DNA of 64,000 bases from Bacteroidales bacterium (GCA_028282585.1 JANQHR010000097.1:32001-96000), one strand, 5' to 3'. Counted from the first letter of the stretch, positions 1-64,000 are shown. Numbers and translations: made by a program. The notes: a model not told the origin generated them from the sequence alone.

Positions 1-1808
1 ATTTTATAAAAAATATTGATTCGTATAAAGGAATTATTTTTTATGATTGTAATCCGGTTTATGATTATCCCGCTAAAGAAAAATTAACTAACGCTATAAA
101 AAATATTGAATTAAGCATTTCGTTTTCAGCTATTCCTGATGAAACTTCTGAAATTGTTAAATATGTTTGTCCAGCACATAATTATCTTGAAGCATGGAAT
201 GATTTTAATCCAAAAGAAGGAATTTATACTTTATCACAACCCTGTATACATCCAATTTTTGACACCCGTCGGGAACAAGAATCATTTTTAAAATGGGCAG
301 GAATAGAACAAGAATACTATCAAATAATTAAACAAAACTGGAAATCTGCAGTTTATTCAAAAACAAACCTCGCATTTGATTTTGAAAACTTCTGGATAAA
401 ATCTTTGCAAGATGGAATTATTGAATTGGAAAGTAACTCTTCAGAACCAAAATATAAGAATGATCTAAGTGCTATTAAAATTACCGAGCCAAAATCAGAA
501 CTAGAACTTCATATTTATGAAAGTGTTCATATTGGATCAGGAAAACATGCAAATAATCCATGGCTACAAGAACTTCCAGATCCGGTTTCAAAAGTTACCT
601 GGGATAATTACGCTGCCATCTCTCCCTTTTTATCTAAAGAAAAGAGCTTAAAAACAGGAGACGTAATAATAATAAGCGGTACCATGGAAATTCCGGTTTT
701 AGTCCAACCCGGACAGGCAAAAAATACTATTTCTATTGCACTCGGTTATGGTAGGACTGTTGCTGGCAAATCAGGAAAAGATGTTGGTACTGATGTTTAT
801 CAACTAATAAAAACTGATGGTTATAAGGAATACTCGACAGATATAACGATTGAAAAAACCAAAGTTTTTAAAGAACTAGCTACAACACAATTGCACGATT
901 CAATGGAAGGGCGCGATATTGTTCGCGAAACAACATTGGATAAATACAAAGAAAAGCCGTCGGCTGGAAATGAACGCCACAAAGAAATTGAAAAACATCA
1001 TAATACATTATATCAGGAATACGTATATGAGGGGCACCATTGGGGAATGGCAGTTGACCTAAATGCCTGTACCGGATGTAATTCTTGTGTGGCTGCTTGC
1101 AGTATCGAAAACAATGTTCCTATCGTTGGTAAAGAAGAAGTAAAAAGAGCGCACGAAATGCACTGGATGCGAATTGACAGGTATTATGCCGGCGACCCGG
1201 AAAACCCTGAAGTTATCCGTCAGCCTGTTATGTGTCAGCATTGTGGCAATGCCCCTTGCGAGAATGTTTGCCCGGTTGGAGCCACAAACCATAGTGCCGA
1301 AGGTATTAACCAAATGGCTTACAACCGTTGTATCGGAACAAGGTATTGTAACAATAACTGCCCTTACAAAGTAAGGCGCTTCAACTGGTTTGATTATAAT
1401 AAATCTGATGCTTTAGAAGGCAATTTGTATGACCCGCATGGAATGACAAAAGACTTGCCACGAATGGTATTAAACCCGGATGTTACTGTACGGGCAAAAG
1501 GAGTTATTGAAAAATGTTCATTCTGCGTTCAGCGAATACAGGAAAAGAAATTAAAAGCAAAAATGGAAAATCGTGCTTTGCAAGATGGTGAGATATTAAC
1601 AGCATGCCAACAAACTTGTCCCGCTAATGCAATTGTTTTTGGAGATTTGAATGATAAAAACAGTAAGGTTTCAAAGCTATTTGAACAACAACGCAGGTAT
1701 CATTTGTTAGAGGAGCTGCATACGTTGCCAACTGTTGGTTATTTAACTAAGGTGAGAAATAAAAAAGGTAAAAAATCAAATAATAAAGATCACCAAAAAC
1801 ATGCTTAA
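1..1808 (+). CDS. actB: Alternative complex III subunit ActB (molybdopterin-oxidoreductase-like plus Fe-S domain), 5' truncated by the window edge
   Basis: The frame is open from position 3 (FIKNIDSYKGIIFYDCNPVY...HNYLEAWND), upstream of the called start at 405. Motifs: ANNPWLQELPDP, CTGCNSCVAAC, CQHCGNAPCENVCP, CIGTRYCNNNCPY, EKCSFC...ACQQTCP. Followed by an NrfD-type gene. Confidence 0.93.
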   Translation, partial: FIKNIDSYKGIIFYDCNPVYDYPAKEKLTNAIKNIELSISFSAIPDETSEIVKYVCPAHNYLEAWNDFNPKEGIYTLSQPCIHPIFDTRREQESFLKWAGIEQEYYQIIKQNWKSAVYSKTNLAFDFENFWIKSLQDGIIELESNSSEPKYKNDLSAIKITEPKSELELHIYESVHIGSGKHANNPWLQELPDPVSKVTWDNYAAISPFLSKEKSLKTGDVIIISGTMEIPVLVQPGQAKNTISIALGYGRTVAGKSGKDVGTDVYQLIKTDGYKEYSTDITIEKTKVFKELATTQLHDSMEGRDIVRETTLDKYKEKPSAGNERHKEIEKHHNTLYQEYVYEGHHWGMAVDLNACTGCNSCVAACSIENNVPIVGKEEVKRAHEMHWMRIDRYYAGDPENPEVIRQPVMCQHCGNAPCENVCPVGATNHSAEGINQMAYNRCIGTRYCNNNCPYKVRRFNWFDYNKSDALEGNLYDPHGMTKDLPRMVLNPDVTVRAKGVIEKCSFCVQRIQEKKLKAKMENRALQDGEILTACQQTCPANAIVFGDLNDKNSKVSKLFEQQRRYHLLEELHTLPTVGYLTKVRNKKGKKSNNKDHQKHA

Positions 1809-1853
1809 AGCTGTTTAATGAATTAAAATATTGTATCATTAAAATATTACAAC

Positions 1854-3194
1854 GTGTCTGACATTTCAACTCGTGAAGAATTAATCCAAGGCAACAAGGA
1901 TTTAAAGACGATCACCGATGATGTTTTTAACCCTATAGTTGCAAAACCCAATAAGTTTTGGTTTGCAGGACTTTTATTAGCGGCATCTGCGGCCTTAATT
2001 GGAGTAATTTCCATTGTCCTTACCGTATGGAAAGGAATTGGGATTTGGGGCGTAAACAAAACTATTGGTTGGGGATGGGGTATTACAAACTTTGTTTGGT
2101 GGGTAGGTATTGGTCATGCCGGAACATTTATTTCTGCAATTTTGCTTTTATTCCGCCAAAAATGGCGTACGAGCATTAACCGTTCTGCCGAAGCAATGAC
2201 AATATTTGCGGTAATTTGCGCCGGGCTTTTTCCATTAATTCATATGGGAAGATTGTTGTTGGGTTTTTTCATTCTTCCTTATCCAAATACCCGCGATGTT
2301 TGGGTAAACTTTAATTCACCTTTATTGTGGGATGTATTTGCAATTACAACTTATCTTCTGGTGTCACTTGTATTCTGGTATGTAGGATTAATTCCTGATT
2401 TGGGTACAGTTAGGGACAGAATGAAAACTAAATTTAAAAAAGCATTTTACAGATTATTAAGTTTTGGATGGACAGGTTCTGCAAAACACTGGCAACGTTT
2501 CGAAATTGTTAGTTTTACTTTAGCGGGGTTAGCTGCTCCGTTAGTGCTTTCAGTACACACTATTGTAAGTTTCGACTTTGCCACTTCGGTAATTCCTGGT
2601 TGGCATACAACTATATTTCCACCTTACTTTGTTGCAGGTGCAATTTTCTCAGGTTTTGCAATGGTTCTTACGCTTATGATTGTAGCCCGCAAAACAATGA
2701 ACCTGCAAGATTATATCACAATTAACCACATTGAACTGATGAATAAAATTATCATTTTAACCGGTTCAATTGTAGGAATTGCATATTTAACCGAATTATT
2801 TATCGCATGGTACTCAGGCGTTGAATATGAGTTATTCGCGTTCGTTAATCGTGCAACCGGACCTTATTGGTGGGCATATTGGATAATGATGACATGCAAC
2901 GTAGTTTCTCCTCAATTATTCTGGTTCAAAAAGCTTAGAAGAAGTATCTGGTTTACATTCTTAATGTCAATAGTCATTAATGTTGGAATGTGGTTCGAAC
3001 GTTTTGTAATTATTGTTACATCGCTCCATAGGGATTATTTACCATCCAGTTGGGAAATGTACAAGCCGACTATTATTGAAGTTCTTATTTTCGTAGGAAC
3101 GCTCGGTATATTCTTTACTCTATTCTTACTATTTGTAAGGTTTTTCCCGGTTATTGCTATGGCGGAAGTAAAAACAACCATTAAGAACAAGTAG
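1854..3194 (+). CDS. actC: ACIII quinol-binding membrane subunit ActC (NrfD/PsrC family)
   Basis: [71 protein letters not shown]; many TM helices; GTG start. Confidence 0.95.
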
Positions 3195-3288
3195 GCTATG
3201 AGGAAATCAATGACTGAAATAAATATTGAGAAGCAGAATTACTTTAATCAAGTATTTAGTAAATTTAATGTACTCAAATTTTAATCGG

Positions 3289-3801
3289 ATGAAGCTAATA
3301 TCAGGTTATTTTAATAAAGAAGCAAGCTTATTGGAAGCTGTTAAAAGCTTGCGAGCAAATAATATAAAAATAAAAGATGTTTTTTCTCCTTATCCCGTTC
3401 ATGGTTTGGACCAGGCGATGGGATTAAGGCGCTCTTGGCTACCACGCGCAGCTTTTATTGGTGGAGCATTTGGTGCAATATCAGGATTTTTATTCCAGGC
3501 GTGGGTTTTTACAAGAGCATATCCTATAAAAATTGGAGGTAAACCATTTTTGGCAACACCATCATTTATTCCTGTTACATTTGAATTTGCAGTACTATTT
3601 GCAGCTTTTTCTATTGTATTTGCATATTTACTTAAGTCAAATTTAGGTGTAGGAGCTAACAATAAAATATATGATGAACGAGCTACTGATGATAGATTTG
3701 TAGTAGTTCTTGATACATCAAATGTTGATGAACAGGAAGCAGAAAAAATAAAATCAAAGTTTGAAGAAACAGGTGCTGAAGGAATAAAATATGAAGAGTA
3801 A
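3289..3801 (+). CDS. actD: ACIII subunit ActD (DUF3341 family)
   Basis: DVFSPYPVHGLDQAMG, IGGKP...SFIPVTFE, two TM helices. ATG at 3289 is preferred over the track's TTG at 3226. Confidence 0.9.
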   Translation: MKLISGYFNKEASLLEAVKSLRANNIKIKDVFSPYPVHGLDQAMGLRRSWLPRAAFIGGAFGAISGFLFQAWVFTRAYPIKIGGKPFLATPSFIPVTFEFAVLFAAFSIVFAYLLKSNLGVGANNKIYDERATDDRFVVVLDTSNVDEQEAEKIKSKFEETGAEGIKYEE

Positions 3802-4984
3802 TATAGAGTCTATTATGGAAAATTACAACATAACATTTCAATTCAGCAAAAAGATAAAAACTATTTTAGCGGTCTTTATTGTTATTGGAGTTGCTTCATT
3901 AGCATACGGTATATTCGCCTATTCGCCAACCAAGGTATGGTCGGCTTTACTTTTAAACTCAGTTAACTTTTTAACGATTGGATTGGGTGCTACCTTTTTT
4001 GTTGCGGTACATATAATTACCCAATCAGGATGGCATGTATCAGTTCAAAGAATTCCTGAAGCCATTAGTATGTCATTACCTTTTGGTGCTATTTTCATGA
4101 TTATCATGTTATTTGGGTTAAATAATGTTTTTCATTGGATACACGAAGTACATCATGACCCATTAATTATGAAAAAGGAAGCTTATCTTAATGTACCATT
4201 CTTTATAACAAGATTATTTATTTACCTGGCTGTTTGGATACTTTTTACTTATGTATTGAGAAATTTATCAAAGAAAAGCGATCTAAACGACGGTCTAAAA
4301 TATTATAATAAAAGCAGAACTTATGCAGCTCTTTTTATCGTATTTTTTGCTATAACTATAGTTACTTTCGCATGGGATTGGCTCATGTCAATAGAAGCAC
4401 ATTGGTTTAGTACATTGTTTGGCTGGTATGTACTTGCCGGCGTTATTGTAAAAAGTTTTGCTGTAATTATAATTATTGTGGCCATCTTAAGAAAACTAGG
4501 TTATTTGGAGTTCATTACTAAAGAGAATATTCATGATTTAGCAAGGTATCTATTTTCATTCGCCATATTTTGGATGTATTTGTGGTTTTCGCAATTTATG
4601 TTGATTTGGTATGCCAATCTTCCTGAAGAAACACTCTACTTTATAAAGAGAGTTGATAATTACGGATTCTTATTTTATTTGAACCTTATACTGAATTTTT
4701 TAATTCCATTCCTGGTACTTATTGTTCGTAAATTCAGAAGAATACTTTGGATTGTAACCTCAATTGCACTAGTTGTTTTTGCTGGTCAATGGCTCGACCA
4801 CTACTTAATGATATTCCCGGGAACAATGCTAGATGTTCAAAAAATTGGAATATTTGATATAGGATTAACCATAGGATTTATAGGGATATTGCTTTGGACA
4901 GTTTTACAATCATTAACCAAAGCTAAGCTTTTACCTAAAAATCATCCTTATTTACAAGAAAGTTTCCATTATGAAAATTTATAA
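3791..4984 (+). CDS. actF: ACIII membrane subunit ActF
   Basis: YLNVPFFITR, AWDWLMSIEAHWFSTLFGWY, FWMYLWFSQFMLIWYANLPEET; multiple TM helices; overlaps actD. Confidence 0.9.
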   Translation: MKSNIESIMENYNITFQFSKKIKTILAVFIVIGVASLAYGIFAYSPTKVWSALLLNSVNFLTIGLGATFFVAVHIITQSGWHVSVQRIPEAISMSLPFGAIFMIIMLFGLNNVFHWIHEVHHDPLIMKKEAYLNVPFFITRLFIYLAVWILFTYVLRNLSKKSDLNDGLKYYNKSRTYAALFIVFFAITIVTFAWDWLMSIEAHWFSTLFGWYVLAGVIVKSFAVIIIIVAILRKLGYLEFITKENIHDLARYLFSFAIFWMYLWFSQFMLIWYANLPEETLYFIKRVDNYGFLFYLNLILNFLIPFLVLIVRKFRRILWIVTSIALVVFAGQWLDHYLMIFPGTMLDVQKIGIFDIGLTIGFIGILLWTVLQSLTKAKLLPKNHPYLQESFHYENL

Positions 4985-5558
4985 CATTGATATGAAAAGC
5001 TTCAGAGTTGTATATATAATATTTAGCATGTTATTTATCTTTACTTCTTGTGATAAAAGAAGTACGGAGCGCGGACACAGTTATTTACCCGAAATGGAAC
5101 GATCTCAGGCTTACGATACTTATAGCGAAAATCCAAATTTTGAAAATTCCATGACTATGCGAATGCCTGTAAAAGGGACAATTCCCCGAGAAATGGTTCC
5201 TTATCACTTGGCTAAAACTGATGAAGACCTTAAAACTGCTGGAGAGATACTCTTTAACCCTTTAAAAATCGACGAAGAAAATCTTGCAATTGGTAAACTT
5301 TATTACGATAGATTCTGTAATCAATGCCATGGAGAAAAAGGTGATGGACAAGGATTTTTATATACAAGTAAAAAGTACGCATATCCTCCAACCAACCTGC
5401 TGCTTGAAAAAACTGTAGATAGGCCTGAAGGAGAAATTTACCATATTATAAATGTTGGAATTAAGATCATGGGTGCACATGCTTCGCAAATCTCACAAGA
5501 AGATCGTTGGAGAATTGTTATGTACATTCGTGAGGATCTTCAAAAATCAAGTAATTAA
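4971..5558 (+). CDS. actE: ACIII monoheme cytochrome c lipoprotein ActE
   Basis: Lipobox (IFTSC), YLPEM..S..Y motif, MRMPVKGTIPR, heme motif CNQCHG, MGAHASQI...RWRIVMYIR. The start may be the ATG at 4992. Confidence 0.88.
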   Translation: MKIYNIDMKSFRVVYIIFSMLFIFTSCDKRSTERGHSYLPEMERSQAYDTYSENPNFENSMTMRMPVKGTIPREMVPYHLAKTDEDLKTAGEILFNPLKIDEENLAIGKLYYDRFCNQCHGEKGDGQGFLYTSKKYAYPPTNLLLEKTVDRPEGEIYHIINVGIKIMGAHASQISQEDRWRIVMYIREDLQKSSN

Positions 5559-5637
5559 TATTTTTTTCATGCATTAAAACGCTTGAATTTGGTATCAATT
5601 TTGAGGGTATTTTTATACTTAATCAAAACTAAATATC

Positions 5638-6567
5638 ATGCAAAAAATATATTTCATAAGTATCTTATTTTTAACTTCAGTTTTATTAGTTAATACATCC
5701 TGCCAAAAAGAAGATAGCCTCCCAAAACCCGATTTTATTGCTAATCATTATTCGTCTACAAATAAGGAAATAACAATCGCCTTTACTGATATGTCATCTA
5801 ATGATGCTGAGGAATGGATATGGGCATTTGAAGGAGGAACCCCTGCAATATCATATGATAGAGATCCAATTGTAACATATAATTCGGCTGGAACATTTAA
5901 TGTAACCTTAACAGTTAGAAATAGTCATGGTACAAAAGAAATTACCAAGGTTGATTATATTAACATTGGTGATTTTCTTAATCCAACCTGGGCTGATATC
6001 CAAATTACGCATAATTCGCAAAATAAAGTTGTTGCTGTTGATGATAACATTTTATTAGCTGAAATTGAGACTCCGGTTATTAGTTATTATGCGGAGACAT
6101 ATGGAAAAGCCAGCGACGGAAATCAAATAGGCTTATTAATTTTCTGGAATGAAAGTTTGAACCTTAATAATGGCCTTTATTGGGACTTTATTATTGAGGA
6201 TATTTTTGTATTTATAAATATTCAAAATTATGGTCCTGATAACTTTTACCCGCTAACGGTTAATTGGGGAGATCCGGAATATGAAATTACTGATAATATT
6301 ACTATTCCAAACGATGGATTATGGAAATCAACAGGTTATTATGACGCTTGGGATTTCATGAAAATAAGAGCCTTTTTCGAAAGTAATTCAGATATTCACG
6401 TAGAATGGGAAGAAGATATCCATTTTGACCTATTATGGGCTGTAAACCAAGGACTTGATTTATGGTATGATGGTTCGAAAAGTACTTTAAAATCTAAAGC
6501 AAAATCTAAAAACCTCCGAGAAACTGCAAAACAAATTAAACAATCTGGTTCCGTAAGAAAAAAATAA
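5638..6567 (+). CDS. PKD-domain lipoprotein of unknown function
   Basis: Signal peptide with lipobox (NTSC-QKED) and PKD signature FTDMSSN...WIWAFEGGTP...DPIVTYNSAGTFNVTLTV. Confidence 0.75.
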   Translation: MQKIYFISILFLTSVLLVNTSCQKEDSLPKPDFIANHYSSTNKEITIAFTDMSSNDAEEWIWAFEGGTPAISYDRDPIVTYNSAGTFNVTLTVRNSHGTKEITKVDYINIGDFLNPTWADIQITHNSQNKVVAVDDNILLAEIETPVISYYAETYGKASDGNQIGLLIFWNESLNLNNGLYWDFIIEDIFVFINIQNYGPDNFYPLTVNWGDPEYEITDNITIPNDGLWKSTGYYDAWDFMKIRAFFESNSDIHVEWEEDIHFDLLWAVNQGLDLWYDGSKSTLKSKAKSKNLRETAKQIKQSGSVRKK

Positions 6568-6636
6568 AATGTTATAAGTATTTAAATATTAAAGCGGTAA
6601 CAGCTTTCAACTATCGCTTTTCAATGAATTATTTAG

Positions 6637-8004
6637 TTATCTTTTTTCTATAGGTTCATAATTTCTCCACTCAGATACATTTTTATACGCGGGCCTTATA
6701 ATTCGCTTCTTTTCAAAATTTAATTCTTCTATTCTATGAGCGCACCAACCGGAAATTCGCGACATAGCAAAAAGTGGAGTGTACAGTTCTCTTGGAATAC
6801 CAATCATTTCGTATACAAATCCTGAATAGAAATCAACGTTAGCACAAACTATTTTCCCTGCCCGGTTTCCTTTAAACTCCATAAAAGCTTCAATACCTAA
6901 CTTTTCTATCGCTTCTAAAAACTCAAATTCATCTAATCTGTTCTTCTCTATAGCTAATTTCTTTGCCATAGACTTTAAAATAATGGAACGGGGGTCTGAT
7001 TTAGTATAGACTGCGTGACCAATACCATATATCTTACCTGTTCTATCATAAGCTTCCTTCTTTAAGAGTTTAAACATATAATTCTTGATTTCATCATGGT
7101 TATTCCAATTTTTAATAACTTTCTTAAAATGATCAAACATATGATTAACCCTTAGATTTGCTCCTCCGTGCAAAGGTCCTTTTAATGAGCCAATACCCGC
7201 AGTAATAGCAGAATAAGTATCTGTATTTGATGAACTAATTACTCTAACAGTAAATGTCGAGTTATTACCTCCACCATGCTCAGCATGAAGTACTTGAGCC
7301 AAATCCAGAACATCTGCGTCTAACTTTGTATAATTTCCATCGCCTTTTAACATAAAAAGAAAGTTCTCTGCCATAGAGAGTCCTGGTTTTGGATGTCTTA
7401 TATATAAGGTTTTATTTCTGTAATAATGCTGCATGCTATGATACGCATAACTTATTATTGTTGGAAAGCTTGCAATTAATTTAATTGACTGAATTATCAG
7501 ATTTTCCCGTGTAATCACATCGGCCTCAAGATCTCTTGCATACATAACCATTACCGTTCTGGCCAGCACATTCATAATATCAACACCTTTAAAATCCAGG
7601 ATACTCATTTTAATTGCGGGGTCCAACTCTCTTTGAGTAGCAAGTAGTTCATTAAATCGATCTAATACAGATTTCATGGGTAACCTACCTGATAACAATA
7701 AGAAAACGGTCTCTTCAAATCCATGTCTTCCTTCTTTTTGAAATCCATCCACTATATGCTGTATATTATATCCTCGATAATATAATTCCCCATCAAGTGG
7801 AATTATTTTACCATCTTTACGATGATAGCCAACAACATTCCCAATATTCGTTAAGCCAACCAAAACACCACTGTGATCATCATTACGCAATCCTCGTTTA
7901 ACATTAAACTTTTCCCATAAATGACCATCAATTCTACTGGTTTTTTGAATCGTTGCAGTTAAATCCTTTAGTAAAGAGTCGAATTCCTTAATATCTTTTT
8001 TCAT
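6637..8004 (-). CDS. gltA: Citrate synthase
   Basis: LHAEHGGGNNSTFT, GPLHGGAN, IYGIGHAVYTKSDPR, ANVDFYSG. Confidence 0.95.
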   Translation of the reverse strand: MKKDIKEFDSLLKDLTATIQKTSRIDGHLWEKFNVKRGLRNDDHSGVLVGLTNIGNVVGYHRKDGKIIPLDGELYYRGYNIQHIVDGFQKEGRHGFEETVFLLLSGRLPMKSVLDRFNELLATQRELDPAIKMSILDFKGVDIMNVLARTVMVMYARDLEADVITRENLIIQSIKLIASFPTIISYAYHSMQHYYRNKTLYIRHPKPGLSMAENFLFMLKGDGNYTKLDADVLDLAQVLHAEHGGGNNSTFTVRVISSSNTDTYSAITAGIGSLKGPLHGGANLRVNHMFDHFKKVIKNWNNHDEIKNYMFKLLKKEAYDRTGKIYGIGHAVYTKSDPRSIILKSMAKKLAIEKNRLDEFEFLEAIEKLGIEAFMEFKGNRAGKIVCANVDFYSGFVYEMIGIPRELYTPLFAMSRISGWCAHRIEELNFEKKRIIRPAYKNVSEWRNYEPIEKR

Positions 8005-8024
8005 GTTTTAGCTTTTTGGTTTAT

Positions 8025-9251
8025 TTATACAGTTGATGCTTTAAGGCCTTTATCAATTTCATTCAAAAAATCTTCGGTATTTAAATAATGTTCTTTCTTT
8101 AAATTGTCTCCATGAATAATAAGTGCTAAATCTTTTGTCATTTTTCCAGATTCAACAGTTTCAATAGACACTTTTTCTAAACTATTAGCAAATTTTATTA
8201 ACTCATCATTTTTGTCAAGCATACCTCTAAAAGCCAACCCTCTTGTCCACGCAAAAATTGAGGCTATAGGGTTTGTAGATGTTGGCTTACCTTGCTGGTG
8301 TAACCTATAATGCCTTGTTACCGTACCGTGAGCAGCTTCTGATTCCATTGTTTTTCCGTCGGGAGTTATAAGCGTTGATGTCATCAATCCTAATGAACCA
8401 AAACCTTGTGCTAAACTATCAGACTGAACATCACCATCATAATTTTTACAGGCCCACACAAATTCTCCTTCCCATTTCATTGCAACAGCTACCATATCAT
8501 CAATTAACCTGTGTTCATATGTTATTCCTAATTTATCAAACCTCTCTTTGAATTCTGACTCAAATATTTCCTGGAAAATATCTTTAAACCTGCCATCATA
8601 TTTTTTCAAGATGGTATTTTTTGTAGACAAATAAAGCGGCCATTTTTTTAACAATGCCTGGTTCATACATGCTCTGGCAAAACCTTTTATTGAATCATCA
8701 AGATTAAACATTACCATAGCAATTCCATCATCATCAAAATTATGTACGTCATAACTTACTTCTTCACTCCCATTGTCCGGTATAAAAGTTACTTTCAATT
8801 TGCCTTTCCCTTTAACCAAAAAATCAGTGGCTATATACTGGTCTCCAAAGGCGTGACGGCCAATACAAATTGGTTTGGTCCAATTTCTGACTACAGGCTT
8901 GATATTGTTAACCATTATTGGTTCTCTAAAAACCGTACCTCCTAACATTTTTCGTATAGTACCATTTGGAGATTTCCACATTTGTTTTAAACCAAACTCT
9001 TCAACCCTTGCTTCATCAGGTGTAATTGTAGCGCATTTAACTCCAACATTATATTTTTTTATAGCTTCAGCAGCATCAACAGTAATTTGATCATTTGTTT
9101 CATCTCTTTTTTGAATACTTAAGTCATAGTATTTTAAGTCAATATCCAAATATGGAAAAATCAGTTTTTCCTTTATCTCTTTCCATATTACACGGGTCAT
9201 TTCATCACCGTCTATTTCAACAACGGGGTTAATAACTTTAATTTTTTGCAT
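8025..9251 (-). CDS. icd: NADP-dependent isocitrate dehydrogenase (eukaryote-like homodimeric type)
   Basis: [53 protein letters not shown] at 9251. Confidence 0.96.
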
Positions 9252-9257
9252 AAACAA

Positions 9258-11519
9258 TTATTTATTTTGTGATTTAATGAGATTTAATGCTGCTCCTGCT
9301 TTGTACCACTCAATTTGTTGCTGATTATAAGAATGAGACAATTTGACAATTTTACTTTCACCGGTACTACGAATAATTTCTAACTCAATCAATTTCCCTG
9401 GTGAGAAGTCTTTAAGATTAATAAAGTTAAAATCGTCATCCTCTCCAATATGATCATAATCATCCTCGTTTACAAAGGTTAAGGCTAACATTCCTTGCTT
9501 CTTCAGATTTGTTTCATGTATACGGGCAAATGATTTCGCTATTACAGCCTTTACACCTAAATGACGTGGCTCCATTGCAGCGTGTTCGCGCGACGAGCCT
9601 TCTCCATAGTTATGATCTCCTACCACTATACTAGGTACTCCTAATCTTTTGTAATCTCGTTGTACGTTAGGCACTTCATCATATTTGCCTGTAATTTGAT
9701 TTTTAATTGAATTGGTTTTATTGTTAAAAGCGTTAACCGCTCCAATTAACATATTGTTTGATATATTATCTAAATGCCCTCTATATTTTAGCCAGGGGCC
9801 TGCCATTGAAATATGATCTGTTGTACATTTTCCTAATGCTTTTATCAATAATTTTGCTCCTCTGATGTTTTCTCCGTTCCAAGGTTCAAATGGACTTAAT
9901 AGTTGTAATCTATCAGATTCGGGATTAACTTTAACTTCTATATTATGACCATTTTTAGCAGGGGCTTTGTAGCCATTGTTTTCAACATCAAATCCATTTA
10001 AAGGTAGTTCAATGCTTTCAGGTGGATCCAATTTTACTTTTTCGCCTTTTTCATTAACCAATTCATCCGTAAGAGGGTTAAATACAAGTTCACCTCCTAA
10101 AACCATTGCTGTTACTAACTCAGGTGATGTAACAAAAGCATGGGTATTAGGATTACCGTCGGCTCTTTTAGAAAAATTCCTATTAAATGAATGAACGATA
10201 GTATTTCGTTCTTGCTTTTCTGAATTCTGCCTTTTCCATTGCCCTATACATGGCCCACAGGCATTGGCAAAAACTTTAGCCCCAATTTTATTAAGGGCGG
10301 AAATAAACCCATCTCTATCAATTGTATAGCGCACTTGTTCAGAACCCGGTGTTACAGTAAAAGTAGATTTCGCTTTTAATCCTTTTTCTACAGCCTGCTT
10401 TGCAATCGATGCTGCTTTTGAAATGTCTTCATAGGAAGAATTTGTACAAGAACCTATCAGTCCTACTTCAATTTTTAATGGCCAGTTATTTTTAATTGCT
10501 TCCTCCTTTAATTCAGAAATTGGAGTTGCTTTATCTGGTGTAAAAGGTCCATTAACGTGAGGCTCCAATTCAGTAAGGTTTATTTCAATGAGTTGGTCAA
10601 AATATTTTTCCGGATTTTCAACTACCTCTTTATCAGGAGTAAGGTGTTGGATAATGTTATTTGCTAAACCAGCAACTTTTTCTCTTCCCGTTGCTTCTAA
10701 ATATCTTTCCATCGAATCATCATATGAAAATAACGAAGTAGTAGCACCAATTTCTGCACCCATATTACAAATTGTACCTTTACCCGTTGCTGATATTGAT
10801 TTTGCACCTTCCCCAAAATACTCAATAATATATCCGGTACCTCCTTTTACCGTAAGAATTCCAGCTAATTTTAATATAACGTCTTTAGGTGATGCCCATC
10901 CATTTAGTTTTCCGGTAAGTTTTACACCAATTAATTTTGGCATTTTCAATTCCCAAGGCATTCCAGCCATAACGTCTACTGCATCAGCTCCACCAACACC
11001 TATAGCAACCATTCCTAATCCACCCGCATTAGGAGTATGTGAATCCGTGCCAATCATCATTCCTCCTGGAAAGGCATAGTTTTCCAGAACTACCTGATGA
11101 ATAATACCAGCTCCGGGCTCCCAAAAACCTATTCCGTACTTATTAGAAGCCGATTCCAGAAAGTCAAAAACTTCTTTATTGGTAATTATTGCATCTTTTA
11201 AATCATCTTTACCTGTTTTATAAGCCTGTATAAGATGATCACAGTGGACAGTAGATGGTACTGCCACACTAGTTTTTCCTGAATTTATAAACTGTAAAAG
11301 CGCCATTTGTGCTGTGGCATCTTGCATAGCTACCCGGTCCGGTCTAAAATCAACATAATCTGCGCCTCGTATAAAATCTTCTATATTTTCTGAATATAAG
11401 TGCGTATATAATATTTTTTCAGCAAGACTAAGCGGGCGATCTAATTTCTTCTTTACCATTTGCATTTTTACATCATACAATTGATAAACCGATTCTATTA
11501 ACTCAATATCAAATAGCAT
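9258..11519 (-). CDS. acnA: Aconitate hydratase (mitochondrial-like type)
   Basis: [63 protein letters not shown]. Confidence 0.95.
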
Positions 11520-11773
11520 TTTTCAATTTTTTATATTTACATTATAATACTTAAGAATTTAATTTATATAACAACAGATATACTTCTCTTGTTTATCTTC
11601 TATCACATTAAATATAAATTTATTAGGAAGCTTAAGGTACAAAATAAATTTAATATAAAATAATTTATTTATGTATCTATTTAGATGCTTTGACACAAAA
11701 CTCTATGCGAGCATTTCTAATTCGAATTAATTTAAGAGTTTACCTGATGGAGTAAGTAAAAATTCGTGAAATA

Positions 11774-13006
11774 TTATTTTATGGATAAATTAATAATCTT
11801 TAAAATTACTTGTACTGCCTTTTCCATGGACTCTAAAGGAATAAACTCAAGCTTTCCATGATAATTATGCCCACCCGTAAAAATATTTGGGCACGGTAAT
11901 CCCATATAAGAAAGCCTTGCTCCATCTGTTCCTCCACGTATTGGTTTGATATCAAGAGTTATACCAACTTCAACCATTGCTTGTTTAGCTTGCTCCACAA
12001 TATGAATTACCGGCTCAACCTTTTCTTTCATATTATAGTATTGATCCTTTAATTCAAGCTCTACAATTTTTTTATTATATTTTTTGTTAACTAAATTAAC
12101 AACTTCCTGAATTAAGGACTTTTTGTATTCGAACTTCTCTTTATCATGGTCACGAATAATATACTGTATTTCTGCCTGTTCAACGGTTCCGTTCAATTTA
12201 ACTATATGAAAGAAACCTTCATAATCCTCAGTTAATTCGGGGCGTTGTTCAACTGGCAGCATATTATTTAGTTCTGCAGCAACACGAATTGCGTTGATCA
12301 TTTTTCCTTTTGCATAACCAGGATGAATATTTCTGCCTTGTATTTTTATAGTTGCACCAGCCGCATTAAAATTTTCATATTCCAGTTCTCCAACAGGTCC
12401 GCCATCCACAGTATACGCATAATCAGCCCCAAATTTTTCAACATCAAAGTGGTCTACACCTTTTCCTATTTCTTCGTCTGGGGTAAATGCTACCTTTATT
12501 TCTCCATGCTTTATTTCCGGATGTTTTATTAAAAATTCCATTGCAGTAACAATTTCCGAAATACCTGCTTTATCGTCCGCCCCCAGCAAAGTATCTCCGC
12601 TGGCAGTAATTATTGTTTGTCCTTTATAGCGTTTAATTTCCGGAAATTCTTTTACAGATATATTAACTCCTAATTCTTTGCTTATTTCTAAATCTTCACC
12701 GTTATAACTTTCAAAAACTTGAGGTTTTACGTTCTTACCACTCATATCGGGTGCTGTATCCATATGTGCTAAAAATCCGATTACGGGAATATCTTTTCTT
12801 ATATTTGATGGTAATATTGCTGTTACGTAACCAAATTTATCAACTTCAACCTTGCTTAATCCAATCTCCCTTAGCTCTTCAACCAACAAATTAGCCAAAT
12901 CAAACTGCTTTTTTGTACTTGGAAAAGATTCTGAACTTTCATCAGATTGAGTATCAATTTGAACATATTTTAAAAATCTATCTAATATTTTATTTTTAAT
13001 CTCCAT
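11774..13006 (-). CDS. pepT: Peptidase T (tripeptide aminopeptidase, M20B)
   Basis: AHMDT, LLGADDKAG, FTPDEEIG, YENFNAA, PIRGGTDGA, PNIFTGGHNYHG. Confidence 0.95.
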   Translation of the reverse strand: MEIKNKILDRFLKYVQIDTQSDESSESFPSTKKQFDLANLLVEELREIGLSKVEVDKFGYVTAILPSNIRKDIPVIGFLAHMDTAPDMSGKNVKPQVFESYNGEDLEISKELGVNISVKEFPEIKRYKGQTIITASGDTLLGADDKAGISEIVTAMEFLIKHPEIKHGEIKVAFTPDEEIGKGVDHFDVEKFGADYAYTVDGGPVGELEYENFNAAGATIKIQGRNIHPGYAKGKMINAIRVAAELNNMLPVEQRPELTEDYEGFFHIVKLNGTVEQAEIQYIIRDHDKEKFEYKKSLIQEVVNLVNKKYNKKIVELELKDQYYNMKEKVEPVIHIVEQAKQAMVEVGITLDIKPIRGGTDGARLSYMGLPCPNIFTGGHNYHGKLEFIPLESMEKAVQVILKIINLSIK

Positions 13007-13062
13007 TATTCTGAACTTTTGTTATACATGTTTGTAAAGATAAAGGAATATGATTTGATAAA

Positions 13063-13187
13063 ATAAAATTCCAAATATCAAAATTCAAATCACAATTATA
13101 TAATCAATTTTCGAAAACTAACCGAATAGTTTTGGAGTTTGTTTTAAAAAATTATATAAAATTTGACCATTGTATTTTGGAATTTAT
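13063..13187. repeat. Imperfect nested inverted repeat with short ~7-nt repeats, between divergent genes
   Basis: The left arm AAATTCCAAATATCAAAATTCAAATCAC pairs with the right arm TTGTATTTTGGAATTT. There is an inner AAAACTA/TAGTTTT stem. Confidence 0.5.
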
Positions 13188-13223
13188 CAGATATTTGTAT
13201 CACTAATAATTAAAATTGTAGTT

Positions 13224-13904
13224 ATGTTAAGTAAAAATCTTCTTGAATTTCTATCAGATTTAAAGGAAAACAATTACAAAGAATGGTTTCATGAAAATAA
13301 GCCTATCTACCAGAAGTTAAAAAAGGAGTTTGAGCAATTTGTTGCGCATGTTATAGCGGAGACTTCTCAGTTTGATAATTCGGTCCAGAACCTGGAACCA
13401 AAACACTGCGTTTTTAGAATTAACCGAGATGTTCGTTTTTCTAAAGATAAATCGCCGTATAAAACAAATTTTGGTGCATATATAGTACCCGGAGGTAAAA
13501 AGTCCGGAAATGCAGGCTATTATATTCATATCGAACCTGAAGGATGTTTTCTGGCGGGTGGAGTTTATGCACCACCAGCGGATAGATTAAAAGCCTTACG
13601 AACAGAAATTTATGAAAATACCGAAGATTTCAAGAAAATTCTAGCTGATAGTACTTTCAAAAAGCTTTATTCGAATCTTTATGATAAAGATATGTTAAAG
13701 ACCGCACCAAAAGGATTTCCAAAAGATTTTGAAGACATTGATTTACTTAAATATAAACATTACATAGCATCACGAAACGTTGATGACAATATAGTTGTTT
13801 CTGATAATTTCGTAGACGAAGTAAGAAATACATTTAAAGCTGCATATCCTTTAAATAAATTTATTAACGAAGGAATTAATTATCATTTGGGGATAGATAA
13901 TTAA
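13224..13904 (+). CDS. DUF2461 family protein (TIGR02453-like)
   Basis: FLSDLKENNYKEWF, FRINRDVRFSKDKSPYK, GYYIHIEP, LKTAPKGFPKD. ATG at 13224 is preferred over TTG at 13170. Confidence 0.85.
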   Translation: MLSKNLLEFLSDLKENNYKEWFHENKPIYQKLKKEFEQFVAHVIAETSQFDNSVQNLEPKHCVFRINRDVRFSKDKSPYKTNFGAYIVPGGKKSGNAGYYIHIEPEGCFLAGGVYAPPADRLKALRTEIYENTEDFKKILADSTFKKLYSNLYDKDMLKTAPKGFPKDFEDIDLLKYKHYIASRNVDDNIVVSDNFVDEVRNTFKAAYPLNKFINEGINYHLGIDN

Positions 13905-14068
13905 GCTGGTAGTTAGTAAATATCGACCTTTTGTTCAAAAAAATACAACGAAATAGATTGATGGAATAATGGATAAATAGGTAAGGTAGTTTCCATTTCA
14001 ATTTTCCATAACATCTTTAAATTGTATCAATATTTTATAAGTCAGATCCAAACCTATTGTAAAAAACC

Positions 14069-14767
14069 ATGCAAATACATTTCATACTTGTTGAACCGGC
14101 TGTTCCCGAAAATGTAGGGGCAGCTGCCCGTGCGATAAAAACCATGGGGTTTTCTTCATTGCGCCTAGTAAATACAAAAGCTCATTTAGATGAAAAAGCT
14201 AGCTGGTTGGCTCATGCATCGAATGAAATATTGGAAAATGCAAAGGAATTTGTATCGCTTCAAGAAGCAACTCAAGATATAAATTGGGTTATTGGAACTT
14301 CAGCTAAGAAAAGAAGGGTAAACGAGGATTATTATCCTTCAACTAAAGTTAATGAACTAATTCAGGCAAAAGCAAACACCATTAAAAATCTTGCAATTGT
14401 TTTTGGAAGAGAAGAAAGCGGCTTAACCAATGATGAATTAAAACTTTGTGATATCGTTACCAGTATTCCGATGAAAACTACCTATCCCTCACTAAACCTG
14501 GCACAATCAGTGATGATATACGCATACACTTTATCAATGCTCAGTTTTGAGGACAATAAACCTGGCCGGGAAACTAACCAGTCTGAATTAAACGTATTAA
14601 AGACTAAAACTGAACAGATATTAAATAAAATCGGGTTTGAAGAAAATACAGCAATTTATAACCGCATTATGGAACGTTTAATGATTCTTGGTGAAACTGA
14701 TATTCATTTAGTATTGTCCATTGAAAATAAAATTCACAAATGCTTTAAGAAAGACATTTTCAAATAA
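14069..14767 (+). CDS. lasT: tRNA/rRNA 2'-O-methyltransferase (SPOUT, TrmJ/LasT family)
   Basis: ILVEPAVPENVGAAARAIKTMG, VFGREESGLTNDEL, YPSLNLAQSV. Confidence 0.85.
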   Translation: MQIHFILVEPAVPENVGAAARAIKTMGFSSLRLVNTKAHLDEKASWLAHASNEILENAKEFVSLQEATQDINWVIGTSAKKRRVNEDYYPSTKVNELIQAKANTIKNLAIVFGREESGLTNDELKLCDIVTSIPMKTTYPSLNLAQSVMIYAYTLSMLSFEDNKPGRETNQSELNVLKTKTEQILNKIGFEENTAIYNRIMERLMILGETDIHLVLSIENKIHKCFKKDIFK

Positions 14768-14786
14768 GTTAATTTCTTAGTGCAAA

Positions 14787-14821
14787 TAATAATGCCAAGT
14801 TTAATTTACTTGGCATTATTA
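14787..14821. terminator. Bidirectional intrinsic terminator
   Basis: Perfect 14-bp stem TAATAATGCCAAGT / ACTTGGCATTATTA between convergent lasT and the small peptide gene. Confidence 0.75.
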
Positions 14822-14848
14822 TAAATATTCTATTAAAATAAAATTAAT

Positions 14849-15034
14849 CTAAGGGGCAGCGCAAATAGGTTGTGTGCCATTATCACAAAGCTCATCACAA
14901 GGAACAACAGTTATTTGTCCATTTGCGTCTATACATACTCCTAATCCTTCTTCTGCTAAACCTCCTTTACCTAAAATGGATTTTTGTTCTTTTTTGCTTA
15001 AAGTTTTTCCAAGTTTTGAAATCTTTTCTTTCAT
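14849..15034 (-). CDS. Small Cys-rich peptide with a double-glycine-type leader (putative RiPP/bacteriocin-like precursor)
   Basis: 61 aa. Leader MKEKISKLGKTLSKKEQKSILGKGG; core with 4 Cys; an A-rich 5' region typical of Bacteroidetes starts; its own terminator. Confidence 0.7.
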   Translation of the reverse strand: MKEKISKLGKTLSKKEQKSILGKGGLAEEGLGVCIDANGQITVVPCDELCDNGTQPICAAP

Positions 15035-15496
15035 CTTTTTAAAATTTTAGATTAATAAATACTTTGATATTGCGTTTAAAGCTACCTATACTTTATACGA
15101 ATTTACAAAGAATGTTTATCTCAACAAAACAGCTATATTAACTATGAATAAGTAAGTATAAAATTTCGTGGCTATATTAGTAATTCTCGTACATTAAAAC
15201 TGCATTTTAGTTGTGATTTTTTTGATAAAGACTTCAGTCATTCTTTTAAAAAATAAAAACCTTCTTAAAGAAGTTTAGCACTTTTTATAAAGCCTAATCA
15301 ATTTCTTGAAAGAAATAGTGCTAACGTCTACATTAACTTTCTTTGTATCTTTTTTAGTTAACTGTAAAATATAAAAAGCAAATTACAAAAAAATCAACTA
15401 ATTAATTATCAATGTTTTATATTTAAATAAATTTACTCTAATCAGCACTTTATAGAGTTGGCAATCAACCTTTAAGTCGACTCCTTTGTTCATTAT

Positions 15497-15655
15497 GAAA
15501 GTAAAACCGAGAAGATATTAAATGAAATCGAATTTAAAGAAGATACGGCTATTTATAACCGCATTATGGAACTTTTAATGATTCTCGGCGAAACAGAAAT
15601 TCATCTATTGCTTTCTATTGAAAATAAGATAAACGATTCGTTAAATAAGAATTAA
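15497..15655 (+). pseudogene. Diverged duplicate of the 3' end of lasT (start-less fragment)
   Basis: Translates as ESKTEKILNEIEFKEDTAIYNRIMELLMILGETEIHLLLSIENKINDSLNKN*, matching lasT 14600-14767 at 35 of 43 aligned residues by hand count. There is an in-frame stop at 15473-15475 upstream. Confidence 0.85.
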
Positions 15656-15940
15656 TTCTTATTGCATTTCCAACTTTAAACCAGGTACAAATTTGTACTA
15701 ATAATTAAGGTGTTCTAATTAAATAAAACACTTAAAATAAGGTGCTTTAGGACACTATTATTTTTGTTGTTTTACTCGTTTTAGCAAGCGGTTTTGAACC
15801 GTTTTTTTATTTGATGAACTTAAGGCGTAAAATATGGTTCTAATTTTAAGTGAAAGTTACTGTTTATTAATAATTCAAACGACCACTTAAGTTGATTGCT
15901 AACTTCAATTTACCAATAATATTTTTTATATATTTAGAAC

Positions 15941-18049
15941 ATGGCAAAAAAACACAAATTACAAAAGGAACTGGGATTACTAGATGTATTAGCAATAAGT
16001 ACAGGTGCAATGTTTAGCTCGGGGTTTTTTCTATTACCTGGGATAGCATCTCAACAGACTGGTCCTTCCGTATTCTTAGCCTATTTAATTGCCGGGTTTC
16101 TAATTATGCCCGCGATGTTTAGTATGGCAGAAATATCCACTGCATTGCCCCGTTCAGGAGGGACATATTTTTTCCTTGACAGAAGTTTGGGGCCTTTAAT
16201 GGGCACCATAGGCGGATTAGGAACCTATTTTGCTCTTTTATTTAAAACGGCTTTTGCCATTGTAGGTATTGGAGCTTATGCCGCAATATTTTGGGATGTG
16301 CCAATAAAAACAGTTGCGTTGGCCGCCACGTTAGTTTTTATGTTTTTTAATTTGGTAGGTGCTAAAAAAACGTCCCGCTTACAGAATTTTCTTGTTTTGT
16401 TTTTGCTGTTGGTATTAGGATTATTCATTTTTAACGGGCTTTATAAAATCTTTTTTGCCGATGGGTTTAATACGCATCAATACCAGAAACAATTTGAACC
16501 TTTTTTTACAAATGGCATAGATGGATTAATTACCACTGCAGGATTCGTTTTTGTATCGTATTTAGGTTTAACAAAAATTACAAGTATCGCTGAGGAAATC
16601 AAAAATCCGGAGCGTAATATACCATTAGGAATGTTACTTTCTTTAGTAATAACAACTATAATTTATGTCCTTGGGATTTTTGTAATGGTTGCACTGATTA
16701 ATCCTTCTGACTTAGCTAATGACCTTGCACCTGCTGCAACTGCCGTTAAAAAGATCTTTAACTGGATGCCCGGGGAGTTGGGTACTTATATTATGGTTGG
16801 AGCTGCTATGGCAGCCTTCGCATCCACGGGTAATGCAGGGCTGTTATCCTCTTCACGTTATCCTTTTGCCATGGGGCGCGATAAAATTTTACCAAAAAAA
16901 TTCTCTAGTATTGGAAAAAAGGGCTCACCGGTAACTTCAATTCTTTTAACCACATTGCTTATTATACTTTTTATTTTTGTCCTTTCGGAGGAAGGGATTG
17001 CCAAAATGGCAAGTACTTTTCAGCTTTTGATATTTACTTTAATTAACTTTTCTGTTATCGTATTCCGTAAAAGCAATATTGAATCGTACGACCCCGGATA
17101 TAAGTCTCCTCTTTATCCATGGATGCAAATTGCTGGTATTGTTCTCTCTTTAATATTAATTGCATATATGGGATTAGCTGCTCTGCTTCTTGCCGGATTT
17201 ATTTTACTTGCCGCCTATTTATGGTACCGTTATTATGTCCGAGAAAAAGTACAACGAGAAGGGGCCATATTTCATTGGTTTGCACTTCTGGGAAAATATC
17301 AATATCCTGAACTTGAGCAAGAATTTATGACTATCCTTAAGGAAAAAGGATTGCGGCAAGGCGACCCTTTTGACCAAACTATAATGCGTGCCAGGATAAC
17401 TTATATAAAAAGAGAAATGGAGTTCAAAGAACTGGTTAATACGGTTTCTGAATTATTTTCGACCGAAATGCATGTTAATAAGGAATTACTTATTAATGAA
17501 TTTCATACAATAACAAGCATAGAGCCCGCTTTAATTATTCCTGAAGTTTCAATTCTCTATGCAAAAGACGAAAGTATTGATCATCCATCATTACAAATCA
17601 TTTTATCGCAAAAAGGAATAAATAAACCGGTTAAAAAGAGAAATATAATATCCGAAGACTTTATTAAAGTATTCTTCTTTTTAGTCAACCCTGCTAAAGA
17701 AGCCCGCCAGCAATTAAGAATGTTATCCAGATTAGTAGATATAGTTGAAAGAAATGGCTTTGTAAAAGAAATTATGAACCTTGTAAGCCATCGAAAAATA
17801 AAGGAATATTTGCTCTATAATGAAAGGTACATCACTGTCCAGATAAAACAAAAAACCAAACAATTTGAATTAACTGGTAAACAACTAAAGGATATAAAAC
17901 TACCTCCTGATGTACTTGTTGCACTAATTGAAAGGGATTGTGCATCTTTTACACCACATGGAGATACTGTGATTTACGAAAATGACGTGCTTACTATTAT
18001 TGGAGAGCCAGGGTCGATAAATAAATTATATGAATTATATATGAGTTAA
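15941..18049 (+). CDS. APC-superfamily amino acid permease with C-terminal PTS-EIIA-like and TrkA-C (RCK_C) domains
   Basis: GAMFSSGFFLLPG, LPRSGGTYFFLDRSLG, AEEIKNPERNIP; about 12 TM helices. C-terminus has LKDIKLPPDVLVALIER...PHGDTVIYENDVLTIIG (TrkA-C). Confidence 0.85.
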   Translation: MAKKHKLQKELGLLDVLAISTGAMFSSGFFLLPGIASQQTGPSVFLAYLIAGFLIMPAMFSMAEISTALPRSGGTYFFLDRSLGPLMGTIGGLGTYFALLFKTAFAIVGIGAYAAIFWDVPIKTVALAATLVFMFFNLVGAKKTSRLQNFLVLFLLLVLGLFIFNGLYKIFFADGFNTHQYQKQFEPFFTNGIDGLITTAGFVFVSYLGLTKITSIAEEIKNPERNIPLGMLLSLVITTIIYVLGIFVMVALINPSDLANDLAPAATAVKKIFNWMPGELGTYIMVGAAMAAFASTGNAGLLSSSRYPFAMGRDKILPKKFSSIGKKGSPVTSILLTTLLIILFIFVLSEEGIAKMASTFQLLIFTLINFSVIVFRKSNIESYDPGYKSPLYPWMQIAGIVLSLILIAYMGLAALLLAGFILLAAYLWYRYYVREKVQREGAIFHWFALLGKYQYPELEQEFMTILKEKGLRQGDPFDQTIMRARITYIKREMEFKELVNTVSELFSTEMHVNKELLINEFHTITSIEPALIIPEVSILYAKDESIDHPSLQIILSQKGINKPVKKRNIISEDFIKVFFFLVNPAKEARQQLRMLSRLVDIVERNGFVKEIMNLVSHRKIKEYLLYNERYITVQIKQKTKQFELTGKQLKDIKLPPDVLVALIERDCASFTPHGDTVIYENDVLTIIGEPGSINKLYELYMS

Positions 18050-18062
18050 ATGTACAAATAAA

Positions 18063-20300
18063 TCATTCAAGCATTTTATCCCTAAATGCATTCAAGAATA
18101 AAACATCTCCCATTTCGGTGTAGCCCTCAAATAACTTCTCCCCTTCATGTTTTATTTGTTCGCTACGGAAACCTATCATTGTTAAACCTGCCTTCACCGA
18201 TTTTTCATTAATTAATTGCTTTAAATTCATTGATTCATCAATATCGATGAACTCAACATTTTTTAAAGAAATTGGTAATCGTCCGGTTTTTACCAATTCT
18301 AATAAGTGATCTGTTGCTTCGTCATGTTGACCTGGCCGACGAACATTAAATATTTTAATTTTAGCCCCTTTCCAATCCGAATGCCCTAGAATTATGTAGC
18401 TTAGTAAAACCATTAAGTTTAGATTTTTTTCATCAACTCTTCTCACCCAAATATGAATTCCTTCATGGTAATTCACCCCCCTGTTCGACCCTCCTAAAAT
18501 TCCAACATCATACCCTCCAGATCTAACCAGTGGATAGTTTTCTGCAATTTGCTCTAAATTAACCGGATCCTTTTTATCATACTCAAACAAAACCAAGTTA
18601 TTATCTAAACCTGAAATTCCAGGCAATTGAATGATCTGTGCAATTGCTGATGTATATGATGGAGATACGATTGTATCCACATAAACATTACTATTTCTGG
18701 ATTCTGCTCGTTCTATCAGTAAATCCAACACTTCTTTTGATTGTAAATGCGTTGCTCTGGAATAATAACCCTGAATGTATTGAATATATGTTCCAAAACC
18801 ATATTTATGAGAGATCCAGGTTAAAAGACGAAAAGCATTGTCGCGGTCAGAATTTACTTCTGTAACACAAACTGCAGATGGGTGCCAACTTGTTTTTTTC
18901 TTAATTGCCTGATTCTTTTGCAAGTAAACCTGTAGATTTCTATTAATTTGAAATATTGCACTCCTAAATATTGATTCCAAACCTTGACGCTCAGAATGGT
19001 AATAACTAATATATATATAAAGAATTACCATTACAATAATTGCTAAAATAGCGTATAACGAATCCATTCTGAACATTAAATAAATGGAAATTACAAAGCC
19101 TATTAACGAGAGAATCCAATGCGACCTAAATGTTGGGCGATAAGATGGTGATGAACCGAAATGATTTAAAAAAGAGATCAGACATAACGAGCCGTAGGTA
19201 AGCATAAAAAACATAGATATAATCCTGGCAACTGCGTTTACATCACCTAAAGCCACAAACACAAATGCTATTAAAATCGTTATAACAGATGCATTGAATG
19301 GTTCATTTGTTGCTCCCTTTACATTTGCCATCGCTCGGTTAAATCTCTTAAAAGGAAATGTTTTGTCATTTCCTAAAGCCTGCAAAGTTCTTGGAGCAAC
19401 CATTACAGAACCCAAAGCAGATGAAATAGTAGAAGCCGCTAATCCAACCGGTATTATAAATTTACCGAAAACAGCAATATCAGCCATTACTAACTGATTA
19501 TTTACAAGATCTTCGGGTGAAGCAGAGTTAACTAACTTAAAAATAATAAAAATATAAACTATTAATCCTCCTAAAGTAGCTGCCACCGTACCTAGCGGAA
19601 TCGATTTTCCCGGATTTTTTAAATCACCGGATAGACCAACTCCAGCTGTCATTCCCGTAAAAGCAGGAAAAATAATAGCAAAAACAAAAAAGAAATCGTT
19701 CGTATTTCTCAGCGGACTACTTGAGATTCCTTCAACAGTAGAAGCATATTCAGTTTTACCAATAAAGAATAAAAAAAGTGATAAAAACAAGATTGCGACA
19801 ACAACATAAAGAGCCTTTACTCCCATATTTGCACCTTTTCTTAGAATCAAAACAGCTAAAATAGCCATAGCGGGTAAACTAATTATTTGTCTGGGAAGAT
19901 TAATATTATAAACATTCTTAAACCAATTAAATACCGGTTCAAAGGCCTCTGTAAATGCAATTACGTAAAAAGCTACACTTATAGCCTGAGAGAGATAAAG
20001 TGCAATGCCAATTGTTCCACCAATATTTAAACCAAATGACCGGGAAATTATAAAGTATTCGCCTCCACCTTCAACGCGTTGGTTAGTTGCAATTTCAGAT
20101 ATTGCAAAAGCAGTAGGTATTGTAACAAAATGTCCGATTAAAACAATTAGCAGAACGCCTCCAAAACCAAGTGTTCCTACTGCAAAACCAAATCGAAGGA
20201 ATAAAATAGCACCTAATATGGTAGATATTGCGGTAAAAAATACAGGTGCTGTACCAAATCCATTGGCTCTTTTTTCAATCATAGTAAGATTTTTAACCAC
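18063..20300 (-). CDS. Cation-chloride cotransporter (SLC12-like) / amino acid permease
   Basis: STILGAILFLRFG, GGGEYFIISRSFG, FAIIFPAFTGMTAGVGLSGDLKNPGKSIPLGT; cytoplasmic C-terminal domain. The start may be slightly downstream (MIEKR). Confidence 0.85.
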   Translation of the reverse strand: MVKNLTMIEKRANGFGTAPVFFTAISTILGAILFLRFGFAVGTLGFGGVLLIVLIGHFVTIPTAFAISEIATNQRVEGGGEYFIISRSFGLNIGGTIGIALYLSQAISVAFYVIAFTEAFEPVFNWFKNVYNINLPRQIISLPAMAILAVLILRKGANMGVKALYVVVAILFLSLFLFFIGKTEYASTVEGISSSPLRNTNDFFFVFAIIFPAFTGMTAGVGLSGDLKNPGKSIPLGTVAATLGGLIVYIFIIFKLVNSASPEDLVNNQLVMADIAVFGKFIIPVGLAASTISSALGSVMVAPRTLQALGNDKTFPFKRFNRAMANVKGATNEPFNASVITILIAFVFVALGDVNAVARIISMFFMLTYGSLCLISFLNHFGSSPSYRPTFRSHWILSLIGFVISIYLMFRMDSLYAILAIIVMVILYIYISYYHSERQGLESIFRSAIFQINRNLQVYLQKNQAIKKKTSWHPSAVCVTEVNSDRDNAFRLLTWISHKYGFGTYIQYIQGYYSRATHLQSKEVLDLLIERAESRNSNVYVDTIVSPSYTSAIAQIIQLPGISGLDNNLVLFEYDKKDPVNLEQIAENYPLVRSGGYDVGILGGSNRGVNYHEGIHIWVRRVDEKNLNLMVLLSYIILGHSDWKGAKIKIFNVRRPGQHDEATDHLLELVKTGRLPISLKNVEFIDIDESMNLKQLINEKSVKAGLTMIGFRSEQIKHEGEKLFEGYTEMGDVLFLNAFRDKMLE

Positions 20301-20360
20301 TAAATTTAATCATTTTTATTGATTGAAAATTACCTGAAAATGAATCAATCTATTTTTAAC

Positions 20361-20388
20361 AAAAAAAGCTGCCCCTAAGAGCAGCCTT
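20361..20388 (-). terminator. Intrinsic terminator of sigA
   Basis: GCTGC/GCAGC stem followed by a T-run on the minus strand (A7 at 20361-20367). Confidence 0.65.
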
Positions 20389-20408
20389 TGTAAGCTAAAT
20401 ATAAATTA

Positions 20409-21269
20409 TTAACCCAAATACTTCTTTAAAAGTTTATTTTTAGAGGAATGTCTTAGTCGTCTGATTGCTTTTTCTTTAATCTGACGCACTCTTTCTCTAG
20501 TTAATCCTAATTCATACCCTATTTCTTCCAAAGATAAATCTTTACCACCTATACCATAATAATATTTCAGCACCATTCTTTCCTTCTCAGGAAGAATACT
20601 TAAAGTTCTTTCAACCTCTTTTGCCAAAGATTCTTCTAATAAGCTATTATCTGCGTTTGGAGAGTCAGTATTTTCCATTACATCCAATAAACTACCCTCT
20701 TCACCGTCAGCAAACGGAGCATCTACTGATAATGGTTTTCCTGATAATTGCAAAGTATCTTCAACTTTATCTTTTGGTAGATCAACAAACTCTGCCAACT
20801 CATCTGCGGTAGGAGTACGATCGAACTGCTGCTCCAAAGTTGAATATGCTTTATGTATTTTATTTAAAGAACCAACTTTGTTCAATGGTAAACGAACAAC
20901 TCTCGATTGTTCGGCAATAGCTTGTAAAATTGATTGACGAATCCACCATACAGCATATGAAATAAATTTGAAACCTTTCGTTTCATCAAATCTTTCAGCA
21001 GCCTTAATTAATCCTAAGTTACCCTCGTTAATTAAATCAGGAAGGCTCAAACCTTGAAATTGGTACTGTTTTGCTACTGAAATAACAAAACGCAAGTTAG
21101 CTTTGGTTAATCTTTCTAAAGCCGCCCTGTCACCTTTTTTAATTCTTTGAGCTAATTCTACCTCTTCTTCGGCAGATACCATCTCCTCTTTTCCAACATC
21201 TTGCAGATATTTCTCTAGAGAAGAACTATCACGATTTGTAATAGATTTTGTAATTTTTAACTGTCTCAT
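20409..21269 (-). CDS. rpoD: Primary RNA polymerase sigma factor, Bacteroidetes SigA/RpoD type (lacks region 1.1)
   Basis: [14 protein letters not shown]-terminus, [61 protein letters not shown]. Confidence 0.95.
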
Positions 21270-21524
21270 TTCAGCCTCTCCTTTTCTATATTTTTATGCG
21301 ATAAATATTGGGGACATTATTTTCATAATATCATAACAAGGAATTATATAAACTTATGGTAATTCAATACTTGCCTAACCCAAAACAAACAACTAACTAT
21401 ACGAAAAATTATGCAAAGAAACAATTTATTTTATAGAATAAAAAATTAAAATTGCATTTAATTGCTCTTGTGTAACGAAATTTCAGCATAAAATGTTTTA
21501 TATTTCATTATGTTTTTTGCACTA

Positions 21525-22676
21525 TTAGTAAAAATTAACAATTTTCTGATAGATATTATGAAATACTTTCACACCAGTTTCAATTATGTCATCGGGAAAA
21601 TCATAATCGGGGTTATGCAATTGAGGTTGCTTTTCTCCTGCTCCTAACCCAAATATTGCGCCTTTAAATCTTTCAGTAAAATGTGCAAAATCTTCAGACC
21701 AGCGCAAAGGTGTTGCTTTGTAATGATAACTCAATTTAGCAGTAATAACAGCACTTTCAATAATTTTAACCATTTCGTTATTATTAACTATAGCCGGAAA
21801 TTCTTCAACGTATGAAATGTCTAGCTTTAATTTATGTTTTTTGGCAATTTTATTCGCTAAAAATTCAGACTGCTTTGTCAATCTTTCCATATCATCGTTA
21901 GAGAAAGTACGTAATGTAGCCATAACCACTGCGTTTCCTGGTGTAGTTCCAAAAGCTATCTCACCCAATTGTGCATGAATTATGGTAAGTAATGTAAAAT
22001 CGGAAAAGTAACCTTCTTTCTTAGGCAAATCATTTAATTGCTTAATAATATCAGTCATTGCAATTACCGGACTATTTCCATTTTCAGGTTCTGCTGCATG
22101 CGATGTTTTTCCGGTTAATTTAATGATCATTCCCTTTGAAGCTGCTGCAAAAGTTCCATCTCTTAAAATGATCTCTCCTTTAGGAAATCCGGGAAGATTA
22201 TGCAATGCAAAAGCATAATCGACTTTTATTTTTTTAAACTTCTTATCATTAACCACTCTAAAAGCTCCCTGCCCGTTTTCTTCTGCAGGTTGAAAAAGTA
22301 ATACAACCTGCCCTTTTTCAGGAGTTTTTTTTGAAAATAAATCAGCTAAGCCAGCTACTATTGCCATATGACCATCGTGTCCGCACTTATGAGAAACGCC
22401 TTTCTTTAATGATTTATAATCCAAATCATTGATCTCTTCAATTGGAAGAGCATCCAGGTCACATCGAAAAAGTATTGATGGACCTTGTTTCTGTCCTTTG
22501 AAAATACACGCTAATCCGTTTCCACCAATCCCTCTAATTATTTCCGTATCTTTATATTGAGATAAAAAAGTTGCTATACGTTCAGAAGTTAGAATCTCAT
22601 TATCTGACAGTTCCGGATATTTATGCAATGTATGTCGAAGTTCGATAATCTTATCTAAATCAAATAATTTATCCAT
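21525..22676 (-). CDS. M20D amidohydrolase
   Basis: RHTLHKYPELS, RCDLDALP, HKCGHDGH, FQPAEE, SEDF, LHNPDYDFPD. Confidence 0.88.
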   Translation of the reverse strand: MDKLFDLDKIIELRHTLHKYPELSDNEILTSERIATFLSQYKDTEIIRGIGGNGLACIFKGQKQGPSILFRCDLDALPIEEINDLDYKSLKKGVSHKCGHDGHMAIVAGLADLFSKKTPEKGQVVLLFQPAEENGQGAFRVVNDKKFKKIKVDYAFALHNLPGFPKGEIILRDGTFAAASKGMIIKLTGKTSHAAEPENGNSPVIAMTDIIKQLNDLPKKEGYFSDFTLLTIIHAQLGEIAFGTTPGNAVVMATLRTFSNDDMERLTKQSEFLANKIAKKHKLKLDISYVEEFPAIVNNNEMVKIIESAVITAKLSYHYKATPLRWSEDFAHFTERFKGAIFGLGAGEKQPQLHNPDYDFPDDIIETGVKVFHNIYQKIVNFY

Positions 22677-22784
22677 TTGAAAACTAATTATGGTTTACAA
22701 AACTAACATATAAAAATAGATTTAAGTATAATATATCATAATAAATTGTTATAACTTGCGCCCGAATTTTAGGAAATAAATGAA

Positions 22785-23708
22785 ATGAAAAAAGGAAACT
22801 TAATTGCATACATTTCAGTAATTTTAGCCATGTTGTTTTGGAGTTATACTTTTATATGGTATAAAAAAGTATACGATTTCTATAACCCAATAACGGTAGT
22901 TTTCTTTAGGTTAATTATTTCTTCCATATTTCTGTTTTTGTTAATGTATCCTTTAAAAAGGCTACAAAAAATAAAGAAAGGGGATCTAAAATATTTTATT
23001 CTTGTTTCTATATTTAATCCTTTTTTATATTTTATTGGAGAGAGTTACGGAATCAAATATGTATCGTCAACTTTAGCTGCAGTAATTATCGCCACAATTC
23101 CTTTATTCACTTCATTCACCTCATCCTATTTTTTTAAAGAAAAAATAACCAAAATGAATTCGATAGGAATTTTGGTATCTATAATTGGCGTAGGATTGGT
23201 AATTTTTAATAAACAGGAAGCAGCTGAAGCTTCTTTTTTTGGTTTGGGAATGTTATGGTTTGCCGTGGCTGCTGCAATAGGTTATACTTTAGTTCTTAAA
23301 AAACTTGCTTCAAGATATAATCCAACTAGTATTGTAACTTATCATAACTTTATTGGAATATTTCTTTTTGCTCCTTTATTTTTTATTATTGATTTCCCTG
23401 AGTTTAAACAAACCGGGTTTTCATCAGAAGCATGGATTCCATTGCTTGAGCTAGCGATCTTCGGATCTTCTTTTGCCTTTATTTTCTTTACCTTTTCTAT
23501 TCAAAGAATTGGAGTTGGAAAAGCAAATGCCTTTACCAACTTAATTCCTGTAATTACAGCAATTATTGCATATTTTGTTTTAGACGAAATACTTAGCATC
23601 AATAAAATTACAGGTATCTCATTGGTTATTGGGGGATTGTTCCTATCGCAAATAAAAACAAATAATTTTAGGCATAAACTAAGATCTTATATAAAACCAA
23701 GCGAATAA
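22785..23708 (+). CDS. DMT/EamA family transporter
   Basis: About 10 TM helices in two EamA-like repeats; FTNLIPVITAIIAYFVLDE. Confidence 0.85.
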   Translation: MKKGNLIAYISVILAMLFWSYTFIWYKKVYDFYNPITVVFFRLIISSIFLFLLMYPLKRLQKIKKGDLKYFILVSIFNPFLYFIGESYGIKYVSSTLAAVIIATIPLFTSFTSSYFFKEKITKMNSIGILVSIIGVGLVIFNKQEAAEASFFGLGMLWFAVAAAIGYTLVLKKLASRYNPTSIVTYHNFIGIFLFAPLFFIIDFPEFKQTGFSSEAWIPLLELAIFGSSFAFIFFTFSIQRIGVGKANAFTNLIPVITAIIAYFVLDEILSINKITGISLVIGGLFLSQIKTNNFRHKLRSYIKPSE

Positions 23709-24217
23709 TGGGTGTTTTAGATAAAATACTATTGTTAGAATTAAAGAACAGGGCGCTTGATTTAAAACCAGAGACAAAAGCATTTTTCAATAAAATTCGT
23801 AAAAAAAAGCCTAAAAACCTGGATAAGGTCATGCAAGAGCTTAACGATGAAGTTTTTGATGAACTTAATTGTCTTGACTGTGCCAACTGCTGTAAATCTA
23901 TTAGTCCAACTTTGTACGATAGAGATGTAGAACGATTGGCAAAACATTTCAAAATGAAACCTTCTCAGTTTGCAGATGAATACTTATACATGGATAATGA
24001 TGGAGATTACGTTTTTCTGAAAACACCCTGTCCATTTCTAATGCCCGATAATTATTGCACAGCATATGAAGATCGCCCAAAAGCGTGTAGAGAATATCCA
24101 CATCTTAATCGAAAAAGATTTTATCAAATCCTAAATCTAACCTTGAAAAATATGCAGGTTTGCCCAGCTGTTTATGATGCTGTTGAAAAACTAAAGGAAA
24201 GAAAAGAAATTATTTAA
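23708..24217 (+). CDS. YkgJ family (CxxCxxCC) cysteine-cluster protein
   Basis: CLDCANCCK, PCPFL...CTAYEDRPKACREYP. Confidence 0.88.
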   Translation: MGVLDKILLLELKNRALDLKPETKAFFNKIRKKKPKNLDKVMQELNDEVFDELNCLDCANCCKSISPTLYDRDVERLAKHFKMKPSQFADEYLYMDNDGDYVFLKTPCPFLMPDNYCTAYEDRPKACREYPHLNRKRFYQILNLTLKNMQVCPAVYDAVEKLKERKEII

Positions 24218-24452
24218 AATAAGTTTAAAACTTTTTTTGGATGGCAAAGAAAAGTTTTAAAATCACCCTCCAGTCTTCACCACTTACCTCAAGGGAGGGC
24301 AAAGTTTGGTTTATTCTCACCTACGAGGCCGGCTAGGCATGGATACCCAAAGAGTAGAGGATAAATACTTCTTAACTAATGAAAACTATCATCGTCGATT
24401 TTGGTTCTTTCTTCAATAAAAGAACAAATAAAACCTTCAAAAAAGATAGAAC

Positions 24453-25331
24453 TTAGTTAACAAAAACATTCAATCCGTTCTCAATAATCTTTACATTTAG
24501 TATTTTACCCATTTCACCTGGTTCCCCATCATAGTGAATCACATCAGGAGATTTTCTCTTAACGATAATATTTTTGCAACTATACGTTTCCAAATAAACA
24601 CTTTTATCAATGTTTTTAAGGAATAATCTCGCACCAATTCCTGGAGCTGTTATCAAAGGGAATGAACGCATAATAGCAACTTCTAATTTACCATCCTGAA
24701 TATCAGCTTTTGGTGCTATATGAGCATTATTGCCATATTGGGAAGCATTTGCAAAGGTTATTAGAAAAGCATCACGCATAATTGTTGTTCCATTCATAGA
24801 TATTTCATATCTCTTAGGTTTGTATCTTCTAAACTCAGATACAGTAGCCTTTATATAATTTGTAAATCCACGACCTTCCATTTTATCAAAAAGGTGTCCT
24901 ATATGAGCGTCAAAACCAACTCCTGTAGTACAAAAGAATTTTTGATCATTGATTTTTCCATAGTCAATTTTTCTTTTATTCCCTGCCTTTATAAGATCAA
25001 GCGCTTTCTCGGGTTTTAAAGGGATCTTCAAATGTCTGGCCAATCCATTTCCTGATCCAAATGGAACAATACCAAGTATAGCATTACTATCAGCAATTGC
25101 TGAGGCTACCTCATTAACTGTTCCATCTCCTCCAACCGCAACAACTTTTTTATATTCTTTCTTTGAATACTTTTTTACGATCTGAGTTGCTTCGCCAGCA
25201 AAACGGGTAAATATAATTTTTGTTTTATATTGATCTTCCTTGAATTTTTCTTCAATAAGCTCTATGATAAATTCTTTTGGTTTATTTCCCGAAATTGGAT
25301 TTATAACAAATAATAGTTTTTCTTTCATCAC
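24453..25331 (-). CDS. Diacylglycerol/lipid kinase (YegS/DgkB family)
   Basis: INPISG, VAVGGDGTVNEV, GIVPFGSGNGLA, GVGFDA, QYGNNAHIAP, HYDGE. Confidence 0.9.
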   Translation of the reverse strand: MMKEKLLFVINPISGNKPKEFIIELIEEKFKEDQYKTKIIFTRFAGEATQIVKKYSKKEYKKVVAVGGDGTVNEVASAIADSNAILGIVPFGSGNGLARHLKIPLKPEKALDLIKAGNKRKIDYGKINDQKFFCTTGVGFDAHIGHLFDKMEGRGFTNYIKATVSEFRRYKPKRYEISMNGTTIMRDAFLITFANASQYGNNAHIAPKADIQDGKLEVAIMRSFPLITAPGIGARLFLKNIDKSVYLETYSCKNIIVKRKSPDVIHYDGEPGEMGKILNVKIIENGLNVFVN

Positions 25332-25428
25332 ACTTCGTCAAAGTTCTTCTATTGGCTCCAAAAATATATTAGAACCATTTTATAAAAAAGAAAAACGTAA
25401 ACTTAATTTAAACTAATATCCTATAGTA

Positions 25429-25453
25429 TACTGTTAACAATACCTTAACAGTA
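25429..25453. promoter_or_regulatory. Candidate response-regulator operator (Pho-box-like)
   Basis: TTAACA direct repeat with 11-bp periodicity (25434, 25445), embedded in the palindrome TACTGTTAA-N7-TTAACAGTA, between divergent lipid genes. Confidence 0.4.
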
Positions 25454-25532
25454 AATATAAAATTTTCAATTTCTTAATCGTGTAATAACAATCCCTTAAA
25501 TTGACCGTCATTACTTCGAAACAAAAAGCAAA

Positions 25533-26360
25533 ATGATTAAACCGAACCATTTTAAAACCATAGTAATATCGGATGTTCATTTGGGAACTAAAGCATCAAA
25601 AGCAAAAGAATTAGTAAGGTTCCTAAAAAGTAATACATGCGACAAACTTATCTTAAATGGCGACATTGTGGATGGCTGGAGGCTTAAAAAGAATGGTAAA
25701 TGGAAGAAAAAACACACTCGTTTTTTTAAGGTCTTAATAAAAATGATAGATAAATTTAATACTGAAGTAATATATATTCGCGGAAACCACGATGATTTCC
25801 TGGATAATATGATGCCTCTTACAATCGGCAACCTATCTATCCAAAAAGACTATCTTCATAAAAGTAACGGTAAAAGTTTCTATGTGCTTCACGGTGACAT
25901 ATTTGATACAATTACAACTAATCTTAAATGGTTGGCAAAACTGGGCGATGTTGGATATACATTTTTACTTTGGTTAAATAAAGTTTATAATAATCGTAGG
26001 TTGAAACGCGGGCTTCCATATTACTCTTTATCTCAAGACATTAAACAACGAGTTAAAACTGCTGTTTCATATATATCAAGTTTTGAACAAGAACTAGTAA
26101 AGCTTGCTAAATCAAGAAATTGTGATGGTGTTATCTGTGGACATATTCACCATCCTGATATACATGATTATGATGGAATTACATATTTGAATTCCGGTGA
26201 CTGGGTAGAATCATTAAGCGCGCTTGTTGAGCATTATGATGGAAAATGGGAGATTCTATATTATAATGAATTGGTAAAAGAAGAAATACCTCCTAAAAAA
26301 GAAAAAGTTAAAAAACCCGAGTTTGTTTTGCCGAACATAATAAAAACCAAAATAGCTTAA
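25533..26360 (+). CDS. Metallophosphoesterase, UDP-2,3-diacylglucosamine-hydrolase-like / PlcP-like phospholipase C
   Basis: SDVHLG, GDIVDGW, GNHD, HGD, CGHIH, YLNSGDWVES. Confidence 0.85.
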   Translation: MIKPNHFKTIVISDVHLGTKASKAKELVRFLKSNTCDKLILNGDIVDGWRLKKNGKWKKKHTRFFKVLIKMIDKFNTEVIYIRGNHDDFLDNMMPLTIGNLSIQKDYLHKSNGKSFYVLHGDIFDTITTNLKWLAKLGDVGYTFLLWLNKVYNNRRLKRGLPYYSLSQDIKQRVKTAVSYISSFEQELVKLAKSRNCDGVICGHIHHPDIHDYDGITYLNSGDWVESLSALVEHYDGKWEILYYNELVKEEIPPKKEKVKKPEFVLPNIIKTKIA

Positions 26361-26367
26361 ATACCTG

Positions 26368-27447
26368 ATGAAATATCTTTTTATAGTCCAGGGCGAAGGT
26401 CGTGGGCACATGACTCAAGCAATTAGCCTGCGAAATATGCTTGCTCAAAACGGGCATGAAGTTAGCTCTGTTATCATTGGGAAAAGTTCAAGACGCGAGA
26501 TCCCTTCCTTTTTCTTTGAGAAAATTCAAACAAAGGTTCATCCCGTTAATAGTCCAAATTTCGTTGTTGGTAAGAAAAACAAAAGAATAAAGATTACTAA
26601 ATCAATAATTATAAATCTATTACATTTTAGAAGATATCTAAAGAGTTTAGGTCAAATAAAATCGATTGTAAAAAATGAAAATCCGGATGTAATAATAAAC
26701 TTTTATGATCTTTTAGGAGGGCTTTTTTACCTTTTTAATAATCCAAAAATCCCATATTATTGTATTGGGCATCAGTATTTATTAAACCATTCAGAATTTC
26801 CTTTTCCCGAAGGTCATAAATTAGACCGTTTTCTTTTAAAAATTAACACGTTAATAACCTCATTCAGAGCTAATAAATTTCTTGCACTTTCGTTTCGTCT
26901 AATGGAAGACCAACCAAAAAAGAAAATTTATGTTGTTCCACCTTTACTTCGTGATAATGTTTTAGAATTAGAACCAAAAAACGAAGGGTTTATCCATGGT
27001 TATATGTTAAATCAAGGCTATGCAAAAGATATTATGGACTGGCATAAATTGCATGTTGATACCAAGGTATATTTCTTTTGGGATAAAAAAGAAGCCGAAG
27101 AAGAAACGGTAGTTCATAAAAATCTGGTTTTTCACAAAATAAACGATGTAAAGTTCTTGGATTATATGAGCCGTTGCGAAGCTTATGCAAGTACCGCAGG
27201 TTTTGAATCAATTTGCGAAGCCATGTATTTAGGTAAGCCAATTATGATGGTTCCAACGGCAGGCCATTTTGAGCAAAAATGTAATGCAATAGATGCCAAC
27301 TTAAGCGGAGCCGGAATTTGGAGTGAAGAATTCGACTTAACCAAACTTCTTAATTATATTCCGAATCATAATACCGATAATTCTGCTTTTAAAAGATGGG
27401 TTGACAGCGCAGAACAAAAATTTCTTGCGTATTTAAATCAAGAATAA
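26368..27447 (+). CDS. GT-B glycosyltransferase (MJ1255/GT28-like)
   Basis: VQGEGRGHMTQA, STAGFESICEAMYLGKPIMMVP..HFEQKCNA. Confidence 0.85.
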   Translation: MKYLFIVQGEGRGHMTQAISLRNMLAQNGHEVSSVIIGKSSRREIPSFFFEKIQTKVHPVNSPNFVVGKKNKRIKITKSIIINLLHFRRYLKSLGQIKSIVKNENPDVIINFYDLLGGLFYLFNNPKIPYYCIGHQYLLNHSEFPFPEGHKLDRFLLKINTLITSFRANKFLALSFRLMEDQPKKKIYVVPPLLRDNVLELEPKNEGFIHGYMLNQGYAKDIMDWHKLHVDTKVYFFWDKKEAEEETVVHKNLVFHKINDVKFLDYMSRCEAYASTAGFESICEAMYLGKPIMMVPTAGHFEQKCNAIDANLSGAGIWSEEFDLTKLLNYIPNHNTDNSAFKRWVDSAEQKFLAYLNQE

Positions 27448-27526
27448 TAAGAATACAGATTGTTCGTTTAAAACTTAATGTGATCTAATTTTCCGGATAA
27501 TATTGTAATTTCATTATTTTTACTCA

Positions 27527-28570
27527 ATGAAGAAAATTCATGCTGTAATTATTGTAATATTACTTGCAACTCAGTTATATGGGCAAATTGGTGGCACTCA
27601 CACCTATGATTTCTTGAATTTGATCAATTCTGCAAGAGTAGCATCATTTGGAGGTGATGTAATTGCCATTAATGATAATGATTATAGCTTAACATATCAT
27701 AATCCTGCTTTATTAAATCCAAATATGAATCAGGAATTGGCACTAAATTATGTCAATTATTTTACTGATGTGAATTATGGTTATGCCTCCTATGCATCGA
27801 ATATTAGTAACTATGGTATTTTTTCGGGAGGAATTCATTATATAAATTATGGGAAGTTCATTGCCGCTGATGAAAAAGGCATTATAACCGGTGAATTTAA
27901 GGCTGCAGAGTATGCTATAAACCTAATCTATTCAAGAGCCATAGATAGCACGTTCCGGCTTGGGGTAAATGTTAAACCAATAATTTCAACACTTGAAAAA
28001 TATACATCTTATGGCATTGCAGCTGATTTTGGAGTAGTTTATAATAAACCTGGTAGTTTATTTACTGCTGCTTTGGTTATAAAAAATGTAGGAACCCAAC
28101 TAAAAGCTTATACCGACACCAGGGAAACTTTACCATTTAATATCCAGTTAGGGATATCTCAAAAATTGAAACACGCTCCATTTTTATTTACAGTCACCTT
28201 TGATCACTTAGAAACCTGGGATTTAACGTATGATGAACCACAAAGTGAAGATGTAATCTTAGATCCGGCGGCAAGCGAAGAATCCGAATCTAAAATTGAT
28301 AAACTAGCTGATCAGTTTATGCGACACATTATTCTTGGAGTTGAATTCAATCCAATCAATAATTTTTATGTTCGCGCTGGATACAACTACAGAAGAAGGC
28401 AAGAAATGTTAATTGAATCAAAAACATCTACTATTGGTTTCTCATGGGGATTTGGAGTTAAAATATCTAAATTCCATATAAATTATGGCAGAGCTACTTA
28501 CCATTTAGCCGGAGCTTCCGATCATTTTTCCATTTCAACTAATCTTAATAGTTTTAAGAAAAATTTATAA
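27527..28570 (+). CDS. porQ: Type IX secretion system protein PorQ
   Basis: QIGGTHTYDFLNLINSARVASFGG, HNPALL, RAGYNYRRRQEM. It lies directly upstream of cmk, the synteny usual in Bacteroidetes. Confidence 0.85.
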   Translation: MKKIHAVIIVILLATQLYGQIGGTHTYDFLNLINSARVASFGGDVIAINDNDYSLTYHNPALLNPNMNQELALNYVNYFTDVNYGYASYASNISNYGIFSGGIHYINYGKFIAADEKGIITGEFKAAEYAINLIYSRAIDSTFRLGVNVKPIISTLEKYTSYGIAADFGVVYNKPGSLFTAALVIKNVGTQLKAYTDTRETLPFNIQLGISQKLKHAPFLFTVTFDHLETWDLTYDEPQSEDVILDPAASEESESKIDKLADQFMRHIILGVEFNPINNFYVRAGYNYRRRQEMLIESKTSTIGFSWGFGVKISKFHINYGRATYHLAGASDHFSISTNLNSFKKNL

Positions 28571-28617
28571 CCGATTATTATTTGATATAGATTGATTTCC
28601 CTTACATTAATTAATAA

Positions 28618-28742
28618 CCAATCCAAAAAATAAGATTATTGGAAAATTGGATTATTGAAAACTATTACATTAACTGCATCATTCCATAAATCCAACTATC
28701 CAGCTAATTATTATTTATTAATTCTTTTTTGGATTAATGGAA
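28618..28742. repeat. Intergenic inverted repeat built from ~8-nt TTGGA/TCCA units
   Basis: TTGGAAAA-TTGGATTA-TTGAAA faces TTCCATAA-ATCCAACT-ATCCAGCT; outer arms AATCCAAAAAA / TTTTTTGGATT. Confidence 0.5.
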
Positions 28743-28782
28743 TCTCCTTACTTGAAAACTTGTCAATTGTTGTTTTTGGATT

Positions 28783-28790
28783 TAACTTTG
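28783..28790 (+). promoter_or_regulatory. Bacteroidetes -7 promoter box (TAnnTTTG) for cmk
   Basis: TAACTTTG 20 bp upstream of the cmk start. Confidence 0.6.
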
Positions 28791-28810
28791 ATGTTCAAAT
28801 TTAAACGTGA

Positions 28811-29515
28811 ATGATCCAGACCAAAAAAAAAATTATTATCGCTATTGATGGTTACTCATCATCGGGGAAAAGTACACTTGCCAAAGAAATTGCCAAAACT
28901 CTTGACTATAAATACATTGACAGCGGAGCAATGTATCGCGCAGTTACGTTATTTGCGATTCGAAATAACATTATTGATCCGAAAAATCATCAAATTGATG
29001 AAGAAAAACTTCGCAATTTGATCAATCAAGTTCAGGTAAATTTTAAATACAATTCTGATAAAGACAAGCAGGAAACTTATTTAAACGAAGAAAATGTTGA
29101 AGAAGAAATTCGAGAAATGGAAGTTTCTGATAATGTTAGTTTTATAAGCAAATATGGATTTGTAAGAGAGAAGATGGTTAAATTCCAGCAAGAAATAGGA
29201 AAAGAAAAAGGCATTGTTATGGACGGTCGTGACATTGGAACTATTGTATTTCCAAATGCCGAACTGAAAATCTTTATGAATGCAAATGCTAAAGTAAGAG
29301 CAGAAAGAAGATACCTGGAACTAAAAGAAAAAAATGTTGATGTAAGTTTTGATGAGATTCTGGAAAATGTAAGGAAAAGAGATCATATTGATGAAACCCG
29401 CGAAGAAAGTCCACTAAAAAAAGCATCGGATTCAATTGAGTTAGATAATAGCAATATGAATCGTCAAGAACAATTAGACTGGATTGTTCGTTTAGTAAAA
29501 GAACGGATTGGCTAA
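28811..29515 (+). CDS. cmk: Cytidylate kinase
   Basis: IAIDGYSSSGKST, IDSGAMYRAV, VMDGRDIGTIVFPNAELKIF. Confidence 0.95.
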   Translation: MIQTKKKIIIAIDGYSSSGKSTLAKEIAKTLDYKYIDSGAMYRAVTLFAIRNNIIDPKNHQIDEEKLRNLINQVQVNFKYNSDKDKQETYLNEENVEEEIREMEVSDNVSFISKYGFVREKMVKFQQEIGKEKGIVMDGRDIGTIVFPNAELKIFMNANAKVRAERRYLELKEKNVDVSFDEILENVRKRDHIDETREESPLKKASDSIELDNSNMNRQEQLDWIVRLVKERIG

Positions 29516-29518
29516 GTT

Positions 29519-30397
29519 ATGAAAATTGATATTGATAGTAATTCAGGTTTTTGTTTTGGCGTGGTAAACGCTATACAATTGGCTGAAATGGAGTTGGAAA
29601 GAAACGATACCCTTTATTGCCTTGGAGATATTGTACATAATAGTGCTGAAGTTGAAAGACTTAAACAAAAAGGATTAGTTACTATCGATCATCAGCAGTT
29701 TAAAACTTTAAAAAATTGCAAAGTTTTGTTACGTGCTCATGGTGAACCTCCGGAAACTTACCAAACGGCAATCAAAAATAATATTCAACTTATTGATGCA
29801 TCATGTCCTGTGGTTTTGAAACTTCAAAATAATATTAAACTTGGATTTGATGAGATATTAAGTAAAGGTGGGCAAGTTGTAATTTATGGAAAAGAAGGCC
29901 ATGCCGAAGTTAATGGATTAGTGGGACAAACAAATGGTAAGGCAATAGTTATTGGTGGAATGGAAGACTTATATAAAATTGATTTTTCAAAGCCAATTAA
30001 TCTTTTCTCTCAAACTACAAAAAGTATCGCTGGTTTTTATGAAATACAAAAAGAAATAAAAACAAAAATGATTTCAGCTCAGGGAACAGAAGATGTTGAA
30101 TTTATTTCGAACGATACTATTTGCAGACAAGTATCTCATAGAGAACCACAGTTACGCGAATTCGTAAAAAAACACAATGTCGTAGTTTTTGTAAGTGGAA
30201 AAAAAAGCTCAAATGGCAGAATGCTTTTCGAAGTTTGTAAAGATGAAAATCCAAATACATATTTCGTGTCCGATGCAGATGAACTTCAGAAAAAGTGGTT
30301 TGTAAATACCAAAACTGTTGGTGTTTGTGGAGCGACCTCAACTCCACGATGGTTAATGGAAAAAGTTGCTAAAAACATTGAAAACCTTTCAAATTAA
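29519..30397 (+). CDS. ispH: 4-hydroxy-3-methylbut-2-enyl diphosphate reductase
   Basis: SGFCFGV, IVHN, RAHG, DASCPVV, SQTT, DTIC, SSNG, GATSTP. Confidence 0.95.
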   Translation: MKIDIDSNSGFCFGVVNAIQLAEMELERNDTLYCLGDIVHNSAEVERLKQKGLVTIDHQQFKTLKNCKVLLRAHGEPPETYQTAIKNNIQLIDASCPVVLKLQNNIKLGFDEILSKGGQVVIYGKEGHAEVNGLVGQTNGKAIVIGGMEDLYKIDFSKPINLFSQTTKSIAGFYEIQKEIKTKMISAQGTEDVEFISNDTICRQVSHREPQLREFVKKHNVVVFVSGKKSSNGRMLFEVCKDENPNTYFVSDADELQKKWFVNTKTVGVCGATSTPRWLMEKVAKNIENLSN

Positions 30398-30429
30398 ATT
30401 AGATTTGCTGGGGAGTAAACAAACTTTTA

Positions 30430-32913
30430 ATGAACAATCAACTATTTCAATTTGCAGATGTAATTCTTCCATTGCCTTTAAAGCAACTGTTTACTTATAG
30501 CATTCCATTTAGCATAGCAAAAGAAATTGAAGTTGGTAAGAGAGTTATTGTTCAATTTGGAGCAAGAAAGATTTATACGTCAATTATTTATTCAATTCAT
30601 AATAATGCTCCAAAAGAATATAAAACTAAAAATATCATTTCAATTCTTGATGAAAAACCAATTATAAATAAGTTCCAATTAGAACTTTGGCAATGGATAG
30701 CTGATTATTACATGTGCTCCGTAGGTGATGTTTTTAAAGCCGCTTTACCATCAGGACTAAAGTTAGAAAGCGAAACTAAGGTTATTTATAATCCTGAAAA
30801 CATTGATCAAAAGAGATTTACCTCAGCAGAAACATTATTACTTGATTATTTATCAAATAAAAACATAGCCAGTATATCGGAAATATCAAAAGTTTTAAAT
30901 AAGAAAGATTCGCTTCCAATCATTAAATCTCTTTTAGATAAACAAGCTGTTATCCTTGAGGAAAAACTTCGCGAAAACTACAAACCAAAAACAGAAAGTT
31001 ATATAAAACTTCATGAAGATATACATACTGAAACGAAGCTAAACGACATTTTTGACTCACTAAACCGTGCGCCCAAACAACTTCATACGTTAATGAGCTA
31101 TATTAAACTTTCAGGTAGCTTTATGAAATCCGGTAAAGTTTCTGAAGTTACTAAAAAATCATTGGTTGATGATTCAAAATCAAGTTCTACAATTATCAAA
31201 TCATTAATTGAAAAGAACATATTAAGCGAATATGATAAAAATGTAAGTCGGTTAAATGAAGATATTTTTGAAGAAAATGAAATGAAAAAATTATCTGATC
31301 CACAACGAAAGGCATTTGATTCAATTAACAATCAGTTTAAAGAAAAGGATGTTGTTTTATTACATGGCATTACTTCTAGCGGAAAAACCGAAATTTATAT
31401 TCACTTAATTAAAGAACAACTGGAACAAGGTAAGCAAGTATTATATTTATTGCCGGAAATTGCATTAACTGCTCAAATCATAAATCGCTTGAAATCAGTT
31501 TTTGGAAATAGAGTTGGTATTTACCATTCAAAATTTAGCGATTCGGAAAGAGTTGAAGTGTACCAAAACATTATAGAACCAACCGAAAAACTTAAATATG
31601 ATGTGATTTTAGGAGTAAGATCATCGCTTTTACTACCATTCTCAAATCTAGGTTTGGTAATTGTTGATGAAGAACACGAAAACACATATAAACAGTATGA
31701 TCCTGCTCCTCGATATAATGCAAGAGATTGTTCGATCGTTTTGGCGCAAATGCATAAGGCTAAAGTTTTATTAGGAACCGCAACACCTTCTATAGAAAGT
31801 TTTTTTAATGCACAAACTGAGAAGTATGGCTTTGTAGAATTAAGTACAAGGTATCAAAGTATAAAATTACCTGAAATTCATTTAGTAGATATTTTAAGAG
31901 CAAAAAAAAGGAAAGAAATGCGTTCGCATTTTACTCCTGCTTTAATTGATAGCATAAAGGATTCATTAGCATTGAACGAACAAGTTATCTTGTTTCAGAA
32001 TCGTCGGGGATTTGCTCCATACCTTGAATGTGATATGTGTGGGTGGATCCCATACTGTACAAATTGCGATGTAAGCTTAACTTATCATAGGCATAAGAAC
32101 GAATTGGTATGCCATTATTGTGGTTATACTATCCGAACTCCAAAAACATGTAAATCATGTGGGCACGTTGCTGTTCAAACACGCGGATTTGGAACTGAAA
32201 AGATCGAAGATGAGATAAAAATCTTCTTCCCAGATGCAAAAGTTGCGCGAATGGATCTGGATTCAACCCGATCAAAGAATGCATATCATACTATTATATC
32301 AAGCTTTGAAAATGGTGATATAGATATACTGATTGGCACTCAAATGGTATCGAAAGGATTGGATTTCGACAATGTAAGTTTAGTAGGAATTCTAAATGCA
32401 GATAATATGCTTAACTATCCTGATTTCAGGGCATTTGAAAGAAGCTACCAATTAATGTCGCAGGTTAGTGGTCGTGCCGGAAGAAAAAACAAACAAGGTA
32501 AAGTTATAATACAAACTAGTAATCCTGCACATCCCATACTTCAATTTGTTTTAGACAACAAATTTGAAGAAATGTACAAGTCACAACTACTAGAACGAAA
32601 AAACTTTAAATATCCTCCATTTTATCGTTTGATAAATATCAGCATTCGTCATAAAAACAAAGATGTTTCAGACAAAGCAGCTCATAACTTAGGTGTAAGC
32701 TTAAGAAAGGTTTTTGGTAAGCGTATATTAGGACCTGAACCTCCTATCATATCAAGAGTGCAAAACTATTTTATCCAAAACCTGATTATGAAAGTTGAAC
32801 GAGAGAGGTCATTTCAAAAAGCTAAGCAAATTATAGAAAAACAAATTATAGAGTTAATTACAACTGAAAACTTTAAGTCTGTTCAAGTTTCAGTTGATGT
32901 AGATCCGATTTAA
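30430..32913 (+). CDS. priA: Primosomal protein N' (replication restart helicase)
   Basis: LHGITSSGKTEIY, VDEEHE, GTATPS, NRRGF, four CxxC pairs, GTQMVSKGLDF, QVSGRAGR. A TAGATTTG promoter box lies at 30400-30407. Confidence 0.96.
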   Translation: MNNQLFQFADVILPLPLKQLFTYSIPFSIAKEIEVGKRVIVQFGARKIYTSIIYSIHNNAPKEYKTKNIISILDEKPIINKFQLELWQWIADYYMCSVGDVFKAALPSGLKLESETKVIYNPENIDQKRFTSAETLLLDYLSNKNIASISEISKVLNKKDSLPIIKSLLDKQAVILEEKLRENYKPKTESYIKLHEDIHTETKLNDIFDSLNRAPKQLHTLMSYIKLSGSFMKSGKVSEVTKKSLVDDSKSSSTIIKSLIEKNILSEYDKNVSRLNEDIFEENEMKKLSDPQRKAFDSINNQFKEKDVVLLHGITSSGKTEIYIHLIKEQLEQGKQVLYLLPEIALTAQIINRLKSVFGNRVGIYHSKFSDSERVEVYQNIIEPTEKLKYDVILGVRSSLLLPFSNLGLVIVDEEHENTYKQYDPAPRYNARDCSIVLAQMHKAKVLLGTATPSIESFFNAQTEKYGFVELSTRYQSIKLPEIHLVDILRAKKRKEMRSHFTPALIDSIKDSLALNEQVILFQNRRGFAPYLECDMCGWIPYCTNCDVSLTYHRHKNELVCHYCGYTIRTPKTCKSCGHVAVQTRGFGTEKIEDEIKIFFPDAKVARMDLDSTRSKNAYHTIISSFENGDIDILIGTQMVSKGLDFDNVSLVGILNADNMLNYPDFRAFERSYQLMSQVSGRAGRKNKQGKVIIQTSNPAHPILQFVLDNKFEEMYKSQLLERKNFKYPPFYRLINISIRHKNKDVSDKAAHNLGVSLRKVFGKRILGPEPPIISRVQNYFIQNLIMKVERERSFQKAKQIIEKQIIELITTENFKSVQVSVDVDPI

Positions 32914-32925
32914 AAAAATATTAAA

Positions 32926-33333
32926 ATGAAAACTAAAAAGATAATTGCGTATTTATTTATATTAATTGTATTAATTATATTCACTCCCTTTGCTATAAAT
33001 AGCTTTATTAAAAGCGCGAATAAAAAAGCAAACGAGTATGTTCAAAATTTCAAACCAGTTACTGCAAATCTTTCAGATGGTGAATATCATGGGAAATTTA
33101 AAGCTTTTGGTATTGTAACTATTTCTGAAGTTGAATTTCAAATAGAAAACAAAATTGTAAAAAACATCAGGTTTAAAAGAATGTTTCACACTCCGGGGAG
33201 TCCGTATAAAGAAACCATTGTAAATCAAATAAAAGAAACTCGCAAACTGGAAGTTGATGCGATTACCGGGGCAAGCAGAACAAGCAACTTTGCCAAAGCT
33301 GCTATTAAAGCAGCTATTGAAAATGAAAAATAA
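32926..33333 (+). CDS. Membrane-anchored FMN-binding (flavinylation-target) protein
   Basis: N-terminal TM helix, LSDGEYHG, and the motif VDAITGASRTS. Confidence 0.8.
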   Translation: MKTKKIIAYLFILIVLIIFTPFAINSFIKSANKKANEYVQNFKPVTANLSDGEYHGKFKAFGIVTISEVEFQIENKIVKNIRFKRMFHTPGSPYKETIVNQIKETRKLEVDAITGASRTSNFAKAAIKAAIENEK

Positions 33334-33346
33334 ACTTATTGGTTAA

Positions 33347-33412
33347 TCCATCCTTAGTTTATTCCTTTTCATCTTTTAAATATTCCATTTTGTCCACATT
33401 AAATTGTGGACA
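33347..33412 (+). promoter_or_regulatory. Candidate LytTR-type operator repeats plus hairpin
   Basis: TCCATC / TTCATC / TTTGTC at 33347, 33368 and 33389 (21-bp period), and a TGTCCACA-N6-TGTGGACA hairpin. A LytS/LytTR pair is encoded downstream. Confidence 0.35.
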
Positions 33413-33455
33413 GGCATTTTTACGCTGAATTTTATTCAATAAATATTTTGATATT

Positions 33456-34202
33456 ATGAGACAGCGAATCAGAAATGCAATTATCCTTTTTTTCTTTCTA
33501 ACTTTTCCTATCTCATTAAATTACTTTTCTCCTTATGTAATTATTGATGGTTTACGTAAAGGAGTTATTGCCGGAAGTGCTCTTTTATTTACAACCCAAT
33601 TGCTTTCTGCATTATTTCTTGGAAGAGCATTTTGTGGTTGGATTTGTCCTGCTGGTGGGTTACAAGATTATTGTACCTCCGTAAATTCCAAAAAGATTAA
33701 AAATGGAAAAGCTAATTGGATTAAATACTTTATCTGGGTACCATGGATTTCTTTAGTACTTTTTATTGGTTTAAAATCAGGAGGAACCATTAAGATTGAT
33801 CCGTTTCACATGACGAATTACGGTATTTCTGTTTCGGAACCGTCAGCATATATTAATTATCTTTTGGTAGTTTTTCTATTTGTAATCTTATCATTCATTT
33901 TTGGCAAGCGAGCATTTTGTCACTATGGTTGCTGGATGTTCCCTTTTATGATTATCGGGTTAAAAATCAGAAGCATCTTAAACATACCTTCACTCAAACT
34001 GAAATCAACTCATTATAAATGTACAAATTGTTTGCAATGCAATAGTGTTTGTCTTATGAGTCTGGATGTAAATAACATGGTAAACGATTCAAAAATGAAT
34101 CATGATGAATGTGTACTTTGCGGCAGATGTGTTGATAGTTGTAGTTCAGAAGCAATTAAATATGCTTTTTCCTCTAAAAATATTAGTACTTTTAAGATAT
34201 AA
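33456..34202 (+). CDS. NapH/MauN-like membrane 4Fe-4S binding protein
   Basis: GRAFCGWICPAG, KRAFCHYGCW, CTNCLQCNSVC, CVLCGRCVDSC; TM helices. Confidence 0.85.
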   Translation: MRQRIRNAIILFFFLTFPISLNYFSPYVIIDGLRKGVIAGSALLFTTQLLSALFLGRAFCGWICPAGGLQDYCTSVNSKKIKNGKANWIKYFIWVPWISLVLFIGLKSGGTIKIDPFHMTNYGISVSEPSAYINYLLVVFLFVILSFIFGKRAFCHYGCWMFPFMIIGLKIRSILNIPSLKLKSTHYKCTNCLQCNSVCLMSLDVNNMVNDSKMNHDECVLCGRCVDSCSSEAIKYAFSSKNISTFKI

Positions 34203-34212
34203 AATTAAAACT

Positions 34213-35277
34213 ATGTTTGATTACAATCGTGAAAATTACTATCGGTCTGTTTTAAAACAAATAATCATTATAAGCCTTCTTGCAGGTTTAATCATTACCT
34301 TATTTTACTATTACAGAACAATTGCTAACAATGAACCCAGACAACTAAGAGATAGCATTATATCATTCATATTTTCGGTATTGGTAACTTTTTCAATATT
34401 CAGTATAAATATACAGTTGGCCAGAATATTAGAAAAATGGTATCCGTGGGGCAAAGAATTTTTTAAACGTTTATTTATTGAAATTACGTTAACAACATTA
34501 GTTGCTGCTACAACAATCTCAATCATTTTAACAATTTTTCTTTTGTTCCTGGGTAAACCTCAGGGAGATACCAATCTCCGAATAACTTATTTGGACCATA
34601 TAATACAAGCAATATTATTTAATAGTATCGCAATGGTGATTATTGAGCTGGGAGCAGTTGTAAAACAATGGAAAGAATCTGTTATAAAATCAGAACGATT
34701 AGAAAAAGAAAATATTTTATCTCAATTCGAAGCATTAAAACACCAACTAAATCCTCATTTTATGTTTAATAGTTTGAATGCACTTTCTTCGTTAATTGAT
34801 GAGGAACCTGAAAAAGCTAAAAAGTTTTTATCAATGTTTTCTAAAATGTATCGTTATATTTTAGAGGTTAAAGATAGGCTTGTTGTTGAAGTTAACGATG
34901 AACTAGAATTTATTAACGCTTACATTTTTATGCAAAAAATAAGATATAACAACAATCTAAATGTTGAAACCAAAGTTAAATCAAGTGAACTAAAAAAGTA
35001 TTTACCTCCCCTATCATTACAATTATTAGTTGAAAATGCCTTAAAACATAATGAAATATCGAATGATCATCCATTGAATATTTCTATTTGTTCTGAAAAC
35101 GATAACATAATTGTTAAAAACAACTTGAAAATAAGAAATAATGAAAGTAATAAATCCGGAATCGGACTTGAAAATCTTAGAAAACGAATTAACTTTATAT
35201 CTGATAAGGAACCCGAGTTCTATACCAAAAATAATCAGTATATAGCTAAGATTCCATTTATAGAAATTGAAGAATAA
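34213..35277 (+). CDS. LytS/YehU-family sensor histidine kinase
   Basis: LKHQLNPHFMFNSLNAL, LQLLVENALKHN, GIGLENL; N-terminal TM helices. ATG at 34213 avoids the overlap implied by the track's start at 34102. Confidence 0.9.
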   Translation: MFDYNRENYYRSVLKQIIIISLLAGLIITLFYYYRTIANNEPRQLRDSIISFIFSVLVTFSIFSINIQLARILEKWYPWGKEFFKRLFIEITLTTLVAATTISIILTIFLLFLGKPQGDTNLRITYLDHIIQAILFNSIAMVIIELGAVVKQWKESVIKSERLEKENILSQFEALKHQLNPHFMFNSLNALSSLIDEEPEKAKKFLSMFSKMYRYILEVKDRLVVEVNDELEFINAYIFMQKIRYNNNLNVETKVKSSELKKYLPPLSLQLLVENALKHNEISNDHPLNISICSENDNIIVKNNLKIRNNESNKSGIGLENLRKRINFISDKEPEFYTKNNQYIAKIPFIEIEE

Positions 35278-35296
35278 AAATTAATATTTTGTAATT

Positions 35297-36037
35297 ATGA
35301 AAAAGTCATTACTATTTCTTGCCGCAGTTTTATTATCAGTTACAATTCATGCTCAGGCAGAAAAAAAAGAAATAAAATTTAACAGTTCTGATAACATTAC
35401 TATTACCGGCGATTTATATCTAACGTCAAACTTGAGTGCGCCTTTTATCATTCTTTTTCACCAAGCAGGGTATAGCAGGGGTGAATATATTGAGACAGCT
35501 CCTAAATTTAATAAACTTGGATTTAACTGTTTAGCTATTGACCAGAGATCTGGCAAGGGCGTTAATGATATTCCAAATGAAACTAATAAGGAGGCTTCAA
35601 AAAAGGGTTTGTCCACTGAATATCCAGATGCCATGCCAGACCTGGAGGCTGCGATAAAATATGTTGAAAAAAATTACGAACCTAAAAAACTCATTATTCT
35701 TGGTAGCTCCTATTCTTCCTCCCTTTCTTTAGTTTTAGCCGCGAAATACCCGGATAAAATTGATGCTGCACTAGCTTTTTCTCCGGGTGAATATTTCCTT
35801 TTTGAAGATAAAAAAATAGAAGATTATGCTTCAAAAATTGAGATACCTGTTTTTATAACCTCTGCTAAAAGCGAAGAACACATGTGGAAACCATTTTTTG
35901 AAAAAATACCTGAATCTTATAGAACTAGTTATTTACCAGAAGTTGAAGGAATTCATGGAAGCAGGGCTTTATGGGAAAAAATTGAAGGAAATAAAGGATA
36001 TTGGGAAGCAGTTAAAAGTTTTTTGGACAAGCTTTAA
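35297..36037 (+). CDS. Exported alpha/beta hydrolase (dienelactone-hydrolase-like)
   Basis: Signal peptide, ILFHQAG, AIDQRSG, nucleophile elbow GSSYS, HGSRAL. Confidence 0.8.
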   Translation: MKKSLLFLAAVLLSVTIHAQAEKKEIKFNSSDNITITGDLYLTSNLSAPFIILFHQAGYSRGEYIETAPKFNKLGFNCLAIDQRSGKGVNDIPNETNKEASKKGLSTEYPDAMPDLEAAIKYVEKNYEPKKLIILGSSYSSSLSLVLAAKYPDKIDAALAFSPGEYFLFEDKKIEDYASKIEIPVFITSAKSEEHMWKPFFEKIPESYRTSYLPEVEGIHGSRALWEKIEGNKGYWEAVKSFLDKL

Positions 36038-36040
36038 GCA

Positions 36041-36805
36041 ATGAAAATCTTAATCATTGAAGATGAAAAAATAGCTGCAAACAACCTGGAGAAATTATTA
36101 AAACAAATATCTCCTAAAATCCAGGTACTGGACAAATTAGAGACTATCCGTAGTTCTGTTAACTGGCTTTCAAACAATAAAGCCGACCTTATTTTTTTAG
36201 ATATCCATTTAGCAGATGGTTTAAGTTTTAAGATTTTTGATGAAATTGAAATTAATACTCCGATAATTTTTACAACAGCTTATGATAACTATGCTATAAA
36301 AGCTTTTAAATTAAATAGTGTTGATTATTTGCTTAAACCCATTGATATTGATGAACTTCAACAAGCTGTTAATAAATTTGAAAATATACATTTAAATAAT
36401 AATCAACAGATTACTGATTATAAGGCTTTAATTGAAGTTATTCAAAATCCAAAATCTACTTATCAGAAAAGATTTTTAATAAATGTTGGTTCCAAAATAA
36501 AATCTGTCGATATCAAAAGTATCGCTTATTTCTATGCAGAAGATAAAGCTGTATATGTCTGTACAAAAGATAAACACCGATATATTATTGATCAAACTAT
36601 TGAGAAGTTGGAAACTATTTTAGATCCTGAATTTTTCTTTAAGATTAGTAGAAAATTCATTATTCATGTTGATGCAATCGAAGAAATGCATACCTTATCA
36701 AAAAGCAGAATAAAAATTGACTTAAATCCCCTATGTGATCCAGAGGCCATTGTTACAATAAATAACGTTTCCGAATTCAAAAACTGGCTAAAAGGAAATA
36801 ATTAA
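36041..36805 (+). CDS. LytTR-family response regulator
   Basis: IIEDE, FLDIHLADG, FTTAYD, DYLLKP; C-terminal LDPEFFFKISRKFII. Confidence 0.92.
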   Translation: MKILIIEDEKIAANNLEKLLKQISPKIQVLDKLETIRSSVNWLSNNKADLIFLDIHLADGLSFKIFDEIEINTPIIFTTAYDNYAIKAFKLNSVDYLLKPIDIDELQQAVNKFENIHLNNNQQITDYKALIEVIQNPKSTYQKRFLINVGSKIKSVDIKSIAYFYAEDKAVYVCTKDKHRYIIDQTIEKLETILDPEFFFKISRKFIIHVDAIEEMHTLSKSRIKIDLNPLCDPEAIVTINNVSEFKNWLKGNN

Positions 36806-36816
36806 AACTATAAATC

Positions 36817-37281
36817 ATGAAAAGAATATTACCAATTTTATTAATATTACTTTTGGGCTGTAATCCTAAAATCGATATGGAAGAAGAAAAAGAAAAACTA
36901 TTACAAACTGATATTGAATTTTCTAATAGATCAGTTGAGGTTGGCAACCATCAGGCATTTCTGGAATTCGCATCACCAGATGCTGTATTGCTGCGAGATA
37001 ACTCATACCCAGTGGTTGGAAAACCTGCATTAAAGAAATTATATTCGGAGTTATCTGATTCAAATTATAGGTTGACTTGGAAACCAAGTTTTGGAAAAGT
37101 ATCCAAATCCGGCGATTTGGGTTATACCTATGGAATTTACTTACTCGAAATCACAGAAGGAGAACAAAAAGGACAAATAAGGCAAGGCACCTACTGCTCT
37201 ATTTGGGAAAAAAATGCTAAAGGTGAATGGAGATTTGTTTTGGACACAGGAACTTCAGGTTTAGAAGCTAAAGATAATTAA
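36817..37281 (+). CDS. NTF2-like (DUF4440) lipoprotein
   Basis: Lipobox LLLGC; VSKSGDLGYTYG, GTYCSIWEKNAKGEWRFVLDTG. Confidence 0.8.
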   Translation: MKRILPILLILLLGCNPKIDMEEEKEKLLQTDIEFSNRSVEVGNHQAFLEFASPDAVLLRDNSYPVVGKPALKKLYSELSDSNYRLTWKPSFGKVSKSGDLGYTYGIYLLEITEGEQKGQIRQGTYCSIWEKNAKGEWRFVLDTGTSGLEAKDN

Positions 37282-37309
37282 TCAATAGTTGTTGAAAATT
37301 GAAAAATCC

Positions 37310-37317
37310 TATCTTTG
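37310..37317 (+). promoter_or_regulatory. Bacteroidetes -7 promoter box
   Basis: TATCTTTG upstream of the heptose-kinase gene. Confidence 0.6.
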
Positions 37318-37343
37318 CAATCTAATTTCTAAATATAGGAAAA

Positions 37344-38345
37344 GTGAAAAGTCAAGATATCAAGTCTATATTCGAGTCATTTAATCAATTCAATATATTA
37401 ATTATTGGCGATGTAATGATCGATTCATATATGTGGGGAAAAGTGAATCGCATCTCACCAGAAGCTCCGGTGCCTATTATTATGAGCACAAAACAAGAGA
37501 ATCGTCTAGGTGGAGCTGCCAATGTTGCTTTAAATGTTCAGGCACTTGGTGCCAATCCAATTCTTTGTTCGGTTATAGGAAAAGATTCAAAATCAAAAAT
37601 TTTCTATAATTTACTAAAAAAAAGAAATCTTACCGACGAAGGTATATTAGAAGATGAAAGCAGGATAACAACTGTAAAAACAAGAATTATCGCCGACAAC
37701 CAACACCTTTTACGAGTAGATGAGGAAATTGATGAAGAATTAAACCCCGAAACAGAAACAATCTTTATAAAAAACGTCCAAACCATTATTTCTGATAAAA
37801 AAATAGATGCTATCATTTTTGAAGATTATGACAAAGGCTCAATAACCCCTGAGGTTATAAAGAGTGTTGTAGATCTTGCTAATAAAAGCAATATCCCAAC
37901 ATTAGTAGATCCTAAAAAACGTAATTTCATGGAATATAAAAATGTAACTCTTTTTAAACCCAATTTCAAAGAATTAGTAGAAGGATCGAAAATAGATATT
38001 AAAAAGGGTGATTTTGATGGCATCTTTAAAGCTTCGCAAAAGCTTCATTCCGAATTATCCTCCAAATATCTTTTAATTACTTTATCAGAATTGGGAGTAT
38101 TTATAAGCTACAATAGTTCTTATCAAACAATCCCTGCCGAAATACGTGATATTGCAGATGTCTCAGGAGCTGGAGATACATTAATAAGTACTGCAAGTTT
38201 ATGTCTGGCTGCAGGCTTAAAACCTGAATTTATAGCAGGAATCTCAAATCTTGCTGGTGGTTTAGTATGCGAAAAAGTGGGTGTTGTACCTATTAATAAA
38301 GAACAACTTTTAGAAGAATCATTAGAAAAATATTGTAATAATTAA
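37344..38345 (+). CDS. rfaE1: D-glycero-beta-D-manno-heptose-7-phosphate kinase (RfaE domain I, PfkB family)
   Basis: IGDVMIDSY, RISPEAPVP, GGAANVA, DYDKG, DVSGAGDT. Confidence 0.88.
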   Translation: MKSQDIKSIFESFNQFNILIIGDVMIDSYMWGKVNRISPEAPVPIIMSTKQENRLGGAANVALNVQALGANPILCSVIGKDSKSKIFYNLLKKRNLTDEGILEDESRITTVKTRIIADNQHLLRVDEEIDEELNPETETIFIKNVQTIISDKKIDAIIFEDYDKGSITPEVIKSVVDLANKSNIPTLVDPKKRNFMEYKNVTLFKPNFKELVEGSKIDIKKGDFDGIFKASQKLHSELSSKYLLITLSELGVFISYNSSYQTIPAEIRDIADVSGAGDTLISTASLCLAAGLKPEFIAGISNLAGGLVCEKVGVVPINKEQLLEESLEKYCNN

Positions 38346-38403
38346 TTCATATAATGTATTGTTCTTTCTCTTTCAAACATTTGAGGGTAAAATGACAAAT
38401 CAT

Positions 38404-38444
38404 TGTTAATAATTTGTTCATAAATCAAAATAAAATGTTTACAA
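38404..38444. promoter_or_regulatory. Cluster of DnaA-box-like TGTTnAyAA 9-mers upstream of parA
   Basis: TGTTAATAA (38404), TGTTCATAA (38415), TGTTTACAA (38436). A TATTTTTG promoter box lies at 38483-38490. Confidence 0.4.
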
Positions 38445-38549
38445 TTCTTATCTTAGTGAAATTGAAAAACAGGATAAAATTGTATTTTTGAAATCCTAAA
38501 TTAGGTTAAAAGTCTTTAAAAACAGGATCATTCCTTAAAACATATCTTT

Positions 38550-39353
38550 ATGGCAAAAATAATTGCATTAGCAAACCAAAAAGGAGGAGTAGGTAAAACT
38601 ACTACTGCCATTAACTTAGCAGCAAGTTTAGCTGTACTTGAAAAGAAAGTTTTAATCGTTGATGCCGATCCACAAGCAAATGCTACGTCAGGAACAGGTT
38701 TTGATATTAGAGCAGTTAAAACAAGTATTTATGAGTGCTTAGTTGATGACCAAGATCCAAAAAATATTATATTAAACAGTGATATAGAAGGTTTAGATTT
38801 AATTCCTTCCCATATTGATCTGGTTGGTGCTGAAATTGAAATGTTGAATCAGCCAAACAGGGAGTATATGTTGAAGCACGTTATTGAAAAAGTAAAAGAT
38901 GATTATGATTATATATTAATTGATTGTTCTCCATCTTTAGGATTAATAACAGTTAACGCTTTAACTGCTGCAGATTCCGTTGTAATTCCCGTTCAGTGCG
39001 AATATTTCGCATTAGAAGGATTAGGAAAACTATTAAATACTGTAAAAATTATTCAATCAAGATTAAATAAAGAGCTTGAAATCGAAGGTTTCTTATTAAC
39101 CATGTATGATCCTCGTTTAAGACTTTCAAACCAGGTAGTAGATGAGGTTAAAAAGCATTTTCAAGATATGGTGTTTGAAACTATTATTCAAAGAAACATT
39201 AAGTTAAGTGAATCTCCAAGCTATGGGAAACCAGTTGTATTGTATGATGCAGCTTCCAAAGGATCTGTTAATTATCTGAATTTAGCTCGTGAGATCTTAC
39301 AAAAGAATGATGAAACTAAAATGGCTAACGCAGAAAAAGTAGTTGAGGAATAA
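38550..39353 (+). CDS. parA: Chromosome partitioning ATPase ParA/Soj
   Basis: NQKGGVGKTTT, DADPQANAT, IDCSPSLG, PVQCEYFALEG. Confidence 0.96.
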   Translation: MAKIIALANQKGGVGKTTTAINLAASLAVLEKKVLIVDADPQANATSGTGFDIRAVKTSIYECLVDDQDPKNIILNSDIEGLDLIPSHIDLVGAEIEMLNQPNREYMLKHVIEKVKDDYDYILIDCSPSLGLITVNALTAADSVVIPVQCEYFALEGLGKLLNTVKIIQSRLNKELEIEGFLLTMYDPRLRLSNQVVDEVKKHFQDMVFETIIQRNIKLSESPSYGKPVVLYDAASKGSVNYLNLAREILQKNDETKMANAEKVVEE

Positions 39354-39377
39354 ATATAAAATAAATTTGGAGAGAAA

Positions 39378-40244
39378 ATGGCAAAAAGAAACGCATTAGG
39401 TAGAGGATTAGGAGCATTAATTGATGACGCGGGTCAGGAACATATTGTAACTGCTGATGCCGTTAACGAGATTGATATTGATAAAATTGAGGCAAACCCT
39501 TTTCAACCAAGATCAATTTTTAATGAAGAAGCTTTAGAAGAATTAGCAAACTCAATTAAAGAATTAGGTATCATTCAACCTATTACTGTTAGAAATCTTA
39601 ACGATCATAAATTTCAGTTAATTTCGGGTGAAAGAAGGTTACGCGCGGCGCAAATAGCGGGGTTAAAAAAGATTCCTGCATTTATTCGTTTTGCTGATGA
39701 CCAGGGAATGTTAGAAATGGCACTGGTTGAAAATATTCAGCGTGAAGATCTGGACGCAATAGAAGTTGCAATAAGCTATCAGCGATTAATAGAAGAATGT
39801 AAACTTACACAAGAAAGTATGAGCGAACGTGTTGGCAAAAAACGCTCAACCATTTCCAACTATTTAAGATTATTAAAGTTACCGGCAGAAATTCAATTAG
39901 GAATTCGTGATAAACAAATATCAATGGGTCATGCAAGAGCTTTAGTAAATATTGAAAACGAAAAAACTCAGCTTAAAATTTATTACCAAGTAATAGACGA
40001 AGGATTATCTGTTCGTAAAACAGAAGATATCATTCGTGATATAAATACTCCAAAAGCAAAGACTCAGAAAGAAAAAGTACGTTTACCAGAAGAATATGAG
40101 CAATTAAAAAACCACCTGGTGGAACATTTCGAAACAGCAGTTGATTTTAAACGTAACAATAAAGGGAGCGGCAAAATCGTTATTCCATTTAAATCTGATG
40201 AAGATTTAGAAAGAATTATGGGAATTATTGATAAAATGAAATAA
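39378..40244 (+). CDS. parB: Chromosome partitioning protein ParB/Spo0J
   Basis: ALGRGLGALI, NPFQPR, ISGERRLRA, ENIQREDL, HTH with KKRSTISNYLRLLKL. Confidence 0.96.
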   Translation: MAKRNALGRGLGALIDDAGQEHIVTADAVNEIDIDKIEANPFQPRSIFNEEALEELANSIKELGIIQPITVRNLNDHKFQLISGERRLRAAQIAGLKKIPAFIRFADDQGMLEMALVENIQREDLDAIEVAISYQRLIEECKLTQESMSERVGKKRSTISNYLRLLKLPAEIQLGIRDKQISMGHARALVNIENEKTQLKIYYQVIDEGLSVRKTEDIIRDINTPKAKTQKEKVRLPEEYEQLKNHLVEHFETAVDFKRNNKGSGKIVIPFKSDEDLERIMGIIDKMK

Positions 40245-40277
40245 TTTTGCCCGGTATTTATTTAAAACAAAATCACT

Positions 40278-40841
40278 TTGCTGGGAACAAATATTAAAAT
40301 CCTTTTAATAACGATACTTTTACTAAGTTCTGCATATATTGGGAAAGGACAGGAAATGCCCTCACCGGAAAATAATGTAAATCAAGAAATCTTATTAAAA
40401 GTTCATTCGCCACATAAGGCTACTATTTATTCCGCACTAATTCCTGGTTTAGGGCAAATCTATAACAAAAAATACTGGAAACTTCCTGTTATCTATAGTG
40501 CTACTGGTATTTTTATTTATTATTTCAACTTTAATAATAATGAGTATAATGCCTTTAAAACAGCTTACGCACAGATGGATGCAGAACAAATTACAAGCTT
40601 TAGAGGATATACTGAAAAAAATGTTCTACTTAATATAAAAGATAATTACCGCAGAAACAGGGATTTAAATGTGATCTCGCTAGCAGCTATTTATTTATTA
40701 AACATTGTGGATGCAACCGTTGATGCTCATCTCTTTAATTATGAGATAAATGATGATCTTTCTTTAAATATTCAACCAGCCGTTAAACGATCAGTTGATT
40801 ATCAAAATGCATACGGAATAGCGTTTAGAGTAACTTTTTAA
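40278..40841 (+). CDS. DUF5683 family protein
   Basis: HSPHKATIYSALIPGLGQIYNKKYWKLP, YRRNRD, IVDATVDAHL; directly follows parB. Confidence 0.8.
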   Translation: MLGTNIKILLITILLLSSAYIGKGQEMPSPENNVNQEILLKVHSPHKATIYSALIPGLGQIYNKKYWKLPVIYSATGIFIYYFNFNNNEYNAFKTAYAQMDAEQITSFRGYTEKNVLLNIKDNYRRNRDLNVISLAAIYLLNIVDATVDAHLFNYEINDDLSLNIQPAVKRSVDYQNAYGIAFRVTF

Positions 40842-40950
40842 AGAAAACCTTTAATCATTTTAACAATTTATAACAAAAATCGTTTCCTTTTTAAATAGAA
40901 TTGTACTTATTTCGGGCTTTATACTAACTTTGACTTATAAATCTTTAGAT

Positions 40951-42492
40951 ATGTTAAGAAATCTATTTTTAATTTCAATAGTATTAGTACAGTTTATTAA
41001 CTGTAAGGCTAATTCAAACTTCACTAAAAAAGACTCTATCAGATTCTATAATGAAATTAATGAAAGTTTTCAAACAAACCTTGATAGCCTAATTAATCTT
41101 TGGTATGTTAAGAATACAATAAAAACAGATTACAACTCAAATTATGATTCCTCTTTAATACCCGAATTCCCAGACTCAGTTTATATAGAACGATTACAAA
41201 ATCTACCTTCAATAATTGATTTATCTTATAATAAAATCGTTCGCAATTACATTCACGTTTATACAAAAAAAAGAAGAGAAAGTGTCGAAACTATGATTGG
41301 ATTGTCGGATTATTACTTTCCTAAATTTGAAGAAATTTTCGAGAGTTATGGCATTCCAACAGAACTAAAATACATGGCAATAATAGAGTCTGCTTTAAAC
41401 CCTAGAGCCGTTTCACGTGTTGGTGCCACAGGTATGTGGCAGTTCATGTACGGAACTGCCCGAATGTATGATTTAACTGTAAACTCATTTGTTGACGAAA
41501 GACGGGACCCTATAAAATCAGCTCATGCGGCAGCATTATTTATGAAAGATCTTTATGCAATGTTTAACGATTGGACATTAGTTATTGCAGCATATAACTG
41601 CGGTCCTGGAAACGTAAATAAAGCAATTCGCAGATCAGGAGGCAAGCGCGATTTTTGGGAAATTTATTATCGATTACCAAGAGAAACGCGAGGCTATGTA
41701 CCTGCGTATATCGCTGCAACCTATACTTTCAATTATTATAGCGAACACAATTTAAATCCTCGTTATCCGGAAATTCCTATCGCAACTGATACAATCATGA
41801 TTTCTGATAACTTACATTTAAAACAAGTATCAGAAATATTGGATTTGCCTCTAAAAACTTTAAGAGATTTAAATCCTCAATATAAAAGAGACATTATTCC
41901 TGCTAAAGGAACTCAATTCCCTATTACCATTCCAATGAATTTTACTGGCGCGTTCATTGATTTAAAAGATTCAATCTTTGCACATAAAGATTCTATATAC
42001 TTTAATGCTGATAATACAATAAAAAATCCGAAACGTTCTTATTATGTTCCTCAACCTCCTGCCAACAAAGATAAGTTAATTTATACTGTAAAGTCAGGTG
42101 ATAATCTTGGTTACATATCCGAATGGTATAATGTCAGGATTTCAGATATTCGATACTGGAACAATATCCGTGGGAATATGATCCGCGTGGGTCAGAAGTT
42201 AAATATTTATGTTCCAAAAGGAACTGCTTCAAAATATTCTAATATTAACAAGCTTTCATTTGAACAAAAACAAAAAAGAATTGGAAAATCAACAGCAAGA
42301 ACTGAAGAAGTAAAAAATGAGCCAAAAGATAAAAATTATGTGTATTACAAAGTTCGCTATGGTGATACTCTCTGGGAAATAGCTAAGAAATATTCTGGTG
42401 TTACCGAAAATGATATCATGAAACTTAACAATATGACCAGTGCAAAATCACTAAAGGCTGGGCAATACATTAAAATTAAACCAAAAGGGTAA
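40951..42492 (+). CDS. mltD: Membrane-bound lytic murein transglycosylase D (SLT plus LysM domains)
   Basis: AIIESALNP, GATGMWQFM, AAYNCGPGNV, LPRETRGYVP; two LysM repeats. ATG at 40951; a TAACTTTG box lies at 40925-40932. Confidence 0.9.
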   Translation: MLRNLFLISIVLVQFINCKANSNFTKKDSIRFYNEINESFQTNLDSLINLWYVKNTIKTDYNSNYDSSLIPEFPDSVYIERLQNLPSIIDLSYNKIVRNYIHVYTKKRRESVETMIGLSDYYFPKFEEIFESYGIPTELKYMAIIESALNPRAVSRVGATGMWQFMYGTARMYDLTVNSFVDERRDPIKSAHAAALFMKDLYAMFNDWTLVIAAYNCGPGNVNKAIRRSGGKRDFWEIYYRLPRETRGYVPAYIAATYTFNYYSEHNLNPRYPEIPIATDTIMISDNLHLKQVSEILDLPLKTLRDLNPQYKRDIIPAKGTQFPITIPMNFTGAFIDLKDSIFAHKDSIYFNADNTIKNPKRSYYVPQPPANKDKLIYTVKSGDNLGYISEWYNVRISDIRYWNNIRGNMIRVGQKLNIYVPKGTASKYSNINKLSFEQKQKRIGKSTARTEEVKNEPKDKNYVYYKVRYGDTLWEIAKKYSGVTENDIMKLNNMTSAKSLKAGQYIKIKPKG

Positions 42493-43122
42493 AATTTTCG
42501 GTTGTAGTTAGTATTTTTCTTAAAGTTGGGATTATGTAATGTAAACGCAATCGACAAAAATAAGTTGTAATAACAAATTCATAATCTTTATGTTTTAAAA
42601 GTTTCTGGTTTGTTATTAAATATACAGCAATCATTAATAATATGCTATAGTTTAAAAAAACTCTTCACGCCACTTTATTCGCTTAAATACCAATGCCACA
42701 GGCATTAGTTAAGTTAATATTTACTACCCACAACCATACTAATACAACCAGCTATTTCGATTGTATCCTTGTAATTGTATGGCCTCTCATACATACCTTA
42801 TGCTATTTAAATGCTCACCTTTTGAATCAGGTATAAGGTTTTAAGGGATCAGAATTTTCTTGTCGATACTAGTTTATCTTACAAGTTTTAATTTAACGAT
42901 AGCAATAAATCATTCTTTCTAAAAAAGTTTATTCAAAATCTTTCCTCCATTAACATTAAGCAAAATCTGCAACTCAAATTTTCTCTTGATTTAAGCAACT
43001 TAAAAGTGAACTTTCTATTTTATAATTTGTCAACTAATTATTAGTCAATAAAACCGAATTTATGAGTTTATGCGAAAAAAGGGCATAAGCGGCAAATAGA
43101 CAACTTTAAACACATAAATCTA

Positions 43123-43617
43123 ATGAAATTAATAAATTATCTTTTAAGCCTGATATTAATATCAAATATTTTATCTACCTCCGCTAAAGGGCAATCAATA
43201 TACAACTATACGTTTATTGATATGGAAGGAAGTGAAGTTGAGCTATCTGAACTTAAGGGTGAAAAACTCACTGTTCTTGATTTTTGGGCAACCTGGTGTA
43301 AACCTTGTATCAAATCAATTCCTAAACTAATTCAGTTATCAGAAGAATTTAAAGATTCCGGCGTAAATTTCATTGGAGTTAACGAAGATAGTCCACGTAA
43401 CAGTTCAAAAGTAAAACCCTTTGCATACTCTTTAGGCATTACATACCCTGTAATACTTGATACTGATCAGGTTTTAATGAATGATTTATTAGTTAGTTCG
43501 CTTCCTACTTTAATTATTGCTAACGCTGAAGGCGAGATTCTCTATACGCATATTGGTTATTCCAATAATGATGAAATAATCCTGAAACAAAAAATTGAGG
43601 CTCTTTTAAATGAATAG
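43123..43617 (+). CDS. Exported TlpA-family thiol:disulfide oxidoreductase
   Basis: Signal peptide; LDFWATWCKPC; SLPTL (cis-Pro loop). Confidence 0.9.
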   Translation: MKLINYLLSLILISNILSTSAKGQSIYNYTFIDMEGSEVELSELKGEKLTVLDFWATWCKPCIKSIPKLIQLSEEFKDSGVNFIGVNEDSPRNSSKVKPFAYSLGITYPVILDTDQVLMNDLLVSSLPTLIIANAEGEILYTHIGYSNNDEIILKQKIEALLNE

Positions 43618-45106
43618 ATATAAATACATAAAGCTATCTGTAATTATAATTGTTTTTTCCACCAACGCTCATAGTCAGGGTGTTTTCAGAGGCAGTAATT
43701 TGTTAGAATACCAATTAGGAAATATTCCGGGTTTGGAGCCTGAATATCAATCATCATTATATGATCAACTAAATTTATCATACAAATTTAAATCAATCAC
43801 TCTCCAAACCAGAATTGAACAGTATTACCCGTCTTTTGATGATAACAAAAGTTATACTAACATAAGTCAGTACAGAGCTAAATTTAAAACAGAAGAATTA
43901 TCCATTGCAATTGGGAATATATATCCCTCTTTTGGGAGAGGGTTGTTATTAAGAACTTATGAGATTCCTGGTTCCATTTGGGAAGATCGAGGTTTTAGAG
44001 TAAGGTACGGATTCTACAAAGACCTTGAAGGAGCAGAAATAAATTATAAGCTGGGAAAATTTAAAATAAAAGGGGTTTATGGAAAAGTTTTAGATGTTAC
44101 ACTTCCCCCAACTTTAAGCAAAAACGAGCGCAGACCAGATTTAGTGCAGGGAGCAGAACTTAGTTTTCGGCATAAAAAACTTGGATTAGGAACCATTTTT
44201 ATGAATCATAAGATTGCCGAAAATAATGATAACTATGTTTCTACATATATGAAAAGCGGGATTACAAAGAATTTATCTTTATATACAGAATTAGCTTTAA
44301 AAGCTGGATCCGATGCAGAACTTAAATTTGATAATGATAGTACCTATGGTTTTTATTTTAGTTTAAACTACGTTAGGAAAAGACTAGGAATAAGTTTAGA
44401 ATTAAAAGACTACAAGAATTTTTCAATAGGTTCAGGAATATCTGACCCTCCAACCTTGGTTAAAGAACATTCTTATAAATTATTAAATAGAAGTACTCAT
44501 GTTCCGATTTTATCTAACGAACGAGGTTATCAACTGGATATTTATTACAGATTACCCAACAACAATCTTTTTACTTTTAATCATTCAATAGCTTATAACG
44601 AAATATCAGAGTCGAAATCGTATCTTTTTAAAGAATTTTTTACCGAGTACCAAACTCAATTTGGGGAACAAATATTAGCAAACTTCTTTTTAGATTATTC
44701 TAGTGATCCGTTTACAAATGAAGATAACAGATATTCCGGAGGATTTATTTTTGATATTAGCCACAATAAAGCAAATAGCATAATAGAAAGCCAAATACAA
44801 TTTGTTGAAAGGAAAGTAATTGAAACAAGCAAATTTTATAATTTTTATTTTTCTTATCAGTTTAATATCAGGAATAAACTAACTACATCGGCTCTTTTAG
44901 AAATAAGTAAAGATCCCTTTTTGTTAAATGAAAATGAAGAATACGCTTTTTATCCCGGAGGAACACTTTCTTACCGACCAAATAACAAACATAACATAAT
45001 AATATTCTATGGAAAAAGAAGAGGTGGGCCGGCATGTAATTCCGGAATTTGTTATGATGTATTAGATTTCCAGGGTTTAGAAATCAGAATTTTGTCACAC
45101 ATATAA
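43610..45106 (+). CDS. Outer-membrane beta-barrel protein with C-terminal CxxxxC motif (DUF6029-like)
   Basis: Signal peptide; aromatic-rich alternating strands; GNIYPSFGRGLLLRTYE and YGKRRGGPACNSGICY motifs; overlaps tlpA by 8 nt. Confidence 0.7.
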   Translation: MNRYKYIKLSVIIIVFSTNAHSQGVFRGSNLLEYQLGNIPGLEPEYQSSLYDQLNLSYKFKSITLQTRIEQYYPSFDDNKSYTNISQYRAKFKTEELSIAIGNIYPSFGRGLLLRTYEIPGSIWEDRGFRVRYGFYKDLEGAEINYKLGKFKIKGVYGKVLDVTLPPTLSKNERRPDLVQGAELSFRHKKLGLGTIFMNHKIAENNDNYVSTYMKSGITKNLSLYTELALKAGSDAELKFDNDSTYGFYFSLNYVRKRLGISLELKDYKNFSIGSGISDPPTLVKEHSYKLLNRSTHVPILSNERGYQLDIYYRLPNNNLFTFNHSIAYNEISESKSYLFKEFFTEYQTQFGEQILANFFLDYSSDPFTNEDNRYSGGFIFDISHNKANSIIESQIQFVERKVIETSKFYNFYFSYQFNIRNKLTTSALLEISKDPFLLNENEEYAFYPGGTLSYRPNNKHNIIIFYGKRRGGPACNSGICYDVLDFQGLEIRILSHI

Positions 45107-45116
45107 ACTAAATGAT

Positions 45117-45905
45117 ATGAAAACAATGAAAATTTTTACTTTAATAATATGTCTCCAAATTCTTAACTTTGCGCAAACTAATGTTTTAGCTCAAGGTGTT
45201 GGAGATTCTGCACCTGACTTTACATTAAACACAGTAAATGGAAATGAATTTACTTTGTCTGATCATGCCGGAAAAGTAATATTTTTGTTTTTCTTTGGTT
45301 ACAGTTGTCCACACTGCTTAGCTAATGGAAATAATACTGAAACTGGTATCTATGATGCTTTTAAAGATAACTCAGATTTTGTGGCATTGGGAATTGATAC
45401 ATGGGATGGCAATAAATCGGGCGTTGAAAATTTTATTAATCAAACCGGCATTACTTATCCCGTTGCAATGACTGGGTCTTCGGTTCAATCTTTATATAGT
45501 ACAACTTATGATCGTATTATTGTTATAGATCAAAGTGGCACTATTCAATTCAAGGCAACATCTAATGCAACGTCTGGTGTGGTAAGTGACGCAAAGCAGG
45601 TAATCGAAAGTCTTTTAACTACAACTTCCACTAATGTTTTCGGAAGTATAGGCCAATCTTTAAATATATATCCAATTCCAGCAAAGGAATCAATCTTTAT
45701 AGAAAATCTGGATGCACGAATTGAATATGCAAATTTCGAAATTTTAAATATGTCAGGGCAAATAATTCGTTCAAATAATCTAAATTATTTGGGATCCGGT
45801 GAAACCATAGAATTACCTTTGAACGAATTAGACGGTGGAATTTATATTTTACGATTAAACAGCGAGCAAAATACTTATACCAGAAGGTTTATCGTTACAA
45901 AATAA
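45117..45905 (+). CDS. Redoxin (AhpC/TSA-like, CxxC) with a type A T9SS C-terminal sorting domain
   Basis: Signal peptide; GDSAPDFTL...FFFGYSCPHC; CTD LNIYPIPAKESIFI...ILNMSGQII...LDGGIYILRL...TRRFIVTK. Confidence 0.85.
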   Translation: MKTMKIFTLIICLQILNFAQTNVLAQGVGDSAPDFTLNTVNGNEFTLSDHAGKVIFLFFFGYSCPHCLANGNNTETGIYDAFKDNSDFVALGIDTWDGNKSGVENFINQTGITYPVAMTGSSVQSLYSTTYDRIIVIDQSGTIQFKATSNATSGVVSDAKQVIESLLTTTSTNVFGSIGQSLNIYPIPAKESIFIENLDARIEYANFEILNMSGQIIRSNNLNYLGSGETIELPLNELDGGIYILRLNSEQNTYTRRFIVTK

Positions 45906-45916
45906 TTTAACGTATG

Positions 45917-45952
45917 TGGGAAGATGACATTATATAGAATCTTCCCATTTCT
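45917..45952 (+). terminator. Intrinsic terminator after the redoxin operon
   Basis: TGGGAAGAT / ATCTTCCCA stem followed by TTTCT. Confidence 0.55.
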
Positions 45953-46074
45953 TACCTTAATTTTTAATACTACTTAATTATAATCAAAACAAAACATATT
46001 ATTTATTTACCACTTATTTTAAAGAAATATTGATATATTTAGAAATCAAATTGAAAGCATCCAAGTGTAACTAA

Positions 46075-47610
46075 ATGAAGCCTTACAAAATCTTTTTGTT
46101 TCTAATAAGTATTTTTATATTGCTTTTTGTTATATCGATGGCTTTTCCTAAGGATGGAATCCAGATTAGAAATAATATCTTTCTTCGATTTCCTGATATC
46201 AGAAATGTACTTACGCCAGAAGAATCAAAATATGCGGATATTTCAGAAATATTAAAATATCATCAAGAGGAAATTACTAAAAATATAGAAGATCTGGTAT
46301 TAGATACTACCATAAATAATTCTGACTCAATTCTTGTTGCCGATTCTTTAAAAGCTGAAATTCCAAAAGATACAATCGTTAAAAACGAAATTAAAACCAA
46401 AATAACGACTAAAACACAACCAGGTGAGATTCTTCAAAGGCTTGAATATCCTAATAATAATCTAGAAACCTTATATCCCTTTTTCAATCATTTAAAAAAC
46501 CTAAACCAATCCGGAGAACTTATAAGAATTTTACACTATGGTGATTCTCAAATAGAAGGAGATCGTATCAGTTCTTATATTCGAAATGAGTTACAAAAAC
46601 AGTTTGGTGGCTACGGTATTGGAATGTTTGCCCCCGTTATAATAAAAGGTACCAATATTTCAATGAACCTGGACCTGAATGGTACTTGGGAACGGTTCAC
46701 AATTCAAAGTATTAAAAACGGAAATATTACCCATAAGCGACTGGGAGCCTTGATGAGTTTTGGCAGATTCGTGCCATTAAATTCATTTGAAAACAAAATG
46801 TATTTTGGAGAGATCAATTTATATAAATCAAATATTACATATTTACGCACTCGAAAATTCAAAAAATGTAAAGTATTTTACGGATATAATGAAAAACCTT
46901 TCATTGCTGAATTAAAGTATAAGGAAAATACGCTTGATGCGGAATTAATTGCAAGATCAAATCAATTAAGTACTATAACCTGGGATATTGAAGGAAGTTT
47001 AGATGAAATTACCATAAGTTTTAAAGGTGAGGATAGTCCTGATATTTACGCAATTGCTTTAGATGATCAATCCGGTATTGCCGTTGATAATATTCCATTA
47101 CGTGGAAGTAGTGGAACCGATTTTACAAAAACTGACATTGCTTTTCTTAGGTCTATGTATCAGCAAATTAATGCCAAATTAATTATAATGCAATTTGGTG
47201 TTAATCTTGTCCCCCACGTGGTAGATGACTATTCCTATTATGAAAAACAATTTTATAAACAATTAAAAACCCTAAAAGGACTCAGGCCTGACATTTGTAT
47301 TATCGTTATTGGGGTTTCTGATATGTCGCAAAATAAATATGGAAGATTTGTATCCTATCCTAATATTGTAAAAATTCGAGAAGCACAGAAAAATGCTGCC
47401 TTTAAAGCAGGTTGTGTGTTTTGGGATATGTATGAAGCTATGGGTGGAGAAAACTCCATGCCATCATGGGTACATAATGATCCACCTTTGGCTAGAACTG
47501 ACTATACGCATTTTACCTGGAAAGGATCAGTTGTAATATCAAAAATGTTTTTTGAAGCTTTAATGCATGATTATAATAAATTTCTGAAAATTGAGAATAT
47601 TGATCATTAA
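46075..47610 (+). CDS. SGNH/GDSL-family protein (PatB-like O-acetyltransferase/esterase)
   Basis: N-terminal TM; ILHYGDSQIEGD, DNIPLRGSSG, QFGVN, DYTHF. Confidence 0.8.
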   Translation: MKPYKIFLFLISIFILLFVISMAFPKDGIQIRNNIFLRFPDIRNVLTPEESKYADISEILKYHQEEITKNIEDLVLDTTINNSDSILVADSLKAEIPKDTIVKNEIKTKITTKTQPGEILQRLEYPNNNLETLYPFFNHLKNLNQSGELIRILHYGDSQIEGDRISSYIRNELQKQFGGYGIGMFAPVIIKGTNISMNLDLNGTWERFTIQSIKNGNITHKRLGALMSFGRFVPLNSFENKMYFGEINLYKSNITYLRTRKFKKCKVFYGYNEKPFIAELKYKENTLDAELIARSNQLSTITWDIEGSLDEITISFKGEDSPDIYAIALDDQSGIAVDNIPLRGSSGTDFTKTDIAFLRSMYQQINAKLIIMQFGVNLVPHVVDDYSYYEKQFYKQLKTLKGLRPDICIIVIGVSDMSQNKYGRFVSYPNIVKIREAQKNAAFKAGCVFWDMYEAMGGENSMPSWVHNDPPLARTDYTHFTWKGSVVISKMFFEALMHDYNKFLKIENIDH

Positions 47611-48775
47611 AATATTAATTCTATCAATTGCTATTTCAACTTATAGTCAAAATAGTTGTGATACATTATTGTTTTTAGATTGTAACAGAAATTTTATAGC
47701 GAGAACAGATAACGCAGAAGCATTTACTTTTATAGAAAAATTTGCGAAAATCGGCACTCAGAAAAAACCTATCAAGATTGTTCACCTTGGTGATTCACAT
47801 TTGCAAGCCGGCTTTTTAACAGAAAAAATTAAACAAGGATTATTTCAAAAATTTATTACGGATACAATTGCTTCGCCAGGATTTATTTTTCCGTATACTA
47901 TCGCTCAAACGAATAATCCGTTCTTTTATAAAGTGGATTATACAGGAAAATGGGAATGGTGTAAAAATATTGACATAGAAAAAAAATGTAGCCTTGGCCT
48001 ATCAGGAATTACAGTAAGAACTGAGGATTCTACAACATCGTTCCAAATCAAAATGCAAAATAAAAAGTACAATTATCCTGTAAAATACTATTTCAATTCA
48101 GTAAGGCTATTTCATTCTTTAGATTCCGTTGATATTTATGTAAATAATGTTAAAGCTAAAACACAAAATGGCATTTCTATAGTTAATCTGGAAAATCTTA
48201 CAGACTCGATTTCAGTAAAGGTATTCACTACCGGAAATAAAAACCAATTTGAATTATATGGTTTAATATTTGATAATTCTAGTGGAAGCATCAGCTATCA
48301 TGCAATTGGAATAAATGGCGCCACAGCACAATCTTACCTTAAATGTGATTATTTATCAAATGACCTTTTAAATATCGATCCGGATTTAATTATTATATCG
48401 CTTGGAACAAATGAAGCGTTCGATGTAGATTTCAATATAATTGAGCATGAGTATATATTAAAAGATCTGATTTTTCAAATCAAAGATGTGGTTCCTAAAG
48501 CTAATATTTTGTTAACCGTTCCAAATGACCATTTCAAAAAGGGAAAATCAAATAAAAATGTTTTAGCTGTTCGAGAAAATATATTAAACGTATGCAACGA
48601 ACTTAATTTATTAAGTTGGGATTTTTATTCGATTATGGGCAGTGAAAATTCTATTGAAAGCTGGTATAAAAAAGGATTAACAGGTGAAGATAAGATCCAT
48701 TTCAAAAAGAAAGGGTATGAGGTGCAAGGAGAATTGTTTGTAAATGCATTAATTAAATTAGTTGAAAAGCACTAG
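47591..48775 (+). CDS. SGNH/GDSL-family protein (PatB/Ape-like)
   Basis: VHLGDSHLQAG, IGINGA, SLGTNEA, DKIHF. Confidence 0.8.
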   Translation: MRILIIKILILSIAISTYSQNSCDTLLFLDCNRNFIARTDNAEAFTFIEKFAKIGTQKKPIKIVHLGDSHLQAGFLTEKIKQGLFQKFITDTIASPGFIFPYTIAQTNNPFFYKVDYTGKWEWCKNIDIEKKCSLGLSGITVRTEDSTTSFQIKMQNKKYNYPVKYYFNSVRLFHSLDSVDIYVNNVKAKTQNGISIVNLENLTDSISVKVFTTGNKNQFELYGLIFDNSSGSISYHAIGINGATAQSYLKCDYLSNDLLNIDPDLIIISLGTNEAFDVDFNIIEHEYILKDLIFQIKDVVPKANILLTVPNDHFKKGKSNKNVLAVRENILNVCNELNLLSWDFYSIMGSENSIESWYKKGLTGEDKIHFKKKGYEVQGELFVNALIKLVEKH

Positions 48776-50310
48776 TGGATATTCTTAAAGAAATATTATT
48801 ATATTCCGAGGCGAAGCCTTTGCTATTTAACAGGTTATACTTCTGGGCTTTTTTTGGTTTTTTGCTTGGAATTTATTCTTTCATCTATAAAAAAAATCCA
48901 TTAAGAAATGCTTACCTGTTTTTCATGAGTTTGTTTTTTTATTATAAATCAGGAGGATATTTCTTTACATTACTTGTTTTTTCAACAATTGCAGATTTTA
49001 CGCTTGGGCAACTAATTTATAATTCGAAAACATCTTTAAAGAAAAAAATATTTGTTGCAACGAGTATTATTATCAATCTAAGTCTTTTAGGGTACTTTAA
49101 ATACACATATTTTTTTACCGATATAATCAATAAAACATTCCAAACTAACTTTGAGGTTTTCAATTACCTGGCCTCCTGGACAAATGATCTTACCGGATCA
49201 GGCTTTGATATCTCGAGGATTATATTACCCGTAGGAATATCTTTTTATACTTTCCAAACAATAAGCTATACGGTTGATGTTTACCGAGGAAAAGTAAAGC
49301 CTGTCAAAAACATTATTGATTTTGGATTTTATGTATCATTCTTCCCACAACTGGTCGCAGGACCTATTGTTAGGGCTTCCGAATTTGTACCACAACTCTA
49401 CCAAAAGTATAAACTAACCAAACAAGAATTTGGCCATGCTGTATTCCTCATTTTAAATGGATTGATAAAAAAAATGCTTATTTCCGATTACATTTCTATA
49501 AATTTTGTCGATCGAATTTTTGAATCTCCTACATCCTTCACAGGGTTTGAAAACCTAATGGCAGTTTATGGATATTCAATCCAAATTTACTGCGATTTTT
49601 CAGGTTATACAGATATCGCGATTGGAGTTGCATTATTACTTGGGTTTAGATTGCCAATAAACTTTAACTCCCCATATAAAGCTATTAATATTACCGATTT
49701 TTGGCGAAGATGGCATATATCTCTTTCCACATGGCTTCGAGATTACCTTTACATCCCATTAGGAGGAAACCGTAAGGGAAAAACCAGAATGTACATAAAC
49801 TTAATGATAACTATGCTACTTGGTGGTTTATGGCACGGGGCAAATATTCGATTTATTATTTGGGGAGGTTTACATGGCTTGGGATTAGTAATTCATAAAC
49901 TTTGGGTAAAATTGAATCTTTCTTTAAGTAAATACTATACTTCACGTTCCAGTAAAAATATTCTGTTTCGTTTTATCTCTGTCTTTACAACATTTCATTT
50001 GGTAACTTTTGCTTGGATATTTTTTCGAGCGGAAAATACGGATAAAGCTTTTGGAATGATTAGTCAAATCGCAAATAATTTTCAATTTAAGCTAATACCA
50101 ATAATGTTTTCTTCATACATTAAGATTTTCTTAATAACTATTTTGGGATTTGCAATTCACTGGTTACCTTCTCATTTTAAAGAAAATTATCGAGGATGGT
50201 TTATTAAATCTCATATTATGCTAAAAGTGATTATTGCATCGTTAGTCATTTTTATTTTATATCAGGTTAAATCGGCCGAAATTCAGCCATTCATTTATTT
50301 TCAATTCTAA
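48775..50310 (+). CDS. MBOAT family O-acyltransferase (PatA/AlgI-like)
   Basis: LPVGISFYTFQTISY, FFPQLVAGPIVR, DFSGYTDIA, FWRRWHISLSTWLRDYLYIPLGG, GLWHGA. Confidence 0.92.
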   Translation: MDILKEILLYSEAKPLLFNRLYFWAFFGFLLGIYSFIYKKNPLRNAYLFFMSLFFYYKSGGYFFTLLVFSTIADFTLGQLIYNSKTSLKKKIFVATSIIINLSLLGYFKYTYFFTDIINKTFQTNFEVFNYLASWTNDLTGSGFDISRIILPVGISFYTFQTISYTVDVYRGKVKPVKNIIDFGFYVSFFPQLVAGPIVRASEFVPQLYQKYKLTKQEFGHAVFLILNGLIKKMLISDYISINFVDRIFESPTSFTGFENLMAVYGYSIQIYCDFSGYTDIAIGVALLLGFRLPINFNSPYKAINITDFWRRWHISLSTWLRDYLYIPLGGNRKGKTRMYINLMITMLLGGLWHGANIRFIIWGGLHGLGLVIHKLWVKLNLSLSKYYTSRSSKNILFRFISVFTTFHLVTFAWIFFRAENTDKAFGMISQIANNFQFKLIPIMFSSYIKIFLITILGFAIHWLPSHFKENYRGWFIKSHIMLKVIIASLVIFILYQVKSAEIQPFIYFQF

Positions 50311-50423
50311 CTAATGTTAAAAATTTGTAAAAACTGCAAATATTAACTCCGGCAATTTCTGATTTCTGATTTTCTTGCTTAAATTTTACTACTTTTGTCC
50401 CCTACTAATTTTAAGTTAAATTT

Positions 50424-52244
50424 ATGCGTGGATTTATTCGAGTTTTAAAATATATTGCACCATATTGGGTTAAAGGTGTTTCCAGCGTTTCACTTAATTT
50501 AATTTCAACCGTATTTTCTTTATTCTCATTTACAATGGTTATTCCATTTCTTGGAATTCTTTTCGACAATCAACCACTTGTGGAAAATCCCGTTGAATTT
50601 TCTTTAAACGCGGAAGTAATAAAAGAATATTTCTATTATTATTTAAGCCAGATTATAATAAATCAAGGTAAAAATTCTGCCTTATTAACAGTAAGTATTT
50701 TAGTTGTCGTATTTGTATTTTTTAAAACAATTTTTCACTATTTAAGCAGTTATGTAATGGCTCCAATTAGAAACGGAGTAATGCGCGATATTCGCAACAG
50801 TTTGAATAATAAGATTTTATCACTTCAGTTATCTTACTTTACCGATGAAAAGAAAGGGGATTTAATTGCCCGGATGACCAATGATGTTCAGGAAGTTGAA
50901 ATTTCCGTAGTTCAATCATTAAATAATGCTTTAAAAGCACCGATTACAATGATTGTATACTTTGTTGTCTTATTTTCAATGAGTCCATTTCTGACCCTAT
51001 TTGTTTTAGTATTGCTTCCGATATCTGGTTTTGTAATAGGTAGAACAGCGAAATCATTAAGAAAGAAATCTGCCAAAGGTCAATCAAAATTAGGTTTAAT
51101 CATATCATATATAGAAGAAACGCTTTTCGGTTTACGAATTATAAAAGCGTTTAATATGGAGAAAAAAATTGATAAGCGATTTGCTGATGAAAATAATTCA
51201 TACACTTCTTTAATGAATAAGATCTGGAGAAGAAGGGACCTTGCAGGACCTTACAGTGAATTTATGGCTACAATTGTGATCATAATTATTATGTGGTATG
51301 GAGGAAGTATGGTACTTAGCCAGGACGTAAGTATGTTACCTCAAACCTTTATTGCATACTTAGTTATTTTCTCACAAATTATCACTCCTTCCAAGAATTT
51401 TTCAACCGCCTTTTATAATATCCAGAGAGGATTAGCTTCTGTTGACAGAATTGAAGCAATCTTAGATGCAGATGTTACAATTACTGAAAAACCAAATGCT
51501 AAATCAAAAGAAAGATTTGAAAACGTAGTAGAATATAAAAATCTCAATTTTAAATACATTGAGGATTACGTTCTCAAAAATATTAATTTAAAAGTTGAGA
51601 AAGGTAAAACCGTTGCATTAGTTGGACAATCAGGTTCTGGGAAATCAACTATGGTAGATCTACTTCCAAGATTTTATGATGTTAAAGAAGGTGAAATCTC
51701 AATTGACGGAATCAATATTCAGGATCTAAAAGTTAAAGATCTTAGGGATATGATGGGAATCGTTAGTCAGGAATCTATCCTTTTTAATGACACTATCTAT
51801 AATAACATTGCTTTCGGTATGGAAGATGCCACAGAAGAGGAAATAGTTGCCGCAGCTAAAGTTGCCAATGCTCATGACTTTATCCTACAGACCGAAAATG
51901 CTTATCAAACAAATATTGGAGACCGCGGTAGTAAACTTTCAGGTGGACAAAGGCAAAGAATAAGCATTGCCAGGGCTGTATTAAAGAATCCTCCAATTTT
52001 GATACTGGACGAAGCTACTTCTGCCCTTGATACTGAATCGGAAAAGCTTGTTCAGGATGCGCTTTTTAAATTAATGGAAAACAGAACCTCAATTGTTATT
52101 GCACACCGTTTATCAACAGTGCGCGATGCAGATGAAATTTGTGTTTTGCATGAAGGTGAGATTGTTGAAAGGGGCAAGCATAATGAACTTCTTGAGAAAA
52201 AAGGTGTGTATAAAAAACTTCACGATTTGCAGATTTTTGCTTAA
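50424..52244 (+). CDS. ABC exporter, fused TMD-NBD (MsbA-like)
   Basis: GQSGSGKST, LSGGQRQR, ILDEATSALD, IAHRLST; six TM helices. A TACTTTTG box lies at 50390-50397. Confidence 0.9.
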   Translation: MRGFIRVLKYIAPYWVKGVSSVSLNLISTVFSLFSFTMVIPFLGILFDNQPLVENPVEFSLNAEVIKEYFYYYLSQIIINQGKNSALLTVSILVVVFVFFKTIFHYLSSYVMAPIRNGVMRDIRNSLNNKILSLQLSYFTDEKKGDLIARMTNDVQEVEISVVQSLNNALKAPITMIVYFVVLFSMSPFLTLFVLVLLPISGFVIGRTAKSLRKKSAKGQSKLGLIISYIEETLFGLRIIKAFNMEKKIDKRFADENNSYTSLMNKIWRRRDLAGPYSEFMATIVIIIIMWYGGSMVLSQDVSMLPQTFIAYLVIFSQIITPSKNFSTAFYNIQRGLASVDRIEAILDADVTITEKPNAKSKERFENVVEYKNLNFKYIEDYVLKNINLKVEKGKTVALVGQSGSGKSTMVDLLPRFYDVKEGEISIDGINIQDLKVKDLRDMMGIVSQESILFNDTIYNNIAFGMEDATEEEIVAAAKVANAHDFILQTENAYQTNIGDRGSKLSGGQRQRISIARAVLKNPPILILDEATSALDTESEKLVQDALFKLMENRTSIVIAHRLSTVRDADEICVLHEGEIVERGKHNELLEKKGVYKKLHDLQIFA

Positions 52245-52254
52245 AATAAATCCC

Positions 52255-52281
52255 GGAAAGCGCTAAGTTGTGCTTCCTTTT
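52255..52281 (+). terminator. Intrinsic terminator
   Basis: GGAAAGCGC / GTGCTTCC stem followed by TTTT. Confidence 0.5.
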
Positions 52282-52370
52282 ACCTTAAAAAGAAAAACTT
52301 AATTGAATCCTTTTGTCATTTTTTTCGTAATTTAGGAGATAGATGTATTAATACTCTTTTAAATGCTGAT

Positions 52371-54332
52371 ATGAAAAATTGTATACCAGCTTTTTTTATT
52401 TTCTCTCTTATCTTTTTATCCGCTTTAAGTATTAAAAAATCGGTTGCTCAAGATTACAACCTCGACTCTTTAGGATATAGCATTGATTCAATTGAAACCT
52501 TACTCGAATATTCAACTGGCGTAAATAAATTCAATTACTATAAAATTCTTACAGAACATTATATTTATCATTCACCAGATAAAGCCATTCGATTAGCTAA
52601 TGAACTTTTGATTTTAGCTGAAAACTATGATAGTACATGTGTTATTGAATATTGCTATCAGATTTTAGGAGAGGCTTATTTCTTTCAGGAAAATTATGAA
52701 AGTTCTCTCAATTATTTCAAGAAGTTTCTTGCAACGCAGGTAGAAAAAGAAAACAAGATTGGAATTGGAAGAGCTTACAATAACTTGGGAATAGTTTATC
52801 GCGTACTTGAAAACTACAAAGAAGCCATTCATTGCTATGAAAAATCAATGGCAATCAATCTTGAACTTAATGATATTAGTGGATTAAGTAGCACATATAA
52901 TAACCTTGGTGTGCTGCATGAACATCTTAATTTATTCGGACAAGCTCGTGATTACTATAATAAATCATTAAATATTGAGTTAGAACTTGAAGATAATGAA
53001 GGCATTTCAACATCTTATCTAAATCTTGGAGGAATTCATTTAAAACTTAGAAATTATCAATTAGCTATTGATTATTGTAACAAGAGTATTGAACTTTGTG
53101 AAAAATATTCCTATTACCATTCATTAGAACTTAATTATGATATACTTTATCAGATTTATAAAGAAATTGAAGAGTATAAAAAAGCATTAGTATTTCTGGA
53201 AAAATTCTATGATTTAAAGTATAATAGGATTAATGAAGAAACCAACACTCAAATAGCTGAACTTGAACTGAAGTATAAGTCTGATAAACAAGAAAAAGAA
53301 ATTCGTTTATTACAAAAGCAAAAACACCAAAAGTCAATTTTGAATATTATTGGTTTCTCAATTCTTTTTATCATTCTTATTCTTGTTTTTATACTATTAA
53401 GAATAAATAAATTAAGACATGATAACAATCAAACTTTGCGTACCAAAAATGTAGAAGTTCTTCAACAGAAAGAGGAAATTGAAGCTCAAAGAGATGAAAT
53501 TGAAGCTCAAAGAGATGAAATTAAAAGACAAAGAGATTTATCTGAACTGCAAACCAATAAAATTATAAAACAAAATAAAGATATTACAGACAGTATCGAA
53601 TATGCTAAACATATTCAGATAGCTTTATTTCCAGATAAAATTACACTACAAAAAGTTCTTAAAAACGGTTTTTGTTTATTCAAACCAAAAGATATAGTAA
53701 GTGGCGATTTTTATTGGGTTGGCCATACTCAAAATAAATCTGTAATTGTTGCAGCTGATTGCACTGGTCATGGAGTCCCAGGTGCATTTATGAGCATAAT
53801 TGGAATTAATTTTCTTAATGAAATTGTGTACGATGAAAATATTGTTACTCCAAATGAAATCTTAAATGAATTGCGCAAAAAGATCATTAAAACAATGGTT
53901 CATGCTAATCGCATTGAAGAGTCGAAAGACGGAATGGATGTGGCTTTGATAACAATTGATTATGATACAATGAAACTTGAATACGCCGGAGCCTACAACC
54001 ATTTATATTATATTCACGATCATATGCTTAACGTAATTAAAGCGGACAGAATGCCAGTAGGTATTTCTGAAAAATCAATTGCTTCATTTACAAACCACAC
54101 AATGGATATACAAAGCGGTGATATCTTTTATCTGTTCACTGATGGTTTTGCCGATCAATTCGGAGGCCCACTGCGTAAAAAGTTTAGAATCGGTAATCTT
54201 CGTGAATTACTTCTGGAAGTGCATGAGAAAGAAATGACCGAACAAAAGCGTTTATTATTTGAGGCTTTTATAAATTGGAAAGGTAAAGAACAACAGGTTG
54301 ATGATGTTCTGGCAATAGGAATTAAAATTTAG
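52371..54332 (+). CDS. TPR-sensor, single-TM, SpoIIE/PP2C-type phosphatase
   Basis: Signal peptide; TPR repeats (YNNLG); TM helix; coiled coil; ITDSIEYAKHIQ, KPKDIVSGDFYW, ADCTGHGVPGAFMS, DGMD, TDGFADQFGG, QVDD. Confidence 0.9.
   Translation: MKNCIPAFFIFSLIFLSALSIKKSVAQDYNLDSLGYSIDSIETLLEYSTGVNKFNYYKILTEHYIYHSPDKAIRLANELLILAENYDSTCVIEYCYQILGEAYFFQENYESSLNYFKKFLATQVEKENKIGIGRAYNNLGIVYRVLENYKEAIHCYEKSMAINLELNDISGLSSTYNNLGVLHEHLNLFGQARDYYNKSLNIELELEDNEGISTSYLNLGGIHLKLRNYQLAIDYCNKSIELCEKYSYYHSLELNYDILYQIYKEIEEYKKALVFLEKFYDLKYNRINEETNTQIAELELKYKSDKQEKEIRLLQKQKHQKSILNIIGFSILFIILILVFILLRINKLRHDNNQTLRTKNVEVLQQKEEIEAQRDEIEAQRDEIKRQRDLSELQTNKIIKQNKDITDSIEYAKHIQIALFPDKITLQKVLKNGFCLFKPKDIVSGDFYWVGHTQNKSVIVAADCTGHGVPGAFMSIIGINFLNEIVYDENIVTPNEILNELRKKIIKTMVHANRIEESKDGMDVALITIDYDTMKLEYAGAYNHLYYIHDHMLNVIKADRMPVGISEKSIASFTNHTMDIQSGDIFYLFTDGFADQFGGPLRKKFRIGNLRELLLEVHEKEMTEQKRLLFEAFINWKGKEQQVDDVLAIGIKI
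53475..53537 (+). repeat. In-frame 21-bp tandem repeat (EIEAQRD heptads)
   Basis: GAAATTGAAGCTCAAAGAGAT twice exactly, then GAAATTAAAAGACAAAGAGAT. Confidence 0.85.
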
Positions 54333-54338
54333 TGCATA

Positions 54339-54842
54339 TTAGTTTTTAACTAACTCCACCAAGGATTCTATTTTTACGTTTTTCCCTTTTACTGTAAGTT
54401 GGGCCTTTTCGTAGTCTGGTTGCCTTTTACTTAAAAGATCTTTTGCATATACCGTTAGGTCTTCGCGGGTTTTACCCCAAATTAATGGCCTATCCTTCTT
54501 GGAATGCATTAAACGATCAACCAAAGTAGGTATATCAACTTCCAGGTAAATAGTTTTACCTTTTGAGTTCATTAAACTCATATTATCAAAATAACAAGGG
54601 GTTCCTCCTCCGGTTGATATTAAAACATTCTCATATTTGTGAATTAATTCGTCAAGAGAATTCTTTTCTATTTCACGGAATACGTCCATTCCTTTTTCAT
54701 AGATAAGTAAACGAATCGTAGCATTGTATTTTTCTTCGATATAATCATCCAAATCAACGAATGGTAGATCAACTTTCTTAGCCAGTTTTTTCCCCACTGA
54801 AGATTTACCACTAGCCATAAAACCAATCAGAAAAACTCTCAT
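54339..54842 (-). CDS. aroK: Shikimate kinase
   Basis: GFMASGKSSVG, DLD, FREIE, STGGGTPC, RPL. Confidence 0.92.
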   Translation of the reverse strand: MRVFLIGFMASGKSSVGKKLAKKVDLPFVDLDDYIEEKYNATIRLLIYEKGMDVFREIEKNSLDELIHKYENVLISTGGGTPCYFDNMSLMNSKGKTIYLEVDIPTLVDRLMHSKKDRPLIWGKTREDLTVYAKDLLSKRQPDYEKAQLTVKGKNVKIESLVELVKN

Positions 54843-54901
54843 ACACACAATTTTTGATTAAATAAATATACAAAAATTCCTAAAGCAACAAAAATGTAAA
54901 A

Positions 54902-57535
54902 CTATTCGTTATTTTCGCCAAATAAACTCATTTGAGACTTATCTTCTTCCCCTGTTTCATCATTATTTTCATTTATTTCAGGCTCTTCTCGCTCTACGAT
55001 CAAGGGTTCAAGTTCAGTTACAACCTTTACTTCATAATTCGATAAACGTTTACCTCGCGCTTTATAGCTCTTTACGCCAATGAATTCAGCTACCTCAATT
55101 ATTTCATTTTCCCTGTTTTTATGTCTGCCTCCAAAGGATACTTCCAGTCTTGGATATTCTACTTCCGTGAGTTTCAGTAACCTCGACTGTTCATTTTCGC
55201 CAATAAAGCTGGTTAGTTTATCTGAAGGTTCTATTGTAAATCGTTTTACATAATAATACTCCAAATCGGCATCATAATAAACTGCTGAAAAAATTTTCGC
55301 AGGTCTGAATTTCTCAACTAACATTACATCATCCTCAAAATGATTCATAAGATCGTAAGAACTTAAACGATATTTTCCAGATTTGGTTATAACTAAAATC
55401 TTATCATCCCCGTGAAATTCTCCCACATAATCCCCTCTTCCATCAGCATTCAATCGAAGAATCTCTTCCTCAAACCAAATTTTTCTTCCACCTAAAGTTG
55501 ATACACCTTCATCTTTAAGTACAATTTTATGAAGGGCGTATTTAGTTAGAATGTTTCCCATTGATTGGCGCCCTTTGATTGCTAATTCACTAAAATCAAA
55601 TTCGAAAACTGGCTTTTTCAATCTTGGTCTAGGACGCAAATAAATTTTAACTATTTCAGCTTCTCCATTAGGATTAGCTGTCATATAAAGGATCTTTGAT
55701 TTATTGGTTCCTTTTGTAATATCGTATTCCTTATCGCGAGTAATTCCCTTTATGGCGCATCTTTTAACCATTATGGCACCATTTAATCCATCCCGATAAA
55801 TTATATTATAAATAGTTCGGTCATCATTACGTTTAAACACAGCAACATGTTCAATGTCTTTTCCAACAAATACTTTATCATCAACCTTAGTAATTATATA
55901 TTTACCATCTCTAAGAAACACAATAACTTCATCAATATCTGAACATTCGCTAACAAATTCATCCTTCTTCAAACTTGTACCAATAAAACCCTCATCTCTA
56001 TTTACGTAAAGTTTTTCATTGGCAACTACAACCTGAGTAGCAGCAATAGTATCCAAATTTCGAATCTCAGTTTTTCTATCACGGCCATCACCATGTTTTT
56101 TTCGAATCTGTTTATAATAATTTATAGCGTAATCAATAATATGATCTAAATGATTCTGAACTTCTTTTAGCTCATTCTCAATGCCCTTAATATATTCATC
56201 TGCCTTTTTAACATCAAACTTAGTAATTCGTTTAATTTTAATTTCGGTAAGTTTAATAATATCCTCTTCCGTAATTTCCCTAAGAAGAAGTTTCTTGAAT
56301 GGTTCTAAACCTTTATCGATAGTTTCAATAACTGATTTCCAAGTCTCGCACTCTTCAATATCATGATAAATTCTATTTTCAATAAATATCTTTTCTAATG
56401 ATGAAAGATGCCATGCTTCTTGCAATTCATTCTTCTTAATTTCAAGTTCCTGCTTTAATAACTCAACCGTATTATCTGCAGAATTCTTAAGAATCTCGGA
56501 TACTCCAATAAAAACTGGTTTTGAGTTATCAATGATACATGAATTTGGAGAGATTGGCACCTCACAATCTGTAAATGCATAAAGTGCATCAATAGTTTGA
56601 TCAGGAGATGTACCTGCTGGAAGATGAATCAGTATTTCTACATGTTCTGCAGTATTATCGTCAATTTTTCTGATCTTTATTTTTCCTTTATCATTAGCTT
56701 TAAGGATTGAATCGATCAAACTTTGAGTATTTTTACCAAACGGAAGCTCGGTAATTTTAAGAGTTTTCTTATCTTCTTTTTCAATTTTGGCTCTTACCTT
56801 TATGGACCCTCCCCTTAAGCCATCATTATATTTACTAAAATCTGCTATTCCACCTGTTGGAAAATCGGGATATAATTCAAAATTTTTACCTTTTAAATAT
56901 GCAATTGCAGCATCAATAAGTTCATTAAAGTTATGAGGTAATATTTTTGAAGCTAATCCAACTGCAATACCTTCAACACCTTGTGCCAATAATAATGGAA
57001 ACTTAACAGGTAAAGTTACAGGTTCGTCATTTCTTCCATCATATGATTTTTTCCATTCTGTAGTTTTCGGGTTAAAAACTACGTCCAAAGCAAACTTTGA
57101 AAGACGCGCTTCAATATAACGTGGAGCCGCTGCGCCATCTCCAGTATAAATATTACCCCAGTTTCCCTGCGCATCTATTAACAGGTCTTTTTGTCCTAAC
57201 TGAACTAAAGCATCACCAATAGAAGCATCACCATGAGGGTGATACTGCATGGTATAACCTATAATATTTGCAACTTTATTATACCTTCCATCATCCAACC
57301 GCTTCATTGCATGAAGGATACGACGCTGAACGGGCTTTAGCCCATCGTTAAGGTGCGGAACTGCTCTTTCAAGAATAACATAAGATGCATAATCAAGGAA
57401 CCAGTCTTTGTACATCCCCGATAAATGAACTATTTTATGTAATTCGTCGCTATGTTTCCCTTCCGTTTTTTCCAAATTTGGACCTTTTGCTTCTTCAGTG
57501 TTTTGATCAGGTTTTTCCTTTTTCTCTTTACTCAT
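54902..57535 (-). CDS. parC: DNA topoisomerase IV subunit A
   Basis: DYASYVILERAVP, DGLKPVQRRILH, YHPHGD, AAAPRYIEARL; Bacteroidetes-type topo IV, adjacent to parE. Confidence 0.93.
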   Translation of the reverse strand: MSKEKKEKPDQNTEEAKGPNLEKTEGKHSDELHKIVHLSGMYKDWFLDYASYVILERAVPHLNDGLKPVQRRILHAMKRLDDGRYNKVANIIGYTMQYHPHGDASIGDALVQLGQKDLLIDAQGNWGNIYTGDGAAAPRYIEARLSKFALDVVFNPKTTEWKKSYDGRNDEPVTLPVKFPLLLAQGVEGIAVGLASKILPHNFNELIDAAIAYLKGKNFELYPDFPTGGIADFSKYNDGLRGGSIKVRAKIEKEDKKTLKITELPFGKNTQSLIDSILKANDKGKIKIRKIDDNTAEHVEILIHLPAGTSPDQTIDALYAFTDCEVPISPNSCIIDNSKPVFIGVSEILKNSADNTVELLKQELEIKKNELQEAWHLSSLEKIFIENRIYHDIEECETWKSVIETIDKGLEPFKKLLLREITEEDIIKLTEIKIKRITKFDVKKADEYIKGIENELKEVQNHLDHIIDYAINYYKQIRKKHGDGRDRKTEIRNLDTIAATQVVVANEKLYVNRDEGFIGTSLKKDEFVSECSDIDEVIVFLRDGKYIITKVDDKVFVGKDIEHVAVFKRNDDRTIYNIIYRDGLNGAIMVKRCAIKGITRDKEYDITKGTNKSKILYMTANPNGEAEIVKIYLRPRPRLKKPVFEFDFSELAIKGRQSMGNILTKYALHKIVLKDEGVSTLGGRKIWFEEEILRLNADGRGDYVGEFHGDDKILVITKSGKYRLSSYDLMNHFEDDVMLVEKFRPAKIFSAVYYDADLEYYYVKRFTIEPSDKLTSFIGENEQSRLLKLTEVEYPRLEVSFGGRHKNRENEIIEVAEFIGVKSYKARGKRLSNYEVKVVTELEPLIVEREEPEINENNDETGEEDKSQMSLFGENNE

Positions 57536-57571
57536 TCTGTCTCTTTATCTATATATGATCAAATTCGATAA

Positions 57572-59401
57572 TTAATCTACAACATCAATTTTAAGATTCT
57601 CCACTATAAAATCTTGTCTGTTTGGGGTATTCTTACCCATATAAAACTCTAGCAAATCTTTAACTGCATCATCCTTTCTTAATCTTACGGGATCTAAACG
57701 AATTTCTTTACCAATAAAATGCTTAAACTCGTCAGGAGAAATTTCGCCTAAACCTTTAAATCGAGTTATTTCCGGATTGTTTTTTAATTTCTTGATAGCC
57801 TTTTCTTTTTCCTCCTCGCTATAGCAATAAAAAGTTTGTTTTTTATTTCTTACTCTGAAAAGTGGTGTTTGTAAAATGTATAAATGCCCATTTTTAACTA
57901 AATCAGGGAAAAATTGTAGAAAGAAAGTAATTAACAACAAACGAATATGCATCCCATCCACATCGGCATCAGTTGCAATTATTACATTTTTATATCGAAG
58001 GTTTTCAATTCCTTCTTCAATATCCAATGCAGCTTGCAACAAATTAAACTCTTCGTTTTCGTAAACAATTTTTTTAGTTAAACCATACGTATTTAGTGGC
58101 TTACCTTTTAAACTAAAAACAGCTTGTGTATTAACATCACGAGATTTTGTTATCGATCCGCTTGCCGAATCACCCTCGGTAATGAAAATCATTGTTTCAT
58201 TCTTGCGCTCATCTTTCGAATTATAATGAATTCTACAATCTCGTAATTTTCGATTATGAAGGCTTGCTTTTTTAGCTCTTTGTTTAGCTAATTTTTTGAT
58301 TCCCGAAATTGCTTTGCGTTCTTTCTCCGATTCAATGATCTTCTTATGTAAAGCATCAGCAACTTCAGCATTTCTATGTAAGTAATTATCTAATTCATTT
58401 TTAAGGAAATCACCAATAAAGTTTCTTATAGTAGGCCCATTTGGTGCTATATTTTTAGATCCAAGTTTTGTTTTTGTTTGTGACTCAAAAACCGGCTCCT
58501 CAACTTTTATACTAACTGCTGCTATTATTGAAGTTCTAATATCCGATGGATCAAAATCCTTTTTATAAAAATCACGAATAGTTTTCACATATGCCTCTCG
58601 AAATGCAGATAAATGTGACCCTCCCTGGGTAGTATGCTGTCCATTTACAAAACTATAATATTCTTCACCATATTGATTGCTATGTGTAATTGCAATTTCA
58701 ATATCTTCGCCTTTTAAATGGATAATTGGATACAACCCTTCAAAACTCATATTCTGATCTAATAAATCGCGAAGACCATTTTCAGAATAATATTTTTCTC
58801 CATTGAGTTTAATAGTCAAACCGGAGTTAAGAAAAACATAATTCTGAATTAGAGATACAACATATTCTTCAATATAATGATAATTCCCAAAAATATTTTT
58901 ATCAGGAACAAAAGTAGTTAGGGTTCCATTTTTATCTTTAGTCTTTTCTATTGGATCATCACTTACAACTTCACCATTTGCAAATTCAACGCATTTTCTT
59001 TCTCCATCGCGAAAAGCCTCAATTCTAAAACTTGTCGATAGTGCATTTACCGCTTTAATACCTACTCCATTTAATCCTACTGATTTCTTAAAAGCTTTTG
59101 AGTCATATTTTGCACCAGTATTCATTTTCGAAGCTACATCCTTTAATTTTCCTAAGGGAATTCCGCGCCCATAATCGCGAACCTTAACGAAATGGTCTGT
59201 CATTTCAATTTCGATCGTTTTTCCAAATCCCATCATATATTCATCGATGGAATTATCCATAACTTCTTTTAATAAAACGTAAATGCCATCATCCTGAGAA
59301 GATCCATCACCAAGCTTCCCAATGTACATACCCGGTCTTTTCCTAATGTGCTCTTTCCAATCGAGGGTACGAATGCTGTCTTCTGTATAAATTGCCGTCA
59401 T
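57572..59401 (-). CDS. parE: DNA topoisomerase IV subunit B
   Basis: [56 protein letters not shown] at 59401 is preferred. Confidence 0.93.
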
Positions 59402-59454
59402 TTCACCTAATTTTTCGTAAATATAATTAAAAGAAAAGTGGTTGCTCAAAGAGT

Positions 59455-59551
59455 TTATCAACAGAGATCGCTCCAGAACTGTTGATAATTGAACAATCCC
59501 TGCAAATTAAATAAAAACCAACGAGAAATGCTGTTTACAGATTGTTGAAAA
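59455..59551. promoter_or_regulatory. DnaA-box-like elements upstream of parE
   Basis: Perfect inverted pair TTATCAACAG (59455-59464) / CTGTTGATAA (59479-59488), plus TGTTTACAG (59532) and TGTTGAAAA (59543). Confidence 0.4.
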
Positions 59552-59555
59552 ATTG

Positions 59556-61361
59556 TTAATTTGAAAAAATTCCCATCTGTTGCATTAGTAGCGAAGCATT
59601 CATATTCTTGGTTATTCCCGGTCGTAGTTTATAATCAAAATTAATTTTGTTATGATTAATATCTACCTCAAAACATTTATTCTCTATATTTTCAGGATAA
59701 CCATTTTCCATTTCACACAATGACAAATCATGGGTAGCTATAATTCCCGTTGCATTTAATTTAATTAAATTCTCAACGAATTTCCAAGACCCCTTTGCTT
59801 TATCAACAGAGTTGGTTCCTTTTAATATCTCATCTAATAATAAAAATGTCAGCTTACCATCTTTAATTTTATCGATAATATATTTAAGTCTTTTTAGTTC
59901 CGCATAAAAATATGATTCATTTTCCTTTAAAGAATCAGCTGTTCGCATTCCGGAGAATAACTCCATAACTCGAAATTCAAACTTTTTGGCACAAACTGGA
60001 AATCCATTGAGCGCAAGAATAAGATTAACTCCAACTGTTCTTAAAAAAGTACTTTTTCCTGCCATATTTGCGCCGGTAATGATATCAATCTCACCTGTTT
60101 TCTCTACTTTAAAATCGTTATTTACTCTTTTCTTTAAAGGAATTAAAGGGTGCCCGAGTTCTTTTGCTAATAGAACTTTATCTTCAGTAATACTAGGGAA
60201 AACGTAGCCTGGATTGTTATAATAAAAAGTTCCTGCAGAAATATAAAAATCGAATTCAGCAATAACATCAATCCACTTTTTTATATTTCCTCCGTATTTC
60301 AGCTTCCACCTCTCCAGACGCATAATTGATAATAAATCCCACATAAGGATTCCATTCAAAATTATTCCAAGAAAAATATTTAGCCGCGTATCAAAAGCAT
60401 CAATAATTTTAATTAATTTTTTTAGAGCTTTTTGAGCATTTGTTTGATCAACCTTTAATGCATTTTGCAAATCACTAAAAACTACTGAATTGAATCTTTC
60501 TTTTTCAATATGCCGAATTAGCCTTGAATAGATTTTTAAAATCCTTACTTCCTCAGAAACCATCCTCTGTTCCCTGTTAGTACGCCTTAATAAAACACTG
60601 GCAAAAAAAAGTTGAGAAAGTGCCAATAATATAAACCACGAATAATGAGAAACACCCGCTATTAACAAAGCTAGAAAAGCTAAGGTAATAACAGGAAGAA
60701 AAACAACCAAAATCTTATATACTGATTTTTTTATAAAGAAAATTGGTTTATCCAACCATTTATCAATATTTTTATTATCATCTTTTGTAGCCTTAAAAGT
60801 ATAACCAGTTGCCATAAAGTTTTGCCGCCAGTCTATCTTTTTTGCTATCTCAGTAATTGCCTCTTGACGATTTAAGATTAATTCACGCTTGGTATCATTT
60901 GTCTTTGTAAGCCTTTTAGCTAATAAATCAGCACCCACTAAAGTAACAGTCCGATTTAAATACTGATATATTGAACCTTTGCCGAATAAATCCAGGTCAT
61001 ATGAGTAGGAATGCTCCCTATCAATAAATTCTTTTCCGGTATTAAATGAAGAATAATCATTTTGTAATGCTATAATCTCATTATTATTAATCTGAACAAG
61101 ATTTTTTATGTGATTTAAAACTTCTGTTCTTTTTATATAAAAAATTACATGAAAAATAAATATTGATATCATTCCTATAAAGTATATCAGCATTAACCAG
61201 CTAAAACTTTTGATCAGCTTTATGAATACCACAACAGTGAGTATAAAAAAAACAAACCTGAGAATACTTACCCAAATTAGATTATTCTTTATTTTGGACA
61301 AGCTCTGATTGAACCTTTCAGTTCGATTTTTATATATTTTAATGATTTTATCAACCTGCAT
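59556..61361 (-). CDS. Membrane-anchored MutS-related protein (MutS domain V ATPase only)
   Basis: N-terminal TM segments; DLDLFGKGSIYQ; ITGANMAGKSTFLR, SYFYAELKRL, LDEILKGTNS, IATHD. Confidence 0.85.
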   Translation of the reverse strand: MQVDKIIKIYKNRTERFNQSLSKIKNNLIWVSILRFVFFILTVVVFIKLIKSFSWLMLIYFIGMISIFIFHVIFYIKRTEVLNHIKNLVQINNNEIIALQNDYSSFNTGKEFIDREHSYSYDLDLFGKGSIYQYLNRTVTLVGADLLAKRLTKTNDTKRELILNRQEAITEIAKKIDWRQNFMATGYTFKATKDDNKNIDKWLDKPIFFIKKSVYKILVVFLPVITLAFLALLIAGVSHYSWFILLALSQLFFASVLLRRTNREQRMVSEEVRILKIYSRLIRHIEKERFNSVVFSDLQNALKVDQTNAQKALKKLIKIIDAFDTRLNIFLGIILNGILMWDLLSIMRLERWKLKYGGNIKKWIDVIAEFDFYISAGTFYYNNPGYVFPSITEDKVLLAKELGHPLIPLKKRVNNDFKVEKTGEIDIITGANMAGKSTFLRTVGVNLILALNGFPVCAKKFEFRVMELFSGMRTADSLKENESYFYAELKRLKYIIDKIKDGKLTFLLLDEILKGTNSVDKAKGSWKFVENLIKLNATGIIATHDLSLCEMENGYPENIENKCFEVDINHNKINFDYKLRPGITKNMNASLLMQQMGIFSN

Positions 61362-62097
61362 CTTTGTCAGAGTTCATTAAATTTACTTCCTTCTCAATTA
61401 ATTCCTTGACTTCCGAAGCCAACTCATTAGTTTCTTTATCCTTAAAATACGCGTAAGAAATCTCGTTTAATATTTTAACGCGTACTTTATGCTTCCCTTT
61501 AAAAATGCCATAAGGATAAATTAGCGGATAATCAGTTCCATGAATAGCTATAGGTAAAATTGGGACCTTTGCTTCTTTTGCAATTTTAAATGCTCCTTCT
61601 TTAAAGTTTCCTATTTTACCTGTTTTAGACCTTGTACCTTCCGGGAATATAACTATCGTGGATCCATTCCTAAGAACTTTTTCAGCATCAATTATCATTT
61701 TTTTAATACTCGATTTGCTTGTTCTTTGTAGTTTTATGTCACCTTTTAATTTCATAAACCATCCATAAAATGGAATTTTGAAGACTTCCGCTTTTGATAT
61801 CCACCTAAATCTAAACCCTAATCTGTAAATTACAAGTATATCTTCTTGTGATTGGTGATTTGCAACAACAACTTTTGTTTTATTATTAAGTTTTTCTTTA
61901 CCAACTAAAGTAACTTTCCATCCAGGGGTTAGAATAGTAAAAAGGCTACCCCAAAAATTTCCAAAACTATGCAGAATAACCAAATTTTTGTCAATCAAAA
62001 AAGTTAACAGCCAAACCAAAAAAAACATTGGTGAAAGAGTTACTGTTAAAGTAATAATCATTAACCAAACGTAAACTGAGAAGACTATTCTTGACAT
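61351..62097 (-). CDS. plsC: 1-acyl-sn-glycerol-3-phosphate acyltransferase (PlsC family)
   Basis: NHQSQEDI (HxxxxD), FPEGTRS, PILPI. A TACTTTTG box lies on the minus strand at 62126-62133. Confidence 0.88.
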   Translation of the reverse strand: MSRIVFSVYVWLMIITLTVTLSPMFFLVWLLTFLIDKNLVILHSFGNFWGSLFTILTPGWKVTLVGKEKLNNKTKVVVANHQSQEDILVIYRLGFRFRWISKAEVFKIPFYGWFMKLKGDIKLQRTSKSSIKKMIIDAEKVLRNGSTIVIFPEGTRSKTGKIGNFKEGAFKIAKEAKVPILPIAIHGTDYPLIYPYGIFKGKHKVRVKILNEISYAYFKDKETNELASEVKELIEKEVNLMNSDKDAG

Positions 62098-62468
62098 AAG
62101 TGTTTTTCAAAAATAATAAGCTCTACAAAAGTATCGTTTTAACTTGAAAAATTACTTTTTTCAGTTATGAAAGTCGCTAAAAAGTTCATGAGTTTTTTAC
62201 TTAAACCATAAGTTTGTAGTCGAAACCGAACTAATTATAGTTGTTCGGGGGGTAAGCCTTGTAATTATTTATAAAATATTATAAAATAACTCCGGACAAA
62301 GCTGATTAATTATTAAATTATTTCGTTTATGTATTAATCAGATTAATTTAATAATTTGTTTTCACTTTAAATTATTTTCAATCTTGGTATATTTTTTGAA
62401 AATTATATATTACTTATTAATTTCACGCAGAATAAGAACTCTTATTTGACTAATAAAACTCAGGAATT

Positions 62469-63029
62469 ATGAAAACCAAAACCTTTATTATCTCATTGCT
62501 GGCTTTTTTTATGAGTTTACCATTAATGGCACAAGAAGAGCAGACTGAACTTGACACAATTTACATGTTAGGTAAAAGAAAATTAGTTGTAGAAGTAAAA
62601 AATATATCATCTTCAATGGTTAGGTACCTTGAACCAGGTAAGGATGAAGTTATAACTTTACAAAGAAAACAAATTCAAAAAATTGTATTTAGTAACGGTA
62701 GAAAAGAAGTATTTAACAAACCGGTTATTATGATGGTTGAAGAGGGCGACTGGAAAACTGTTATTTTAACTGATAGGAAAAATGATGTTGAAGGATTGTA
62801 CGAATTAGGAAAGGTTAATGCTAAATCATCTGCAGGTAGCCGGAATGCAAAATCTGCTAAAAAAAGTGCACGTATCAGACTTCAGAAGAGAGCAGCAAAT
62901 TTAGGAGGTACAATAGTTCTTATTACAAAAGAACAATCGGTTGGTGGATTTGGAGAGCCTCCCACTTATGAAGTAGAAGGAATGGCATACGGTTTTGAAC
63001 CACCAAAGAAAGAGGAAGAAGAAAATTAA
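62469..63029 (+). CDS. Exported hypothetical protein
   Basis: Signal peptide (MAQ cleavage); clean 186-aa ORF followed by a terminator. Confidence 0.7.
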   Translation: MKTKTFIISLLAFFMSLPLMAQEEQTELDTIYMLGKRKLVVEVKNISSSMVRYLEPGKDEVITLQRKQIQKIVFSNGRKEVFNKPVIMMVEEGDWKTVILTDRKNDVEGLYELGKVNAKSSAGSRNAKSAKKSARIRLQKRAANLGGTIVLITKEQSVGGFGEPPTYEVEGMAYGFEPPKKEEEEN

Positions 63030-63034
63030 ATAAT

Positions 63035-63063
63035 AAAGGGAGTTTAACACTCCCTTTTGTTTT
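63035..63063. terminator. Bidirectional intrinsic terminator
   Basis: AAAGGGAGT / ACTCCCTTT stem with T-tract, between convergent genes. Confidence 0.75.
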
Positions 63064-63065
63064 TA

Positions 63066-64000
63066 TTAGTTTAGTTTACTTGCTTCTTCTATTCCCTGAA
63101 TAAAGACTAAATCTTTTGGAATTCTGGCTTTCTGGATACTATACAAATCTTGTAATAACTCGTCGCGTATAAATCCTTTACCATCAACAAGCTTTTTTGC
63201 TGCGTCATAATTACCATCTCCTTGTATAACCAATATTTCTTCTGATAATTTCAACATTGCTTCTTTCATTTTATTAAAATCAATTTTATACTTTCCTGAT
63301 TTATCACGTTCGAAAGCTCCCATTTCCTCAAAATAATAGAATCTAATCATATTTGCCACACCTTGATCATTTGAAATTCCGAATCTTACAGAACGGAAAA
63401 CATCAGCCATATACGTTACATAATTATCCATAAGATCACCTTCACTCATTTCTCCCATTTCATATAACTTGGTAACAAAAAACAAACTAAGGATATCATT
63501 CTTACATTCAGCAATTACATTGTATTGCTCTTTTAAAGCATCGCGTATCGTTCCATTTCCATTTACAGTATTTTTCATTCCTAAAGCACTTCCAATTTCG
63601 TAAAACATAGTATTTTCGAAGAATGCTTTTGATTTTACATGTTTTAGCTGATCTTCATCTATTAATATTTCGCTAATGGGCATTAATATTTTATCAAACT
63701 TAGCCTCCATAACATTTTTGAATTGAAGCTTTCGACTTCCTACTTTTAACTGAACCTGACCATCAATTGGTAATGTAATTGCAATTTTCTTGCTTCCTGT
63801 ATTCCAATAACCAGAACAATATATAACATCATACACCATTATGTCTGATAAATCACCGGGAATTTCAGTTTTATACGTATCATCAACAGGTAAGCTTTTC
63901 TGTAAAAAAGGAAGCAAAAGTGAATATTTTTCAAGATCCTTACTAAACTTTTTATCTTTTATTAGGATCATTGATTGATAGGATGCTTTTGTATAGTAAA
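63066..64000 (-). CDS. Dipeptidyl-peptidase III (M49)/Nudix3-like homologue with a degenerate Zn motif, 5' truncated by the window edge
   Basis: The frame stays open to the window end (YYTKASYQSMILIKD). Family segments GSRKLQFKNVMEAKFDKIL, GTIRDALKE, FRSVRFG, QGDGNY are present, but the HExxH position reads YEIGS. Confidence 0.8.
   Translation of the reverse strand, partial: YYTKASYQSMILIKDKKFSKDLEKYSLLLPFLQKSLPVDDTYKTEIPGDLSDIMVYDVIYCSGYWNTGSKKIAITLPIDGQVQLKVGSRKLQFKNVMEAKFDKILMPISEILIDEDQLKHVKSKAFFENTMFYEIGSALGMKNTVNGNGTIRDALKEQYNVIAECKNDILSLFFVTKLYEMGEMSEGDLMDNYVTYMADVFRSVRFGISNDQGVANMIRFYYFEEMGAFERDKSGKYKIDFNKMKEAMLKLSEEILVIQGDGNYDAAKKLVDGKGFIRDELLQDLYSIQKARIPKDLVFIQGIEEASKLN

Follow-up and report, generated by a model that had tools for sequence, protein, structure and literature searches.

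A TlpA-like protein, a DUF6029 barrel and a surface-targeted redoxin in Bacteroidales: a candidate thiol-based conduit across the outer membrane

To our knowledge, no thiol-disulfide pathway described in a diderm bacterium reaches beyond the periplasm, and those in which DsbD or CcdA supplies TlpA, ResA or CcmG are no exception. The W-C-x-P-C scaffold of the TlpA/ResA type is a reductant-type one in its characterised members, and the TlpA of Bradyrhizobium has a role in copper-centre assembly. Thioredoxin-like proteins are also found on cell surfaces. HBP35 of Porphyromonas gingivalis (PDB: 5y1a), as outlined in PMC2907840, is a surface-located type IX secretion system (T9SS) cargo with a thioredoxin motif and thioredoxin activity in vitro; our literature search found no description of its electron supply. 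In Streptococcus pneumoniae, surface thioredoxin-family proteins Etrx1 and Etrx2 act with CcdA and MsrAB2 against extracellular oxidative stress, according to the account in PMC3914529. MtrCAB is a system of matching architecture: its large barrel houses a redox protein from the periplasm, which meets another exposed at the surface, and electrons thereby cross the outer membrane (as described in PMC7198977 and PMC12076491). LptD-LptE likewise combines a large barrel with a globular plug, and disulfides of the barrel matter for its maturation, as presented in 10.1101/2023.01.02.522452.

In a window of 64,000 nucleotides from a Bacteroidales genome (the whole stretch of DNA that was analysed), a first-pass annotation had singled out three adjacent genes, proposed that their products form a disulfide relay across the outer membrane, and named no characterised pathway of this architecture as known; our literature search also found none described. 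We put at about even the odds that this cassette is a conduit in which thiols would carry electrons through the outer membrane, on the plan of the MtrCAB porin-cytochrome complex. The more specific version, in which a soluble, DsbD-charged TlpA plugs a 24-stranded DUF6029 barrel and uses the barrel's re-entrant cysteine hairpin to pass reducing equivalents on to a thioredoxin-fold protein anchored at the surface, we hold more tentatively.

The comparison with the described systems brings out both likenesses and differences. The architecture resembles that of MtrCAB, but the cassette would combine a predicted insertion of TlpA with thiol-disulfide chemistry, and has neither haems nor any sequence relationship to MtrCAB. 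By inspection, none of the three proteins contains a CxxCH or a Sco-type motif, and a porin-cytochrome conduit of the MtrCAB type was rejected on the CxxCH count (0/3), the architecture being analogous only. LptD-LptE differs in its LPS insertion function and in that LptE is a lipoprotein without a redox site, and there is no homology. Etrx1/Etrx2 structures (PDB: 4hqs, 2yp6, 4hqz) are among the matches of genes 1 and 3; however, their Gram-positive host has no outer membrane to cross, and there is no barrel.

The three genes and their genomic setting

The cassette consists of three plus-strand ORFs encoding proteins of 164, 498 and 262 aa (genes 1, 2 and 3; Table 1). Genes 1 and 2 overlap by 8 nt (43610-43617), genes 2 and 3 are separated by 10 nt (45107-45116), and the stop of the upstream neighbour at 42492 leaves 630 nt ahead of the cassette, in agreement with the tight coupling and the ~630 bp of upstream non-coding DNA noted earlier. 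Scans of this leader found no Rfam family, tRNA or ORF longer than 66 aa; its last ~150 nt align solely with the closest relative (L002), and a promoter scan gave 21 sigma-70-like sites versus 25.0 +/- 4.5 in shuffles, which is not above chance. As to expression, a survey of sequencing runs turned up no RNA run; it yielded one DNA run, which may derive from the source sample, and two further runs of that study with almost none of the sequence words. As to the terminator said to close the cassette, the stable hairpin stands (-14.2 kcal/mol, z -3.44; 0/200 shuffles as stable), but it is missing from the list produced by a simple terminator scan. Hydrophobic N-terminal leaders, judged by eye, are consistent with the signal peptides claimed for all three proteins. 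Reading of the sequences also upheld the claim of a single Cys pair per mature protein: WCKPC in gene 1 (cysteines 59 and 62), Cys476/Cys481 in gene 2, where they are the only cysteines, and SCPHC in gene 3, whose cysteines are at 12, 64 and 67 and whose mature form has one pair because Cys12 falls in the hydrophobic leader.

Table 1. Features of the cassette and its surroundings, in window positions; residue numbers are those of the encoded proteins
Feature	Position	Strand	Basis
PorQ gene	27527-28570		NF033711, E 5.4e-119, 397 bits
Non-coding leader or promoter region, 630 nt	42493..43122		No ORF >66 aa
Gene 1: TlpA/ResA-like periplasmic thioredoxin-fold protein, 164 aa, N-terminal hydrophobic leader	43123..43617	+	Pfam Redoxin/AhpC-TSA
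TlpA active-site motif W58-C59-K60-P61-C62 (WCKPC)	43294..43308	+	Read from sequence
Gene 2: DUF6029 outer-membrane beta-barrel, 498 aa, ~24 strands	43610..45106	+	PF19494 + AlphaFold2
Barrel residues 270-302, long conserved loop modelled into lumen	44417..44515	+	Conservation + model
Barrel residues 473-484, small beta-hairpin, Cys476/Cys481 flanking tip (C-N-S-G-I-C)	45026..45061	+	DSSP
Gene 3: putatively secreted redoxin, made up of a leader, a Redoxin domain, a linker and a T9SS type A sorting domain at the C-terminus, 262 aa	45117..45905	+	Pfam/TIGR04183
Redoxin domain of gene 3, aa 28-163	45198-45605	+	Pfam Redoxin E 2.2e-13
Redoxin active-site motif C64-P65-H66-C67 (CPHC)	45306..45317	+	Read from sequence
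T9SS sorting domain of gene 3, aa 184-260 of 262	45666-45896	+	Por_Secre_tail/TIGR04183
Terminator-like hairpin, 10-bp stem, 13-nt loop, then AUUUCUU	45916..45948	+	RNA fold

Gene 1 matches the Pfam families Redoxin (PF08534: E 1.1e-20, 74.4 bits, cut-off 26.6) and AhpC-TSA (PF00578: E 1.5e-20, 73.8 bits, cut-off 26), and we assign its product, whose active site is of the CxxC type, to this thioredoxin-fold family. In the PDB its best matches are ResA (1e-22) and 2m72 (2.4e-19), with 4txo and 4txv also among the structures found. It falls under the NCBIfam cut-offs both for ResA proper (NF002854: 95.1 bits, cut-off 170) and for TlpA proper (NF047696: 50.5 bits, cut-off 230); judged from its sequence, the protein is 'TlpA-like' and neither of the two. 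With the DsbD/CcdA-supplied TlpA, ResA and CcmG pathways it shares the Redoxin-family fold, the W-C-x-P-C motif, ResA as best PDB relative and a DsbD in the genome, but unlike their members it is linked to an outer-membrane barrel and is not dedicated to cytochrome c or CuA maturation. A profile of barrel-linked TlpAs scored 185.7 bits against the window TlpA and 84.2 against the next paralogue in the source genome, and the window protein is the sole paralogue there of a dedicated subfamily. Across the 61 barrel-adjacent homologues, A56, W58, C59, P61 and C62 are invariant. A loose C-terminal motif (G-aromatic-x-x-G/N/D-D/E-E) was rejected as a signature: only 45/61 adjacent TlpAs match it, and a paralogue without a barrel among its neighbours (C147_70647) matched it falsely, at the N-terminus.

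The gene 2 product, present in a single copy in the source genome, matches DUF6029 over model positions 60-535 of 538 (PF19494: E 1.6e-25, 90.2 bits, cut-off 27), its Atlas neighbours are DUF6029 clusters, and we classify it as a member of this family. The one published remark on DUF6029 that we found, in PMC9603273, proposes a polysaccharide porin from HHpred similarity to Wzi-like barrels. The AlphaFold2 model (pLDDT 95.9, pTM 0.90) is a ~24-stranded pore, and in fold it comes closest in the PDB to PapC and FimD, usher pores of 24 strands (TM 0.40-0.52; Foldseek E 1.6e-9 to 1e-7). The likeness to these chaperone-usher pores is one of fold and ~24-strand size class; gene 2 was rejected as a chaperone-usher pore, since identity is 8-10%, the plug and the N-terminal and C-terminal domains of ushers are all lacking, and profile searches of the window detected no pilus genes near the cassette.

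Gene 3 had been described as a redoxin fused to a type A T9SS sorting domain, and profile searches found Redoxin and, above its cut-off, TIGR04183. The sorting domain (PF18962 Por_Secre_tail: E 6.1e-12, 46.1 bits, cut-off 27; NCBIfam TIGR04183: E 2e-12, 46.8 bits, cut-off 23) lies at the extreme C-terminus, by which the protein is classed as a putative T9SS type A cargo, and it would place the redoxin on the cell surface. The PorQ gene reported from the same window is indeed present. The PDB relatives of gene 3 are ResA-type thioredoxin-fold proteins. It works like HBP35 yet has no PF11551 match, and being a ResA-like Redoxin instead it was rejected as an Omp28/HBP35 member. A search of the source genome for Omp28 gave no match, but the same search matched no control genome either. 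A C-P/S-H-C motif occupies the active-site position in the relatives L002-L004 and in loci of family f29; CPHC we take to be a DsbA-type oxidising motif, typical of oxidases.

The source genome (4.9 Mb) has 22 Redoxin matches among 4236 ORFs of at least 100 aa, and hence Redoxin genes flanking one gene on both sides are not expected by chance. It encodes DsbD (DsbD_TM, a 671-aa ORF), a possible electron donor, and a search of the genome (98% complete) for DsbA, DsbB and VKOR found none; therefore a reducing supply exists, and none of the known oxidising pathways was detected. Three Bacteroidales MAGs have the same three genes in the same order, with barrel identities of 89, 65 and 63%, and because the flanking genes differ in two of the three, the cassette travels as a unit.

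Gene neighbourhoods of DUF6029 barrels

A sample of 301 Bacteroidota genomes yielded DUF6029 in 79 (about a quarter), and DUF6029 clusters occur in Ignavibacteriota too. We surveyed 69 Bacteroidota loci from 21 families, counting a partner where it lay within 1.5 kb of the barrel. Among these loci, which are mutually related and include 19 from one family, a TlpA-like CxxC gene accompanies the barrel in 61/69 (20/21 families) and a surface-targeted CxxC thioredoxin-like protein in 57/69 (19/21 families). Outside the counts are the barrel of L014 and the TlpAs of L013 and L025, which gene picking missed though phmmer found them, and L029, which lies below the 50-bit barrel threshold. In 60/72 loci the TlpA gene stands directly upstream of the barrel, and in 54/72 the two are co-oriented. 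An adjacent TlpA is missing in 8/69 loci; family f32 has none in its 6 loci, and there a TPR protein with faint TPR_Slam matches is found instead. The co-occurrence of homologous barrels with thioredoxin-fold genes, on which the first-pass annotation had made its relay depend, was thus borne out across the 21 families.

The 57 third partners comprise 28 Omp28 lipoproteins, 15 Omp28 proteins with a T9SS tail and 14 redoxins with a T9SS tail. The profile of the Omp28-type partners matches Omp28 (2r2c) at 1.6e-31 and HBP35, a homologue, over its whole length (5y1a) at 6.1e-8, and in hhalign the part of this profile around CxxC can be aligned to that of TlpA (probability 88%). These non-homologous partners have only two things in common, namely a thioredoxin fold with CxxC and targeting to the surface. 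The cassette of the window is best classified as one flavour of a wider module, whose third partner is usually Omp28/HBP35-like. One small neighbour with a T9SS tail, searched alone, gave sorting-domain matches only, and the identification of such neighbours as PorA relatives was rejected when a profile of 12 of them reached only E 0.61 against PorA (6kjk).

With its CPHC motif, the gene 3 redoxin could be a surface DsbA-like oxidase for secreted proteins, with the barrel and TlpA carrying electrons inward or performing reductive proofreading; no DsbA, DsbB or VKOR was found in the source genome, and therefore an alternative oxidase would fill a gap. We consider this highly unlikely: an electron acceptor for TlpA is neither known nor encoded nearby, the gene 1 scaffold is of the reductant type, and the Omp28-type partners, which make up most flavours of the module, carry C-x-N-C-P and not CPHC.

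Predicted complex of TlpA and the barrel

Barrel residues 24-498 and TlpA residues 24-164 were modelled together from our own unpaired alignments. The resulting ipSAE, the model's own confidence, was 0.84, 0.85 and 0.85, as against 0.00 for the best of 3 controls; the mark used is reached by 116/157 solved complexes versus 2/215 mismatched pairs, counts that apply only roughly here because own alignments were used. The runs share at least 88% of contacts, with partner pLDDT of at least 86. At the barrel end that holds both termini, 11 of the 12 short-turn or terminus regions provide the wall contacts with TlpA, and from the opposite end only two loops reach it, 279-288 and 478-480. The former belongs to the loop 270-302, between strands 259-269 and 303-314 of the model, which touches TlpA through residues 279, 281-282, 286 and 288; on the TlpA side the interface includes residues 56-60 of the active-site region. 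With a membrane topology deduced from the order of the strands and from the contacts listed, TlpA is predicted to plug the barrel at its periplasmic mouth, and the loop 270-302 and the Cys476/Cys481 hairpin to fold from the outer side down the lumen to TlpA. For TlpA, the structural check proposed in the first-pass annotation came out in its favour, with TlpA predicted in the barrel and the tip of the CxxxxC hairpin within the interface. A TlpA plugged in this manner would need recharging far from the inner-membrane DsbD, which speaks against a conduit.

Interface positions are not elevated in conservation, either in the barrel (0.435 vs 0.424 elsewhere, p 0.37) or in TlpA (0.571 vs 0.535, p 0.17), and account for 7 of the barrel's top 40 positions by conservation. 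This, together with the many TlpA-like paralogues of Bacteroidota and the abundance of Redoxin matches in the source genome, would suit independent envelope proteins of a co-regulated stress operon whose products do not interact directly. Such an arrangement is extremely unlikely in view of the adjacency in 20/21 families, a gene arrangement suited to translational coupling, the dedicated TlpA subfamily and the contrast of complex scores with the controls.

The best conserved residues of the barrel instead cluster in two places, the loop 264-308 in the lumen and the surroundings of the cysteine hairpin. Within the loop 270-302, the columns of P280, P281, E286, L292, N293, R294 and H297 are near-invariant. 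In the hairpin (strands 473-477 and 480-484 by DSSP), C476, G479 and C481 are each at least 90% conserved, and the window barrel shows the pattern C-x-x-G-x-C, which was set in this analysis and not by Pfam. CX4C is present in 91/93 full-length barrel representatives (clustered at 50% identity), in 70/72 barrels from other loci and in 67/69 sampled loci; 81/93 representatives have exactly two cysteines after residue 25, and in one (P0051) both are gone together. The conservation that the relay required of these cysteines therefore holds, but they could still form a structural disulfide, since a CX4C across a hairpin tip fits a staple too.

The same clustering of conserved residues away from the TlpA interface is what one would expect of a channel that imports or exports a substrate, be it haem, a thiophilic metal or some small compound of the thiol or disulfide type. 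The cysteines of the hairpin would then form its binding site together with the conserved loop that contains His, Arg and Glu, and the redoxins would process or deliver the substrate on either side. The role of Bradyrhizobium TlpA in copper centres, with 4txo and 4txv among the gene 1 matches, points the same way, as do the haemin binding of HBP35 (stated in PMC2907840), to which the commoner third partner is related, and the porin role suggested in PMC9603273. Nonetheless, a channel is distinctly unlikely: the predicted TlpA plug would fill its periplasmic mouth, the loci compared show no conserved neighbour of the module that encodes a transporter, a metal chaperone or polysaccharide export, and the three proteins lack CxxCH and Sco-type motifs on inspection.

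Alternatively, the barrel could serve as a pore or docking platform for the export, anchoring or assembly of the thioredoxin-fold surface protein and the nearby small T9SS-tail proteins, with no electrons crossing the membrane, TlpA acting as an LptE-like plug or as a redox chaperone that keeps the cysteines of both cargo and barrel reduced, and the hairpin cysteines as a structural staple. Usher pores, the best folds for the barrel, translocate folded protein domains; the predicted plug-in-barrel geometry is known for LptD/LptE (as presented in 10.1101/2023.01.02.522452); the partner in most flavours is a lipoprotein that needs a route to the surface; and in family f32 the TPR protein with faint TPR_Slam matches replaces TlpA. 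In P. gingivalis, consecutive locus tags cover a thioredoxin-domain protein (PG2175), an uncharacterised protein found in vesicles (PG2174), Omp28 (PG2173) and PorA (PG2172), and PorA is surface-exposed without the T9SS translocon according to PMC7712824. We rate such a device as unlikely, though: the window encodes PorQ, and its third protein already bears a sorting domain for the T9SS, and therefore no extra exporter is needed; the CxxC pair, and not an export route, is common to all flavours; an invariant catalytic motif in TlpA would be needless if it were a mere plug; and the PorA match of the small T9SS-tail neighbours is only E 0.61.

A surface reductase and its possible roles

Under the conduit model, the DsbD of the genome would charge TlpA, which would pass reducing equivalents through the barrel lumen, via the hairpin cysteine pair or directly; the surface redoxin would receive them from the lumen and might then reduce extracellular or surface disulfides or repair oxidised surface proteins. 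The relay proposed in the first-pass annotation is favoured by conservation, co-occurrence and the TlpA-barrel prediction; set against these, electron transfer through the barrel cysteines is a step that we purely infer, and CPHC is oxidase-like.

The module offers a direct, testable answer to how surface thioredoxin-fold proteins, of which HBP35 is the studied example, could be recycled. If the model is true, Bacteroidota and their relatives would gain a powered reductase outside the cell, in which cysteines do what haems do in the MtrCAB wire. The module would also give a function to DUF6029 and the Omp28 family, add a new kind of plug-in-barrel complex, and could explain how HBP35-like surface thioredoxins and surface cysteine enzymes stay reduced.

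The consecutive P. gingivalis locus tags suggest a version of the module beside porA. That set, for which we found no reported function, includes PorA, a T9SS regulator ligand, and differs from the cassette in that its third partner is an Omp28 lipoprotein and not a redoxin with a T9SS tail. If the module does lie there, surface redox chemistry would be linked to type IX secretion and to surface cysteine protease activity, and the module could matter for the attack of these bacteria on disulfide-rich substrates.

Architecture of the cassette and its neighbourhood

The cassette consists of three co-oriented genes, whose coupling through an 8-nt overlap and a 10-nt gap, as proposed in the first-pass annotation, is borne out by the ORF coordinates: gene 2 starts 8 nt before the end of gene 1, and gene 3 follows gene 2 after 10 nt. 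Judging from sequence, the parts belong to known families, namely Redoxin, DUF6029 and type IX secretion system (T9SS) cargo. The signal peptides and cysteine motifs previously ascribed to all three products are likewise in place, in that each protein has by eye a basic and then hydrophobic N-terminal leader, and WCKPC, the barrel pair 476/481 (the only cysteines of gene 2) and CPHC can be read directly. Gene 1 has ResA (1e-22) and then the uncharacterised thioredoxin-like protein 2m72 (2.4e-19) as its nearest solved structures, and since it scores below the NCBIfam cut-offs of both ResA and TlpA, "TlpA-like" is the right label. It is the sole paralogue in the source genome to fit the profile of the barrel-linked TlpA subfamily well (185.7 bits; next 84.2), and gene 2 is the genome's single DUF6029 copy. 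In gene 3, the Redoxin domain covers aa 28-163 and contains C64-P-H-C67; fused to it, as originally reported, is a T9SS sorting domain of type A at aa 184-260, where TIGR04183 scores above its cut-off.

Features of the cassette and of its neighbours in the window
Feature	Coordinates	Strand	Remarks
Gene 1, TlpA-like	43123-43617	+	164 aa; Redoxin/AhpC-TSA thioredoxin fold, E 1e-20; W58-C59-K60-P61-C62
Gene 2, DUF6029 protein	43610-45106	+	498 aa; PF19494, 90.2 bits
Gene 3, redoxin with T9SS tail	45117-45905	+	262 aa
Whole cassette	43123-45905	+	genes 1-3
PorQ, T9SS attachment complex	27527-28570	+	NF033711, E 5.4e-119; between glycosyltransferase and cmk
Probable O-acylation genes	46075-50310	+	two GDSL/SGNH-like proteins, DltB/MBOAT-like membrane acyltransferase
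Fe-S/cytochrome cluster	3-6567	+	QrcC/DsrO-like Fe-S subunit, DsrP/NrfD-like membrane subunit, cytochrome c domain protein
Citrate synthase group	6637-11519	-	citrate synthase, NADP-isocitrate dehydrogenase, aconitase, side by side
Ferredoxin-type cluster	33456-36805	+	NapH/MauN-like membrane protein, two ORFs without family match, LytTR-type response regulator

The claimed non-coding stretch ahead of the cassette was upheld, its 630 nt being free of any ORF longer than 66 aa, Rfam family or tRNA in the respective scans. The closing terminator stands in part: downstream there is a hairpin of 10 bp with a run rich in U after it (-14.2 kcal/mol, z -3.44), although a simple terminator scan did not flag it. 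PorQ is present in the window as stated earlier. The genes past the hairpin probably serve to O-acylate a surface polymer; they also adjoin the cassette in L002, one of three related Bacteroidales loci, and not in the other two, L003 and L004. The Fe-S/cytochrome cluster resembles a quinol oxidoreductase of the alternative complex III type.

Spread and composition of the module

The same three genes recur in the same order in three Bacteroidales metagenome-assembled genomes (barrel identity 89, 65 and 63%), and the differing flanking genes in two of these indicate that the cassette moves as a unit. The barrel family PF19494 was detected in 79 of 301 sampled Bacteroidota genomes, which spread over 46 of 144 genera; the 14 control genomes gave no match, and one DUF6029 cluster is dominated by Ignavibacteriota. 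Besides the source genome, 78 genomes contain PF19494; loci were retrieved from 70 of them, and leaving out L029, a locus with a barrel below threshold, gave 69 loci from 21 GTDB families, which are not independent, 19 of them coming from one family. A TlpA-like CxxC gene lies at most 1.5 kb from the barrel in 61 of the 69 (20 of the 21 families) and a surface-targeted CxxC thioredoxin-like gene within the same distance in 57 (19 families); the barrel's C-terminal CX4C, counted by locus, is found in 67. For scale, the source genome has 22 Redoxin matches in 4.9 Mb. The TlpA gene is directly upstream of the barrel in 60 of 72 loci and co-oriented with it in 54 of 72. This neighbourhood survey answers in the affirmative the earlier question of whether such barrels co-occur with thioredoxin-fold genes; the module is widely conserved, and the cassette is one of its variants. 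That co-regulation is all that links the genes appears extremely improbable.

The surface partner takes three forms: 1) an Omp28-family lipoprotein with an N-terminal C-x-N-C-P motif (28 loci); 2) an Omp28-family protein with a T9SS tail (15 loci); 3) as in the window, a redoxin similar to ResA that carries a T9SS tail (14 loci, all of GTDB family f29). PF11551 matched 17 of 18 CxxC neighbours tested. With the profile of the Omp28-type partner, Omp28 is matched at 1.6e-31 (2r2c) and HBP35, along the full length of that profile, at 6.1e-8 (5y1a); the part of the profile around CxxC can be aligned to that of TlpA with a probability of 88%. HBP35 is described as a T9SS cargo on the cell surface with thioredoxin activity (PMC2907840). 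Four genes are usual in the f29 loci (L056-L074): TlpA, with CKPC, and the barrel, with CTSGIC, are accompanied by two CPHC redoxins, one of ~269 aa that bears a T9SS tail and one of ~175 aa encoded between it and the barrel. The shorter redoxin is missing from the window's clade. Non-homologous proteins can thus stand in for the third partner, and what is constant across the forms is a thioredoxin-type CxxC combined with a route to the cell surface.

Two further variations were observed. In family f32 (L009, L012, L020, L024) a ~205-220 aa TPR protein occupies the usual TlpA position, with faint Pfam matches to TPR_Slam and CcmH/CycH-TPR for the proteins of L009, L012 and L024; an adjacent TlpA is found in 0 of 6 f32 loci and the Omp28 CxxC lipoprotein is kept in 6 of 6. 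Small T9SS-tail proteins of 233-281 aa adjoin the TlpA gene in L010, L013, L015-L017, L019, L022, L027, L038, L039, L041 and L042; they have an invariant cysteine pair of their own (C78/C83 in their alignment, A5), their profile reaches PorA (6kjk) at an E-value of only 0.61, and the window's cassette contains no such gene.

A predicted reductase-barrel complex

An exhaustive DUF6029 search recovered 441 representative proteins at E <= 0.001, and 93 full-length ones (465-560 aa) occur among the 150 matches listed. Of these 93 among the listed matches, 91 carry C-x4-C inside the final 45 residues, and in 81 the sequence beyond residue 25 holds two cysteines and no more; the barrel cysteines, whose conservation was singled out earlier for checking, are near-invariant in this set. 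One exception, the representative P0051, has lost both hairpin cysteines together (Tyr and Phe instead) and keeps the surrounding motif; in the other the C-terminus is divergent and does not align to the conserved end of the family. C476, G479 and C481 of the barrel are conserved at at least 90%, and A56, W58, C59, P61 and C62 are invariant in 61 barrel-adjacent TlpAs.

The barrel model (pLDDT 95.9, pTM 0.90) has 25 long strands by DSSP, and among PDB structures it is most similar to the usher pores PapC and FimD, which have 24 strands (E ~1e-9, TM 0.40-0.52, identity 8-10%). That the barrel is a channel whose substrates are thiols, metals, haem or polysaccharide is quite unlikely; the polysaccharide role was briefly proposed from HHpred similarity (PMC9603273). 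The final two wall strands of the model have a small hairpin (473-477, 480-484) between them, and Cys476 and Cys481 sit on either side of its tip.

Barrel residues 24-498 and TlpA residues 24-164, each with its own alignment, gave ipSAE values of 0.84, 0.85 and 0.85, against 0.00 in three controls. As calibration, 116 of 157 solved complexes attained the mark for this score, as did 2 of 215 mismatched pairs; these rates are only approximate here because own alignments were used. We know of no solved complex resembling a TlpA in a DUF6029 barrel, which makes it unlikely that the predictor simply reproduced a known structure. The runs share at least 88% of contacts, with partner pLDDT of at least 86. 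Predicted wall contacts involve alternate inward-facing residues near 11 of 12 short turns and both termini (27-31, 495-497). In barrels assembled by BAM the end with short turns and termini is, as a general rule, periplasmic, which would place TlpA at that end. From the opposite end, predicted contact with TlpA is limited to 279-288, part of a long and conserved loop (270-302), and to the hairpin tip 478-480 between the cysteines; on TlpA itself the active-site turn (56-60) takes part, as do 88-105, 119-126 and 141-150. Such contacts agree with a wall of 24 strands from which segment 94-116 makes an excursion into the periplasm. Read against the strand map, the model has TlpA seated as a plug in the mouth on the periplasmic side, and above it the cysteine hairpin projects into the lumen; the earlier expectation of a CxxxxC loop in the lumen touching thioredoxin folds is thus supported by the model for the TlpA contact.

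The plug-and-barrel form resembles LptD/LptE and the architecture MtrCAB, neither of which is homologous to the cassette. Less improbable than the channel, though still unlikely, is a device for export, anchoring or assembly in which TlpA is a plug in the manner of LptE. As a separate observation, P. gingivalis PG2175, a thioredoxin-domain protein expected in the periplasm, appears among outer-membrane-vesicle proteins in PMC13744359, which would fit association with an outer-membrane barrel.

Redox context and proposed function

DsbD is present in the source genome (98.35% complete), and DsbA, DsbB and VKOR were not found there by searches positive in 8, 6 and 3 of 14 control genomes. A reducing supply thus exists and a known oxidising pathway was not detected. 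An oxidising, DsbA-like system at the surface is judged very unlikely.

In the searched literature, DUF6029 occurs in a single work as a passing remark, the locus tags PG2172-PG2175 only in proteome tables and PorA papers, and for an outer-membrane disulfide relay with surface thioredoxin, TlpA and T9SS nothing relevant was found except the pneumococcal Etrx proteins. The view that no pathway of this architecture has been characterised agrees with that search. Etrx and HBP35 are the nearest functional analogues of the surface redoxin.

The reading we prefer, with chances that we put at about even, is a reducing relay: DsbD would reduce TlpA docked in the barrel, TlpA would pass electrons to the hairpin cysteines or straight through the lumen, and the surface redoxin would receive the reducing equivalents and then act on extracellular or surface disulfides. 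The envelope module that the cassette represents is real, unstudied and under tight conservation; a reductase seated in an outer-membrane barrel has model support, and the relay across that membrane is what we propose the module may serve.
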